From Magnetococcus sp. DMHC-6 (GTDB lineage: Bacteria; Pseudomonadota; Magnetococcia; Magnetococcales; JADFZT01), in the NCBI GenBank assembly GCA_039908535.1, contig JAMOAW010000027.1, positions 10,705 to 74,704 on the forward strand: DNA of 64,000 nucleotides. Reading direction: 5' to 3'. A program made the translations under genes and the position numbers. Under the pieces are notes generated by a model, which did not search any database, was not told the origin of the DNA, and was given only the letters and a program-made list of their open reading frames with translations. Positions 1 through 64,000 of the stretch are shown one piece after another (position 1 is the stretch's first letter; every line of letters begins with the position of its first letter).

Positions 1-68
1 ATAGCAAAGGGTATCGAGTCTCTCATTTCACTGGCAGCGAGATACTTTATTTTTTTTGTTGGTTTTTT

Positions 69-914
69 ATGCAAGATCACGATCAAAAAGGCTCACTTTT
101 ATTGGATTGGATGCCGCCTGGATATAATCCACGTCACTATTTTGAGGAGGATGGGGAGTATCTGACCGACATCTCTTTTGCGGGTCATATGTCACCCCCT
201 TGGACCCGTAGGGAATTGGATCGGGTGATCTATTCCGATTCAGAATGGGGGACGCTCAAGTTTGAGGAGGTGGCCACTTGGGTTGAGCAGGATTTGCACG
301 GCCGCGACACTACAGGTTGGGGGTTGAACGCTTATTTGGATCACTCTTTGGCGTATATTGCCGCCAGGATTGGAAAAGTTGTGGAGCCTGACCTGACCAT
401 TCAGTATGATTTGAGTCAGCGTCTTTATCTGCGGATGGCTCGACGGCACAAGCTGCTGAATGGCGTGATGGCCATGAATCCCATGCCTACTCTGACAATC
501 CATGGGACACATGGTTGGGGGAAGTGGCCAGAGTATGCCCCTTATTATCGGGGGTATCTGGATGAACCTACGGCGTTGCGTCGGCTTTATCGCACCTCTC
601 GCATTAATTTGCATGAAGGTCCTGGTGTCCATTTTCGTAGCCTGGATTGCATGGCATCGGGGGGGGTGCTTTTTTTTATGGAAACGCCAGAGGATGTCTC
701 TCTGGGAAGATTGGAGAGCATCTTTCAACCTGATGTTCATTACATACATTTTACTCCAGAAAATTTTGCCGAAAAGGCGACCAAACTTCTGGAAAATCCG
801 GTTAATCTGCGTCAGATTGCGGCTAATGCTGCCCAGGAAGTACGTCAACGGCATACATGGCGTCATCGTGCCGAGAAAATTCGTGAAGATTTACTTCATA
901 TATTGGAACAATAA
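69..914 (+). CDS. Glycosyltransferase-like protein (CgeB / Glyco_trans_1_2-type C-terminal domain)
   Basis: 281-aa ORF with ATG start. The C-terminal half (INLHEGPGVHFRSLDCMASGGVLFF...IHFTPENFAEKATKLLENP...RQRHTWRHRAEKI) resembles, from memory, the CgeB-type GT domain. It sits in a sugar-modification cluster. Confidence 0.45.
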   Translation: MQDHDQKGSLLLDWMPPGYNPRHYFEEDGEYLTDISFAGHMSPPWTRRELDRVIYSDSEWGTLKFEEVATWVEQDLHGRDTTGWGLNAYLDHSLAYIAARIGKVVEPDLTIQYDLSQRLYLRMARRHKLLNGVMAMNPMPTLTIHGTHGWGKWPEYAPYYRGYLDEPTALRRLYRTSRINLHEGPGVHFRSLDCMASGGVLFFMETPEDVSLGRLESIFQPDVHYIHFTPENFAEKATKLLENPVNLRQIAANAAQEVRQRHTWRHRAEKIREDLLHILEQ

Positions 915-918
915 AAAT

Positions 919-1008
919 TAGGACCTTGGGTAGCGGAGAACCGCTACCCAATCCCCCCTCTTTATTTTTTAGGGATTCTGGGGGATTCATCCCCCAGGGT
1001 TTTGTTTT
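919..1008. repeat. Hairpin-repeat locus R1 (degenerate core A-B-C, forward)
   Basis: ggaccttgggtagcggagaaccgctacccaa ... ctgggggattcatcccccagggttttg. Same order and orientation as the cores at the other loci. Confidence 0.8.
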
Positions 1009-1062
1009 CCAAAGAATGGCGCAGATTTTTATTCACTTTAACTGATAAAAAGTTCAAAAGAT

Positions 1063-2190
1063 ATGAGCGATCAAATTGAATATTACCTTAAAATTCAACC
1101 TTTTCAGAGAGATGTCGCTGATCTGAAACTTTTTTTAAATCGTCGTAGTGCGCTTTATAGGCATTTGGGGATTGTTCCTAAATTTATTTTTCAACAATCG
1201 ATCTTGGAGTTTGGTCCTGGGTTTGGCGAAAATGCCATTTTTCCACTGTTGCAAAAACCGAGTCGATATCTGTTCGTCGATGCCATTGAAAATTGCCTGG
1301 AAAAAACCAGAGAGCGGCTCACCTCTCTCTCTTTTTCAGAAACTCAGCTGGAATATCGGTTAAGTTCTATTGAAAATTTTATGAGTACAGAGCTTTTTGA
1401 TTTGGTGATATGTGAAAGTGTCATTCCTCGTGAACCACAACCGGAAATATTATTGGCCAAGGTGGCGGAATCGGTGTCTATTGGGGGGGTGTTGGTGATT
1501 ACCTGTCAGGATCCGGTATCGACCTTTGCCGAACTGCTTCGTCGTTTATTGGCTCTTCTGGTTGTCGATCCTGAGGAGTCCTTGGAAGCAAAATTAAAAC
1601 GGTTGTTGCCTCTGTTTGATCCCCATCTCAAGACCATCCAAGGCATGACGCGCTCAAGTTCGGATTGGATCTTGGATAATCTTCTGAGACCTTGGGAAAG
1701 TGCCTCTTTTTCGATTCCTGATGCCATTCACACCTTGAAAGATCGGTTTGATATCCATGGCACCTCTCCACGTTTTATCCTTGATAGTCGTTGGTTTAGA
1801 ACGATTCATGAGGAGGATTTTGGGTTTCATGCGGTAGCTGAAAAGAGCTATTATGCCAATGTGCATAATCTTATCAATCATCGGGTTTGGACACCCTCTA
1901 TTTCGGAACAGCTCAATAAAACGCTTCTTGAACTCTGTTCTAAAATATTTCAGGAGATTCAAGCCTTTGAAGAACAACGGGATCGTCAGTTGGTGTGGTC
2001 TTTGTTGGGGGATTTGCAACAGGTGATCGATTTGGCTGCAATTTTTTCTGAGGATACCGAACGGGCTTTGCGGGATTATCATCGTGTTTTGCAAAAATAT
2101 TTGCAAGAAGGGGTGTTGGATCCTTTTGTTGAATTTGCGCCTCTCTTTGGACGTGGTCAGCAGTATGTGAGTTTTATTCGTCGTTGTTGA
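1063..2190 (+). CDS. Class I SAM-dependent methyltransferase
   Basis: 375-aa ORF. Motif I-like ILEFGPGFGENA, followed by a DLVICESV acidic/hydrophobic motif. Confidence 0.6.
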   Translation: MSDQIEYYLKIQPFQRDVADLKLFLNRRSALYRHLGIVPKFIFQQSILEFGPGFGENAIFPLLQKPSRYLFVDAIENCLEKTRERLTSLSFSETQLEYRLSSIENFMSTELFDLVICESVIPREPQPEILLAKVAESVSIGGVLVITCQDPVSTFAELLRRLLALLVVDPEESLEAKLKRLLPLFDPHLKTIQGMTRSSSDWILDNLLRPWESASFSIPDAIHTLKDRFDIHGTSPRFILDSRWFRTIHEEDFGFHAVAEKSYYANVHNLINHRVWTPSISEQLNKTLLELCSKIFQEIQAFEEQRDRQLVWSLLGDLQQVIDLAAIFSEDTERALRDYHRVLQKYLQEGVLDPFVEFAPLFGRGQQYVSFIRRC

Positions 2191-2195
2191 AAAAT

Positions 2196-2343
2196 GAAAA
2201 TCAAGACCTTGGGGGCCCAGAACCGCCCCCCAATTCCCCCCACCTTTTTTTTTAATTCTTAAAAAAAAGAGGGGGTCTGGGGGATTCATCCCCCAGGGTT
2301 TGGCCTTTGATTTTTTTTTGCCCGAAGGGCATCATGTTCGAAT
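2196..2343. repeat. Hairpin-repeat locus R2 (core A-B-C + F module)
   Basis: aagaccttggggg..ccgccccccaattcccccc-T9-aattctt-A8-gagggggtctgggggattcatcccccaggg, followed by ttgcccgaagggcatcatgttcg. Lies between convergent genes. Confidence 0.9.
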
Positions 2344-2345
2344 GA

Positions 2346-3491
2346 TTATGACCAAGGAAAGTTTTGTAGGGCGGCAATGACGTGATCTACCTGTGAATCG
2401 GTCATTTCAGGATAAATGGGTAATGATAAAACCTCCTTGGCAATGCGTTCGGTCTGCGGTAGCTGGATATTTTTAAAAGGTAGGGCGGCTTGCTGGTGGA
2501 GAGGTGGCCACCAATGGGCCATGGTTTCCACCCCTTGGCGGCGTAGATGGTTGGCCAGGCGGTCCCGTTCTGGGTAGCGAATGACGTAAGAGTTAAAAAT
2601 ATCCCAATAGGGGGTGTTTTTCTCCTCTGGGGAAGGGGGGAGGCGGATGGCCGTGATGTTTTGTAAACCGGCGCAATAGCAGCGGGCAATATGTCGTCTA
2701 CGCTCCAGAAAAAATGGTAAATGGTCGAACCGTTCCAGTAGAATGGCGGCTTGCAGGGTATCCAGTCGACTGTTGTAGCCATATTGAATCAGGTGGGTTT
2801 TGTTTTCGAGGCCATGGTTGCGCAATAGGCGTATTTGGCGGGCTATGTGCGGGTCGTTGGTGGTGACCAATCCGCCATCACCACAGCAGGCCAAGACTTT
2901 CATTGGATGAAAACTGAAGGCCCCTGCCAAACCAAAACTACCGGCATGTCGACCTTCATAGCAGGCACCAAAGGCTTGGGCGGCATCTTCTATCACCACC
3001 AAGTTGTGTTGTTGCGCGATTTTTAAAATAGGTGTCATGGGACAGCATCGCCCGTTGAGATGAACCGGGATGATGCCACGGGTTTGTGGGGTGATGGCTT
3101 TTTCTAACTGGTTTGGATCCATGGTAAAATTTTGATCGATATCGACTAAAATGGGGGTAGCCCCACAGCGATGGATGGCGGCTAAGGTGGCGACAAAGGT
3201 ATGGGCAACGGTAATCACCTCATCTGCGGGACCAATTCCCGCCGCTTGCAGAGCAAAATAAATGGCATCGCTGCCATTGCCAACGCCAATGGCATGGTCC
3301 ACACCGAGAAAATCGGCCGATTTTTTTTCAAGTTCTTCTACTTCATCTCGCAAAATTAACCGGGCATCGGCACAGACATCTTCCATGCGCGCTAAAAGGG
3401 CGTGTCGATGTTGTTGAAAGGCCAAGCGCATATCAATATAGGGAACCTGCCATTTTGGCGTGGAAGAGAGATTTTGTGGGGAATCGGTCAT
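2346..3491 (-). CDS. DegT/DnrJ/EryC1/StrS-family PLP-dependent sugar aminotransferase
   Basis: 381 aa. Family-typical GNGSDAIYFALQA, DAAQAFGA, and SFHPMKVL containing the PLP lysine. Confidence 0.85.
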   Translation of the reverse strand: MTDSPQNLSSTPKWQVPYIDMRLAFQQHRHALLARMEDVCADARLILRDEVEELEKKSADFLGVDHAIGVGNGSDAIYFALQAAGIGPADEVITVAHTFVATLAAIHRCGATPILVDIDQNFTMDPNQLEKAITPQTRGIIPVHLNGRCCPMTPILKIAQQHNLVVIEDAAQAFGACYEGRHAGSFGLAGAFSFHPMKVLACCGDGGLVTTNDPHIARQIRLLRNHGLENKTHLIQYGYNSRLDTLQAAILLERFDHLPFFLERRRHIARCYCAGLQNITAIRLPPSPEEKNTPYWDIFNSYVIRYPERDRLANHLRRQGVETMAHWWPPLHQQAALPFKNIQLPQTERIAKEVLSLPIYPEMTDSQVDHVIAALQNFPWS

Positions 3492-3615
3492 TTTGTTTTC
3501 TTGTCTGGTTAGGTTGTGTGAACGGATGCGGTGGGTGTAGATTGCTACCCTTATAGATTTTCTGCTATATGTTACGTTTTATAAATTCAGTTTGCAAGTT
3601 TGCAGGGGAGAATTT

Positions 3616-3886
3616 ATACCAATTTGCGTTCAATAAGGTATTATTGGAGGGGTCCGGGAAGCGTCACGCTCCCCGGCGGGTTTGGAGGCAGAGCCTCCAA
3701 GGTCTTGTTTTTAATTTTTCCCATAGGCGTGATGTTTACGACAAAATTAAGACCTTGGGGGGCGGAGAACCGCCCCCCAACTCCCCCCACCCTTTTTTTT
3801 TAAATCTTAAAAAAAAGAGGGGGTCTGGGGATTCATCCCCCAGGGTTTTGTTTTTTATTTTTTACCCGCAGGGCATCATGTTCGAT
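3616..3886. repeat. Hairpin-repeat locus R3 (inverted outer module + core A-B-C + F)
   Basis: 3616-3748 is the reverse complement of the outer part of R10 (ataccaatttgcgttcaataaggtattattggagggg..ccggggagcgtgacgctccccgg..ttggaggcagagcctccaa). 3749-3850 is a near-perfect core. Lies in a divergent intergenic region. Confidence 0.9.
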
Positions 3887-3928
3887 AAACAGAAGAATTG
3901 GGTTATTGTTGGGAGTGTGAGTTAAGCT

Positions 3929-4909
3929 ATGGAGGAACTATCTGGTTATTCGTTGGATTTGCCTGCGTTGTATTATGGCATGTTGCGTATTCGTCGTATT
4001 GAAGAGGCTATCGCCAAGCGATACGTTGAACAGGAAATGCGTTGTCCGGTTCATCTGTGTATTGGTGAAGAGGCGGTGGCCGTCGGGGTATGTCACGCCT
4101 TGACACCACAGGATGTGGTTTTTGGCAACCATCGTTCCCATGGCCATTTTTTGGCCAAGGGGGGGTGTTTAAATCGTATGATGGCAGAGATTTATGGCAA
4201 AGCCAGTGGATGTTGCGGTGGTCGGGGGGGGTCTATGCATTTGATAGACCAAGAAGCGGGTTTTTTGGGTGCGGTCCCCATCGTGGGTGGAACAGTGCCA
4301 TTGGCGGTTGGGGCGGCTTGGGCGGCGCAACTGAGAAGGGAAAATCGGGTTGCGGTTGTCTTTTTTGGCGATGGTTGCTTTGAAGAGGGGGTCCTCCACG
4401 AATCAATGAATTTTGCCGCTTTAAAAAAACTGCCCGTTTTGTTTGTCTGTGAAAATAATCGCTTGTCGGTTTATACCCGCATTGAAGAGCGTCAACCCGA
4501 CCGTCCGATCCATGCCATTGCTGCGGCCCATGGGCTTGGGGTTTGGTGTGGGGATGGCAATGATGTTGAAACGGTGGCCAGGCAGGCGGGTTCAGCGGTT
4601 GCTCTGGCGCGTCAAGGTGAGGGACCGCAATTTTTAGAGTTTATGACCGATCGTTGGTTGGGGCATGTTGGGCCAGACTTTGACGATGACTTAGGCTACC
4701 GTCCCAATGAGTGCCAAGCAGATCGGTTGCAACGCTGTCCTCTCAAACGGGCTGGAGCTACCTTGGAACGGCAGTTTGGCTGGAAGGCAGAAAAATTTGC
4801 CGCCCTGGAGGCCTTGATTCAGGAGGAGGTGGCGCAGGCTTGGCGTTTTGTTCGGGAGAGTCCAAATCCCAATCCACAGACCAGGGGAGATTTTTCCTAT
4901 GCAGAGTGA
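3929..4909 (+). CDS. Thiamine-diphosphate-dependent 2-oxoacid dehydrogenase E1 component, alpha subunit-like
   Basis: 326 aa. TPP motif GDG-x(25)-NN (FFGDGCFEEG...LFVCENN). Paired with a beta subunit directly downstream. Confidence 0.8.
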   Translation: MEELSGYSLDLPALYYGMLRIRRIEEAIAKRYVEQEMRCPVHLCIGEEAVAVGVCHALTPQDVVFGNHRSHGHFLAKGGCLNRMMAEIYGKASGCCGGRGGSMHLIDQEAGFLGAVPIVGGTVPLAVGAAWAAQLRRENRVAVVFFGDGCFEEGVLHESMNFAALKKLPVLFVCENNRLSVYTRIEERQPDRPIHAIAAAHGLGVWCGDGNDVETVARQAGSAVALARQGEGPQFLEFMTDRWLGHVGPDFDDDLGYRPNECQADRLQRCPLKRAGATLERQFGWKAEKFAALEALIQEEVAQAWRFVRESPNPNPQTRGDFSYAE

Positions 4910-5987
4910 ATCAGCTATGGAACAAGAGATAACCTTTGCCCAAGCGATCCAGGAGGGATTGCGACAAGCCATGGAGCGTTATCCAGAGGTGATGGTGATG
5001 GGGGAGGGTGTTCCTGATCCAAAAAACATTTTTAAAACCACCGAAGGCTTAAGAGCACTTTTTGGTGGTGATCGGGTTTTGGATATGCCCCTGGCGGAAA
5101 ATGGCATGACCGGGGTTTGTATTGGTTTGGCCTTATCGGGATTTCGACCGGTATTGGTGCACCAACGTGTCGATTTTGCTCTTCTTTCTATGGATCAACT
5201 GATTAATAATGCCGCTAAATGGCACTATGTGTTTAATGGTCAGGTCACGGTTCCCCTGGTGGTGCGTTTATTGATTGGTCGCGGTTGGGGGCAAGGCCCC
5301 CAGCATGCGCAAAGTTTGCAGGCCTTGTTTGCGCATATTCCTGGTTTAAAGGTGGTGATGCCAACAACGCCTCGGGATGCCAAGGGGATGTTGATTCGGG
5401 CCATTTGTGACAATAATCCGGTGTTGTTTTTAGAGCATCGCTGGCTGCATGGTTTAAAGGGGAGGGTGCCTATGGGATATTATGAGACCTCTTTAGATCA
5501 AGCGCAGATTTTGCGTACCGGTGGTGCTGTCACGGTGGCGACCTTTTCTTATATGACGATTGAGGCCCTGGCGGTGGCAGATGTTTTGGCCGATTTTGGG
5601 GTAGAGGTTACGATTATCGACATGCGTTCGGCCCGACCTATGGACATGCAACCGGTTTTGGCCTCTCTTCAAAAGACGGGACGGTTGCTTGTTTTGGATA
5701 CGGGTTGGGCTTCGTGTGGGGTGAGTGCTGAATTATTGGCTCGTGTTGTTGAGCAGGGGTTTGCCTCTCTACGTTGTCCCCCATTGCGTATTACTTTGCC
5801 AGACCATCCCGTACCCACCGCTGAATATTTGACCAATGATTATTATCCCGATGGGGAAGATATTTTGCGTGGCATTCTTAAATTGGTGGATGCTGATCGA
5901 AGCTGGCCCTTGGAGGCACTTTTGCAAAGGGTGCGTTTGACTGGCCATCGGGATGTTCCCAATCCGGCTTTTGTGGGGCCGTTTTAA
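4899..5987 (+). CDS. E1 component beta subunit-like (transketolase-like pyrimidine-binding and C-terminal domains)
   Basis: The ORF track starts at 4848. The ATG at 4899 (MQSESAMEQEITFAQAI..GEGV) overlaps the alpha-subunit stop by 11 nt and matches typical E1-beta N-termini. Confidence 0.8.
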   Translation: MQSESAMEQEITFAQAIQEGLRQAMERYPEVMVMGEGVPDPKNIFKTTEGLRALFGGDRVLDMPLAENGMTGVCIGLALSGFRPVLVHQRVDFALLSMDQLINNAAKWHYVFNGQVTVPLVVRLLIGRGWGQGPQHAQSLQALFAHIPGLKVVMPTTPRDAKGMLIRAICDNNPVLFLEHRWLHGLKGRVPMGYYETSLDQAQILRTGGAVTVATFSYMTIEALAVADVLADFGVEVTIIDMRSARPMDMQPVLASLQKTGRLLVLDTGWASCGVSAELLARVVEQGFASLRCPPLRITLPDHPVPTAEYLTNDYYPDGEDILRGILKLVDADRSWPLEALLQRVRLTGHRDVPNPAFVGPF

Positions 5988-6004
5988 CCTGTAGGGATAA
6001 AATA

Positions 6005-7033
6005 ATGGATCATCACATGCGCATTTCCAAACCCATTGCCGTTGTGACCGGTGGAGCTGGATTTATCGGCAGTCATATGAACGATTTATTGCTGGATGAG
6101 GGATATCGGGTTCGGGTTGTGGACAATCTCTCTGGAGGACATGTGGGCAATTTGGCTCATCATGCCAATAATCCCGATTTAACTTTGGAAGAGCGGGACA
6201 TTTGCACGGTTTCTCCGCAGGATGGGGTGTTTAAAGGGGCGCGACTGGTGATCCATTTCGCTGGGATTGGCGATATTATTCCTTCAATTGAAGCCCCACT
6301 GGATTATATGTCTACCAATGTGCAGGGGACAATACGGGTTTTGGAGGGGGCGCGTTGGGCTGGTGTCGATAAATTTGTCTATGCGGCCTCCTCTTCTTGT
6401 TATGGTTTGGCGACCACCCCCACCCGTGAGGATCATCCGGTTGCGCCGCAATATCCATATGCTTTGAGTAAAAATTTGGGTGAACAAGCGGTTTTTCATT
6501 GGCATCAGGTCTATCGTTTGCCTGTGAATTCGTTGCGTATTTTTAATGCTTATGGTACCCGAGTACGGACAACGGGTGCTTATGGGGCCGTGTTTGGGGT
6601 GTTTTTTAAACAAAAGTTGGCTGGATTGCCTTTTACAGTGGTTGGTGATGGTCTCCAGAGTCGGGATTTTATTTATGTAACGGATGTGGCGGCGGCTTTT
6701 TATGCAGCGGCCAAGAGTACCTATTCTGGAAAGATTTATAATCTTGGAGCGGGTGCCCCGCAGACCATTTTGCGTTTGGTGGAGCTGTTGGGTGGGGATT
6801 GGATCTCTATTCCCAAACGGCCTGGGGAACCAGATTGTACCTGGGCCGATATCGGTAAGATCACCCGTGAGCTGGGTTGGAGACCGCAGGTCGATTTTGC
6901 CGCTGGAGTGGCAAAAATGGTCGCTGAAATTGAAAATTGGCGGGATGCGCCGCTTTGGGATCCCGATTCCATTGCTATGGCGACTCAAACTTGGTTTAAA
7001 TATTTGCATAAAGATTCGAACATCGCCTCTTAA
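6005..7033 (+). CDS. NAD-dependent sugar epimerase/dehydratase (extended SDR)
   Basis: 342 aa. Rossmann motif VTGGAGFIGSH and catalytic YxxxK (YALSK). Confidence 0.85.
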   Translation: MDHHMRISKPIAVVTGGAGFIGSHMNDLLLDEGYRVRVVDNLSGGHVGNLAHHANNPDLTLEERDICTVSPQDGVFKGARLVIHFAGIGDIIPSIEAPLDYMSTNVQGTIRVLEGARWAGVDKFVYAASSSCYGLATTPTREDHPVAPQYPYALSKNLGEQAVFHWHQVYRLPVNSLRIFNAYGTRVRTTGAYGAVFGVFFKQKLAGLPFTVVGDGLQSRDFIYVTDVAAAFYAAAKSTYSGKIYNLGAGAPQTILRLVELLGGDWISIPKRPGEPDCTWADIGKITRELGWRPQVDFAAGVAKMVAEIENWRDAPLWDPDSIAMATQTWFKYLHKDSNIAS

Positions 7034-7040
7034 ATCAATA

Positions 7041-7292
7041 TCTGGGTGGGCGGAGAACCGCCCCCCAGACCCCCTCTTTTTTTTAAGTCTTAAAAAAAAG
7101 AGGGGGTCTGGGGGATTCATCCCCCAGGGTTTTGATTTTGTAACCGTTCAGATAAAAAAATCAAAAACAAGACCTTGGGGGATTGCATCCCCCAACCCCC
7201 CTGCTATTTGAAGAAAGCAAAACCGAATTCAAAAGCAAAGTCAAAAGCAAAGTCAAACCCCTGGGGGCAATCCCCCAGACCCCTTTTTTTTA
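7041..7292. repeat. Hairpin-repeat locus R4 (core A-B-C followed by an E-D-C' element)
   Basis: Core at 7041-7135. 7166-7285 (aagaccttgggggattgcatcccccaa ... ctgggggcaatcccccag) is the reverse complement of the C'-D-E stretch seen in R5, R6 and R9. Confidence 0.9.
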
Positions 7293-7315
7293 TTAATATA
7301 TGAACGTTGGTCTCC

Positions 7316-7348
7316 AAAAAGCCTGCCTTTTGTGCAGGCTTTTTTTTA
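7316..7348 (+). terminator. Rho-independent terminator (bidirectional shape)
   Basis: aaaaaGCCTGCcttttgtGCAGGCtttttttt. Lies downstream of repeat locus R4 and the epimerase gene. Confidence 0.7.
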
Positions 7349-7466
7349 TGGAAATATGGGCTGGCATCCATTTTTTCTCTCAAGTCGAGAAAAGAAAATC
7401 CGATAAAAAGAATAAGTGTATTTTTACCTATTTTCTCTAAAGGTCAAATGGCCTGTTTAAATTTAT

Positions 7467-7493
7467 TCAAGTCCAAGCCATCACAGCCGATAA
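7467..7493 (+). promoter_or_regulatory. Candidate sigma-28 (FliA) promoter upstream of the first flagellin
   Basis: TCAA-N15-GCCGATAA against the consensus TAAA-N15-GCCGATAA (-10 element 8/8, -35 element 3/4). It would give a ~230-nt leader. Confidence 0.4.
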
Positions 7494-7671
7494 ATAGAAT
7501 AGGGTAGATTTTATCTAAATCAAGGCAAGGAGAGCTATAAGAAGAGTCTCAGAGAAATAATTGTGAATGATATTGGTAAGTGCAGATGGTAAAGGCATGT
7601 TTTATTGTCCTTGTTATTTTAGCTAAAAAACGGGTTGGACTGGCCCTTTAAAATGAACAGTTCATCATGCC

Positions 7672-7723
7672 AAGGAAGGGTGTCTGAAAAAAAATTTTCA
7701 GACTAACTTTGATTTTTAGGAGG
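7672..7723 (+). promoter_or_regulatory. Flagellin 5' leader: GGA motif, hairpin, GGA-containing SD (CsrA-type two-site layout)
   Basis: AAGGAAGG at 7672-7679, hairpin gtctgaaaa/ttttcagac at 7682-7703, AGGAGG at 7718-7723, ATG at 7732. The block is conserved upstream of the paralog at 8635-8681. Confidence 0.4.
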
Positions 7724-7731
7724 AAAAACAG

Positions 7732-8577
7732 ATGTCTCTTACAATTAATAGCAATGTGGCAGCCTTGAGTGCGCAACGTCATATGAATAATACGACAAAT
7801 GCGCTGCAAAAAGTCTATACCCGTCTCTCTTCTGGGTTGCGCGTAAATAGCGCGGCGGATGATGCGGCTGGACTCTCTATCTCCAATCGTATGACGGCGC
7901 AAATTCGTGGTATGAATCAGGCCGTTCGCAATGCCAACGATGCCATCTCAATGGTTCAGGTGGCGGAAGGTGCTTTGGATGAAACGACCAATGCCTTGCA
8001 ACGTATTCGGGAACTGGCGGTCCAGGCCTCGAACGGGACGTTGACCAGTACAGATCGGTCGGATCTTCAGAAAGAGGTGGATCAGTTGATTGCAGAAGTG
8101 GATCGGATTGCAACGACCACTGAGTTTAACAATCAAGCCATGTTGCAAGGAAGTATGTCGGCGGGTAGAACTTTTCAGATTGGTAACGACGCCAATCAAA
8201 CGATTCGGGTCTCTATTGGGGCGGTCACATCGACGGCTTTGGGACTGGCGACGGTTTCTATGGGTGCGGGTGGTGCCAGTGCTGGGGTGGCGATTTCACT
8301 TGCCGGGGCCGCTATTACCGCTATGGATAGTGCTTTGGATTCGGTCTCGGCCATTCGTTCGACATTGGGTGCGTTTCAAAACCGTTTTGAGGCAACGATT
8401 TCTAGCCTTACCAATATTTCAGAAAACACCTCTGCGGCCCAATCGCGCATTATGGATGCAGATATTGCCGCAGAAACGGCCAATTTGACCCGTTATTCCA
8501 TTCTGCAACAGGCGGGCGTGGCGGTTATGGCTCAGGCCAATCAGCAACCTCAAATTGCGTTACGGTTGCTCAGTTAA
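7732..8577 (+). CDS. fliC: Flagellin (short, 281 aa)
   Basis: Conserved flagellin N-terminus ([24 protein letters not shown]) and C-terminus (NRFEATI...[32 protein letters not shown]). Confidence 0.95.
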
Positions 8578-8634
8578 TTGGTGGTGCTGGAGAATGGGTT
8601 GGGTCGACCATTTAAAATGAATGGCCTATAAATA

Positions 8635-8681
8635 CCAAGGAAGGTTGTCTGTTTGTTTGCAGACTCATTTTTTGATAGGAG
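8635..8681 (+). promoter_or_regulatory. Flagellin 5' leader (paralogous to 7672-7723)
   Basis: ccAAGGAAGG at 8635-8644, hairpin gtctg..cagac at 8647-8664, AGGAG at 8677-8681, ATG at 8691. Confidence 0.4.
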
Positions 8682-8690
8682 AAATACCTC

Positions 8691-18019: not shown

Positions 18020-18505
18020 ATGGAGATTCATGGGACGCGGTTTGGAACGTTGACGTACCAAAAAGAGGATATCATTCAGATGGAAGACGGATTGTTGGGG
18101 TTTCCGTTGAGCAAACGTTATTTGCTTTTTCCATATTCAGAAGAGTCTTCATTTTTTTGGCTTCAGTCTATTGATGAACCAGAAATTGCTTTTATTGTTG
18201 TCAATCCATTTGAGTTTTTCGCCGATTTAGAAATAGTCATAGAAGATCATGACGCGATCGCGATTGAACTGAAAAACCAGGAGGATGTGGAGTTGTTCAG
18301 CCTAGTGATCATCCCGGAGGGCAAACCGGAAGAGATGCGCACCAATTTGGCTGGCCCCGTGGTCGTGAATGCCACGAATCGCAAAGGACGGCAGATTTTA
18401 TTGAAGGATTATTCACCACGCCAACCGTTGATACCAGATAACATGCGGGAGAGTTATCGGAGGGAAAAACTGTTGGTCCCCAATCGTAGAATGGCTCAAA
18501 AGTAA
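18020..18505 (+). CDS. fliW: Flagellar assembly factor FliW (copy 2)
   Basis: MEIHGTRFGTLTYQKEDIIQMEDGLLGFP... is collinear with copy 1. The track ORF starts at a TTG at 17828, but its first 64 aa have no counterpart in copy 1. Confidence 0.85.
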   Translation: MEIHGTRFGTLTYQKEDIIQMEDGLLGFPLSKRYLLFPYSEESSFFWLQSIDEPEIAFIVVNPFEFFADLEIVIEDHDAIAIELKNQEDVELFSLVIIPEGKPEEMRTNLAGPVVVNATNRKGRQILLKDYSPRQPLIPDNMRESYRREKLLVPNRRMAQK

Positions 18506-18567
18506 ACATAAGAGTCAAACATGAAGTGGGAACATGCCCTTAGATGAAAGAAGGGTGTGAGGAAATT

Positions 18568-18595
18568 CAAAGGATTTTGTCACTAAATAAGAGGA
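18568..18595 (+). promoter_or_regulatory. Flagellin leader with two GGA motifs (CsrA-type)
   Basis: cAAAGGA at 18568-18574 and AAGAGGA at 18589-18595 (the SD). ATG at 18603. Confidence 0.4.
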
Positions 18596-18602
18596 TCGAA
18601 CC

Positions 18603-19433
18603 ATGCCGCTTTTTATTAATACCAATGTTGCTTCGTTAAATGCGCAGCGCAATTTGAACAAGTCAACCGGCGAACTGGGCAAAACTTTTGCTCGTTTGGC
18701 CTCTGGTCTTCGGATTAATTCGGCCAAAGACGACGCCGCTGGGATGGCCATTAGTACTCGTATGACTTCGCAGATTCGTGGATTGAGTCAGGCTTCTAGA
18801 AACGCCAATGATGGTATTTCCCTGATTCAGGTTGCGGACGGTGCTCTTGAAGAGACGACCAATGCCTTGCAAAGAATTCGTGAATTGGCGGTTCAGGCTG
18901 CGAATGGTACTTACAACTCTACCGACCGTGCCGATCTGCAAAAAGAGGTTGATCAACTTCTTTTTGAAGTGGATCGGATTTCCACAGACGTAGAGTTTAA
19001 CAACAAAAAATTGCTTTTGGGTACGAGTATTCGCAGTGTTGATTTTCAGATAGGCGATAAAGAAAATCAGACGATTGAAATCACGATCACCAGTTGTGAT
19101 ACGAGGGCTTTGCTTGGATTAACTAGCGCGAATGTGACTATTATCACAGCTTCTGATGCGGGGATGGCCTTGACGCAGTTGACTAAAGCTTTGGACAGTG
19201 TGACAACAATACGGGCCACCTTGGGTGCGGCGCAGAATCGTTTTGAAGCGGTGATCAATAATCTTTCGAACGTGGTGGAGAATATTTCAGCAGCTCGTTC
19301 GCGGATTGTGGATGCCGATATTGCCGCTGAAACGGCGACATTGACACGCAATGCCATTTTGCAACAGGCTGGAACAGCGGTTTTGGCTCAGGCCAATCAG
19401 CAGCCACAGTTGGCTTTGCAGTTGCTTGGCTAA
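18603..19433 (+). CDS. fliC: Flagellin (276 aa)
   Basis: Flagellin N- and C-terminal conserved blocks. Differs from the 281-aa pair in the central region. Confidence 0.95.
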   Translation: MPLFINTNVASLNAQRNLNKSTGELGKTFARLASGLRINSAKDDAAGMAISTRMTSQIRGLSQASRNANDGISLIQVADGALEETTNALQRIRELAVQAANGTYNSTDRADLQKEVDQLLFEVDRISTDVEFNNKKLLLGTSIRSVDFQIGDKENQTIEITITSCDTRALLGLTSANVTIITASDAGMALTQLTKALDSVTTIRATLGAAQNRFEAVINNLSNVVENISAARSRIVDADIAAETATLTRNAILQQAGTAVLAQANQQPQLALQLLG

Positions 19434-19754
19434 AAAAAAGCTTATTGAAAAGAGATAAACTGCCGATAAAACTTATAAGAAGTGTGCTTTGTGCCAAATA
19501 GATCAGAAAGTTGATCTTTTAATAGCGAATCTTCTTTAATTGGGGTGGGGTATGCAAGGCTTTGGAACTGGGATCCCTGTTTGGTTCAGGTGGACACTTC
19601 TGAGGAATTTGGTTTTATATTTGAGTTGACCGGGTTCCTCGGAGTGTGTTACCAATTTAATAAAGCCTGCAAAAGGGTGGTTTTATTCTTATCAATAGGT
19701 CACTTCATCTATTTTGATGGGTAAGAGCGACAGAATTGGACTAGGAGAAAACAG

Positions 19755-21227
19755 ATGCTCGGATCGGTAACTTTTGGTGGATTGGCCAGTGGTTTGCCCA
19801 CGGATCTTGTCGATCAGCTTATGTCTGCTCAGCAAACGCGCAAGAAAACGTTGGAGAGAGATCGGGATTATTTTACCAAGCAACTGAGTACTTATGATAC
19901 TTTGGTCTCTAAGCTAAAGAGCTTTCAATCCACCGTTGAGGATTTGCAGTCGGCTTCCAGTTTTTCGCCGCATACAGCCAGTAGTTCCGATACCACGCGT
20001 ATTTCGATCTCCTCTGATAGTACGGCGGTGGAGGGGAATCATTCGGTGGAGGTCCAGAGGTTGGCGACCAATGCGACCTTTGTTGCCGATACCGGGACCG
20101 CAGCTTTGACCGATACGTTGGGACAGGCGGGTGGTACGTTTGATTTTTCCTATATCGGATCAGGAGGTACTCCTGAAGCCATTTCAGTTGCTTTTAACAG
20201 TACGGACACGTTGTCTGATTTGGTGAGCAAGATCAATTCTGCCGCATTCACGAGTGGATCCGGGTTTTCAGCCGGGGTGATGTATGATGGCAGCCAATAT
20301 CGTTTGACACTGACGGCCAAGGATGCGGGAGCTGGGGTGCGGGCTGCGGATGGCACAACGACCACCTCGCGGATTAGTGCGGTGAGTTTTTCGGCTAATG
20401 ATGCCTTTGCCTCTATAACCCAAACCAGAGCTGGCGTGGATGCCCAGATGAAGGTAGATGGGGTATCTAACATCTACAGCAGCAGCAACTCGGTGAATAA
20501 TGTTTTGACAGGTGTCACCATGTCGTTAGGTCAGGTTAGTTCTGGCGTGGTTCCTGGCGGTGCGGGTGTCGGTGCGGCGACCGGTTCTGACAATCAATTA
20601 GGTGGTACTGGTACCGATATTATGATCAGTATCAGCAATGACAGCACCACCTTGAAGACGACTCTGGATAGTTTTGTCACCGCTTATAATGATGTGATCA
20701 ATTTTATTTCAGGTCAGAAGGAGCAATATTTTTCTGGGGAGTCACTGACCCGTTCTATCGTTTCTCAGATGCGGAGTGTGATCAACACCCCCACGGGGGA
20801 TGGATCGGGAGGGACGTTAACTCCTTATTCGACTTTGGCGGAGATAGGATTGCGAACGGATCAAAAGTTGGGGACCATTAGTTTTGATTCGACTAAATTA
20901 GATGCCGCGATCAGTAGTAATTTTAAGGCGATCTCCTCTATATTCACCACCACCGATGCCACTGGTAACGATGGCGTTGCCCATCGCATGGCCGATCTTT
21001 TATCCGGGATTACCGACAGCACCGATGGTTCAGTGACAGCGCGCCAAGATGGTTTGCAAAATCGTATTGACAGTCAGCAGGAGCGTATTGATAAGGAGAC
21101 CATTCGTTTGGATGCAGAAAAGGAACGTTTGACCCTTAAATTTGCCACCCTGGAACGATTAATTACGCAAATGAAGGGTTCTTCAGGCTCTTTGGAATCT
21201 ACGCTGTCGAGTTTGAATAGTAAGTGA
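19755..21227 (+). CDS. fliD: Flagellar filament cap protein
   Basis: 490 aa. N-terminus SVTFGGLASGLPTDLVDQLMSAQ and a C-terminal coiled coil (RIDKETIRLDAEKERLTLKFATLERLITQM). Confidence 0.9.
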   Translation: MLGSVTFGGLASGLPTDLVDQLMSAQQTRKKTLERDRDYFTKQLSTYDTLVSKLKSFQSTVEDLQSASSFSPHTASSSDTTRISISSDSTAVEGNHSVEVQRLATNATFVADTGTAALTDTLGQAGGTFDFSYIGSGGTPEAISVAFNSTDTLSDLVSKINSAAFTSGSGFSAGVMYDGSQYRLTLTAKDAGAGVRAADGTTTTSRISAVSFSANDAFASITQTRAGVDAQMKVDGVSNIYSSSNSVNNVLTGVTMSLGQVSSGVVPGGAGVGAATGSDNQLGGTGTDIMISISNDSTTLKTTLDSFVTAYNDVINFISGQKEQYFSGESLTRSIVSQMRSVINTPTGDGSGGTLTPYSTLAEIGLRTDQKLGTISFDSTKLDAAISSNFKAISSIFTTTDATGNDGVAHRMADLLSGITDSTDGSVTARQDGLQNRIDSQQERIDKETIRLDAEKERLTLKFATLERLITQMKGSSGSLESTLSSLNSK

Positions 21228-21356
21228 TAGAGTCTGTTGGAATTGGAATGAATTTTGCTTAATTTTTAGTAACGTCTCAAAACGGCTTTTTTTTGAAACG
21301 TGTCATACTTTTGTCGGTTTTTTAATCATAACAAATTAGGATAGCGAGATTTGACC

Positions 21357-21752
21357 ATGATGCAGACGCAGAACTACCCAACCAGCTCTTTTGAATATAT
21401 TCCGCCGGCCAATGACCCAGACCAAGAGAGCCAATTGGATCTGTTGGTTCGTCTTTATGAGGGGGCCATCGCTTTTCTGAACAAGGCCATCAAGGCATGT
21501 GAATCTTCCGAAATTGATCAGTTTAAATATTTTATTCAAAGAGGACGCCGTATTATTGAGGAGTTTCAAAATACGCTCGATTTTACAGAAGGTGGTTTGG
21601 TTCCCACACAGTTAAATGATCTTTATGAATATATGCTCGACAGCTTGACACAGGCCACTTTGACTCACGATACCCTTTTTGTAGAACGGGTTAATGAGCA
21701 ACTGGAGGTTCTCCTGGATGGCTGGAGAGGCCTTCAGCAACCGAGTCACTAA
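21357..21752 (+). CDS. fliS: Flagellin-specific chaperone FliS (copy 1)
   Basis: LLVRLYEGAIAFL...EFQNTLDF..GG..QLNDLYEYM is the FliS four-helix pattern. ATG at 21357; the track start at 21351 is a TTG. Confidence 0.8.
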   Translation: MMQTQNYPTSSFEYIPPANDPDQESQLDLLVRLYEGAIAFLNKAIKACESSEIDQFKYFIQRGRRIIEEFQNTLDFTEGGLVPTQLNDLYEYMLDSLTQATLTHDTLFVERVNEQLEVLLDGWRGLQQPSH

Positions 21753-21766
21753 CGGAATCTGCTTAA

Positions 21767-22213
21767 ATGTCCTATGGTTTAAAAAGTTACAAAACCTCCA
21801 AGACCTATACCGCCTCTCGGGAAGATCTTTTAATCCTCTTATATGAGGGGGCGATACGTTTTCTTGAACGGTCCATCAAGGAGAAAGAGAGTGGGACCTT
21901 AAGCGAACATAAAATGTATTTGCGCAGAGGTCTATGTATTATTGCCGAACTGCAAAGTACATTAGATTTTCAGCAAGGGGGGGATTTGGCCATACAGTTG
22001 TTTGAACTGTATGGATATATGCTGGATCGGTTGACGCAAGCCAATTTGACCCAGGATATGGAGCACATCAGCAGAGTTATTGGGCATTTGAATACCTTAT
22101 TGGAAGGGTGGCGTGTCGCTGTAGCCCAGGTCAAAAAGGAAGGAGGTCTACCTGGCACAATGGGAACCGCCTCCGCCAATTCATCCTCTGTTGCACGTGT
22201 GAGTAGTTTATAG
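21767..22213 (+). CDS. fliS: FliS paralog (copy 2, with C-terminal extension)
   Basis: LLILLYEGAIRFL...ELQSTLDFQQGGDLAIQLFELYGYM is collinear with copy 1. Confidence 0.75.
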   Translation: MSYGLKSYKTSKTYTASREDLLILLYEGAIRFLERSIKEKESGTLSEHKMYLRRGLCIIAELQSTLDFQQGGDLAIQLFELYGYMLDRLTQANLTQDMEHISRVIGHLNTLLEGWRVAVAQVKKEGGLPGTMGTASANSSSVARVSSL

Positions 22214-22215
22214 TG

Positions 22216-22554
22216 ATGGATAGTGCTCTCACCCGTTTAGAAAATTTATTGGATCGTTTTCGTGAACCAGAAAAATTGGGTGCTGAGGAGTTAGGCGTAC
22301 TCTCCCAGTTATGGTCCGAAGGAGTCGAGTCGGTGGTCCAGGCTGGCAAGACGATTCACCTCCAAGAGGCGCAAAAAGATCAGTATAGGATACGTTTGCA
22401 ACAATTGATCGATCAATTGCCAGCCATCGAAACACTGCTAAGTCAGCACAAGTCAGAGGTGGCCCAACGTCTTTATGCGGAAAATCGACGCTTTAAAGCC
22501 TTGGCCAGCAGTTATGGGGGCTCGGGACGAAATTCGATGGGGCGTACGGTGTAA
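22216..22554 (+). CDS. Small helical protein of the flagellar locus (FliT-like position)
   Basis: 112 aa from the ATG at 22216, immediately after fliS. I recognise no diagnostic motif; the function is inferred from position only. Confidence 0.3.
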   Translation: MDSALTRLENLLDRFREPEKLGAEELGVLSQLWSEGVESVVQAGKTIHLQEAQKDQYRIRLQQLIDQLPAIETLLSQHKSEVAQRLYAENRRFKALASSYGGSGRNSMGRTV

Positions 22555-22750
22555 GATATAAATAAAAATAAAAAATTAAGACCTTGGGGGCGGAGAACCG
22601 CTCCCAACACCCCCTTTTTTTTTTTTATTAAAAAAAAAAAGGGGTCTGGGGGATTGCCCCCAGGGTTTTGCTTTTGCTTTTGACCTCGGTTTTGCTTCCT
22701 TCAAAAAGCAGGGGGATTGGGGGATGCAATCCCCCAAGGTCTTGACTTTG
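22552..22750. repeat. Hairpin-repeat locus R6 (A-B then C'-D-E)
   Basis: aagaccttgggggcggagaaccgctcccaa..T13..A11..ggggtctgggggattgcccccaggg..ttgacctcggttttgcttccttcaaaaagcaggggg attgggggatgcaatcccccaaggtcttgactttg. Overlaps the 3' end of the hslR ORF. Confidence 0.9.
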
Positions 22751-23140
22751 TAAACAGAGTCGTCTGCGCTCCCGTTTGGTTGGACGCGGACCACCAGGAA
22801 TGGGAGCTGTGCCGAGAATAGCAACTATTTGGCGTTTTTTCTCGCTCTCCTCCTGACGCTTTTTTTGACTCTGGGCCGTCTCTTGATATAAAAGGATCGC
22901 TTCTCGCGCTGGTCCACGTTGTTCGGAAACGCCAGTGACATCCACAATCCATTCTATGGATTCTTTGCCAATCTTTAGTTGATCCCCTATTTTTAGTGTG
23001 TGTCCAGGTTTGACGCGGGCCCCATTTAAATGCACCCGCCCGCCAGTGACAGCTTGGGCGGCCAATGCCCGTGTTTTAAAAAAACGTGCGGCCCAAAGCC
23101 ATTTGTCGATTCGAACCGTCATAAAAGAAGGGGGGGTCAT
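22628..23140 (-). CDS. hslR: S4-domain ribosome-associated heat-shock protein Hsp15, with a repeat-encoded C-terminal tail
   Basis: [38 protein letters not shown] is the Hsp15 pattern. Residues after ~130 are translated from repeat R6. Confidence 0.8.
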
Positions 23141-25851
23141 GTAAAATCGCCTTTTTCAGGAGAGAGAACCGTTTTGGCCAGATATTCGCTTGTTTGATGA
23201 ATCTCCCCCGTGACCTGTTGCAAACTTTCGCCCCATTGTCCAAATTGTTGGAGTAGATCCTGTGTCCTTAAGAGGTGCTCGGTGGTATCCTGCGTTTGTT
23301 GAAGCAAAAATAGGCTTTCCTGCGTGGTTTGCTGAAAAAGGGTACCGGTTTTGTGGATCTCCTCTGAGGTAGCTACCACCTGATGGGTGATTTCGGTAAT
23401 CTTTGTTGAAATGGCATTGATGCTGTGATTGACCTGGGCCATCTCTTCGGATGCCGTATGGATCCGTTGCGTGACTTCGCGGGTCTCTTGCGAAACCATC
23501 TGCATGGTTTCGGTAATGTTTTGAATGGTGTGGCTCTGTTCATCTAAGCTGTTGAGGATGACCTCTGTGGAGAGATCAATTTTTTCAATATGATGAGCCA
23601 CTTGCTTGGAGACGGAGGTTGCGTCTGTGGTGTTGTTTTGTATTTCGTGAATTTTAAGGGTAATCATCTGGGTGGCTTGACTGGTTTGCCGGGCCAGCTC
23701 TTTGACTTCGTTGGCGACCACCGCAAACCCTTTGCCCGACTCTCCCGCTCCAGCGGCCTCAATGGAGGCGTTTAAGGCCAGCATATTGGTTTGTTCGGCG
23801 ATATCGTTGATGAGTTCAACGACGGTGTCGATCTCTTGGGCCGAGATAGCAAGTTTTTCCATGGATTGGATGCTGATTTTGGCCTGCTGACTGGCTTGGC
23901 GGGCCTCATTTCTGGATGTTTCGCTTTGCTGGCGGACATCGGTTTGGGTGAGAAACATTGTATGGATGGCCGTGGCAACGTCGTGGAGATGGGTATCGGA
24001 TCTTTGGACCGCCTTTTGAACCTGTCCCATGCGGTTATTGCTCTCCTCAGCGGCTTGGGCAACCGAAGAGAGGTTGGAACTGGCTATTTCTGCCGAATTG
24101 GTAATCTCCTGCATATCTATATGGATGGCTTGGATGGTTTGGGTTAGATTTTTTAATAAAAGAACCATGCGTTCGGTGTGCTGATGGAGAGAAGGGGGGC
24201 TATGTTGGTGGTGTTGGGATGTGCAGATCCATGTCTCAGACATGGCTTGGCTGATCTCATGCAACGAGTGACTGGCCAGTTTTAATTTTTGTGTCAAGGG
24301 GGAGAGGGTTTGGAGTTGGGTATGGGCTTGGTTGCGAATGGCGGCATTTTCTTCGGCAAAGGCATTTGGGGTCGAAAGGGGAGTTGTTATCTCTTTGTTT
24401 ACCCATTGACCTGTTGTCCATGCTAAAATGATTCCAATGGCTAAAATAAGCAGAGCCAACCAACCGGCAAAGGTTGTGTTTGGCAACGGCGGCAGCTCTT
24501 GCAGGGTATCTGTAGGTTGTTGTGCCCAGGCCGCAGGAATATCTAATAAAGAGCGAAAGAAAGAGAATGTGGAGGAGATGTCGTCGGGATGGAGAAGCCT
24601 GGAATTGGATTGCTGGGGCATTTTTTGGGCGGCTTGTGTGGCTTTTTCCAAAGCCAAGTAAAGGGCTTCCATGGCCTGTTCAATCTTTTTATGAGAGGGG
24701 GTGGGAATGTTTTTTGTCCATTGGGTAAAACTGTTTTGGTAATCTTGTAACAGTTTATAGAGCTTCTCTTTTTCTGGTTGGGGAGTAAATTGTTTGGCAT
24801 CGCTAGGTTGGTCAAAGAGCATATAATTTTGCTCCAAAACGCGTGCGTTTAGATAATCTTTCCATAAATCAGGGACATAGAGCGCGGTGAGCGTGGTTTC
24901 CATCTCTGCAGCCAAACGGTTTAATTCGTCTGGGTTTGTCTCCTCTGTTTTGGAGTTTTGTATAAATATATCAAATGTATTTGTGTAGTCTTGAAATGTT
25001 TTGGATAACTTTTGTTGTGTGCTTGAAGCCAGTTTGCTCTGGGCTAACTCTTTCATAAAGAGCACTTGCAGACGTTTGAATTCGTCCAAAGCCTCCTCTT
25101 TTTGCAGGAGATAATCCTTCTCCGCTTTGCGCATACGAATAAAGGTGGTTCGAATCTGGGAGATATCCATCTCGTTGAGTTGGGTTTCCAGGTTGGTCCG
25201 GGCTTGCTGCTGTAGGGGGTGGGCTTGGATTTTTGTGCTGGCAAGGAGGGCCTGTTTTAATTGGGTCAAAGCTTGGTCTAATGCCTGGATGCTTGGGTCA
25301 TTATTTAATATTTTTAAAAGTTTATCGGTTGCTTGATGGGCTTGGTCGAATAATTCTTGTTGCGGTTGGGTTTGTCTTGGCATCGCAATAGTGGCGGCGA
25401 TTTTTAAAAGAAGCCCGTGGAGGGCTAAAAGGGGATCTATGCTGGGGTTGGAAGCCAAGTGGGGTGCCGGAGACGCAATTTTTGGTGTGACCAGAAGGGG
25501 GGCTGGATGGGTGAGTGAGTGGTTATTTGGTTGTGCGGTTTTGGTCTCTGGGCATGGGCTTTGCGGGGGGGGCTTTGGGCATTCTGTCACGGTTGGACAT
25601 TTCGAAACGGTCGCAACAGAGAGTTGCCAAGCGCAATCGTTGGTCTTATCAGTTAAGAGTTGGGCCTGCTTGAGCAGTGTCTGATAACGAGCTGTGGTTT
25701 GGTCTAACAGGCTTTGATAGTACCAAAAACCGCCAGCCACCCATAAAATAAATATACCAAAGGCCAACGCAATTTTAGCTCGAGGGGTCGTAGGAGAAGA
25801 TGTTTTGAAATAGTTCACAGAATTCAGCCCTTTTAGAAAAATTGGTTGCAA
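23137..25851 (-). CDS. Methyl-accepting chemotaxis protein (904 aa)
   Basis: C-terminal signalling domain [35 protein letters not shown]. Two TM segments. Apparent TTG start. The stop overlaps the hslR start (ATGA). Confidence 0.85.
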
Positions 25852-25928
25852 CGAAACAGAATGGAGAATACCAATTTTTTAAGCCTTAGAATAGCGTCAA
25901 GAATGCCATAGGATCCTTCATGGGTTTA

Positions 25929-26336
25929 TTATTTTACCTCTTCCACTTCCATTCGTTCAATATCTGCCAGAGTCACCCATCGTCCGTCCAAGGTGATAAA
26001 ACTGCGATTTTGTAAGGCGTTTTTATGGGCGAGGTAGGTGGTTGTCTGATTGGATTGGACGTTGATCACGCGAATTTTGACTTGCTGATGTTCTTCTTGC
26101 CAGTTATTGTAAAAAAACCAACTACTGGTGAGAAGTACGAAGGAAAAGGCTATGGTGAGAGCTATTTTATCGCCACGGCTGCGGGGAGCCCTTGGCGGTG
26201 GGGGCGGTGGCATGGGGCGATTGGCGTGAATGCGGCCTAAAAAATAGATGATCGCTATGACCAAAATAGAGAGGATTAATTTAAACAGCATGATTTTCCA
26301 TGAGTCATCGTTGTTTCTAGCCGATAAGGATAACAT
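25929..26336 (-). CDS. Small membrane protein, proline-rich loop
   Basis: Two hydrophobic segments and a PMPPPPPPRAP tract. No family recognised. Confidence 0.4.
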   Translation of the reverse strand: MLSLSARNNDDSWKIMLFKLILSILVIAIIYFLGRIHANRPMPPPPPPRAPRSRGDKIALTIAFSFVLLTSSWFFYNNWQEEHQQVKIRVINVQSNQTTTYLAHKNALQNRSFITLDGRWVTLADIERMEVEEVK

Positions 26337-26517
26337 CCCCAAAAATGGACTAGGTTATGAAATATACTATTCCAGGTCTAAATTGACACGATGGAAGCCA
26401 GTTGGCAAGGGTTGAGAGGCCTTTTAGTCGAGTGGTCTTTTTTTTATGGCTATTCTTGATGGTATAATGGACAATTATGTTCGGATGATTGGGTTGTTAT
26501 GATGAAAGGAGGATGAA

Positions 26518-27012
26518 ATGACATTACAACAAGGGGATCTTGACCAAATTGTTCAATATATTAAACCGCAATTTATCCTCTGGATGTCAGATCGGGTGTT
26601 GGAAAAACCCCATGAACTTTATGAAATTGAATGGCGTGAGCGCATTATTCGGGTTGAGGAGGCGTTAAAACATCAGCGTGAATTGATGCAGCAGGGGTTC
26701 GCAATGATGGGAAAACAGTTGGAACTGGAGGATAAACGGTTAGAGCAGGTGGATAAACGGTTAGAGCAGGTGGATAAACGGTTAGCTTTGCTACAATCTG
26801 AGATGGATAAACGGTTAGAGCAGGTGGATAAACGGTTAGCTTTGCTACAGTCTGAGATGGATAAACGGTTTGAGCAGGTGGATAAACGGTTTGAGCAGGT
26901 GGATAAACGGTTAGTTTTGCTACAATCTGAGATGGATAAACGGTTTGAGCAGGTGGATAAACGGTTAGTTTTGCTACAATCTGAGATGGATAAACGGTTC
27001 ATAAACGTTTAG
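26518..27012 (+). CDS. Heptad tandem-repeat (DKR[LF]EQV) coiled-coil protein, apparently frameshifted from its C-terminal membrane anchor
   Basis: Good RBS (aaaggagg) and ATG. Tandem 21- and 33-nt units from 26731. The frame starting at 27003 continues KRLEFLTQRIDRFMIWSFGITLALSGIVITALKILR* to 27113. Confidence 0.7.
   Translation: MTLQQGDLDQIVQYIKPQFILWMSDRVLEKPHELYEIEWRERIIRVEEALKHQRELMQQGFAMMGKQLELEDKRLEQVDKRLEQVDKRLALLQSEMDKRLEQVDKRLALLQSEMDKRFEQVDKRFEQVDKRLVLLQSEMDKRFEQVDKRLVLLQSEMDKRFINV
26731..27000 (+). repeat. In-frame tandem repeats (21-nt gataaacggttagagcaggtg and 33-nt gataaacggttagctttgctacaatctgagatg units)
   Basis: Read directly from the sequence. There is a higher-order duplication of the DKRLEQV/DKRLALLQSEM pattern with L->F and A->V variants. 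Confidence 0.95.
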
Positions 27013-27183
27013 AGTTTCTTACGCAACGGATTGATCGTTTTATGATTTGGTCCTTTGGTATAACGCTCGCTTTGTCGGGTATCGTCATCACAGCACTAAA
27101 AATTTTAAGATAATATTTTTTGAAATCTTTTATCGTTGGATATGTATATGAATGTCAATTGGCAAGGGGTGAGTGGTTCTGAA

Positions 27184-27633
27184 ATGCAAACCGAGTCGAT
27201 TGCGTCTCGGTTGGCGCAGGTGGCTCGAGTGGGGTTGGTGGTGGCGTTGGAGGGGGATTTGGGGGCGGGGAAAACCGTCTTTGCCCGTGGGTTTGTGCAT
27301 GGCATGGGGGTGGCGGATCCCTATGTCACCAGTCCGACATTTACCTTGCTCAATCCCTATTTGGAAGGCAAAATGCCCGTCTACCACTTCGATTTTTATC
27401 GGCTAGAATCCCCCGAAGAGTTGATTCAGATCGGGGCAGAGGGGTATTTGGGCACCGATGGGGTGGCCTTAGTGGAATGGCCAAGTCGGGCTGGAGATTG
27501 GATTCCTGCAGATCATCTGCGGGTGGTCTTGACATTTCGGGATGAGGAGCCTGACAAACGTTGGATCGAATTTCGGGCAACTGGCGGGCATAGCAATATG
27601 ATTTTGGCCGATTTTTGCCATTTGGAGGCATAG
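27184..27633 (+). CDS. tsaE: tRNA t6A biosynthesis ATPase TsaE (YjeE)
   Basis: GDLGAGKTVFARG..., VTSPTFTLLNPY, YHFDFYRL motifs. Start uncertain (TTG at 27136 in the track; ATG at 27184 preferred). Confidence 0.8.
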   Translation: MQTESIASRLAQVARVGLVVALEGDLGAGKTVFARGFVHGMGVADPYVTSPTFTLLNPYLEGKMPVYHFDFYRLESPEELIQIGAEGYLGTDGVALVEWPSRAGDWIPADHLRVVLTFRDEEPDKRWIEFRATGGHSNMILADFCHLEA

Positions 27634-27635
27634 AG

Positions 27636-28642
27636 ATGAAGGATCAACCCCCCTCTTTATTAAAACCAGAGGCTTGGCGTTTTCTGCTGGAGATCCTTGG
27701 GACCGATATAACCGTGGCACGCGCCTCTGAGGATGCCTCGTTTCGGAGTTATTATCGGGTTAGAATTCATGGTGGGAACTCTTTTATTTTAATGGATGCC
27801 CCACCAACTCATGAAGATGTCCGACCTTTTGTGGATATTGGCCGTTTTTTGTTTGAGCATGGGGTAAGTGTCCCCAAAATTTTAGCACAAAACGTGGAAA
27901 CTGGTCATCTTTTATTGGAAGATTTTGGTGATCAGACCTTTTTAAAAGCCTTGGCTGCGGGAGTCGAGGCCGAGGGGTTGTATCGACGGGCTGTGGAAAC
28001 CCTGGTCACCCTGCAGGCGACTCCATGGGACCACACCTGTTTAGCCCACTCCCGTCCCTATGATCGAGAATTATTGCATAGAGAATTGGCATTGTTTACC
28101 GATTGGTATGTGGAAGGGATTCTCAAGCGGCCCATCTCCCCTTCGGATCGGCAGCAGTTTGAGATGGTTTTTGCCGTGTTAATGGAGAATATTTTAGCTC
28201 AACCGGTCTGCTTGGTGCATCGGGATTATCACAGCCGCAATCTGATGTGGTGTGCGGGAGAGCGGGTTGGGGTGTTGGATTTTCAAGATGCGGTGATGGG
28301 ACCGGTGACCTATGATTTAGCCAGTCTGTTGCGGGATTGTTATGTGGCTTGGGAGGCCCCTTTTCGCAAAAGAGTGCAGAGGTATTGGTTGGAACATGCC
28401 CAGGATCCCTGGCACTATGGCCAGGATTGGTCTCGATTTGAGAAAGATTTTGATTGGATGGCCCTGCAGCGCAATCTTAAAGCGGTGGGAATTTTTGGCC
28501 GTCTCTCGTTGCGGGATGGCAAACATGGTTATTTGGCCGACATTCCCCGCACTCTGGGGTATGTCTGGGAGGTTTTACCCCGTTATCCGCAGTTAGAGCC
28601 GTTGCACGATCTGTTACAACGGTATATAGCGAGAGTAGAAGC

Positions 28643-28646
<4 letters not shown>
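27636..28646 (+). CDS. amgK: Aminoglycoside-phosphotransferase-fold sugar kinase (AmgK-like anomeric MurNAc/GlcNAc kinase)
   Basis: HRDYHSRNLM catalytic loop and DFQDA. GGAGG RBS before the ATG at 27636. The recalled tsaE-amgK-murU synteny supports the call. Confidence 0.6.
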
Positions 28647-30647
<2,001 letters not shown>

Positions 30648-30723
30648 AGAATATATCGGACTCGCTCAGGTGTTAACCCAAAGGGCAGTTGAAAAATAAT
30701 TGAGAGCAGGATCTCCTTCGGGG

Positions 30724-30862
30724 TACCTTGGGGGGGCGGAGAACCGCCCCCCAATCCCCCCCACCCTTTTTTTTTAATTCTTAAAAAAAAGAGGGGGTCT
30801 GGGGGATTCATCCCCCAGGGTTTTGCGTTTGATCTTTTGCCCGGAAGGGCATCATGTTCTAA
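30724..30862. repeat. Hairpin-repeat locus R7 (core A-B-C + F)
   Basis: Near-consensus core between convergent purB and the receiver gene. Confidence 0.9.
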
Positions 30863-30870
30863 CTGTCCTG

Positions 30871-31281
30871 TTAAGGGGTCTCTGCGGGGATCAGGTGGTA
30901 TTCCCGCAGTTTGGCTAATAAATGGCTGCGTATGATCGGTTTGGTTATATAATCGGTGCATCCTCCTTTGAAGAAGGCCTCCACCACCTGTTTTTCGGTA
31001 TCTAGGGCACTGACGATAAAGATGCTCGTCTCTTTGGAACCGGAGTACCCTTTCTCTTTTTCAAAGGCACGCATGGCAAACAGTGCCTCTTGGCCATTCA
31101 TGATAGGCATCATAATATCTAATAAAACAAGCTGATAAGGGGTTTTATCTTCTATGGCTAATTGAAAAATTTCGAGGGCTTCTCGACCATCTTTGGCAAA
31201 GTCATACTCTCCGAAAGGGGCCATGATTTGTGCTAGAACCTGTCTGTTGTTTTTTTCATCATCGACGATTAATATTTTCAT
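30871..31281 (-). CDS. Single-domain response regulator (CheY-like receiver)
   Basis: MKILIVDDE...LVLLDIMMPIMNG...KP receiver pattern. ATGA overlap with the upstream kinase. Confidence 0.85.
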   Translation of the reverse strand: MKILIVDDEKNNRQVLAQIMAPFGEYDFAKDGREALEIFQLAIEDKTPYQLVLLDIMMPIMNGQEALFAMRAFEKEKGYSGSKETSIFIVSALDTEKQVVEAFFKGGCTDYITKPIIRSHLLAKLREYHLIPAETP

Positions 31282-33755
31282 TTTTTTAAATCATTTTCCA
31301 GTTGGTGACACCATTTAAGAATATCGGGCTTGTTTTCTTTACGAACCGCCATCAAAAGACGTAAAGCCGTTTTAGACAAGTTTGGGTCTTCTAAATGTCC
31401 GACCATCTCTTTTGTGGTTTCTATTTCTTTGGTAAGGAGCTGCCAATCCCCCTTTTCTAAAGCTTGTTGCACGAAGATTAATTGATTTGCGATTTGAATT
31501 CTAGGGGGCGTATCAGAGAGGATAGATCTTTGTTCTGAGTGGATCGTGGTATCCAGATCAATTGTGCTTGGGCAGAGGATCATTTTAAGGTTGAGGGTCA
31601 AGCGCAAGATACGTTGTAACTCTTCTGGTCGGTATGGTTTAAAAATAAAATCGTTTGTCCCTGCCTGTCGAGCAAAGGTATTAAATGTGAGATGAGAAGA
31701 GGTTCCAATGATGGGAATGTTCGCAGGACAAGTGGATATTTGGCCAGATCGAATGGATTTTATGGTATGTAGACCATTCATTTCTGGGAGAGAGAGATCT
31801 ATCAGAAGAAGGTCGAAGGGTTCTGATTGTAGAAGGTGTCGGGTCTCTTGGCCATGGGAACAGGTATTGAGTTGATATCCTTTGATGGTTTGTAAGATTG
31901 ACAAGGCATGTTCACGGTCGTGAGGATGGTCATCTATGATGAGAATTTTAATCGGTTTGGTGGTGTATGATGGTAAGAGATGCCAATGAAAATTTTTTGC
32001 ATGAGAAGGTAAGGGGGTATTTTGAAAAATTTCATTGATGGTATCTATGAGACATAGTGGAGAGATGGGCTTGATGAGCGTGCGGGCGATCCCCAATTTT
32101 TCAGATAGAAGCAAATCATTTCGACGATGGTTGCCGGGCAATAAAAGTAGAATGGGTATGATTTGGTTCGAAAGATGGTTGAGATATTCTGCCAATTTGA
32201 CACCATTGCATTTTGGCAAACGACAATCCAACACAATGAGATCAAAATAAGGTTTGTTGTATTGAATGGCATTTTCTATAAGTTGCAACACGTCATACCC
32301 ATCGTTAGCCTCGACGATTTGCCCTCCAAACAGGGACAGTGTGCGGGAGAGTATTTTGCGGCTATTGGGATTGCCATCGGCGAGCAGAATATTTAGGCCA
32401 AAAAATTGCACTGCACTGGAAAGATAGGTTTGATTGAGGGGGTGAGAGCTGGGTTGGAAATCGACCGTAAAATGGAAGCGGCTTCCTTGCCCCTCCTGGC
32501 TTTCTACCCAAATGTTTCCCCGCATTTTTTCAACAAAACGTTTGCAAATAGCCAGTCCAAGCCCACTACCACCATATTTTCGGGTGGTGCTGCTGTCGGC
32601 CTGGATAAATTCTTCAAAGATGATTTGTTGTTTGTCAAAAGGAATACCAATGCCAGTATCGTGAATTTGAAAATAGAGGCACCATGGGAAAATATCTAAC
32701 TCTTTGCTCTCGTCCAAACTGACCAGGAGGGTGATTGTGCCTTTTTCGGTAAATTTAATGGCATTACCGATTAAATTGAGTAAAATTTGCCTTAATTTTG
32801 TCGGGTCACTGATGACTCGAATGGGCAGTTTAGGGTCGAGTGAGCAAATAAATTCGAGATTTTTTTTGTGTATTTGCGCAATTAAAACGGCACAACTCTC
32901 CCAGATCAACTTGTGAAGATCAAAATCGATCTGTTCAAATTCCATTCCCCCTGCATCAAATTTTGAGATATCCAAAATAGAGTTGAAAATGTGTAATAAG
33001 GTATTTCCAGATTGAACGACAATTTCTAGATTTTGTCTCTCCTGACTGGTCTGGGCGGTATCCAAAAGAAGGTCAGACAAACCGATAATGGCGTTTAAAG
33101 GGGTGCGGACTTCGTGACTCATGGTGGCTATAAAAATATTTTTTTTATGCAAAGCCTGCTCGACAGACTCTTTGGCTTGGCGCAGTTCATGGGTGCGCTC
33201 TTCTACGATGTGTTGGAGGTGATTGCGATGTCTTAAAAGTTCTATTTCGGCATGTTTGTGTTCAATAATGCCTGCTAGGGCGTGGACGATCATGGTGAGA
33301 TAGGTCTCGATTTCAGCATTCTGGATATGATTGTGTTCCACATACAAATTGAGGAGGCCAAGCATTTTTCCTTTTGACATCAGAGGATAACAATAATGAC
33401 CATGATTTTTAATGCCTTTAAACGAGATGTGATGCTGATCATCTAAAGCGTTTTTAAAAACCATCTCTTGCTTTTGGGCGGCAATACCACACAGGCAGGT
33501 GCCAAAGGGAATGCGTGCGCAGGCTTTTAGAAGATGATTATCTAGTCCAATATGGGTGACCATTTTCAAAACGTGCGGCTCTTGGGAATCGATTAAAAAG
33601 AGGCTTCCCTTGGCAAGCAAGGTCAACCAGTCGTTGGAAAGAATGAGTTGCAGGGCCTTTTCCATGAGTTCTTCTAAGCTGTAAGGCTCTAAAGCTAGTT
33701 CCAACAATTGGCTGACAACGACCAGGGCTTGTTCACGTCTTTCTTGATGGATCAT
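31278..33755 (-). CDS. Hybrid sensor histidine kinase (GAF - HisKA - HATPase - REC - REC)
   Basis: GAF-type FGTCLCGIAA, H-box MSHEVRTPLNAIIG, G2 box GGSGLGLAICKRF, and two receiver-like segments. Confidence 0.85.
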   Translation of the reverse strand: MIHQERREQALVVVSQLLELALEPYSLEELMEKALQLILSNDWLTLLAKGSLFLIDSQEPHVLKMVTHIGLDNHLLKACARIPFGTCLCGIAAQKQEMVFKNALDDQHHISFKGIKNHGHYCYPLMSKGKMLGLLNLYVEHNHIQNAEIETYLTMIVHALAGIIEHKHAEIELLRHRNHLQHIVEERTHELRQAKESVEQALHKKNIFIATMSHEVRTPLNAIIGLSDLLLDTAQTSQERQNLEIVVQSGNTLLHIFNSILDISKFDAGGMEFEQIDFDLHKLIWESCAVLIAQIHKKNLEFICSLDPKLPIRVISDPTKLRQILLNLIGNAIKFTEKGTITLLVSLDESKELDIFPWCLYFQIHDTGIGIPFDKQQIIFEEFIQADSSTTRKYGGSGLGLAICKRFVEKMRGNIWVESQEGQGSRFHFTVDFQPSSHPLNQTYLSSAVQFFGLNILLADGNPNSRKILSRTLSLFGGQIVEANDGYDVLQLIENAIQYNKPYFDLIVLDCRLPKCNGVKLAEYLNHLSNQIIPILLLLPGNHRRNDLLLSEKLGIARTLIKPISPLCLIDTINEIFQNTPLPSHAKNFHWHLLPSYTTKPIKILIIDDHPHDREHALSILQTIKGYQLNTCSHGQETRHLLQSEPFDLLLIDLSLPEMNGLHTIKSIRSGQISTCPANIPIIGTSSHLTFNTFARQAGTNDFIFKPYRPEELQRILRLTLNLKMILCPSTIDLDTTIHSEQRSILSDTPPRIQIANQLIFVQQALEKGDWQLLTKEIETTKEMVGHLEDPNLSKTALRLLMAVRKENKPDILKWCHQLENDLKK

Positions 33756-33997
33756 AGAGGGTATCCAAAAATTTTAGAGGTTTTTTGTTGATATGTTACA
33801 TTTTACCAGATTTTCCATGTTAACAGAAGATTGAAAACAAGATGCGTAAAATATTTTATTGTGGTAGATTTTAGAAAATCAATAAATGTTTAAGAGATGT
33901 TTTTTGTATTTGTATATATATATTGTTATGATAGTATTTAGTTTATTTTGTTTACTTTGTTTTGATGTTTTTTTAATAACGACTGTATGGGGCGGGG

Positions 33998-36172
33998 ATG
34001 ACTATGATAAAGAACGAAGATGAAAAGCCTAAGCTGTTGTTGGTGGATGATATGGTGGCCAACATTATGATGTTGCATGAGGTGTTGAAGGATGATTACC
34101 ATACCTATTTTGCTAAAGATGGGGTGTCTGCTCTGAAAGCCGCAGAGGATCGTTTACCTGATCTTATTTTGTTGGATATACATATGCCTGGCATGGATGG
34201 TATGGAGGTGTGCAGGCGTTTAAAGGCGGATTCGCAAACAGAGCGGATTCCCATTATTTTTATTACCTCTCTCTCCGAAACCCAAGATGAAACCGCTGGA
34301 TTAGAGTTGGGGGCGGTGGATTATATCACCAAGCCTTTTAATCCGACTGTTGTGCAACTTAGAGTCAAAAATCACATTGCTTTAAAAAAATATCAGGACC
34401 ATTTGGAAGAGTTGGTCCTGGAACGAACGGCCAAACTGCAAAAGGCCAAAGAGGAGGCCGAGTCGGCGGATCGCGCAAAAACCAAATTTTTGATGATCAT
34501 CAGCCACGAATTGCGTACCCCATTAAACAGCATTATTGGATTTTCTGAAAGTTTGTCCACTGTGTTGCAAGGGGAATCCAAAGAGTTGGCCGGGATGATC
34601 TATGACTCTGGAGTAAAATTAAATTCTATGGTTGGGAATATCCTGGATTTGGTCAAGTTGGAAAGTCAAAAGGTGCCCCTTGCCTGTCAACCTTTCCATG
34701 TCCGAGAATTGGTGCAGCAAACGGCTCGGCAGGTAGAAATGAAATATCAAGAAAAAGGGCTTGTTTTTGAAAGCGCATGTGCATTGGACGTTCCTGAATT
34801 TTTGCAAGGAGATGAAAAACGAATTCGGCAAGTACTCGGTCATTTACTGGATAACGCTTTTAAATTTACGGACAAGGGATCGGTCTATGTAAAAGTGGAA
34901 CGGGGACATGGGGAGGGGTATCGGGATCAACTGGTTTTTTCGGTTGAAGATACTGGTATTGGGATTCCCCAGGAGAAGTTAGATGACATATTTGGTTTTT
35001 TTACAATGTTGGCCGAGGATATGTATACCCAGCATAAGGGCGGGATCGGTATTGGTTTGGCGATTTGTAAAAGTGTTGTCAAACTTATGAATGGAAAAAT
35101 TTGGGTGAGCAGTAGGTCCACTGGTAGTGTGTTTTCTTTTTCTGTTTTATCTAAGAGTCGTTTGTTATGTCTGTTTGTATTCGGATTGATTGTGGGTGGT
35201 TGGCAAGGGGGGGCCGTTGCGGAAGATTCCTTGCGCGGACCGGCCTTTTCCGATCCAAAACAGCTCACCCCTATGCCAGAAGAGTGGCAAAAAAAGCCGA
35301 TTGAGTACGATGCCGAGGCCAAAAAGCTGCAAGCCGATGTGGTTATCACCCTGGATCAAGAGATTTTTTTGATGTTGGGCGACAAAATTATGGATTATGG
35401 CAAGAAAAAAGGGATTAAAATTGTTAATCAAGAGGGGACCTGCGGGATCTCAGACGGTTTTATGTTGAAAAAACAGGTAGATTTAGCGGGTTATTGTTGT
35501 GCACCAAGTACGTCGGCCCGTCTACCCACCCTCACGTATCGTACTCTTGGTATTGCCGCAAAGGTCTTTATCGTGCATCCCGATAATCCCGTCAATAACC
35601 TGACCGTAGAACAATTGCAAAAGATATATCAAGGCGAGTATGCCCGTTGGTCAGAGGTGAAAGGCTTGGAGGGAGCTCCCAATATTCCCATTCATGTCGT
35701 TGGTCGTCTCCATTGCAAGTTGCGCCCCGGTCATTGGCGTCTTCTGCTGGATTATGAAAATATGTTTAGTCCGCGCATGAAAGAGGTCAGCACCATTCCA
35801 GATGTCATCGCCGAAGTGATGGGTAACCCTGGTTCTATTGGGTATGATACCATGACCAATATCCTTCGTTTTCAAAAAAAGGATCACCCCCCCAAGGTTT
35901 TGAGAATGGAGGGGCAGACTCCTCATGATCTCGATGCCATTGCCAATTTGCGTTATCCTCTCTATCGGACGTTGGAGCTGGCCTCCTGGGAGGGCGAGGG
36001 GGTACGTAATCGTTACGTGGATGATTTAGAAGCTTTTATGTTGAAAGAGGCTGAATCTCTGGATCCAGAAAAATTTAGTTTTGTTCCCGCTTCCCTGATG
36101 CGTAAAACCGGTTGGCAGTTTGTGGGTGATGAAGCCGTGGGAGAACCTCCGGTTCAGAAAAATCAAAAATGA
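33998..36172 (+). CDS. REC - HisKA - HATPase protein fused in frame to a signal-peptide-like segment and a PstS-like periplasmic binding domain
   Basis: Receiver (LLVDD..LILLDIHMPGMDG). H-box ISHELRTPLNSIIG. GIGIGLAICKSVV..GSVFSFSV. Then SKSRLLCLFVFGLIVGGWQGGAVA|EDS. Then the PBP motif LTVEQLQKIYQGEYARWSEVKG. Confidence 0.8.
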   Translation: MTMIKNEDEKPKLLLVDDMVANIMMLHEVLKDDYHTYFAKDGVSALKAAEDRLPDLILLDIHMPGMDGMEVCRRLKADSQTERIPIIFITSLSETQDETAGLELGAVDYITKPFNPTVVQLRVKNHIALKKYQDHLEELVLERTAKLQKAKEEAESADRAKTKFLMIISHELRTPLNSIIGFSESLSTVLQGESKELAGMIYDSGVKLNSMVGNILDLVKLESQKVPLACQPFHVRELVQQTARQVEMKYQEKGLVFESACALDVPEFLQGDEKRIRQVLGHLLDNAFKFTDKGSVYVKVERGHGEGYRDQLVFSVEDTGIGIPQEKLDDIFGFFTMLAEDMYTQHKGGIGIGLAICKSVVKLMNGKIWVSSRSTGSVFSFSVLSKSRLLCLFVFGLIVGGWQGGAVAEDSLRGPAFSDPKQLTPMPEEWQKKPIEYDAEAKKLQADVVITLDQEIFLMLGDKIMDYGKKKGIKIVNQEGTCGISDGFMLKKQVDLAGYCCAPSTSARLPTLTYRTLGIAAKVFIVHPDNPVNNLTVEQLQKIYQGEYARWSEVKGLEGAPNIPIHVVGRLHCKLRPGHWRLLLDYENMFSPRMKEVSTIPDVIAEVMGNPGSIGYDTMTNILRFQKKDHPPKVLRMEGQTPHDLDAIANLRYPLYRTLELASWEGEGVRNRYVDDLEAFMLKEAESLDPEKFSFVPASLMRKTGWQFVGDEAVGEPPVQKNQK

Positions 36173-36190
36173 GATGGGTTACATTTTAAG

Positions 36191-36430
36191 GTATCGGAAA
36201 AATAAAAAATCAAGACCTTGGGGGCGGAGAACCGCCCCCAACACCCCCACCCTTTTTTTTTATTAAAAGAAAAAAGGGGGCTGGGGGAGTGCCCCCAGGT
36301 TTTTTTTTTGACTTTTTACCCGAAGGGCATCATGTATGAACCAAGAGCTTGGGGGGGCGAATCTCCTCTGAAACAACCGGGGGCCCCCCAATCCCCCCTT
36401 TTTTTTGCTTAACTTATTTAAAAAAAAGAG
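36191..36430. repeat. Hairpin-repeat locus R8 (core A-B-C + F + second degenerate A-B)
   Basis: gtatcggaaaaataaaaaatcaagaccttgggggcggagaaccgcccccaa ... ttacccgaagggcatcatgtatg ... cttgggggggcga..ccccccaatcccccc-T9..A8gagg. Confidence 0.9.
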
Positions 36431-36441
36431 GTTTAAATTCC

Positions 36442-39400
36442 ATGTTGGATGACTTTTCTGGCCCGGTTCGATTGCCGCGACTTTCCATCTTTTGGAAAAT
36501 GATGTGGATTAATCTGCTGGTGGGTGGGGTCTCTTTTGTTATTATCTTTGCTTGGCAGTCGCAGTTTTCAGAGTTTTTTTTTCAGGAACATCTGCGCGAT
36601 GAGTTGGAAGTGCAAGGCAAAATTCATCGGTCGGATTTTGATCATCGTGTGCGGACGTTGATGAGTGCCATGGCCATCTATGCCGACCACACGAATTTAT
36701 ATCGTTATTTGAGTCAACGCCTAACGACCGGTGCGCAAAAGTCACCGGTCGTAGTCCATCGTCGTTTGCCTGCTTGGATGCCGCCCGCCTCGTTGGTGCG
36801 GGCGATTACCCAGCCCACCTTTTTGTTGTTAACCGATGCCGAACAACATCTCCAAGAATTGTATCGCAATGGGGATGAGGCGACTACTCCCGATTTTATT
36901 TCCTTACTCGCCACCCCTTTGGCGTATTATACGGTTGGCAAGATGACCATGCTTGGGGATGTGGCCAGCCTTATTGTTGCGAAAGAGGTTCGGGATGAAA
37001 ACGATCGACTGTTGGCCTATTTGGTCAGTATTACCTATTTGGATGATTATTTTTTGAAAGAGGCTTTGCAAATTTCTGAAGATGGACCTATCGCGCTTCT
37101 GTGGAACAATGCAACCCAAAAAATAATTGCCAGTAGCGATCCCAGTCGTATCCATGCAGGTATGGCGGTGGGGGAGATTGAGGAGCGGTATTATCTGGTT
37201 AAGAAAAATTTTTTTGACGATGCCTCGGATCTTCTTGTGACTTTTGCTTCTGGTGTGGTCAAGAAAGCGGAAGACGAGCAGGTGCAACGCTTGAAGGGTC
37301 AGTTTAGTCGTTTTAGCCTTTTATTGGAAGCTGCTTTTATTTTTGTCTCTTTATTGGTCACCTTTTCGATCTCTTTTGGAATTCGTCGGTTAACGCACCA
37401 TGTGATTGGATATACACAGCACTCTTTAGACTCTTTTGTTGGTTGCCAAATGGATGTGGCCCCGTTTCGGGGCTGGAAAGAGTTGATTGAGTTGGCTATG
37501 AGTTTTAATTTATTGACCAACCGCTTGCGGGAGAAGCATCTCACCCAGGAGCAGTTGATGGGGGAATTACATCAAGCCAAAGTCACGGCCGATGCGGCCA
37601 ATCGTTCCAAGTCGGAATTTTTGGCCAATATGAGCCATGAAATCAGAACGCCGATGAACGCCATTATTGGTTTGGGCCATTTGTTGAGTAAGACCAAGTT
37701 GACGGCTAAGCAATTTGATTATGTCACCAAAATGAGTGCCTCTTCCCATGGTTTGCTTGGGATTATCAATGATATTTTGGATTTTTCTAAGATCGAAGCG
37801 GGCAAGTTGCAATTGGAAGAGGTTGAGTTGGACCTGGATATGGTGTTGGAACAGTTGGCCAATATTATCTCCATCCGTACTGAAGAAAAAGGGTTGGAAC
37901 TTTTGTTTGATATCCATCCAGAGGTTCCGCGTCGCCTGCTAGGGGATCCGTTGCGCGTGGGGCAGATATTGCTCAATCTGGCCACCAACGCCGTTAAATT
38001 TACTCATCAAGGGGAGATAGTTGTTTTTATAAAGGTTAACTCCTGCGATGAGGAGAGGAGTACCTTGTTGTTTGGTGTTCGTGATACGGGTATTGGTCTC
38101 ACACCAGAACAACTCCAGACGCTGTTTCGTCCCTTTCAACAAGCCGATTCTTCCACAACACGCCAATTTGGTGGTACGGGGTTAGGACTCTCTATTTGTC
38201 GTTATCTCGTTGAACAGATGGGCGGTGAGATTTGGGTCGAGAGCCAACTGGGTATGGGTTCGACTTTTTATTTTACGGCACAATTTAAAAATGTGGTCCA
38301 GGCACAGCCTAGGTTATGCAAAATTTCTCCAGACTTACATGGGAATCGGGTGTTGGTTGTGGATGACAACCCTGTGGCTTTGATGGTTCTTGGTAACTAT
38401 TTAGAGGCTATGAGCTTTCGGGTCGAACGGGTCTCTTCTGGCCAAGAGGCGTTGACACAATTGGTTGAATCATATCAAAAAAATGATGTCTTTGAAGTGG
38501 TTTTTATGGATTGGAAGATGCCAGTTATGGATGGCATCCAGACCATTCAGCAGATTCGCAACCATCCTGGAATTTTTCAACCGGTCTGTATCATGGTGTC
38601 GGGTTATGGCCTTGAGGAGATGCGGGAGCGATTGGCAGAGGAGGGATTTGTCAATGGATATTTGACAAAACCGGTCACCTCTTCGCAATTGTATAACTCT
38701 ATTTTGGCAGCCATGCGTGGGGAGGATTTGACCAGAACGGGCGAGGTTGGCAGGAATTCTATTTATTTTCCCGATCCAATCCGGTTCCGAGGGGTGCGGG
38801 TGTTGTTGGCAGAGGACAATCGGGTGAATCAACAGGTGGCCATGGAGATTTTGCAAGAGGCCCAGATTCGGGTGGATATAGCGCAAAATGGCTTAGAGGT
38901 GGTGAAAAAGGTGTTTGAACAGATGCAGCCCCCCTACGATGCCATTCTTATGGATATTCATATGCCGTTGATGGACGGCTTAACTGCGACGCAAACCATT
39001 CTTGCGCGTTTTCCAAAATTTTCTACCCCTATCATTGCCATGACCGCCAGTGCCATGAAACAGGATATAGATGCCTGTTTGGCGGTGGGGATGGCGGCAC
39101 ATGTGGCTAAACCGATTGATGTGCGTCAGCTATTTGTTCTTTTGGAGCGATTTGTTGAACGCAAAGAAGAGGCCGATATTCCCTTGGATGAGGCCATTCG
39201 TCCATCCAATACGGTGGGTGGATTGGCCGAAATTTTGACTGGGGATTTTCCTGGATTGAATATTTCAGAAGGGCTTAAACGAATTTATGGCAATGAGTCG
39301 GTGTATTTGCAATTATTGCAAATTTTTCAAGATGAGGAGGCGGCAACTTCTTTAAAATTGGACCAATTGCTGCAACAAAATTTATTTGCAGACGCCGTGT

Positions 39401-39831
39401 CCGTGCTGCATGGCGTGAAAGGGGTGGCGGGAAATTTGGGGGCTTTGGATTTACAATCGGTGTCGGCTCGGTTGGAAAAATTTTTAAAATCCACTCCCCA
39501 TGCCGATGTTGACGCCCTAGTGACTTCTTTTCAGCTCTCTTTGGCCACAGTTTTGGAGAGCATCCAGAAAATTTTATTTTTGGTTAAACAAGAAAAAACA
39601 CGTAACCAAGCAGACGTGGTTTTGGATGTGGTGGAGCCATTCTCAATCGAAGGGGTGCAGAAGTTGCGTTTTTTATTGGAAAAACAGGATTTGGGCGCGG
39701 AAAATTTGTTAAATATTTTAAGGCCTGGGTTGATCGGGGCTGGATTTTCTAGGGAAGTGGATCAATTGACTAAGGCGATGGGCCAACTCAATTTTTCCGA
39801 GGCGATCCAAATTTTAGATCACATGAAATAA
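36442..39831 (+). CDS. Hybrid sensor histidine kinase (periplasmic domain - HisKA - HATPase - REC - REC - Hpt)
   Basis: AAGAGG RBS and ATG at 36442; the track start at 36349 lies inside repeat R8. H-box [14 protein letters not shown]. Two receivers. Hpt motif [13 protein letters not shown]. Confidence 0.85.
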
Positions 39832-39834
39832 ACG

Positions 39835-40026
39835 GCACCACCACACTTAACCGTGGTCATCTGTTTTTTGATTGATTAAATGCCCCCAGGGTTTGGTTTT
39901 TGTTTTTGATCTTGCTTTTGACCTCGGTTTTGCTTTTTTCAAAAAGCAGGGGGATTGGGGGATGCAATCCCCCAAGGTCTTGACTTTGCTTTTTGTTCAG
40001 GCACTCGTTAATCATCCACACTTAAA
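39835..40026. mobile_element. Second copy of the TIR element seen at 9641-9864 (locus R9), right end truncated
   Basis: GGCACCACCACACTTAACCGTGGTcatctgttttttgatt ... gttcaggcactcgttaatcatccacacttaaa. Collinear with 9641-9852, with an internal deletion. The right TIR stops after cttaaa. Confidence 0.75.
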
Positions 40027-40043
40027 CTATAGGCATTTTGAAC

Positions 40044-40277
40044 TTATTTTGGAGAGAGAATTCGTGAGGCTTGATCCAGCACATCCTCGCTCATTTTGCG
40101 ATTGGCTTTGCGGGTTTCGCGTTTGATTTTGTCATAGATCTCTTCTCGATGCACTTGCACTGTGCGAGGGGCTTCTATGCCAATGCGCACTTGGTTGCCT
40201 TTGATGCCGAGCAAGGTGATTTTAATTTCATCACCGATGTTTAAGCTTTCGCCGATTCTTCTGGTCAAGATTAACAT
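40044..40277 (-). CDS. csrA: Carbon storage regulator CsrA (long, FliW-partner type)
   Basis: [48 protein letters not shown] plus a ~25-aa C-terminal extension. GGGGGA RBS. Confidence 0.95.
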
Positions 40278-40387
40278 TTAATATTCCCCCTTAATAAAAT
40301 AAGAGCTTCCGTGTGAACGGGGGTTAGACTCCTTGTGATCACAATTGATAAATAATTTTTTTTTTGGCACAGCCTATTCTCCCCCCA

Positions 40388-40903
40388 TTAGAGTTGCCGT
40401 GAAAACAGATGAAAAGGATTGCCCGCCTGTCGGTGGCCCAGGCGATTGTAAGAGGCACCCGCATTCCGGGTACTGTTTTTGACTGCTTGAATGACCGTTT
40501 CGGTCGCCATTAAAACTCCATTCAAGATGGCCTGGTTCTCTTTGTTAAGTTTATTGGCTTGTTGAATTAATTCCCGCAGGCGAAGGCGTATTTGGATCAG
40601 ACCGGTATTTCCCCCTAGGGCCTGATCAATATGGGCGAGGGTGAGCTCTTCGCTGTTTATGTTTAATGCCAAGGCCAACGCATGGGAAAGTTGTTGGCGG
40701 TTTTGGTCTGCCTCGCGAATATGGGTGAGTGCCTGGTTTATTTGTGTGGTGATATTTTTTAAAATTATGGAATTGCGTTGTAAAATAGCCTCTTTTTCCT
40801 GATTAAAAAGAATCAGAAGATTTTCGAATTGCGCCATCAGGTGTTGCAATGTTTGGTTTAGATGGTCGGTGGTTTGTTTAATGTCGTCGTTGGTAGTGTC
40901 CAT
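40388..40903 (-). CDS. flgN: FlgN-like flagellar export chaperone
   Basis: 171-aa helical protein directly downstream of flgM. Its sequence character is FlgN-like (LLILFNQEKEAILQRN...), but the call rests mostly on position. Confidence 0.5.
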   Translation of the reverse strand: MDTTNDDIKQTTDHLNQTLQHLMAQFENLLILFNQEKEAILQRNSIILKNITTQINQALTHIREADQNRQQLSHALALALNINSEELTLAHIDQALGGNTGLIQIRLRLRELIQQANKLNKENQAILNGVLMATETVIQAVKNSTRNAGASYNRLGHRQAGNPFHLFSRQL

Positions 40904-40915
40904 AGAGATATCCTG

Positions 40916-41224
40916 TTAAACGGATTTTTTCCTTTCTTTCAAGACTTGACGCAAGATTTTATCGGCCACGTCCAGGCTGGAGACATGATATCGACCATCT
41001 TCCAACGCCTCACGAATGGGATCGACCAATTCAGATCGGATATCGGGACTGTTTTGCATGGCTTCTCCTGCCATCCCAATGGTTCTAGAGAGGCTTGACA
41101 GCTCAACGTCATCTTTTCTGGAGGACGACTTGGCGGTGGTTTGTGGAGTGGTGGTACTGGATACCCTTCGACCTGTAAGCCGTCCCAAGCGTCTAACATT
41201 GGTATTTTTAATTTTTGTGACCAT
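40916..41224 (-). CDS. flgM: Anti-sigma-28 factor FlgM
   Basis: 102 aa. C-terminal IRSELVDPIREALEDGRYHVSSLDVADKIL is the FlgM pattern. Confidence 0.75.
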   Translation of the reverse strand: MVTKIKNTNVRRLGRLTGRRVSSTTTPQTTAKSSSRKDDVELSSLSRTIGMAGEAMQNSPDIRSELVDPIREALEDGRYHVSSLDVADKILRQVLKERKKSV

Positions 41225-41264
41225 GAACAGGAATTCCCTTTGATGAATAAACTCAGTTTAATAA

Positions 41265-41297
41265 TTTTTTGTTCTGCGTTTTATGCAGAACAAAAAA
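41265..41297 (-). terminator. Rho-independent terminator after flgJ
   Basis: ttttttGTTCTGCgttttatGCAGAACaaaaaa, immediately downstream of the stop at 41298. Confidence 0.7.
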
Positions 41298-41708
41298 TTA
41301 AGGCAGAGAGTTATTTATCGGTTTTTGCTCCACCGAGGTTAAAGAATTTTCATCCGACCGCAATTGATTTAAATGTCCTTCCATCTGTTCAGGGGTGAGG
41401 CGCGTATTGCGGGTGAGTTCATGGAACAAGGCCTCTTTGATGCCGAGTCCCTTTGGCTTTCGACTCATAATATTTGCATATTCGCCGTCGAGCATTTCAT
41501 TAAATAATTTTTCGCCAGCACTGTGGGAGAATAGGCTCTCTGCTCCCCCATCGGGAACGGTTTTCCGCATTGAGGCGAGCATTTGACGAATGAAGATGGC
41601 CTCAAAATCGGCTGTAGCCTCATGGAGGCGTTTTAGATCTTTATCTTGAAGCGTATTTTCTTTGACGGTTGTTGAGGCGGCTGTCAAGCCTGCAATGGGC
41701 TGGCTCAT
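41298..41708 (-). CDS. flgJ: Rod-binding protein (FlgJ N-terminal domain only, no muramidase domain)
   Basis: LHEATADFEAIFIRQMLASMRKTV...GEKLFNEMLDGEYANIMS rod-binding motif. ATGA overlap with flgI. Confidence 0.7.
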   Translation of the reverse strand: MSQPIAGLTAASTTVKENTLQDKDLKRLHEATADFEAIFIRQMLASMRKTVPDGGAESLFSHSAGEKLFNEMLDGEYANIMSRKPKGLGIKEALFHELTRNTRLTPEQMEGHLNQLRSDENSLTSVEQKPINNSLP

Positions 41709-42946
41709 AGGATTTCCAACTCTGCCTGTAAGGCACCAGAGGCCTTGATGGCCTGTAAAATAGCAATAAGGTCTCTAGGAGTCACGCCAACGCTGTTTAG
41801 TCCTTGGACCAATTCACCGAGGGTGACCCCTTCTTGCATTTCGATCAATTTAGCCTCTTCTTCGGTGGCGTTTACACGGCTATTGGGTGTTGTAGCGGTT
41901 GTGCCACCGCTGAAAGAGTTTGGTTGGCTGATTTGGGGTCTTTCCGATATTTTGATGGTCAAATTACCGTGGGAGAGGGCCACCGTAGAGACGTGGACAT
42001 TTTCGCCCATGACGATGGTTCCGGTCCGTTCATTGACGACGATTTTGGCGGGTTGATCTTGCTCTACTTGTAGATTTTCCAATCTAGAGACAAAGGAGAC
42101 CACCTTGCCTAAATACTCTTCTGGTACTTTTATTTGGATGGTTCCAGAGTCGCGGGCCGTGGCGACCGGTTTGCCCATTTGGTCGTTAATGACAGTTACC
42201 ATGCGGTTGGCGGTACTAAAGTCTGGATTTTTTAAAGAAATTTGTAAATTATTTTCATCGTTTAGTTCAAAAGGAATTTCTCGTTCCACGATGGCTCCAC
42301 CCGCAATACGGGCCACGGTTGGATGATTTTTTTGGACGCTTGAACCAGAATTTCCTTCAGCGGCAAAGCCACCGATCGAGAGAGGCCCTTGAGCTACGGC
42401 ATAAATGCGGCCATCGGCCCCTTTCATCGGGGTGAGGATCAAGGTACCGCCTTGAAGGCTTTTGGCATCACCGAGAGAGGAGAGGACGACATCCAGATGA
42501 CCACCCTGACGGGCAAAGGGGGGCAGGGTGGCGGTCACCATGACTGATGCCACATTTTTGACTTTGATTTTATCGTCAGCGGAGATGCCCATCCGTTCCA
42601 GCATCATTTTAATGGATTGGGTGGTAAAAGCGGCTCCAGAGTCACCCGTGCCATTTAGACCGACCACCAAGCCAAAGCCAGTCAGAGGGTTATCACGCAC
42701 CCCTTCTATATTGACCACATCTTTTAAACGAGCCGCTTCACCCAAGGTGGGGGGAGCGCAAGCCAACAACAGGGCCAGAGAGAAAAAAATTTTCTTTTTA
42801 TGAAGGGGAATTTTTTGCGCATCTCTTTCTGTGTTAACCTGAAGTCGTATGAGCATTTTTTCGCTTCTTTTGCTGAAAAAGGGGGGGAGCATGGGAGTCA
42901 TAAGGGTCACAATACCGGAACCTGGGAGAATACCGAGTTGATCCAA
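41705..42946 (-). CDS. flgI: Flagellar P-ring protein
   Basis: RLKDVVNIEGVRDNPLTGFGLVVGLNGTGD... is the FlgI pattern. Start uncertain: in-frame ATGs at 42901 and 42856 lie after the flgH stop. Confidence 0.9.
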   Translation of the reverse strand: MDQLGILPGSGIVTLMTPMLPPFFSKRSEKMLIRLQVNTERDAQKIPLHKKKIFFSLALLLACAPPTLGEAARLKDVVNIEGVRDNPLTGFGLVVGLNGTGDSGAAFTTQSIKMMLERMGISADDKIKVKNVASVMVTATLPPFARQGGHLDVVLSSLGDAKSLQGGTLILTPMKGADGRIYAVAQGPLSIGGFAAEGNSGSSVQKNHPTVARIAGGAIVEREIPFELNDENNLQISLKNPDFSTANRMVTVINDQMGKPVATARDSGTIQIKVPEEYLGKVVSFVSRLENLQVEQDQPAKIVVNERTGTIVMGENVHVSTVALSHGNLTIKISERPQISQPNSFSGGTTATTPNSRVNATEEEAKLIEMQEGVTLGELVQGLNSVGVTPRDLIAILQAIKASGALQAELEIL

Positions 42947-43623
42947 CTTGGATTTTGCTGTTGAGCCACCGAACCGTCGCCGGAATATTCGATGCGGGCA
43001 TCGGCGATTTGAGTAGAGGCCACGGCATTGCCAGCAGAAATATCTTCGGGACGGATGATGCCTGAGAGTAAAATAAATTGGTTTTCGTTATTGATGGTGA
43101 TATCTCGGCGACCTTCAATACGCAGGTTGCCATTGGCCAACACTTCGGTGACGGCACAGGTGATGGTGGTTTTAAAATCGCTCTTCCCATCGGTTTTTCC
43201 AGAGCCGTCATAGGAGTGGTTGCTGGTAATATTGTTTTTGGTGTCATTGCTAAAGAGTTTGTTGTAAATTCCAGCAAGGCCGAACATGCCTGATAGGGTA
43301 AATCCATCCGTGTTATCTCTGGAAAGTTTGGTTGTTGCTTCCCGTGAAGCATCGGATGTTTCCTGGACATTGACGGTAATAATATCGCCGACGTTTCTGG
43401 CTTTGGTATCCAAAAACAAGGTATTACGATCGGTTGTCTGCCAGATAGAACCTTTTTTGGGTGCCAAAAGTTCTGGGGGTTGAGGACGGACGATTTGTAT
43501 GGGTTCGATGGGGCGTTCAGCAGCACGGGTCATCCCGCAGCCAGAAAGCCCGACGCTGGTAAGTATTAAAATAACTCCCATGGCATTTTTGTCCATTTTT
43601 CTTCTCCTGACACGACCTAACAT
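42907..43623 (-). CDS. flgH: Flagellar L-ring lipoprotein
   Basis: Lipobox LTSVGLSGC. ITVNVQE...SGKTDGKS...NGNLRIEG is the FlgH pattern. The start may be a downstream in-frame ATG (43596 or 43581). Confidence 0.9.
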   Translation of the reverse strand: MLGRVRRRKMDKNAMGVILILTSVGLSGCGMTRAAERPIEPIQIVRPQPPELLAPKKGSIWQTTDRNTLFLDTKARNVGDIITVNVQETSDASREATTKLSRDNTDGFTLSGMFGLAGIYNKLFSNDTKNNITSNHSYDGSGKTDGKSDFKTTITCAVTEVLANGNLRIEGRRDITINNENQFILLSGIIRPEDISAGNAVASTQIADARIEYSGDGSVAQQQNPSWINSVFSQVPVL

Positions 43624-43654
43624 AACCTATTTTTTGAGGGGATGGCCATTTTTA

Positions 43655-44368
43655 TTAATTGTCGACCTGTGCTTCGCCAGGTCCGGTTATTTTGGCCATA
43701 AAACGTTTACGACTCTCTGGGTTGCGAATTTCAATTTGATCGCCGATGTGACCTTTATCCATCGAAATCCCGGTGGTTTGGATGGAGAGAGCACCATTGG
43801 TGACCCATATGTTGATTTTTTGACCTCGATCCACGGCCAAAGGGCGTTCAAACCAAGCCTCTTGCAGTGGACTTTTCTCTTTGATCAATCGATTGGCGGA
43901 TTTGCCGATCAACTCTTCTGGTTTTAAAATCAGGCCTGGATCCATGCGCACCAGCTCCAATTTTTGCCAACGAATGTCTGCTTCTGTCACGATATCGCCC
44001 CGTTTCAGCGTGTGACTGACAACAGGGATTTTTATTTTTTTATTTAAAACAACCGAAACCTGAAAATTGGCTTCTGGGGTGCCATTGACCAAAGCCGTGA
44101 CGGGCAGATAGTGTCGACCTGGCGTGCGTTCTTCTGTAGGAAAATCGATTTTCCAGGTTATTTTCCCCTCTTTTAAGGGGAGGCCAAAGCGATAATAGAC
44201 GCTTGCAACGGACAACCCTTCTGGACCTTCGGTTTGCAATTTTTCTTCCAGATATTTTTCAACAGAGCGTCCGACCTCTCCTGGTTCAAGCGTTGCCGCA
44301 TGGAGTACGGAGAAGGGGGACCACAGGGTCAAAGCGACCAATAAACCTGTGTTGATTGGTATTTGCAT
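43655..44368 (-). CDS. flgA: Flagellar P-ring assembly chaperone FlgA
   Basis: Signal peptide from the ATG at 44368 (MQIPINTGLLVALTLWSPFSVLHA). C-terminal SAF-like ..GDIVTEADI.. and GHIGDQIEIRNPESRKRFMAKI. Confidence 0.75.
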   Translation of the reverse strand: MQIPINTGLLVALTLWSPFSVLHAATLEPGEVGRSVEKYLEEKLQTEGPEGLSVASVYYRFGLPLKEGKITWKIDFPTEERTPGRHYLPVTALVNGTPEANFQVSVVLNKKIKIPVVSHTLKRGDIVTEADIRWQKLELVRMDPGLILKPEELIGKSANRLIKEKSPLQEAWFERPLAVDRGQKINIWVTNGALSIQTTGISMDKGHIGDQIEIRNPESRKRFMAKITGPGEAQVDN

Positions 44369-44498
44369 GGTGTTTTTTCTCACTAAAAAATGTTTTATCG
44401 TGAGATATCTTGCAAAAAATGAACCAAACATTTTTTTCTCCGTTTCCAGGCAGATGAGCTGGGAGACATCTTTATAAAAAACTCATATGAAACAGTTA

Positions 44499-45308
44499 TC
44501 AACGCTTCATAGAAGTCACAGCATTGAGCATAGAGTCCACCGTTTGAATGGATTTGGTTCCGGTCTCATAGGCCCGTTGGGTGGTGATCATATTGACCAT
44601 TTCAGTCACCATATTGACGTTGGATTGTTCCAGATAATGTTGCTGGATGGTGCCAAAACCGTCTGTATTTGGATTTCCGAGTTGGGGAACACCTGAGGCC
44701 ACGCTCTCTTTATAGAGGTTATTGCCGATGGCGGTGAGTCCTTCAGGATTGATAAAACGGGCCAGCTGAATCTGTCCAACATTTGGGGATGTGCCGGGGG
44801 GGGTGCTGGTTTTTAAATCAATGCTGCCAGAAGCTTGGACAACAATACCAGTGGTGGTATTTGGATCGAAACCAAGTTGTGCTCCGATCAGCGGATAGCC
44901 ATCAGAGGTGACGATATTGCCATCTGAAGATTTTTTAAAGCTGCCATCGCGGGTGTAGGCGGTTTCGCCGTTGGGCAGTTCGATTTGAAAAAAGCCTTGC
45001 CCTTGGACCATCATGTCTACATTCATGGGATCTTCACTGCTGGCGATGCCGCTGCCTTGGGTAAAATCTTTGCCGACCGACACGACTTTGACACCATGGC
45101 CCAGTTGAATTCCCACGGGGAGTTGGGTGCCAGCAGAGGAGGTTTCGCTGCCAGCGGCGCGCAAGTTGGCGTAGAGGAGATCTTGAAAGTCGGTGCGTGA
45201 ATGTTTAAACCCCGTGGTGTTGACGTTGGCCAGATTATCGGCAATGACGTCCATGTTGGTTTGTTGCGCTTGCATGCCAGTAGCGGCACTCCAAAGTGCG
45301 CGAATCAT
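44499..45308 (-). CDS. flgG: Flagellar distal rod protein
   Basis: MIRALWSAATGMQAQQTNMDVIADNLANVNTTGFK ... YLEQSNVNMVTEMVNMITTQRAYE. Confidence 0.9.
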   Translation of the reverse strand: MIRALWSAATGMQAQQTNMDVIADNLANVNTTGFKHSRTDFQDLLYANLRAAGSETSSAGTQLPVGIQLGHGVKVVSVGKDFTQGSGIASSEDPMNVDMMVQGQGFFQIELPNGETAYTRDGSFKKSSDGNIVTSDGYPLIGAQLGFDPNTTTGIVVQASGSIDLKTSTPPGTSPNVGQIQLARFINPEGLTAIGNNLYKESVASGVPQLGNPNTDGFGTIQQHYLEQSNVNMVTEMVNMITTQRAYETGTKSIQTVDSMLNAVTSMKR

Positions 45309-45338
45309 AAGCAGTTACTCCTTAATGAATGAGATTTT

Positions 45339-46148
45339 TTATTTTAAAGATCCGATTTGGTTGGCGGCCTGGTTGTCCATGGAATCCAGGGCTTGAATCA
45401 TTTTTTGATAGGTCTCCATGGCGCGGTTGGCATCAATCATGTTGGTCATGCTGCGGATCATGTTAGCGTTGGAGCCTTCTAGAAACCCTTGATGGATCCC
45501 TTCAGAACTGTTTTCCATGGCAATTTCTGCCCCTTGGGGGGCGGAATAGAGGTTTAATCCGACTTTTTCCAGAGACTCTGGAGGGAGATCAACTCGTTGG
45601 AGCCGACCAATATTGCCTTGTGATCCTGTGATGGTGCCATCTTCAGCAATGTGAATGGGACCGGCATCTCCCACCACCAGCGGGGCGTTGCCCGCTCCTA
45701 AAACGGGAAAGCCATCTTTTGAGGTGAGTTCGCCAACGGGATTGACCCGAAAAGAGCCATCGCGGGTGTAGCGGCGTCCATCTGGGGTGTCCAGAACGAA
45801 AAAACCTTTGCCTTCCAGGGCAACGTGCAACGGGTTGTTGGTCTGTTGCATGGCCCCTTGTTCCAGGTTGACATGGGTGCCATCGGCTCGGGGATAGGTC
45901 ATACGATAGGCGTTAGAGGCTGGATTGGTGAACGGAAAAGAGATATCTCCTGGAGCGCGTAATCCCATAAAGCTGTCGGTTGGCAATGGAAATTGTTCAA
46001 TGCCAGGGGATGTTAAATAGGAGTCAAAGGTGATATTATCCTCTTTAAAGCCAGTTGTGTTGACGTTGGCCAGATTGTTGGCCAATACGTCCATGCGCAT
46101 TTCGGTACGAAGGGCACCGTTGACGGTTGCGTATAATCCGCTATCCAT
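45339..46148 (-). CDS. flgF: Flagellar proximal rod protein
   Basis: LANNLANVNTTGFKED ... FLEGSNANMIRSMTNMIDANRAMETYQK. Lies upstream of flgG. Confidence 0.85.
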   Translation of the reverse strand: MDSGLYATVNGALRTEMRMDVLANNLANVNTTGFKEDNITFDSYLTSPGIEQFPLPTDSFMGLRAPGDISFPFTNPASNAYRMTYPRADGTHVNLEQGAMQQTNNPLHVALEGKGFFVLDTPDGRRYTRDGSFRVNPVGELTSKDGFPVLGAGNAPLVVGDAGPIHIAEDGTITGSQGNIGRLQRVDLPPESLEKVGLNLYSAPQGAEIAMENSSEGIHQGFLEGSNANMIRSMTNMIDANRAMETYQKMIQALDSMDNQAANQIGSLK

Positions 46149-46191
46149 AGTGTGTGGCTCCTCATTTTGTTGAGACGTTTTTCAAATTCTA

Positions 46192-46207
46192 AGCAATAAT
46201 TATACCA
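46192..46207 (-). promoter_or_regulatory. Sigma-54 promoter candidate for the flgF-flgJ operon
   Basis: The minus strand reads TGGTAT-aatta-TTGCT with the canonical GG/GC 12-nt offset, ~45 nt upstream of the flgF ATG. Confidence 0.6.
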
Positions 46208-46257
46208 TAGACCGGTTTTGTTTTTTTGGAACCATTTTTTTGGAAGATAAGCAGATT

Positions 46258-47088
46258 ATGAAAGATAAAAAATTTTCTACGGGTCAAGCTATAGAGCAAT
46301 TAGAGGGCTTAATGGCCCGTTTACGTGCCGAGGATGGGTGTTCTTGGGATCGGGAGCAGACCCATAAAACCTTACTGCCTCATACCCTTGAGGAGGCCTA
46401 TGAGGTGGTGGAGGCGGTGGAGGTGGGCAATGATTCTGGTTTGAAAGAGGAGTTGGGGGATCTTTTGTTTCATATTGTTTTTCATAGCCAGATTGCCCAA
46501 GAGGAGGGGCGATTTTCTTTGAGCGATGTGATCACCGGGATTACGGAAAAAATGCGTGCCAGACATCCGCATCTCTTTGGCTCAGAGGTGGGAACGTTGA
46601 CCGAACCCGCCGCTGTGGTACGGCGTTGGGAGGAGATTAAACAATTGGAAAAAGAGCAAAAACGTCAGGAAAAAGGGAGCGCGAAACATACCCCCTCCAT
46701 TTTTGACGGTATTAACAGCCGTCTGTCGGCTTTGCTGTGGTCGAGTAAGGTGCAGCGGGAGATGGCGCGGGTTAATTTTGATTGGTCGAATGTGAAGGAT
46801 ATATATGCCAAGATAGATGAAGAGTTGGATGAGCTGAAACAGGCCCATCGGCAAGGCGATCCAAAGGCCATGGAAGAGGAGATGGGTGATCTGTTTTTTG
46901 TTTTGGTCAATCTGTGTCGCCATTTAGAGATCAATCCAGAACTCGCCTTGCGTTGGGTTACGTTAAAGGTGCAAAAACGGTTTCGTTATATTGAAGCGCG
47001 GGTGGCTCAGATGGGTCAGTCGGTTGTTGAGACCGATTTGGAACGGTTGGAGGCGTTGTGGCAGGAGAGCAAAATACGAATTGGTTAA
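46258..47088 (+). CDS. mazG: Nucleoside triphosphate pyrophosphohydrolase MazG
   Basis: CSWDREQTHKTL..EEAYEV.EA..., plus a second MazG repeat EELDEL..EMGDLFFVLVNL. ATG at 46258; the track start at 46240 is a TTG. Confidence 0.85.
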   Translation: MKDKKFSTGQAIEQLEGLMARLRAEDGCSWDREQTHKTLLPHTLEEAYEVVEAVEVGNDSGLKEELGDLLFHIVFHSQIAQEEGRFSLSDVITGITEKMRARHPHLFGSEVGTLTEPAAVVRRWEEIKQLEKEQKRQEKGSAKHTPSIFDGINSRLSALLWSSKVQREMARVNFDWSNVKDIYAKIDEELDELKQAHRQGDPKAMEEEMGDLFFVLVNLCRHLEINPELALRWVTLKVQKRFRYIEARVAQMGQSVVETDLERLEALWQESKIRIG

Positions 47089-47148
47089 AGTATGGTTTTG
47101 TTTTGATCGATATGATATGTATTAAATGCTCTAAATTGGATAAATAAA

Positions 47149-47673
47149 ATGGCTTTACATGTGAGTAGATCAAAAAACAGAGTTGTTGAGAACACCAATT
47201 TGGCTAGGATTATTCGGGCTGTTTTGGTCTTTACTGTTTTGTTGTTGGTTGTTGGTGCCAATCTACCCAAAGAGATTGCCGTGCAAGTGGGGGTAGAGAG
47301 CAATTTTTTATTGGCGGCGTTGGCGGCCATTGTTGCGGTTTGGACTGTGCAGCATATTCATATGTTGTTGGTATCGCTAGTGATTTTTTTATCACTTGTG
47401 GCCAATTTTTCCAATTTTACCAATGCCCCCATTCCAGTAAATCACAGTATGGCCGTTTTGGCCCTGATTGTTTTGGTGGGTGTTTGGATGGCAAAAAATG
47501 TTAGTAAAATTATTGCACTTCTTTTTCTTACCCTGGGCATCGGTCTTCTGTTGCCGCCAGAATACACCACGGTTCTGCACCTTGATTTTGGAATTTTACT
47601 CCCTCTCTTCATTGCCTTGTTGGCCACCCCTATTTTAATATTTCTTTTCAGTAGACGTCAGCGTCTTTCTTGA
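47149..47673 (+). CDS. Integral membrane protein, unknown function
   Basis: 174 aa with about five hydrophobic segments. No motif recognised. Confidence 0.45.
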   Translation: MALHVSRSKNRVVENTNLARIIRAVLVFTVLLLVVGANLPKEIAVQVGVESNFLLAALAAIVAVWTVQHIHMLLVSLVIFLSLVANFSNFTNAPIPVNHSMAVLALIVLVGVWMAKNVSKIIALLFLTLGIGLLLPPEYTTVLHLDFGILLPLFIALLATPILIFLFSRRQRLS

Positions 47674-47696
47674 AAAAGCATGTTATCGAGGTATCT

Positions 47697-48880
47697 TTAG
47701 GAAAGTATGTTTTGCAATTTATCAAGAATATAGGCGAAACGTCCACCTGGTGAAACATTGACTTTAAAAGTCTCTCTAACACGGGAATCAATCTCATCCA
47801 TACGAAAAATTTCTCGAGTCTGTCCGCCAAGATGAATCAGGGGCATAACGACTGCCATTGGGTGATGTTGACGCAGGATGTCCAACTCTGGTACCTTTCC
47901 CTATCGAAAACCTCATCCGCCCCAATTTTGGCTCAATTTCCAGCATTTTTGGAGATGGAGAATTAGATTTTGCTAGACATCGAGGCAGATTTTCGAGAGA
48001 ATCAGAAACAATATTGAGGTTTCATCGCTCCAAATAGCCCAATTTTTTTCTGAAGCGGGCAGTGGGCATTGGAACCTTGTCTTTTGGATGTGTACTTTGA
48101 AAACTGAAACTGGCTTTAAATCAGGCAGCTTTCCGCAGATATTGATGTTGCGCCAGTCGTAATTTGTCTCTGAGCCGATTTTATGGACAGATGAAGACTC
48201 CCTGAATTCATTCTTTTCTGGCGTATCGTTGATGTATCGGAAAAATAAAAATCAAGACCTTGGGGGGCGGAGAACCGCCCCCCAATTCCCCCCACCCTTT
48301 TTTTTTAATTCTTAAAAAAAAGAGGGGGTCTGGGGGGATTCATCCCCCAGGGTTTGGCCTTTGATTTTTTTTTGCCCGAAGGGCATCATGTTCATGTCGT
48401 AAACATCACGCCTATGGGAAAAATTAAAAGCAAGACCTTGGGGGGGTGCACCCCCCAACCCCCCTGCTTGGGGGCTACAAAGTCAAAAACAAAGTCAAAA
48501 GCAACACCTTGGAGGCTCTGCCTCCAAACCTCCGCCGGGGAGCGTGACGCTCCCCGGACCCCTCCAATAATACTTTATTGAACGCAAATTGGTATTAATC
48601 AATTCATCCAAAAGACGCTCTAAGCCCGGTATTGTATATTTGGCATGACTTTGATCTCCAGCCAAAACTTCAGCATCTAATACCAATCGCAACCCAGACA
48701 CCAAATATGAATGATAAGTGTGAGAAGGATGGCCTGGTTTTTTGGAATTATAACCAACCTCTGCTCCTTCCTGTTTGCCATATAAATGTTTGACTGTGGT
48801 GTCTATATCCAATATCCACGATGTGTTAAGAAGAGGAAATATGCAATTTTTTGGTGGTACTCTAAATTCCAGTGTTTTTT
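47697..48880 (-). pseudogene. Decayed DDE transposase (IS4/IS1380-superfamily-like) split by repeat locus R10
   Basis: 48596-48880 encodes ..WILDIDTTVKHLYGKQEGAEVGYNSKKPGHPSHTYHSYLVSGLRLVLDAEVLAGDQSHAKYTIPGLERLLDEL, the first-D region of such transposases. The frame resumes below R10 (INDTPEKNEF...GKLPDLKPVSVFKVHIQKTRFQ) with stops and frame changes. Confidence 0.5.
48234..48595. repeat. Hairpin-repeat locus R10 (core A-B-C + F + E-D-like + outer module)
   Basis: gtatcggaaaaataaaaatcaagaccttggggggcggagaaccgccccccaa ... ccggggagcgtgacgctccccgg acccctccaataatactttattgaacgcaaattggtat. Lies inside the transposase remnant. Confidence 0.9.
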
Positions 48881-48917
48881 AAATAAAATTAAAAAAAACA
48901 GTCAGCACCCGGTACTC

Positions 48918-49829
48918 TTAGGCAATCGGTTTCCAATTCCGAGCCAAAGCTTGAGCCTGGGAGAGTTGAGTGGGGTTTAGGGCATCGGTGAGATGTTCTC
49001 GACGATCTATGGCCGTGGCATGGCCTTGCTCGGCGGCGAGATGAAACCACATGTAGGCTTGAATGTTGTCGGGTGCAACCCCTTTGCCTTTGGTGTAGAG
49101 GGTGCCTAACATGTTTTGGGCATCGGCATAGCCACGATCGGCGGCTTGACGCAACCAGTTGGCCGCTTCTTTGTCGTCTTTGGGAACCCCTTTGCCCTCC
49201 ATGAAGATTAAAGCAACACTGTATTGAGCCATGGGGAGACCTTGGTCGGCGGCCATGCGAAACCATTTGAGAGCCTCTTGATCGGCATCGGCAAGGTCAT
49301 GATCGTTTTCATAGATCATGCCCAGATTATATTGCGCCTTGGCAAAACCTTGACTGGCGGCTAGTTTAAACCATTTAATGGCTTCTGAATCGTTTCTTGG
49401 TACCCCTTTGCCACGACGATAGAGCATCCCTAAATTAAATTGGGCGTTGGGATACCCCTTTTGGGCCGCCAGTTGATACCATTTTTTTGCCTCGTTGCCA
49501 TCTTTGGGAACACCGTTGCCGGTATCATATAGGACACCTAAGTTAAATTGCGCACTGATCAAGCCCTGTTCAGCGGCTAGCTTAAACCATTTAACGGCCT
49601 CTTTGTCGTTTCTTGGAACCCCCTTGCCTTGCGAATACATCATCCCTAAGGAAAATTGCGCCTTGGCTAAGCCTTGTTTGGCCGCTTGACGAAACCATTT
49701 CATCGCTTCTAAATCGTCTTTGTTGACCCCTTTGCCTTGAAGGTAGGTCATGCCAAGAAGAAACTGGGCACTGGCATCCCCTCCTTGGGTCGCGGTTTGA
49801 ATTAATTTTTCAAGCTCTTTTGGGGGCAT
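48918..49829 (-). CDS. Sel1-repeat (SLR/TPR-like) protein
   Basis: About eight ~36-aa repeats of the form A.KWF..AA.QG...AQ..LG.MY..GKGVP.D..EA. Confidence 0.85.
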   Translation of the reverse strand: MPPKELEKLIQTATQGGDASAQFLLGMTYLQGKGVNKDDLEAMKWFRQAAKQGLAKAQFSLGMMYSQGKGVPRNDKEAVKWFKLAAEQGLISAQFNLGVLYDTGNGVPKDGNEAKKWYQLAAQKGYPNAQFNLGMLYRRGKGVPRNDSEAIKWFKLAASQGFAKAQYNLGMIYENDHDLADADQEALKWFRMAADQGLPMAQYSVALIFMEGKGVPKDDKEAANWLRQAADRGYADAQNMLGTLYTKGKGVAPDNIQAYMWFHLAAEQGHATAIDRREHLTDALNPTQLSQAQALARNWKPIA

Positions 49830-49835
49830 GATCGG

Positions 49836-52253
49836 TTATCCTTTCTTGGCACTTCTGTTTTGGGCTTGCAGAAAGGCCGCAGCCATCGCACTCTCCAAAG
49901 GATTGCCCTTGGGCGTTTTGTTGAATAGATTTTGAACCATTTGGGCTTGGGATTTTGCCTTTGGTTCTGTTTTTGTTTGTGGTTTCGTGGCTTGGCGTTG
50001 AGTGCGGGAGGGGGAATGGGCGTTTTTATCGCTTTTTTCAGCTTTTTCTGTTGTATTGGGGGTATGCTCTTGGCTTGGGGTCTCCTCCAAACGCATACTT
50101 AAAGCAATACGTCGCCGGGCCGTGTCGATCTCCAGAACACGCACTTTGACCACATCCCCGGTTTTGATGATTTCATGCGGATCTTTGATAAAACGGTCGG
50201 ACATCACCGAAATATGCACCAAACCATCTTGATGTACCCCTAAATCAACAAATGCGCCAAAATTGGTAATGTTGGTGACCACCCCTTCTAAAATCATGCC
50301 GGGTTTTAAATCCTGTAAGGATTCGACCCCCTCTTTAAAAGTAGCGGTTTTAAACTCTGGGCGTGGGTCTCGACCTGGTTTTTCCAATTCAAGCAGAATA
50401 TCTTGGATGGTGGGCTCGCCGAATTGATTATCAACAAAGTCAAACGGGTGGAGGGTGCGCAACAGGGCGTGGTTGCCAATTAACTGTTTTAAGGAGCGAT
50501 TGGTCATGTGCATAATGCGTTCGACTACCGGGTAAGATTCGGGATGGACCGCCGAGGCATCTAAAGGGGTGTCTCCATCGCGAATACGCAAAAAGCCCGC
50601 AGCCAGTTCATAGGTTTTAAGACCAAATCGGGTCACCTTTTTTAATGATTTACGATTGGGAAAGGGGCCAAATTCGTTGCGATGGTTGACAATATTGAGG
50701 GCTAAGGTGGCGTTTAAACCAGAAACCCGCTCCAGTAGAGGGGGAGAGGCGGTGTTGACATCGACCCCAACGGCATTCACCGCGTCCTCTACCACGCCGT
50801 TTAAAGCCTCCATCAGGCTCTTTTCCTCAACATCGTGTTGATACTGCCCAACACCAATCGATTTTGGATCAATTTTTACCAATTCCGCCAGGGGATCTTG
50901 TAGGCGTCTGGCTATGGAGACCGCCCCCCGCAACGTAACATCCAACTCTGGCAGCTCTTTGGAGGCATATTCCGAGGCCGAATAGACCGAAGCTCCAGAT
51001 TCGCTGATCACAATGCTGGTAAGATGCAACTCAGGATGAAGCTTGCGCAGCTCTCCAACCAAGCGATCGGTCTCTCGCGAGGCAGTACCGTTGCCAATGG
51101 CAATGAGTTTAACCTGATAGCGTTTGGCCAACGTAGCCAGTTTTTGCACAGCTTCCAAGGCTTGATTGTGGGGTGGGTGGGGATAGAGGGTATCGGTGGC
51201 ACACACCTTACCCGTGGCATCCACCACCGCCACTTTGACCCCGGTGCGTAAACCAGGGTCTAAACCAATCACCGGAACCTGTCCCGCTGGGGCGGCCAGT
51301 AATAAGTCTTTTAAGTTGTTGGCAAAGACCCGAATGGCCTCTTTGTGAGCCATTTGCGTGAGTTGTTTGATTAAATCGTTTTCTAAATAGCCGCTGATGC
51401 GCTTGCGCCACGCTTGGCGGACTCCTTGTAACATCCAAATGGCCCCAGGGGCTTGACGGTTGCGGAGCTCCAGATGTTGAATGATTCGCTCTTCACAGGT
51501 GGAAGTCTGCTCTTTGCTGAGTTCGGTATCGTCTTCATGTACCAAAACCATACGCAAAACCCCTTCGCTTTTACCTCGCAACATGGCCAGGGCGCGGTGC
51601 GAGGGGATTTTGTTGAGCAATTCTTGAAAATTGAAATAATCGGAAAAGTTGCTACCGCTCTCTTCCTGTCCAGCGATGACGGTGGTTTGAATCACGCCAT
51701 GTTGTTGCAAAATGGTACGTAACTCTCCCAGCAACTGGGCATCTTCAGCTAAAATATCGACGAGAATATCCCGTGCCCCCTCCAGGGCTTGCTCGACGGT
51801 GAGAATGTTTTTGCCCGGATTTATGAATTGTTGCGCTACCTCTTCGGGGCGATCGTTGAGATGGGCCTGGATATGTTGGAAAAGGGGTTCCAAACCAGCC
51901 TCACGGGCAGCGGTGGCCTTGGAGTGCCGTTTCGGACGAAATGGTAAATAAAGATCCTCTAAGCGGGTTTTGGAGTCGGCCGCCAAGATCTCTTGTTCCA
52001 ACTTTGGCGTCAGTTGGCCAGATTCGCGGATACTTTTGAGAATTGCCTCGCGACGGGCCTCCATGTCACGTAGATAGCCTAAGCGTTCCAATAGATAACG
52101 CAGATGGACGTCCGTTAAACTTCCGGTGATCTCTTTGCGGTATCGGGCGATAAACGGCACCGTCGCCCCCTCGTCCAGCAATTGAATGGCGGCGATGACC
52201 TGCTCTTCCCGAACGTCGATCTCTTCGGCAATGCGTTGACTGATGGATTTCAT
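49836..52253 (-). CDS. tex: Transcription accessory protein Tex (YqgF/HhH/S1 domains)
   Basis: N-terminus IAEEIDVREEQVIAAIQLLDEGATVPFIARYRKE. C-terminal S1 domain (GMILEGVVTNITNFGAFVDLG). Confidence 0.9.
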   Translation of the reverse strand: MKSISQRIAEEIDVREEQVIAAIQLLDEGATVPFIARYRKEITGSLTDVHLRYLLERLGYLRDMEARREAILKSIRESGQLTPKLEQEILAADSKTRLEDLYLPFRPKRHSKATAAREAGLEPLFQHIQAHLNDRPEEVAQQFINPGKNILTVEQALEGARDILVDILAEDAQLLGELRTILQQHGVIQTTVIAGQEESGSNFSDYFNFQELLNKIPSHRALAMLRGKSEGVLRMVLVHEDDTELSKEQTSTCEERIIQHLELRNRQAPGAIWMLQGVRQAWRKRISGYLENDLIKQLTQMAHKEAIRVFANNLKDLLLAAPAGQVPVIGLDPGLRTGVKVAVVDATGKVCATDTLYPHPPHNQALEAVQKLATLAKRYQVKLIAIGNGTASRETDRLVGELRKLHPELHLTSIVISESGASVYSASEYASKELPELDVTLRGAVSIARRLQDPLAELVKIDPKSIGVGQYQHDVEEKSLMEALNGVVEDAVNAVGVDVNTASPPLLERVSGLNATLALNIVNHRNEFGPFPNRKSLKKVTRFGLKTYELAAGFLRIRDGDTPLDASAVHPESYPVVERIMHMTNRSLKQLIGNHALLRTLHPFDFVDNQFGEPTIQDILLELEKPGRDPRPEFKTATFKEGVESLQDLKPGMILEGVVTNITNFGAFVDLGVHQDGLVHISVMSDRFIKDPHEIIKTGDVVKVRVLEIDTARRRIALSMRLEETPSQEHTPNTTEKAEKSDKNAHSPSRTQRQATKPQTKTEPKAKSQAQMVQNLFNKTPKGNPLESAMAAAFLQAQNRSAKKG

Positions 52254-52284
52254 GATGCCCTTTCCAGTTTAAAATATATCTTAT

Positions 52285-54399
52285 TTAACAAGGTTGTATG
52301 TGCCGACATTGGGGGTATTGATTACAGCCTAAAAAATGATTGCCTGAATGATGCCCTCTTTTAGCAATGCGTTTAATCAGTTGTCCGGTGTGACATTTTG
52401 GACAGGGCAATAAATCCTCTGGTGATGATTGGGACAAAGAGGGGTCATTGGCTGATGCCGCCTGCTTGTTGGGGGGGCGTCGTCGGGGGCGCGGCATGGC
52501 TTTTGCGGCCGGCTGCGACGACGGTTGATCCATAAAATGGTTTGGTACTCCGGCAAAAATGGGCATTCCTAGACGTTCTTTTTCTTTGACATTGTGAATC
52601 AAACGTTGCACCCAGAAGATGGACTTATTTAAAAATTCTTGCAAGCCTTCCTGAGAGTTGGGCGAATGGGCAATATCATCCAGGGCCTGTTCCCAAACAG
52701 CGGTGGTGGCTGGATCGGTGACACTGTGGGGCAGCATATCCACTAAAGCCCGCCCGGCAGGCTGGCTGAGCAGGCTCTTTTTTCCCTCTTTTACCAAAAG
52801 GCCCCGTTTGAGTAAATTTTCAATGATTGATGCCCGAGTGGCTTCGGTGCCAATACCAGCTGTTTCGCGTAATATTTTACGTAGTCTTGGATCCTCAACT
52901 TGAAGGCCAATATTTTTCATGGCTTGAATCAGGGTGCCTTCGGTATAGCGTTCAGGTGGTTTGGTCTGCTTTTCGTGCATTTGCGCATCAACCACCTGCA
53001 CGGGTTGGCCAATTTGGACCTGGGGCAGGGGGTGGGTATCTTCTTGCTCGGCGGATTTTTTATCTTCTTGGCGCAACACTTGTTTCCAGCCAGCAATTTT
53101 TTCCACCCGGCCCGAAGCCCGAAATAATTCTTGTTGGATCAGAGCCTGAAGAATGGTTTGGTCATATTCAAAAGCGGGAAAAAATTGTGCTAGATAATGG
53201 CGACGAATGAGATCATAAACCTGTTTCTCCTCATGGGACATGTTTTCCAAATGGACCTTGGACCCGGTTGGAATAATGGCATGGTGGGCAGTGATTTTGG
53301 TATCGTTCCAGGCCTTTGAAATCAGAGAACTATCTGCGGCTTGAATCAAAGGGATTAAAGAGGGATCGGATTGGGTTAAAGCCGCAAAAATAGTAGGGAC
53401 ATCATTTCGTTGTGAGCAGGGTAGATAGCGGCAGTCGGTACGCGGATAGGTGATGGCCTTGTGTTTTTCATAAAGAGCCTGTGCGACCTCCAGGAGGCGT
53501 TGCGCCCCCATTCCCCAGCGTCTGGAGGCCTCTTGTTGCAGAGTAGAGAGTTCCAAGGGCAGGGGGGGGGATTCTTGTTTTCTTTTGGTCTCGGCACTTT
53601 GGATTACGCCCGTTTGACCCTGAACCTTGGTGACGACTTGGTCTGCTAACTCTTTATTGAGGCAGCGGCCTTCTTCATCGGTGTGGGCTTTGGGCGGGAT
53701 CCATTTGGCCTGAAATTGGCCTTTTTCAACCTGCAATTGTACCAAAACATCAAAATAGGCCACGGGTTTAAAATTTTCAATCAATCGATCCCGATCCACC
53801 ACCAATTTTAAGGTGGGGGTTTGGACGCGACCGACGGTTAAAACCCCCTGATATCCGTTACGCTGTCCCAAGAGGGTATAGGCGCGGGAGAGATTCATAC
53901 CTACCAACCAATCCGCTCGTGATCGACCCAGTCCGGCAAGATAGAGGGGTTCGGTCTGCTGACCAGGAAGCAAAGTCGCCAATGCTTTGCGAATGCTCGC
54001 CTCATCAAGTGCAGAGAGCCATAAACGGGAGATTTTGCCTCGATATAAACAGTATTCCAACACCTCACGACCGATGGTCTCCCCTTCGCGATCGGCATCC
54101 GTGGCCAAAACGACTTCGTGGACCCCTTTTAACAACCCTTTGATAATTTTTAATTGTTTGCTCACCTGGGAGCGGACTTCTAATTGCCAATGTTCTGGAA
54201 TAATGGGAAGGGTGTGCAGTTGCCAAGTTTTCCATTCTGGTTTGTAGGCATCCGGGGAGAGTAACTCCAGAAGGTGTCCAATGCACCAAGTGACTTGGGA
54301 GCCGCTTCCCTCCAGGTAGCCATCGCGTTTGCCCGTTGCACCTAAAACAGAAGCAATATCACGGGCTTGGGAGGGCTTTTCACATAGGTATAAAATCAT
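52285..54399 (-). CDS. topB: DNA topoisomerase III with C-terminal zinc-ribbon
   Basis: MILYLCEKPSQARDIA, Toprim DADREGE, active-site region ITYPRTDCRYL, and C-terminal CPKC...GCNQYPQC. ATG at 54399; the track start at 54408 is a TTG. Confidence 0.85.
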   Translation of the reverse strand: MILYLCEKPSQARDIASVLGATGKRDGYLEGSGSQVTWCIGHLLELLSPDAYKPEWKTWQLHTLPIIPEHWQLEVRSQVSKQLKIIKGLLKGVHEVVLATDADREGETIGREVLEYCLYRGKISRLWLSALDEASIRKALATLLPGQQTEPLYLAGLGRSRADWLVGMNLSRAYTLLGQRNGYQGVLTVGRVQTPTLKLVVDRDRLIENFKPVAYFDVLVQLQVEKGQFQAKWIPPKAHTDEEGRCLNKELADQVVTKVQGQTGVIQSAETKRKQESPPLPLELSTLQQEASRRWGMGAQRLLEVAQALYEKHKAITYPRTDCRYLPCSQRNDVPTIFAALTQSDPSLIPLIQAADSSLISKAWNDTKITAHHAIIPTGSKVHLENMSHEEKQVYDLIRRHYLAQFFPAFEYDQTILQALIQQELFRASGRVEKIAGWKQVLRQEDKKSAEQEDTHPLPQVQIGQPVQVVDAQMHEKQTKPPERYTEGTLIQAMKNIGLQVEDPRLRKILRETAGIGTEATRASIIENLLKRGLLVKEGKKSLLSQPAGRALVDMLPHSVTDPATTAVWEQALDDIAHSPNSQEGLQEFLNKSIFWVQRLIHNVKEKERLGMPIFAGVPNHFMDQPSSQPAAKAMPRPRRRPPNKQAASANDPSLSQSSPEDLLPCPKCHTGQLIKRIAKRGHHSGNHFLGCNQYPQCRHIQPC

Positions 54400-54428
54400 A
54401 AGATCCAAGAACTATAAAAAGTTGTATA

Positions 54429-55055
54429 TCAGAACAATTTAAACATTTTGCCAAGCATACCTGTAATCGATATGGCCGAAAACAGAATGGCAAAAGTAAA
54501 AAGTCGAATGGTGAGCATGCGATTTTCCCGCAAACCGGCATCAATTTTAACATCAATGCGTTCCAATAATTTGTCCAATTTGTTACCAACTTCTTTAATT
54601 TCAACATGCATTTCTTCGAAGCGTTTGTCCACCTGTTCGAAGCGTTTGTCCACCTGTTCGAAGCGTTTGTCCACCTGTTCGAATCGTGTATTTATATCGA
54701 GACGGTTTTTATTAAAATTTTCTTTTGTATCTGTCCTCAAATCATCAATACGTTTATCGATCTGTTCGAAGCGATTATCTACCTGTTCAAACCGTGTGTT
54801 TATATCGAGACGGCTTTTATTAAAGTTTTCTTTTGTATCTGTTCTCAGTCCATCAATATGTTTATCTAATTGTTCAAATTGATATTTTGTATCTTTTTTG
54901 AACTCGTTAAGTTCGGTACGGACATGAAGGATATCATGTTGCAGGTGGTCGAAGCGAACTTCGAGATATTTGGTTGTTGGAACAAAATTAGCGAGCAACA
55001 TATCGATTGTTTTTTTGTCTAAAGGCAAGCTAATTGGATTTTCCTGTTCAGTCAT
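54429..55055 (-). CDS. Heptad tandem-repeat (DKRFEQV) coiled-coil protein with C-terminal membrane anchor
   Basis: 208 aa. RFEQVDKRFEQVDKRFEQVDKRFEEM and a duplicated ~39-aa unit. C-terminal TM LTIRLFTFAILFSAISITGMLG. Paralogous in architecture to 26518-27113. Confidence 0.7.
   Translation of the reverse strand: MTEQENPISLPLDKKTIDMLLANFVPTTKYLEVRFDHLQHDILHVRTELNEFKKDTKYQFEQLDKHIDGLRTDTKENFNKSRLDINTRFEQVDNRFEQIDKRIDDLRTDTKENFNKNRLDINTRFEQVDKRFEQVDKRFEQVDKRFEEMHVEIKEVGNKLDKLLERIDVKIDAGLRENRMLTIRLFTFAILFSAISITGMLGKMFKLF
54615..54677 (-). repeat. Three exact 21-nt tandem units (ttcgaagcgtttgtccacctg on the + strand)
   Basis: Read directly from the sequence. Encodes (QVDKRFE)x3. Confidence 0.95.
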
Positions 55056-55146
55056 TTTATCTTCTCCTCTTCCACCGGATCGTTTTCAGACATATTAGAA
55101 TTTTAAAATAAAACAGCAAAGGAAGTCCAACATAAAATGCACTGGA

Positions 55147-58100
55147 TTAGAGGTTCCCTTGGATCATCTTGAGCAATTCCGTGGCTGAGAGCTTACCGCT
55201 TATTTCTCCCCCTTCAAGCAATCCGTCGGCTAAGTCGCGTTTATGTTTGTGGAGATCGACGATTTTTTCTTCGATGGAGTTTTTGGTGACCAATCGATAA
55301 ATGGTGACCGGGCGTTGTTGACCGATGCGGTGGGCGCGGTCCGAGGCTTGGTCTTCCACGGCTGGGTTCCACCATGGATCCATATGAATGACATAATCGG
55401 CGGCGGTCAGATTGATTCCCAATCCACCCGCCTTTAGACTGATTAAAAAGAGATCGCCTTCCCCAGATTGAAAGGCCTCTACCCGTTTTTTGCGCTCTTT
55501 AGCGGGGGTGGAGCCGTCTAAAAATTGATAGAACACCTTTTTTTGATCGAGAAGTTGGCGGACGATGGTTAGATGATCGACAAATTGGCTAAATACCAAT
55601 ACCTTATGGCGGTTTTCCAATAAATTTTCTACCACCTCCCAGAAAAGCAATAATTTACTGCTTATAATGGGACTGTCTGGCAAGACCAGACGACTGTTGC
55701 AGCAGGCCCGTCGCAACCGCATGATTTGCGCCAAAATTTGCAAATGGTTGTGTGCCATTGGTCCTTGAAAATTTTCGATCTCCTCAATAGCCTGTCTACG
55801 AATAGATTCGTAAAAGGCGGTCTCTTCTGGGCTCATCTCCACCTGCAAGGTGATTTCGGTGCGTGGGGGTAGTTCGTCCAGAACTTGGCTTTTGGTACGG
55901 CGTAATATAAAGGGTTGGATCAATTTTTTTAAGCGATGCCGGGCTTCGGAATGGGGGTCACGTTCAATGGAAGCGGCAAAACGTTCGTTAAACCGTTCCA
56001 GAGTGCCCAGTAGTCCTGGATTGATAAATTGAAATAAATTCCAAAATTCCCCAAGATGATTTTCAATAGGGGTCCCTGTGGTGACCATTTTAAAGGCTGC
56101 TTTGAGATTCATGACCGCTTTGGAGCGTTTGGTCAGACGGTTTTTGATGGCCTGCGCTTCGTCCACCACCAACACGTTCCAGTTTATTGTAGCGAAAAGA
56201 TCGGCCTCTTGTTGTAGTAAACCATAACTGCAAATCATGAGGTCAAAGGGGCGCAGCTCTTGTAATATTTGCGTCCGTTGGGTGCCACCAAATAGAATTC
56301 CGTTGAGGGTAGGGGCAAAGCGGAGGATTTCGGTTTGCCAGTTCATGCAGACCGAGGTGGGGGCGATTACCAAGGAGGGGCCTTGTTGGGCTCTTGAGAG
56401 GAGTAATGCCATGGTCTGTACGGTTTTTCCCAATCCCATGTCGTCGGCCAAACAGGCCCCAACCCCCCAGGCGGCCAAACGGGAGAGCCAACGATAGCCT
56501 ACCTGTTGATAATCCCGCAGTTCGGTTTGTAAGGTGGAGGGCAGCGGTGGATCCAGGGTTTGGGCTTGATCCACCCGTTTGAGATGGGCTTTCCAATGGT
56601 TGTCGGACCTGAAGGCTCCTGCCTCTTGGCTCAATTCGCGGAGAAGGGGGCCAGCCAGGGGGTGAAAACGTTGACCTTGCGCACTTTTTTCTGAAAAAGC
56701 CTCCATATCCAGTAACCGCTTGCGAAAGGCCTCGGTCAGGGTGATAAATTCATGGTTGCCAATGGGGATAAAGCGGCTCTCTTTTTTGTGTAGGAGTTCT
56801 AGGAGTTCTCCCATTTCTAAAATGAGCGTTTCATCAATGTGTAATTGGCCAGTGAGGGCAAACCAATTTTGGTCACGTTTGACCTGAATGCGCAGTTTAT
56901 CCATGGTGATTGGAGGACGCACGCGCATTTTTTCTCCTTCGGGCCACTCCACCACCACCTGATCATTGAGCGTTTGCAGTTGTAAGAGCAACTCTAAACA
57001 ATGGTCGGGGTCGTCCAATTGCCACTGCCCGGGTTCTCTCTCGCTGCCGACCAATTGGGGGCAGAGGGTGAGTAACTGTTGCAAGCGTTTTTTTTCTTCA
57101 TCCAACTGGCGATGGGTTTGTACCCGTTGCCCTTTGATTTCGGCCAGAATAGTCTGTCCCCCCTGCCCAGGAAGAAAGGTGGGGCCTTCATCGGTAAAAG
57201 GGCGTACTAAAAGGTTTATTTTTAAACCATCCCCAAGGGGAGAGAGGGAAAGATGGGGTCTGGAATCGGCAGGAACTTCAGTTAAATTTTCAACACCGCC
57301 TCCAATATGGGATTGCACAGTGACCAACGATGCCAGAGAGTGCATGGCCTCTAAGACCCGTTGTTGCTCCTGGGCGGGAATTTCGAGTCCCTTTTCCCCT
57401 AAAATATCGGCAATGCGTTTGTGGGCTGGGGTAATTTCGATCACTTTGCAGCGGGTTGGGGAGACCTTGCGAAAAATTACGCCAAGATGTTCAATTTTTT
57501 CCGAGAAATTCATCAGGACCACCCCTTTGGACCGATTGACTAACAATTCTGGTTCGGCCTGAACCACCTCTAAATTGAGTTCAGGCTGATCTTCCCAAAA
57601 GAGCATTGGATGGCCGACCAAGGCCAAGAGCAAACGATCCTTAGAAAATGAATAAAAGGTGCCGCCAAAAGCTGGGGTCTCTTGAACAATGGTGGCGCAA
57701 ATTTTGCGATCATGATCGCTTAAAAAATCCAAATGTTGGGTCTCCTCGTACAACCTGTTTAAGGCGACTGGGCGACCCTTGGTCCATCCTTTGCCATGGG
57801 TATTGGTCTGCAAGAGGGGTTGTATGCTGACTTGATGACCGAGAAGTTGCAGCATCCAAATCAATCGGGTTTGGGTGGCACTGGTGGGTTGATGAGAAGA
57901 TTTTCCACTGCCATCGCCCCCTATGGAGATCAAGGCCTTTAAGGCCCGTTCCCAGCGTTCCTCTTTGGCGACAATGGTCATCATGCTTTGTAGACCGGTG
58001 TTGGCCTGTACGGTAGCGGCGAATTCGGCAGCGGCACTGTTTTTCGGTTGGAGCAGGGCCAACAAAGAGGCCGCCTCCATGGCTGCCCATTGGTAGCCAT

Positions 58101-59385
58101 TTTTTTTGGCCTGATTAAAAATAACTTCCAACTCATAAGGTTTGGCGCGGGCATATTCTTGATCGATCCAAATGCGGGCCATAACTTGAAAGAGTTTGGT
58201 AAAAAGGGTCTCATTCTTTGAAGTTAAACGTTTTAAATCGCCATTATTCAAAGAGACGGCATCCATCAACAGCCCCGTTTCCAGAAGAATAATGGCTTTT
58301 CTGGTTTCATTGTTTTGCGCCAGGAATACCGCATCCATAAAACGCAGACTGGGAATGGTGTTTTGCAGTTTGAGATCGCGAATTAAAATTAAAAATTCTT
58401 CTAAACGATGATATTGTCCGGGATCACCGGTTTTGAGTAACGCCAATAAAAAAAAGAGTCCACCTAAGTCAGGGAAAAAAATTTTACGTTTACGAGTAGA
58501 TCTCTTGAGTTCCAAAAAGGCCGTTTCAAATGCTTCCAAAGCCATATCGTTTTTGCCAAGCAGGAAATAGATCCAACCTTGCAAAGAGGAGTGATGCATA
58601 ATAGACAATTCGCCATCTAAAATTTTTTGAGCCAGCGCGATTTGTCCTTGAAAAATGAGGGTCATGACTAATAGATAACGAAATCGTCCGGCAATAATGC
58701 TGTCAGAACATTGTTTATGATAGAGATGTAGGAGAGGCAGCAGAGACGTGACGTTTTCAAATTGACTTAAAAGATAAGGGACCATCTCTTCCAGAACCAT
58801 TGCCTGGATGGTCAAAGGTAACGTCTGAAACCAATTTATATCGAAGGGATATCCACACGCAGTGGTCAAGAGTGGATTGAGTTTGGTCTCTTTTGGAAAT
58901 TGATTTTGGCATAAGGTGATATAAAATTCCATCTGTTTGAGGTTATGGTCAAACAGGGCCAAGCGAATTTCTCGGATGCCACGGGTAAAACTGTGTAATT
59001 TTTTGGCTTGGGTATAATAAACGCGTATGGCGGGTAACTCTGTCTGGATCACCCTGGCCAACTCCTGAAACCGTCCCTCTTGGATAGCCAGATGGGTGGC
59101 AAAGGTCAAGAGTGGTGTTGCACAGCGAAATTGATTCAAAGAGGCATCCTCTTGTTCTAGTAAGCCCAAACGGTACAATTTGGCCAGAATGGTTTTTAAT
59201 TCATTATTGGTCAGAGGTAAATTTTTCTCCCCGCGAATGGGTGTGGCCTGAAGAATTCGGGTCAGATTGGTGGCATGGATTGATTCCATCAAAATGGCCA
59301 GAAATTGGATGACTTCTCGTTCGATTTGGGTTGTTTTATTAAAGTGTTCCAACCAAGAGGGGGTGTTAAGGTCTAAAGAAGTCAT
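55147..59385 (-). CDS. SNF2-family helicase (about 1412 aa) with a ~900-aa uncharacterised N-terminal region
   Basis: Motif I LADDMGLGKT, motif II DEAQAIKN, motif VI DPWWNPAVEDQASDRAHRIGQ. ATG at 59385; the track start at 59409 is a TTG. Confidence 0.85.
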   Translation of the reverse strand: MTSLDLNTPSWLEHFNKTTQIEREVIQFLAILMESIHATNLTRILQATPIRGEKNLPLTNNELKTILAKLYRLGLLEQEDASLNQFRCATPLLTFATHLAIQEGRFQELARVIQTELPAIRVYYTQAKKLHSFTRGIREIRLALFDHNLKQMEFYITLCQNQFPKETKLNPLLTTACGYPFDINWFQTLPLTIQAMVLEEMVPYLLSQFENVTSLLPLLHLYHKQCSDSIIAGRFRYLLVMTLIFQGQIALAQKILDGELSIMHHSSLQGWIYFLLGKNDMALEAFETAFLELKRSTRKRKIFFPDLGGLFFLLALLKTGDPGQYHRLEEFLILIRDLKLQNTIPSLRFMDAVFLAQNNETRKAIILLETGLLMDAVSLNNGDLKRLTSKNETLFTKLFQVMARIWIDQEYARAKPYELEVIFNQAKKNGYQWAAMEAASLLALLQPKNSAAAEFAATVQANTGLQSMMTIVAKEERWERALKALISIGGDGSGKSSHQPTSATQTRLIWMLQLLGHQVSIQPLLQTNTHGKGWTKGRPVALNRLYEETQHLDFLSDHDRKICATIVQETPAFGGTFYSFSKDRLLLALVGHPMLFWEDQPELNLEVVQAEPELLVNRSKGVVLMNFSEKIEHLGVIFRKVSPTRCKVIEITPAHKRIADILGEKGLEIPAQEQQRVLEAMHSLASLVTVQSHIGGGVENLTEVPADSRPHLSLSPLGDGLKINLLVRPFTDEGPTFLPGQGGQTILAEIKGQRVQTHRQLDEEKKRLQQLLTLCPQLVGSEREPGQWQLDDPDHCLELLLQLQTLNDQVVVEWPEGEKMRVRPPITMDKLRIQVKRDQNWFALTGQLHIDETLILEMGELLELLHKKESRFIPIGNHEFITLTEAFRKRLLDMEAFSEKSAQGQRFHPLAGPLLRELSQEAGAFRSDNHWKAHLKRVDQAQTLDPPLPSTLQTELRDYQQVGYRWLSRLAAWGVGACLADDMGLGKTVQTMALLLSRAQQGPSLVIAPTSVCMNWQTEILRFAPTLNGILFGGTQRTQILQELRPFDLMICSYGLLQQEADLFATINWNVLVVDEAQAIKNRLTKRSKAVMNLKAAFKMVTTGTPIENHLGEFWNLFQFINPGLLGTLERFNERFAASIERDPHSEARHRLKKLIQPFILRRTKSQVLDELPPRTEITLQVEMSPEETAFYESIRRQAIEEIENFQGPMAHNHLQILAQIMRLRRACCNSRLVLPDSPIISSKLLLFWEVVENLLENRHKVLVFSQFVDHLTIVRQLLDQKKVFYQFLDGSTPAKERKKRVEAFQSGEGDLFLISLKAGGLGINLTAADYVIHMDPWWNPAVEDQASDRAHRIGQQRPVTIYRLVTKNSIEEKIVDLHKHKRDLADGLLEGGEISGKLSATELLKMIQGNL

Positions 59386-59466
59386 CGTTTTTTTCCAGTG
59401 GATCACCAAAGGTTCTGGTTGAGGTTTAATGAAGGGGAGATGGGTGATTCTACATAGGTGCCAAAT

Positions 59467-59497
59467 GGATAATTGCGATACCTTTTCGCTATTATCC
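59467..59497. promoter_or_regulatory. 12-bp-arm inverted repeat (possible operator) upstream of the SNF2 gene
   Basis: GGATAATTGCGA-taccttt-TCGCTATTATCC, with one mismatch between the arms. Confidence 0.25.
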
Positions 59498-59735
59498 CTC
59501 AGAATAAGTTTTTAACGAAGTATTTTTATCGCACAAGGATTAAAAGAGCCAGAATATTTTAGTTTTAGTGGCTTTTTGTGAAAAATTTTAGATTTAGATA
59601 GGCTGAACTGGAAACGGGTAAAAATTTTTAGTATTGATGGAATGAGAAAATGTTTTTTTATTTGTAATTATTTGTTTTTATTTATAAAAAATTTTTTTTA
59701 TGTATGGATCTTCTTGTTTTTGAGTGAAAATTAAA

Positions 59736-59764
59736 TTGACAAAAAGCTTTTTTTAGTGTAAAAA
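59736..59764 (+). promoter_or_regulatory. Near-consensus sigma-70 promoter facing the giant lipoprotein gene
   Basis: TTGACA-17 nt-TAAAAT in a very AT-rich intergenic region. Confidence 0.45.
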
Positions 59765-60031
59765 TCAAAATTAGAATTTGTGGTGCAATTGAGAATAGAA
59801 ACTATATTTTTTTAAAATTTTACGATCTGCTTGTTTTTTTTTATATATTCCATAAAAATTTTTTTCTTTTTTATTAAGGGTGTCTTTTGGATGCCGAATT
59901 TTTTCTTTTATGTTTGTTTGACGAGTTGTTTTGCCGATAAAGTTTCCTGCCTTCCATCCGATTTTCCCAAATCCAGCGACGAATACCGTGCTATCAGATC
60001 ATTTTCAACCCGAGGGGTATAAGGTTAAGCT

Positions 60032-63000
60032 ATGAACCAATTTCACACGTCTTTACACAGTGTTGCTGACAAAACTTCAGGTGATTTTGGGGTTGAGTTC
60101 AGCCCTGTTTTGATTTCTGGACACGCCTTGCACGCGGTTCGATCGATTGAAGGGGAAATTTCTGCCAAACCAGGTGTGTATGAAATTGAATTACCTACGG
60201 AACGGAGCGAATTCATTAAATTTGTCACCGAGTGGGAGAGCAAGCACCGTTTGGCCGCGCTTAAAGGGGCGGCCTTTTCTGTATTGGTATTACCTTTAGC
60301 GGCAACTTTGGCTGGTTGCGGCGGCGGTGGCGGCGGTGGTGGTGGTACTTCTACTGAGTTGGGTTGGGTGGTGGACGGACCGATTAAAGATGCCACGGTC
60401 TGGCGTGATAGCGATGGGGACGGCGTGCAGGATTCTGGCGAAAAATGGACCACGAGCAATGCCGATGGCAGTTTTGATACCGCTGCTGTTACTGGTGCAG
60501 GGGTGCTGCGCTCTAAGGGTGGGACAGATGTCGTTACGGGTCAAAGTTTTGCCGACATTGTTTTATCCGCGCCCGATGGATCTACCACAATTAGCCCTGT
60601 TACCACTTTAATTCAGGAGTATGCCCTGGCCAATGGGGTGGATGCAACAACGGCGCAGGCTTCGGTAAAAACACTTCTTGGCATTTCAACCACCACTGAT
60701 CTTTTGTCCTATAATCCTACCGATAATACCGCTTTAGGCAATCAAGTGATTGCTGAAGCGCAAAAGATCATCGCGGCGACTCGGACGTTAAACAGTTTTG
60801 GTGTCAATATTCAGACGGCCTTTTCGAGTGTGATCACTCAACTATCTACGGCAACCGATGCGACGCAGGCCGATTTTTCGAATGCTCTCACTATTCAAAC
60901 CATGCTGGCAAACAATGGGATTACCACCCCTGATGCCGTGACTCTTGCGCAAACAATCGCGACATCCATCCAAAAAATTGCCACGGCAGTGGTGCAAAAT
61001 GGTTATAATTCTACGGCGGCAAAGGATACTGTTACGGAAGCCGTATCTGTGTCTAATACCGCTGCGGGTGTGTTGGTGACGGCCGCTGATTTGGCTGCTG
61101 GAACCTACAGTCAAGTCACAGGCAGTGTGAATGTCACGGTGACAGCTCCAGCTACGGTTGCGCAATTGGCCGCCATTGATGCCAAGACTACCGGGTCGCT
61201 CTCTTACGCTTCCATCGTTGATACGGCGGCCCATTTGGTTGGCAACAGTTATGTCACTGGAAATGTCAATGTGACGGTGACGGATACCACTACGGTTTCT
61301 GTGATCTCCACGATTGATGCACAGACGGCGGGTAAGTTGACCTATAATCTCTCCGATACCGCTGCAAATTTGGCGGGGGCTTCGGCGGCGATTGGCAATG
61401 GGGCAGGGAGCATGACGGCCACAACGACGGCCAACGCTGCCCAAGCTAAGGTGATAGAAGCTTTTACCAATAGCGGCTTAACCACCTATGATGTTTCCGA
61501 TACGGCCACGGCATTGGCTGCCAGTACTGGTTTAAATAGTGCGGTGAAAATTACCGCAACCACCTTGGCCACAGGAGCCGAGGCGACTGTTTTGGCCAAT
61601 TTTGCCAAAGCGGTGGTGTATAGTATTTCGGATACTGCCACCAATGTCGCGAACAGCAGCGGTTTGAATAAAGCGGTTCATATTACGGCGACCACAGCGG
61701 CGTCTGTGCAACAAGCGACGGCAATCGTGAATGCCGCCAATAGCGGGACCAAAACGTATGATTTAAGCGACACAGCGGAGAATTTGGCTGGTGCGGTTTT
61801 GGCGGTAGGAAATGGAGCCGGGACCATTTCGGCGACGACGACAGCGACGGTTTTGCAAGCGACGGCGATTGAAGCGTTTACCAACAGTGGTTTAACCATC
61901 TATAATATTATTGATACAGCTGAGAGTTTGGCGACCTCTTCGAATGCGGTTTTGACTTTGGCGGGGACGGTTACCGCAAGTACGGTCGCCACGGCTGCGC
62001 AAGCCAGTATTTTGGCTGGATTTACCAAGGAAGTGGTGTACAATATTTCTGATACGGCCACGGCATTGGCTGCCAGTACGGGTTTAGACGAAGCGGTGAA
62101 CATTACTGCAACCACAGCGGCTACGGTCGCGGAAGCCAACGTTATTGTTTTGGCTAACAATACGGGAACCAATATTTACAATTTGAGCGATACCGCATCG
62201 AATTTGGCGGCCGCCAGTTCAGCGGTTGGCAATGGGGCTGGGACCATTACCGCGACGACTTCGGTGACGGTTGCCCAAGCGGCGGCGATTGAGGCGTTTA
62301 GTAACAGCGGAGTCAATGCCTACGCCATTGCTGACACAGCGAGCCATTTGGCGGCTGCGACCAATGCGGTTTTGTCTTTGGGGTCCACGGTCACGGCGAC
62401 TGATTTGGCCACTGGAGCTGAGGCCACTATTTTGGCGAGTTTTGCCAAGCCTGTCGTCTATAGTGTTTCAGATACGGTCACCAATTTACTGGCCAGCAGC
62501 GGTTTGAATGAGGCGGTCAATGTGACGGCGACTACGCCGGTAACGTTGCAACAAGCGGCAGCACTTGAGGCGTTTAGTAACAGCGGAATCAATACGTATG
62601 CTATTGCTGATACAGTGAGTCATTTGATAGCTTCGACCGATGCGATTTTGTCTTTGGGGAGCACGGTTACGGCGACCGATTTGGCCACTGGAGCCGAGGC
62701 CACCCTTTTGGCGAGTTTTGTCAAGCCGGTGGTGTATAGTGTTTCGGACAGTGCCGCCAATTTAGCGGCCAGCAGTGGTTTGAACGAGGCGGTCCATATT
62801 ACGGCGACCACTGCGGCGACCGTGCAACAAGCGACGACGATTGTCAATGCCACCAATAGCGGGAGCAATACCTATCATTTAAGCGATACAGCGGAAAATT
62901 TAGCTGGGGCATCTTTAGCGGTAGGGAATGGTGCGGGGAGTATTACGGCCACAACGACGGCCAATGTTGCCCAGGCCACAGCCATAGATGCTTTTACCAA

Positions 63001-64000
63001 CAGCGGAACCAATACCTATTATATTATTGATACAGCAGACAAATTGGTACTCACAACTAATGCAATTTTAGACCAGGCGGTTACCGTCACGGTCAGTGGA
63101 CCGCCGGCAACGGCGGCTCAAGCCTCTATTTTGGCTGCTTTTACCAAACCGGTGGTTTTTACTGTTTCCGATACTATTGCCAACATGGAGACAAGTACTG
63201 GTTTGGGTGAAGCGGTTTCGGTCACCGTTGTGGACAGTGCGAATCATATCACGGCGGCTGATTTTATGGCCGGCAATTTGGCCTTGGTGACTCTGTTGAC
63301 GGTAAGTGATAACGCGGATGTCACCCTATCCGTAGACGAATTAAATCGACTCACGGTGACCACCACAGGCACCATTCATTTAGCGGATACGGCAGCCAAA
63401 ATCAATGCGGTGGATTTGACCACATTAAAATTTGCCCAGGTGACCACCTTGGAGGCCACAGATGGGGGAACTATTGTTTTAACTGTCGACGAGATGAATC
63501 GTTTTGCCGTCCTGGACACGGTATCTGATACAGCGGCAAACATTAATGCGACCGATTTTACCACGGGCCACATGGCCAACGTGACCTCTTTGACGGTGAG
63601 TGATGGTGGTGACATTATTTTGAGCATTGCCGAATTGAGCCGTTTGACCATCACCACCACTGGTGTGGTTATTGTGTCGGATACGGCAGAAAATATTAAT
63701 GCGGCTGATTTTACCTCTGGAAATTTGGCTCAGGCCGTTGTGTTGGATGTGAGTGATGGAGGTGCTATTCATATAAGTATCTCTGAATTGACGCATTTCG
63801 CCTATGATCTAATAAATGGTTATAGTACGTTGGATGTCGTAGATACTCCGACCAACTTGTTGGCAGAAAAGACAAATATTGAAAATTTGTATGTAGATGG
63901 ACGTGTGAGTTCATTGACTGCAACTGTTTTTGCAACAGCAACAGAAGCGGATACTTTGGCCGATTTTAGTGTTCCTGTGCAATATAGTATTTCGGATACT
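60032..64000 (+). CDS. Giant repetitive surface lipoprotein / adhesin-like protein (5' partial, continues past the window end)
   Basis: I translated the frame from the ATG at 60032 and found no stop through 64000. The ORF track omits it, probably because it has no stop. Internal lipoprotein signal MAALKGAAFSVLVLPLAATLAGC if started at the TTG at 60251. Ca-binding-like DSDGDGVQD. More than 20 modules carrying the [YF]x[IVL]SDTAxNL motif. Confidence 0.8.
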   Translation, partial: MNQFHTSLHSVADKTSGDFGVEFSPVLISGHALHAVRSIEGEISAKPGVYEIELPTERSEFIKFVTEWESKHRLAALKGAAFSVLVLPLAATLAGCGGGGGGGGGTSTELGWVVDGPIKDATVWRDSDGDGVQDSGEKWTTSNADGSFDTAAVTGAGVLRSKGGTDVVTGQSFADIVLSAPDGSTTISPVTTLIQEYALANGVDATTAQASVKTLLGISTTTDLLSYNPTDNTALGNQVIAEAQKIIAATRTLNSFGVNIQTAFSSVITQLSTATDATQADFSNALTIQTMLANNGITTPDAVTLAQTIATSIQKIATAVVQNGYNSTAAKDTVTEAVSVSNTAAGVLVTAADLAAGTYSQVTGSVNVTVTAPATVAQLAAIDAKTTGSLSYASIVDTAAHLVGNSYVTGNVNVTVTDTTTVSVISTIDAQTAGKLTYNLSDTAANLAGASAAIGNGAGSMTATTTANAAQAKVIEAFTNSGLTTYDVSDTATALAASTGLNSAVKITATTLATGAEATVLANFAKAVVYSISDTATNVANSSGLNKAVHITATTAASVQQATAIVNAANSGTKTYDLSDTAENLAGAVLAVGNGAGTISATTTATVLQATAIEAFTNSGLTIYNIIDTAESLATSSNAVLTLAGTVTASTVATAAQASILAGFTKEVVYNISDTATALAASTGLDEAVNITATTAATVAEANVIVLANNTGTNIYNLSDTASNLAAASSAVGNGAGTITATTSVTVAQAAAIEAFSNSGVNAYAIADTASHLAAATNAVLSLGSTVTATDLATGAEATILASFAKPVVYSVSDTVTNLLASSGLNEAVNVTATTPVTLQQAAALEAFSNSGINTYAIADTVSHLIASTDAILSLGSTVTATDLATGAEATLLASFVKPVVYSVSDSAANLAASSGLNEAVHITATTAATVQQATTIVNATNSGSNTYHLSDTAENLAGASLAVGNGAGSITATTTANVAQATAIDAFTNSGTNTYYIIDTADKLVLTTNAILDQAVTVTVSGPPATAAQASILAAFTKPVVFTVSDTIANMETSTGLGEAVSVTVVDSANHITAADFMAGNLALVTLLTVSDNADVTLSVDELNRLTVTTTGTIHLADTAAKINAVDLTTLKFAQVTTLEATDGGTIVLTVDEMNRFAVLDTVSDTAANINATDFTTGHMANVTSLTVSDGGDIILSIAELSRLTITTTGVVIVSDTAENINAADFTSGNLAQAVVLDVSDGGAIHISISELTHFAYDLINGYSTLDVVDTPTNLLAEKTNIENLYVDGRVSSLTATVFATATEADTLADFSVPVQYSISDT
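61200..63240 (+). repeat. Type-I protein modules (44-48 aa; xYx[IL]SDTAxNLA...ITATT...QA..I.AF.NSG), including a 276-nt tandem duplication (62291-62566 and 62567-62842)
   Basis: Read from the translation. Boundaries are approximate. Confidence 0.8.
63240..63800 (+). repeat. Type-II protein modules (47-51 aa; INAxDFTxGxxAxVTxLTVSDGGxIxLSIxELxRL...SDTAxN)
   Basis: Read from the translation, about four copies. Boundaries are approximate. Confidence 0.75.

What the first reader, a model, noticed from the sequence alone, without database searches (positions are those of the whole stretch)
60032..64000. Unlisted giant repetitive lipoprotein gene running off the window, with two alternating module types
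The + strand is open from 60032 to the end of the window (more than 1320 codons). It is absent from the ORF track, while seven minus-strand shadow ORFs are listed instead. After a ~330-aa unique region, including a Ca-binding-like DSDGDGVQD, the protein becomes a train of 44-48-aa modules. These are marked by xYx[IL]SDTAxNLA ... ITATT ... QAxxIxAFxNSG (61.2-63.2 kb) and include a 276-nt tandem duplication at about 85% identity (62291 versus 62567). The train then switches to 47-51-aa modules (INAxDFTxGxxAxV..LTVSDGGxIxLSIxELxRL) at 63.2-63.8 kb, and returns to the first type at the window edge. The composition (Ala, Thr, Val, Ser, Asn; no Cys) and the modularity suggest a very long fibrillar adhesin or S-layer-associated protein. 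I cannot assign the module to a named repeat family.
Basis: seen in the sequence. Interest (0 to 1): 0.65.

Follow-up and report, generated by a model that had tools for sequence, protein, structure and literature searches.

The report
Lipobox-bearing giant solenoid surface adhesin
This is the real but unannotated front end of a very large repetitive surface protein from a magnetotactic coccus; it is built from leucine-rich-repeat-like coils, and its relatives combine a lipoprotein-type N-terminal anchor with type I secretion genes, a pairing I found no description of.

Summary
The + frame from 60032 is open to the window edge (1323 codons, 0 stops; 31-87 stops in the other five frames). The module train, the 276-nt duplication (82% identical, not 85%) and the switch to a second module type are all present.

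The source is Magnetococcus sp. DMHC-6, because the Tex gene in the window is 100% identical to that MAG's.

The 46-aa "modules" are pairs of ~23-aa strand-helix coils. AlphaFold2 gives a very confident model (pLDDT 96) whose nearest solved folds are leucine-rich-repeat proteins, but only weakly. Pfam, NCBIfam and PDB sequence searches find nothing. A profile finds 718 related protein clusters among 1.84 billion.

Six of nine relatives with readable context sit beside TolC, LssB/LapB-type ABC and HlyD genes, and many carry RTX repeats. Type I secretion is therefore the likeliest export route.

The N-terminus is not a plain lipoprotein signal. A conserved ~72-aa extension precedes an h-region, a lipobox and polyglycine. 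The lipobox-polyglycine junction (LAAC-GG; LAATLAGC-GG in the window) is invariant in nine independent proteins. One such locus carries its own lgt.

The C-terminus and downstream genes could not be retrieved.

The parts
59736..59818 (+). Two sigma-70-like promoter matches (59736-59765 and 59789-59818, 10/12 each). They lie in the 30% GC, 620-bp spacer between the divergent SNF2 gene and this gene.
   Evidence: 6 sites found against 2.3 expected from shuffles; consensus matches only. GC content.
60021..60034 (+). Shine-Dalgarno-like AAGG (60021-60024), a 7-nt spacer, then the ATG start codon (60032-60034).
   Evidence: Sequence read. Met1-Asn2 align with the first residues of P0027 and P0002.
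60032..60247 (+). Conserved pre-signal N-terminal extension, aa 1-72. It ends in the helix SEFIKFVTEWESKH, motif (F/L)(V/I/L)xx(W/F)xxK.
   Evidence: Alignments A2 and A7: S16, P25, G30, L33, V36, R37, E53, L54, P55, F64, W68 and K71 are invariant in the three closest sequences. AlphaFold2 predicts helix 58-78 but with low confidence.
60248..60319 (+). Signal-peptide-like segment, aa 73-96. It has basic residues (H72, R73, K79), the h-region AAFSVLVLPLAAT and the lipobox L-A-G-C, with Cys96 at 60317-60319.
   Evidence: L89, A90, A91 and C96 are invariant in nine independent proteins. P0028 and P0029 carry the same LAAC-polyG as an ordinary signal at residues ~19-24.
60320..60346 (+). Polyglycine linker, G97-G105 (nine Gly).
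   Evidence: TRF GGC repeats. G97-G98 are invariant across nine N-termini, and G97-G100 across the five sequences of A1.
60365..60592 (+). Small beta-rich domain, aa 112-187 (VVDGPIxDATVW...). It contains the DxDxDGxxDxxE Ca-loop-type motif (aa 126-137 = 60407-60442) and ends with ISPVTTLI.
   Evidence: Invariant D115, G116, A121, D126, D134, E137, S188, P189 and T192. AlphaFold2 pLDDT 76-89. Weak SdrD_B match, E 0.057.
60593..61054 (+). Helical bundle region, aa 188-341.
   Evidence: AlphaFold2 helices 189-201, 205-216, 233-255, 260-273, 285-294, 302-323 and 328-341, mostly pLDDT 76-88. No PDB fold match; best E 0.2.
61205..63217 (+). Type-1 module array, aa 392-1062. It holds fourteen 44-48-aa modules plus a half unit. 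The consensus is xYxISDTAxNLAASSxAxxNxAVxITATTxATVAQATxIxAFTNSGxx. Three sub-types cycle with a 420-nt super-period. Each module is two strand-helix coils.
   Evidence: AlphaFold2 of aa 437-720: pLDDT 96.1, pTM 0.86, regular E-H-E-H pattern. Best PDB folds are LRR proteins at E >= 5e-3.
62291..62842 (+). 276-nt tandem duplication (62291-62566 and 62567-62842), i.e. two modules copied once. Identity is 81.9% nt and 76% aa.
63218..63826 (+). Type-2 module block, aa 1063-1265, four units of 47-54 aa. The consensus is xVTVSDTAANINAADFTTGNLAQVTxLTVSDGGDIxLSVDELNRLTVTTTG.
   Evidence: Alignment A5. hhalign against type 1 aligns only the first 15 columns, probability 10.9%. The type-2 HMM hits 1 of 165 family proteins.
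63827..64000 (+). Return to a type-1-like unit, aa 1266-1323, cut by the window end at ...PVQYSISDT.
   Evidence: DNA repeat family D4 has a copy at 63932-63999, 60% identical to the reference.

Best explanation
Window 60032-64000 encodes the first 1323 residues of a large cell-surface repeat protein of Magnetococcus sp. DMHC-6. The gene is real but does not appear in the public protein set.

Shown:
- The bulk of the protein is a rod or sheet made of ~23-aa strand-helix coils, a leucine-rich-repeat-like alpha/beta solenoid. The coils are grouped into 46-aa modules and 140-aa super-modules.
- Ahead of the repeats lies a Ca-loop-bearing beta domain followed by a helical bundle.
- The N-terminus has four parts: a conserved ~72-aa extension, a signal-type h-region, a lipobox Cys and a polyglycine linker.

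Inferred from relatives:
- The protein is exported by a dedicated LssB/LapB-class type I secretion system (TolC-like, ABC, HlyD). It would use a C-terminal RTX/T1SS signal that lies beyond the window.
- The secretion genes probably lie just downstream, in the order gene-OEP-ABC-MFP seen in the Magnetococcales relative.

Proposed mechanism, not shown:
- The hydrophobic N-terminal segment stays in the envelope while the rest threads out C-terminus first.
- Lgt then lipidates Cys96 and signal peptidase II removes the extension.
- The acylated Cys plus polyglycine would tether the adhesin to the cell. This would be a lipid counterpart of the folded LapA retention module, which is also followed by polyglycine.

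The likely function is adhesion or surface-layer formation.
For: The gene is real:
- The frame has 0 stops against 31-87 in the other frames.
- + frame homologues reach E 2e-101.

Source organism:
- Tex at 49836-52253 is 100% identical to the protein of MAG Magnetococcus sp. DMHC-6, on a 75,918-nt contig.

Fold:
- AlphaFold2 of aa 437-720 gives pLDDT 96.1 and pTM 0.86, with one strand and one helix per ~23 aa.
- The top Foldseek PDB hits are LRR proteins: RipG4, LegL1, NOD2, COI1, TIR1 and Skp2.

Family size:
- A profile of the modules finds 718 clusters at E <= 1e-3 among 1.84e9 representatives, with proteins up to 6205 aa.

Link to type I secretion:
- P0002, which has the same N-terminus, is flanked as OmpA-like, gene, TolC (TIGR01844, 240 bits against a 225 cutoff), LssB ABC (TIGR03375, 704 against 693).
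- L085 reads ABC, HlyD (TIGR01843, 367 against 209), then a gene with the same N-terminus.
- P0011, P0001 and P0010 (a Magnetococcales relative) read gene-OEP-ABC(-MFP).
- P0020 has the same N-terminus plus 13 RTX-type motifs and a PF00353 match.

Lipobox:
- L-A-A...C-G-G is invariant in nine independent N-termini.
- Plain lipoproteins P0028 and P0029 carry the same LAAC-polyG and the same following domain at their true N-termini.
- Locus L097 has a bona fide lgt (TIGR00544, 222 bits against a 119 cutoff) between the T1SS ABC and OEP genes, next to a lipobox-bearing family member.

Parallel with LapA:
- LapA-type retention modules end in a polyglycine linker and use LapB/LssB-class ABCs that lack the catalytic Cys (10.1101/198937).
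- The ABCs in L081 and L093 likewise lack that Cys.
Against: - The C-terminus and everything downstream of 64000 are unseen. The contig could not be fetched.
- No T1SS, LapD or LapG gene lies in the 60 kb upstream.
- Three of nine relatives show no T1SS gene within reach.
- No RTX motif occurs in the 1323 residues seen.
- A Sec-type signal and C-terminus-first type I secretion from the cytoplasm are hard to reconcile topologically, and I found no precedent.
- The extension and h-region are modelled with pLDDT < 50.
- The window's own lipobox region carries a 4-residue insertion (LAATLAGC) compared with LAAC in the other eight.
- The lgt in L097 could be the housekeeping copy sitting there by chance.
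- The LRR resemblance is weak (TM 0.2-0.3, no hit below E 1e-3), and the model rests on an 18-row alignment that includes internal repeats.
- The protein is absent from the public protein set although Tex from the same contig is present. It may be annotated as a pseudogene.
Confidence: 0.55

Rival explanations
1. It is an ordinary Sec/Lgt/LspA/Lol lipoprotein. It would be exported through Sec and anchored by its lipid in the outer membrane. The type I secretion genes next to its relatives would serve other substrates.
For: The lipobox is canonical, with a basic n-region and a 14-residue uncharged h-region. Homologous plain lipoproteins P0028, P0029 and L086-L091 have the same Cys, linker and following domain at their true N-termini. 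There are no T1SS genes in the 60 kb upstream.
Against: The Cys sits at residue 96, behind a conserved translated extension. Four of five lipobox-bearing module proteins with context abut T1SS genes. The one plain-lipoprotein control with readable flanks does not. P0002, P0020, P0011, P0133 and P0126 combine the lipobox with RTX motifs or T1SS-like C-termini. No route is known for moving a >1300-aa, possibly >5000-aa, lipoprotein across the outer membrane by Lol alone.
Confidence: 0.15
2. The segment is an uncleaved signal anchor. The hydrophobic stretch would be a permanent inner-membrane helix, with the 72-aa extension as a cytoplasmic domain. The Cys would not be lipidated, and the protein would reach outward from the inner membrane or through the T1SS channel.
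For: Family members P0088 and P0161 have a long N-terminal region, a hydrophobic segment and a Gly/Ser linker but no Cys, followed by the same VVDGY domain. The extension is conserved, as expected of a functional cytoplasmic piece.
Against: LAAC-GG is strictly invariant in nine proteins. That points to enzyme recognition (Lgt/LspA) rather than a generic helix. An lgt lies in one locus. The h-region is about 14-17 residues, which is short for a stable transmembrane helix.
Confidence: 0.15
3. It is a LapA-type retention module with a protease release site. The extension would fold as a periplasmic plug. The invariant Ala-Ala before Cys-Gly-Gly would be cut by a LapG-like protease, followed by the polyglycine linker, and no lipid would be involved.
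For: The position (about residues 90-105) and the order (N-domain, Ala-Ala, polyglycine) parallel LapA M1-S125 with TAAG plus poly-G. LapA-like retention modules share little sequence identity with each other, and their ABCs are LssB/LapB class (10.1101/198937).
Against: The published LapG motifs that I read (TAAG and AAAG in 10.1101/198937) are not met: the site reads LAAC, and LAAT in the window. By my recollection of the LapA sequence, its retention module has no hydrophobic h-region and no Cys. The NCBIfam scan of the whole protein returned only two irrelevant weak hits, so no retention-type family matched. AlphaFold2 does not fold the extension (pLDDT 24-48). No LapG or LapD gene was seen in any locus examined.
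Confidence: 0.1
4. It is a decaying or mis-assembled gene. The ORF would be a pseudogene or a collapsed repeat assembly from a short-read MAG and would not be expressed as read.
For: It is absent from the public protein set although Tex from the same contig is present. The MAG was assembled from Illumina MiSeq reads (PMC9840458). Relatives are often fragmented by frameshifts, as in L097 and L094.
Against: There are 1323 codons without a stop in a region where other frames have 31-87. The repeats are 64-82% identical, not near-identical, so collapse is less likely. All conserved N-terminal residues are intact.
Confidence: 0.05

Closest known systems
LapA/MpIBP/FrhA-type RTX adhesins (two-step type I secretion substrates retained in their TolC-like pore)
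   Same: They are very large, repetitive, Ca-dependent surface proteins. Relatives of the window gene are encoded next to TolC-like, LssB/LapB-class ABC (no catalytic Cys) and HlyD genes, once with an OmpA-like gene. Many relatives have C-terminal RTX repeats. The N-terminal ~100 residues end in a polyglycine linker.
   Different: The extender is a strand-helix solenoid, not the tandem Ig-like beta-sandwich domains of RTX adhesins (PMC7493085 abstract). The N-terminus has a hydrophobic h-region and an invariant lipobox Cys instead of a folded plug with a TAAG site. No LapG or LapD gene was seen. The window protein's own C-terminus and neighbours are unknown.
Classical bacterial lipoproteins (Lgt/LspA/Lnt, Lol)
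   Same: Both have a basic n-region, an uncharged h-region, an L-A-[GA]-C lipobox and a flexible Gly-rich tether after the Cys. Homologues P0028 and P0029 are textbook cases with the same following domain.
   Different: The signal is preceded by a conserved 35-100-aa extension, so the Cys lies at residue 56-120. The proteins are huge, carry RTX/T1SS-like C-termini and sit in T1SS operons.
Aat system and its substrates CexE/Aap (PMC7943197)
   Same: It is the only described case in which a TolC/adaptor/ABC machine delivers an acylated protein to the cell surface. It has a dedicated acyltransferase gene in the locus and glycine residues next to the acylation site.
   Different: Aat substrates are ~10-kDa proteins with a signal peptidase I signal, acylated on Gly by an Lnt homologue. 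The Aat ABC is LolCDE-like. Here the ABC is LssB/T1SS class, the predicted acceptor is a lipobox Cys, the locus enzyme is Lgt (in one locus only), and the cargo is more than 1300 aa.
Leucine-rich-repeat proteins (e.g. GALA-LRR RipG4 9j7j, LegL1 4xa9)
   Same: Both have one short beta-strand and one helix per ~23-aa coil, stacked into a solenoid. LRR proteins are the best Foldseek hits (probability 0.93 and 0.90).
   Different: There is no LxxLxLxxN motif and no Pfam LRR hit. TM-scores are only 0.2-0.3 and no E-value is below 1e-3. The coils alternate in pairs, and every second coil carries the (S/T)DTAxNL signature.
Type I-secreted S-layer proteins such as Caulobacter RsaA (from my own knowledge, not tested here)
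   Same: Both are Ala/Thr/Val/Ser/Gly-rich and (nearly) Cys-free, and the comparison rests on T1SS export with C-terminal RTX. Some module-family members start with DUF4214.
   Different: No sequence similarity to RsaA was tested. RsaA has no lipobox. Nothing here shows lattice formation.

Membership tests
Bacterial lipoprotein (SPase II substrate) | Lipobox [LVI][ASTVI][GAS]C preceded by an uncharged h-region and a basic n-region | tested here: met
   K79-GAAFSVLVLPLAAT-L-A-G-C96. The Cys and the upstream L-A-A are invariant in nine proteins.
Bacterial lipoprotein (SPase II substrate) | The signal lies at the extreme N-terminus, with the Cys within roughly the first 15-40 residues | tested here: not met
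   The Cys is at residue 96. Residues 1-72 are a conserved, translated extension aligned from Met1.
Bacterial lipoprotein (SPase II substrate) | Diacylglyceryl modification and signal peptidase II cleavage actually occur | not testable with these tools
   The only indirect evidence is an lgt gene inside one related T1SS/adhesin locus, L097.
RTX / LapA-like T1SS adhesin | C-terminal RTX nonapeptide repeats and an uncleaved T1SS signal | not testable with these tools
   The C-terminus lies beyond the window, and there are no RTX motifs in aa 1-1323. Among relatives, PF00353 is present in 11 of the 26 first hits, and 33 of 165 have tandem RTX motifs by regex.
RTX / LapA-like T1SS adhesin | Adjacent TolC-like, ABC (LapB/LssB class) and MFP genes | tested here: inconclusive
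   None lie in the 60 kb upstream, and downstream is unseen. They are present beside 6 of 9 relatives. ABC best matches are always TIGR03375, above its cutoff in L081 and L093.
RTX / LapA-like T1SS adhesin | N-terminal retention module with a LapG dialanine site (TAAG/AAAG type) followed by polyglycine | tested here: inconclusive
   Polyglycine is present (G97-G105) and Ala-Ala is invariant, but the context is LAAC/LAAT rather than the published motifs. The NCBIfam scan gave no retention-type hit.
RTX / LapA-like T1SS adhesin | Extender made of tandem Ig-like beta-sandwich repeats with Ca2+ in the linkers | tested here: not met
   AlphaFold2 gives a strand-helix solenoid, pLDDT 96. There are no Big/Ig Pfam hits in the window protein.
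Leucine-rich repeat superfamily | LxxLxLxxN/C consensus detectable by LRR profiles | tested here: not met
   No Pfam LRR family at E <= 0.1. The module consensus has no such motif.
Leucine-rich repeat superfamily | Strand-turn-helix coils of 20-30 aa stacked as a solenoid | tested here: inconclusive
Aat/CexE glycine-acylated lipoprotein system | Lnt-like AatD, a LolCDE-like ABC and a small substrate with an N-terminal Gly after signal peptidase I cleavage | tested here: not met
   The ABCs in related loci are LssB/T1SS class. The locus enzyme is Lgt, not an Lnt homologue. The substrate is more than 1300 aa and has a lipobox Cys.

The most novel reading that the evidence does not exclude
A previously undescribed class of type I-secreted giant adhesins is held on the cell by a lipid rather than by a folded plug. 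A conserved leader (the N-extension) and an invariant LAAC-GG lipobox would be processed by Lgt and LspA, in some loci by a dedicated Lgt. This would happen during or after C-terminus-first export through an LssB-class T1SS. The result would be an acyl-Cys-polyglycine tether threaded through or beside the TolC-like pore. The passenger would be a new LRR-like alpha/beta-solenoid extender instead of Ig-like repeats.
Probability: 0.3. Interest if true: 0.85.

Novelty: new variant of a known kind. Interest (0 to 1): 0.62.

Why it matters
Giant type I-secreted adhesins are known to stay on the cell through a folded N-terminal retention module and a LapG/LapD release switch. Here the same class of secretion genes is repeatedly paired with cargo whose N-terminus looks like a lipoprotein signal with its own conserved leader. 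Once, a private lgt sits in the same locus. If the Cys is really lipidated, Sec-type lipoprotein processing and one-step type I secretion act on the same polypeptide. [quoted passage not shown]

The work also defines an uncurated repeat family. It has 718 clusters, proteins up to 6205 aa, and no Pfam, NCBIfam or PDB sequence match for the window protein or for P0001-P0003. The structure prediction is very confident and shows an LRR-like solenoid. That gives annotators a handle on proteins now labelled "beta strand repeat-containing" or "hypothetical".

For magnetotactic cocci it flags a major, unannotated surface component.

Tried and rejected
Downstream sequence (none of these worked):
- An exact 42-mer from 63852-63893 is absent from genome contigs and metagenome contigs.
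- My first test pattern was mistyped and matched nothing in the window.
- The look-up of encoding contigs has no record of the 208-aa neighbour or of the 100%-identical Tex protein P0169.
- The SNF2 neighbour finds only relatives at 52% identity or less, with no synteny to exploit.

Named families:
- Pfam, NCBIfam and PDB sequence searches of the whole protein, and of its N-extension, Ca domain, helical region and type-2 block, give only sub-threshold noise: FlgD_tudor, SdrD_B at E 0.057, LPAM_MltD at E 0.72.
- Rfam finds nothing in the window.

Type 1 against type 2 modules:
- hhalign aligns only the shared SDTAxN(L/I) start, probability 10.9%. I therefore rejected the idea that type 2 is just a diverged type 1.

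N-terminal fold:
- The AlphaFold2 model is mediocre (pLDDT 65.5) and has no PDB match. Nothing could be said about the extension's structure.

Double-glycine leader cleaved by a C39 peptidase ABC:
- Rejected, because the ABC N-domains in L081 and L093 lack the catalytic Cys.

Minus-strand shadow ORFs as genes:
- Rejected. All homology and structure signal is in the + frame, and the shadow translations are Arg/Ser/Gly-rich nonsense.

Tools and literature:
- Searches found no paper on lipobox-bearing T1SS or RTX adhesins.

Full report

Yes. Translating 60032-64000 on the + strand gives 1323 codons with no stop. The other five frames of the same stretch contain 74, 75, 31, 32 and 87 stops. The ORF lister leaves the gene out only because it runs off the source end. 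It reports minus-strand shadow ORFs instead, whose translations are Arg/Ser/Gly-rich nonsense.

The start looks genuine. AAGG lies 7 nt before the ATG. Two 10/12 sigma-70-like sites sit in the 30% GC spacer upstream. Met1-Asn2 align with the first residues of the nearest homologues.

The module anchors recur every 44-48 aa from residue 395 to 1045. They then recur every 47-51 aa (1066/1117, 1164, 1215), and a type-1-like unit returns at 1269 (alignments).

The 276-nt duplication is real but 81.9% identical rather than ~85% (226/276 nt, 71/93 aa, 19 synonymous and 22 non-synonymous codon changes).

Three module sub-types cycle, giving a 420-nt (140-aa) super-period with 64-80% DNA identity. There is exactly one Cys in the whole fragment, and it is the interesting one.

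**2. Where it comes from.**

The Tex gene at 49836-52253 is 100% identical to the protein of "MAG: Magnetococcus sp. DMHC-6", which sits on a 75,918-nt NCBI contig. The next best Tex is 66% identical and also from Magnetococcales. DMHC-6 is an uncultured freshwater magnetotactic coccus assembled from Illumina MiSeq reads (PMC9840458), so the repeat number should be treated with care.

The rest of the window is chromosomal:
- flagellins, FlgK, FliW and FliD, with glycosylation genes;
- an MCP and hybrid histidine kinases;
- flagellar rod and ring genes, a Sel1 protein, Tex, a topoisomerase and an SNF2 helicase.

No secretion genes lie upstream.

I could not obtain the sequence beyond 64000. Exact-match scans of the genome and metagenome collections found nothing. 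The contig is not in the gene-position index. The giant protein itself is not in the 5.8-billion-protein set, although Tex from the same contig is. It therefore seems to be unannotated, or marked as a pseudogene, in the public record.

**3. What the repeats are.**

Pfam, NCBIfam and PDB sequence searches give nothing above noise.

AlphaFold2 on residues 437-720 used an 18-row alignment of internal repeats and homologous segments. It gives mean pLDDT 96.1 and pTM 0.86. The pattern is strictly regular: one short strand and one helix per ~23 residues. Each 46-aa "module" is therefore two coils of an alpha/beta solenoid.

Foldseek against the PDB puts leucine-rich-repeat proteins on top: RipG4 GALA-LRR, LegL1, NOD2, COI1, TIR1 and Skp2. 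The scores are weak, though (E >= 5e-3, TM 0.2-0.3). There is no LRR sequence motif. I therefore call the fold LRR-like, not a member of the LRR family.

A profile of the alignment, searched against 1.84 billion cluster representatives, finds 718 proteins at E <= 1e-3 and 204 at E <= 1e-30. Lengths reach 6205 aa. This is a small but solid uncurated family.

The type-2 block (aa 1063-1265) shares only the leading SDTAxN(L/I) motif with type 1 (hhalign probability 10.9%). Its HMM hits 1 of 165 family members, against 141 of 165 for the type-1 HMM.

**4. The N-terminus.**

After the polyglycine come two regions:
- a small beta domain, with the conserved VVDGPIxxATV and ISPxTTL motifs and a DxDxDGxxDxxE loop (D126, D134 and E137 invariant);
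- a helical bundle (pLDDT mostly 76-89) with no PDB match.

Plain lipoproteins such as P0028, P0029 and several metagenomic genes carry this same domain directly after an ordinary M...LLAAC-GGGG signal.

In the window protein, however, the Cys is at residue 96. The 72 residues before the signal are conserved at protein level in P0027, P0002 and L085, with the motif (I/V)ELPxxxxxF(I/L)xFVxxWxxK.

I aligned nine independent N-termini: the window, P0027, P0002, L085, P0020, P0133, P0126, P0135 and L097. L-A-A, C and G-G are invariant, and eight of the nine read exactly LAAC-GG. The window has a 4-residue insertion, LAATLAGC.

Such rigidity, together with the h-region, argues for enzyme recognition (Lgt/LspA) rather than a generic membrane helix. 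The extension itself is not confidently folded by AlphaFold2 (pLDDT 24-48, with one helix at 58-78).

**5. The secretion context of relatives.**

This is the main new result.

| Relative | Distinguishing feature | Neighbouring genes |
|---|---|---|
| P0002 (L081) | same N-terminus | OmpA-like, gene, TolC (TIGR01844, 240 > 225 bits), LssB-type ABC (TIGR03375, 704 > 693) |
| L085 gene | same N-terminus | ABC, HlyD (TIGR01843, 367 > 209), gene |
| P0011 (L093/L094) | lipobox LTGC | gene, OEP, LssB ABC (845 bits), AprE-type MFP |
| P0001 (L095) | best overall hit | gene, OEP, ABC, MFP |
| P0010 (L098) | Magnetococcales, the window's own order | gene, OEP, ABC |
| P0014 (L097) | N-terminus ...LVGTWDKKSLQAARAGGVSTLALALAACGG... 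| LssB ABC pieces, a bona fide lgt (TIGR00544, 222 > 119), an unknown gene, OEP, gene |
| P0020 (L092) | same N-terminus, 13 RTX-type motifs, PF00353 | no T1SS gene within 10 kb |
| P0003 (L082) | Vogesella fluminis; modules 48-64% identical to the window's | no T1SS gene in range |
| P0009 (L096) | DUF4214 N-terminus | no T1SS gene in range |

The one plain-lipoprotein control with readable flanks has no T1SS neighbour.

The ABC N-domains in L081 and L093 lack the catalytic Cys of C39 peptidases. Smith et al. describe the same for the LapB/LssB group that exports adhesins with retention modules (10.1101/198937). The same paper notes that LapA-type retention modules (M1-S125) end in a polyglycine linker just after the LapG dialanine site. 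The window protein has a similar layout: N-domain, Ala-Ala, then polyglycine at residues 90-105.

**6. Best explanation and its limits.**

I conclude that this is the front end of a large surface adhesin or S-layer-type protein. Its extender is an LRR-like solenoid.

By analogy with six of nine relatives, it is exported by an LssB/LapB-class type I system, probably encoded just downstream. I propose, as inference only, that the leader plus lipobox gives a lipid-based tether that plays the part of LapA's folded retention module.

The weak points are these:
- The C-terminus and downstream genes are unseen.
- No RTX motif occurs in the first 1323 residues.
- A Sec-type signal is topologically awkward for a C-terminus-first, cytoplasm-to-outside pathway.
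- The lgt link rests on one locus.

The rivals are scored in the report sections. They are a plain Sec/Lol lipoprotein, an uncleaved signal anchor (family members P0088 and P0161 have a hydrophobic segment without Cys), a LapG-cleaved non-lipid retention module, and a pseudogene or assembly artefact.

**7. Comparison with what is known, and novelty.**

By what it works like, the closest kind is the RTX/LapA-type adhesin. For membership, the extender feature is tested and not met, the retention-module feature is inconclusive, and the C-terminal and operon features are untestable for this copy.

It is not a textbook lipoprotein, because the signal is not at the N-terminus. It is not Aat-like either: that system has a LolCDE-like ABC and glycine acylation by an Lnt homologue (PMC7943197). 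[quoted passage not shown] My literature searches found no description of lipobox-bearing T1SS or RTX adhesins.

I rate it a new variant of a known kind. The uncurated solenoid repeat family is a solid, lower-risk finding. The lipidated-T1SS-cargo idea is the higher-risk, higher-value one.

Noticed in passing
window 7732-21227: A dense flagellar filament cluster. It has four ~280-aa flagellin genes (7732, 8691, 18603, plus a FlgL-like gene at 12990), an unusually long 833-aa flagellin (15126-17627), two FliW genes, FlgK and FliD. Sugar-modification genes lie just upstream at 69-7033.
   Followed up: no
window 59410-60031: A 620-bp divergent intergenic spacer of only 30% GC, against 47% for the window. 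It carries AT-rich tandem repeats (59647-59705, period 10/20) between the SNF2 helicase gene and the giant gene. This may be a regulatory region.
   Followed up: partly
L097 2151-2981: A full-scoring lgt (TIGR00544, 222 bits against a 119 cutoff) sits between a divergent LssB-type ABC gene and an OEP gene. It lies directly upstream of a family member whose N-terminus has the extension and LAAC-GG. The adhesin there is split into four called genes (6155-14065), probably by frameshifts.
   Followed up: partly
window 60032-64000 compared with the public protein set: The giant protein has no identical or near-identical entry among 5.8 billion proteins, although Tex from the same NCBI contig is present at 100% identity. 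The gene seems to be unannotated or flagged as a pseudogene in the deposited MAG.
   Followed up: partly
window 60296-60319: The window's lipobox region reads LAATLAGC, where eight other family N-termini read LAAC. The 4-residue insertion looks like a partial duplication of the lipobox.
   Followed up: no
window 55147-59409 (-): A 1420-aa SNF2-family helicase. Its first ~950 residues have no significant Pfam domain. Its nearest relatives (41-52% full-length; up to 57% for a partial match) are scattered across Magnetococcales, cyanobacteria, Desulfobacterota and Nitrospirota MAGs, which suggests horizontal spread.
   Followed up: no
L082 (Vogesella fluminis, P0003): Of the full-length hits in the first search, this module-family protein has repeats most similar to the window's (48-64% identity). 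It lies in an island full of integrases, transposases and toxin-antitoxin genes, with no T1SS gene within 10 kb.
   Followed up: no
window 54429-55055 (-) and 47149-47673 (+): A 208-aa predicted coiled-coil protein gives only weak, sub-threshold matches to many coiled-coil families. A 174-aa ORF has no Pfam match. Neither has an assigned function.
   Followed up: no
P0088, P0161, P0034, P0098, P0112 (module-family representatives): The same VVDGY Ca-loop domain is reached by different N-terminal solutions. One is a long low-complexity region plus a hydrophobic segment without Cys (P0088, P0161). The other is an N-terminal region with a DUF4214-type motif by regex, as in P0009, P0016 and P0019, which carry PF13946 (P0034, P0098, P0112). 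This hints that the anchoring module is interchangeable.
   Followed up: partly
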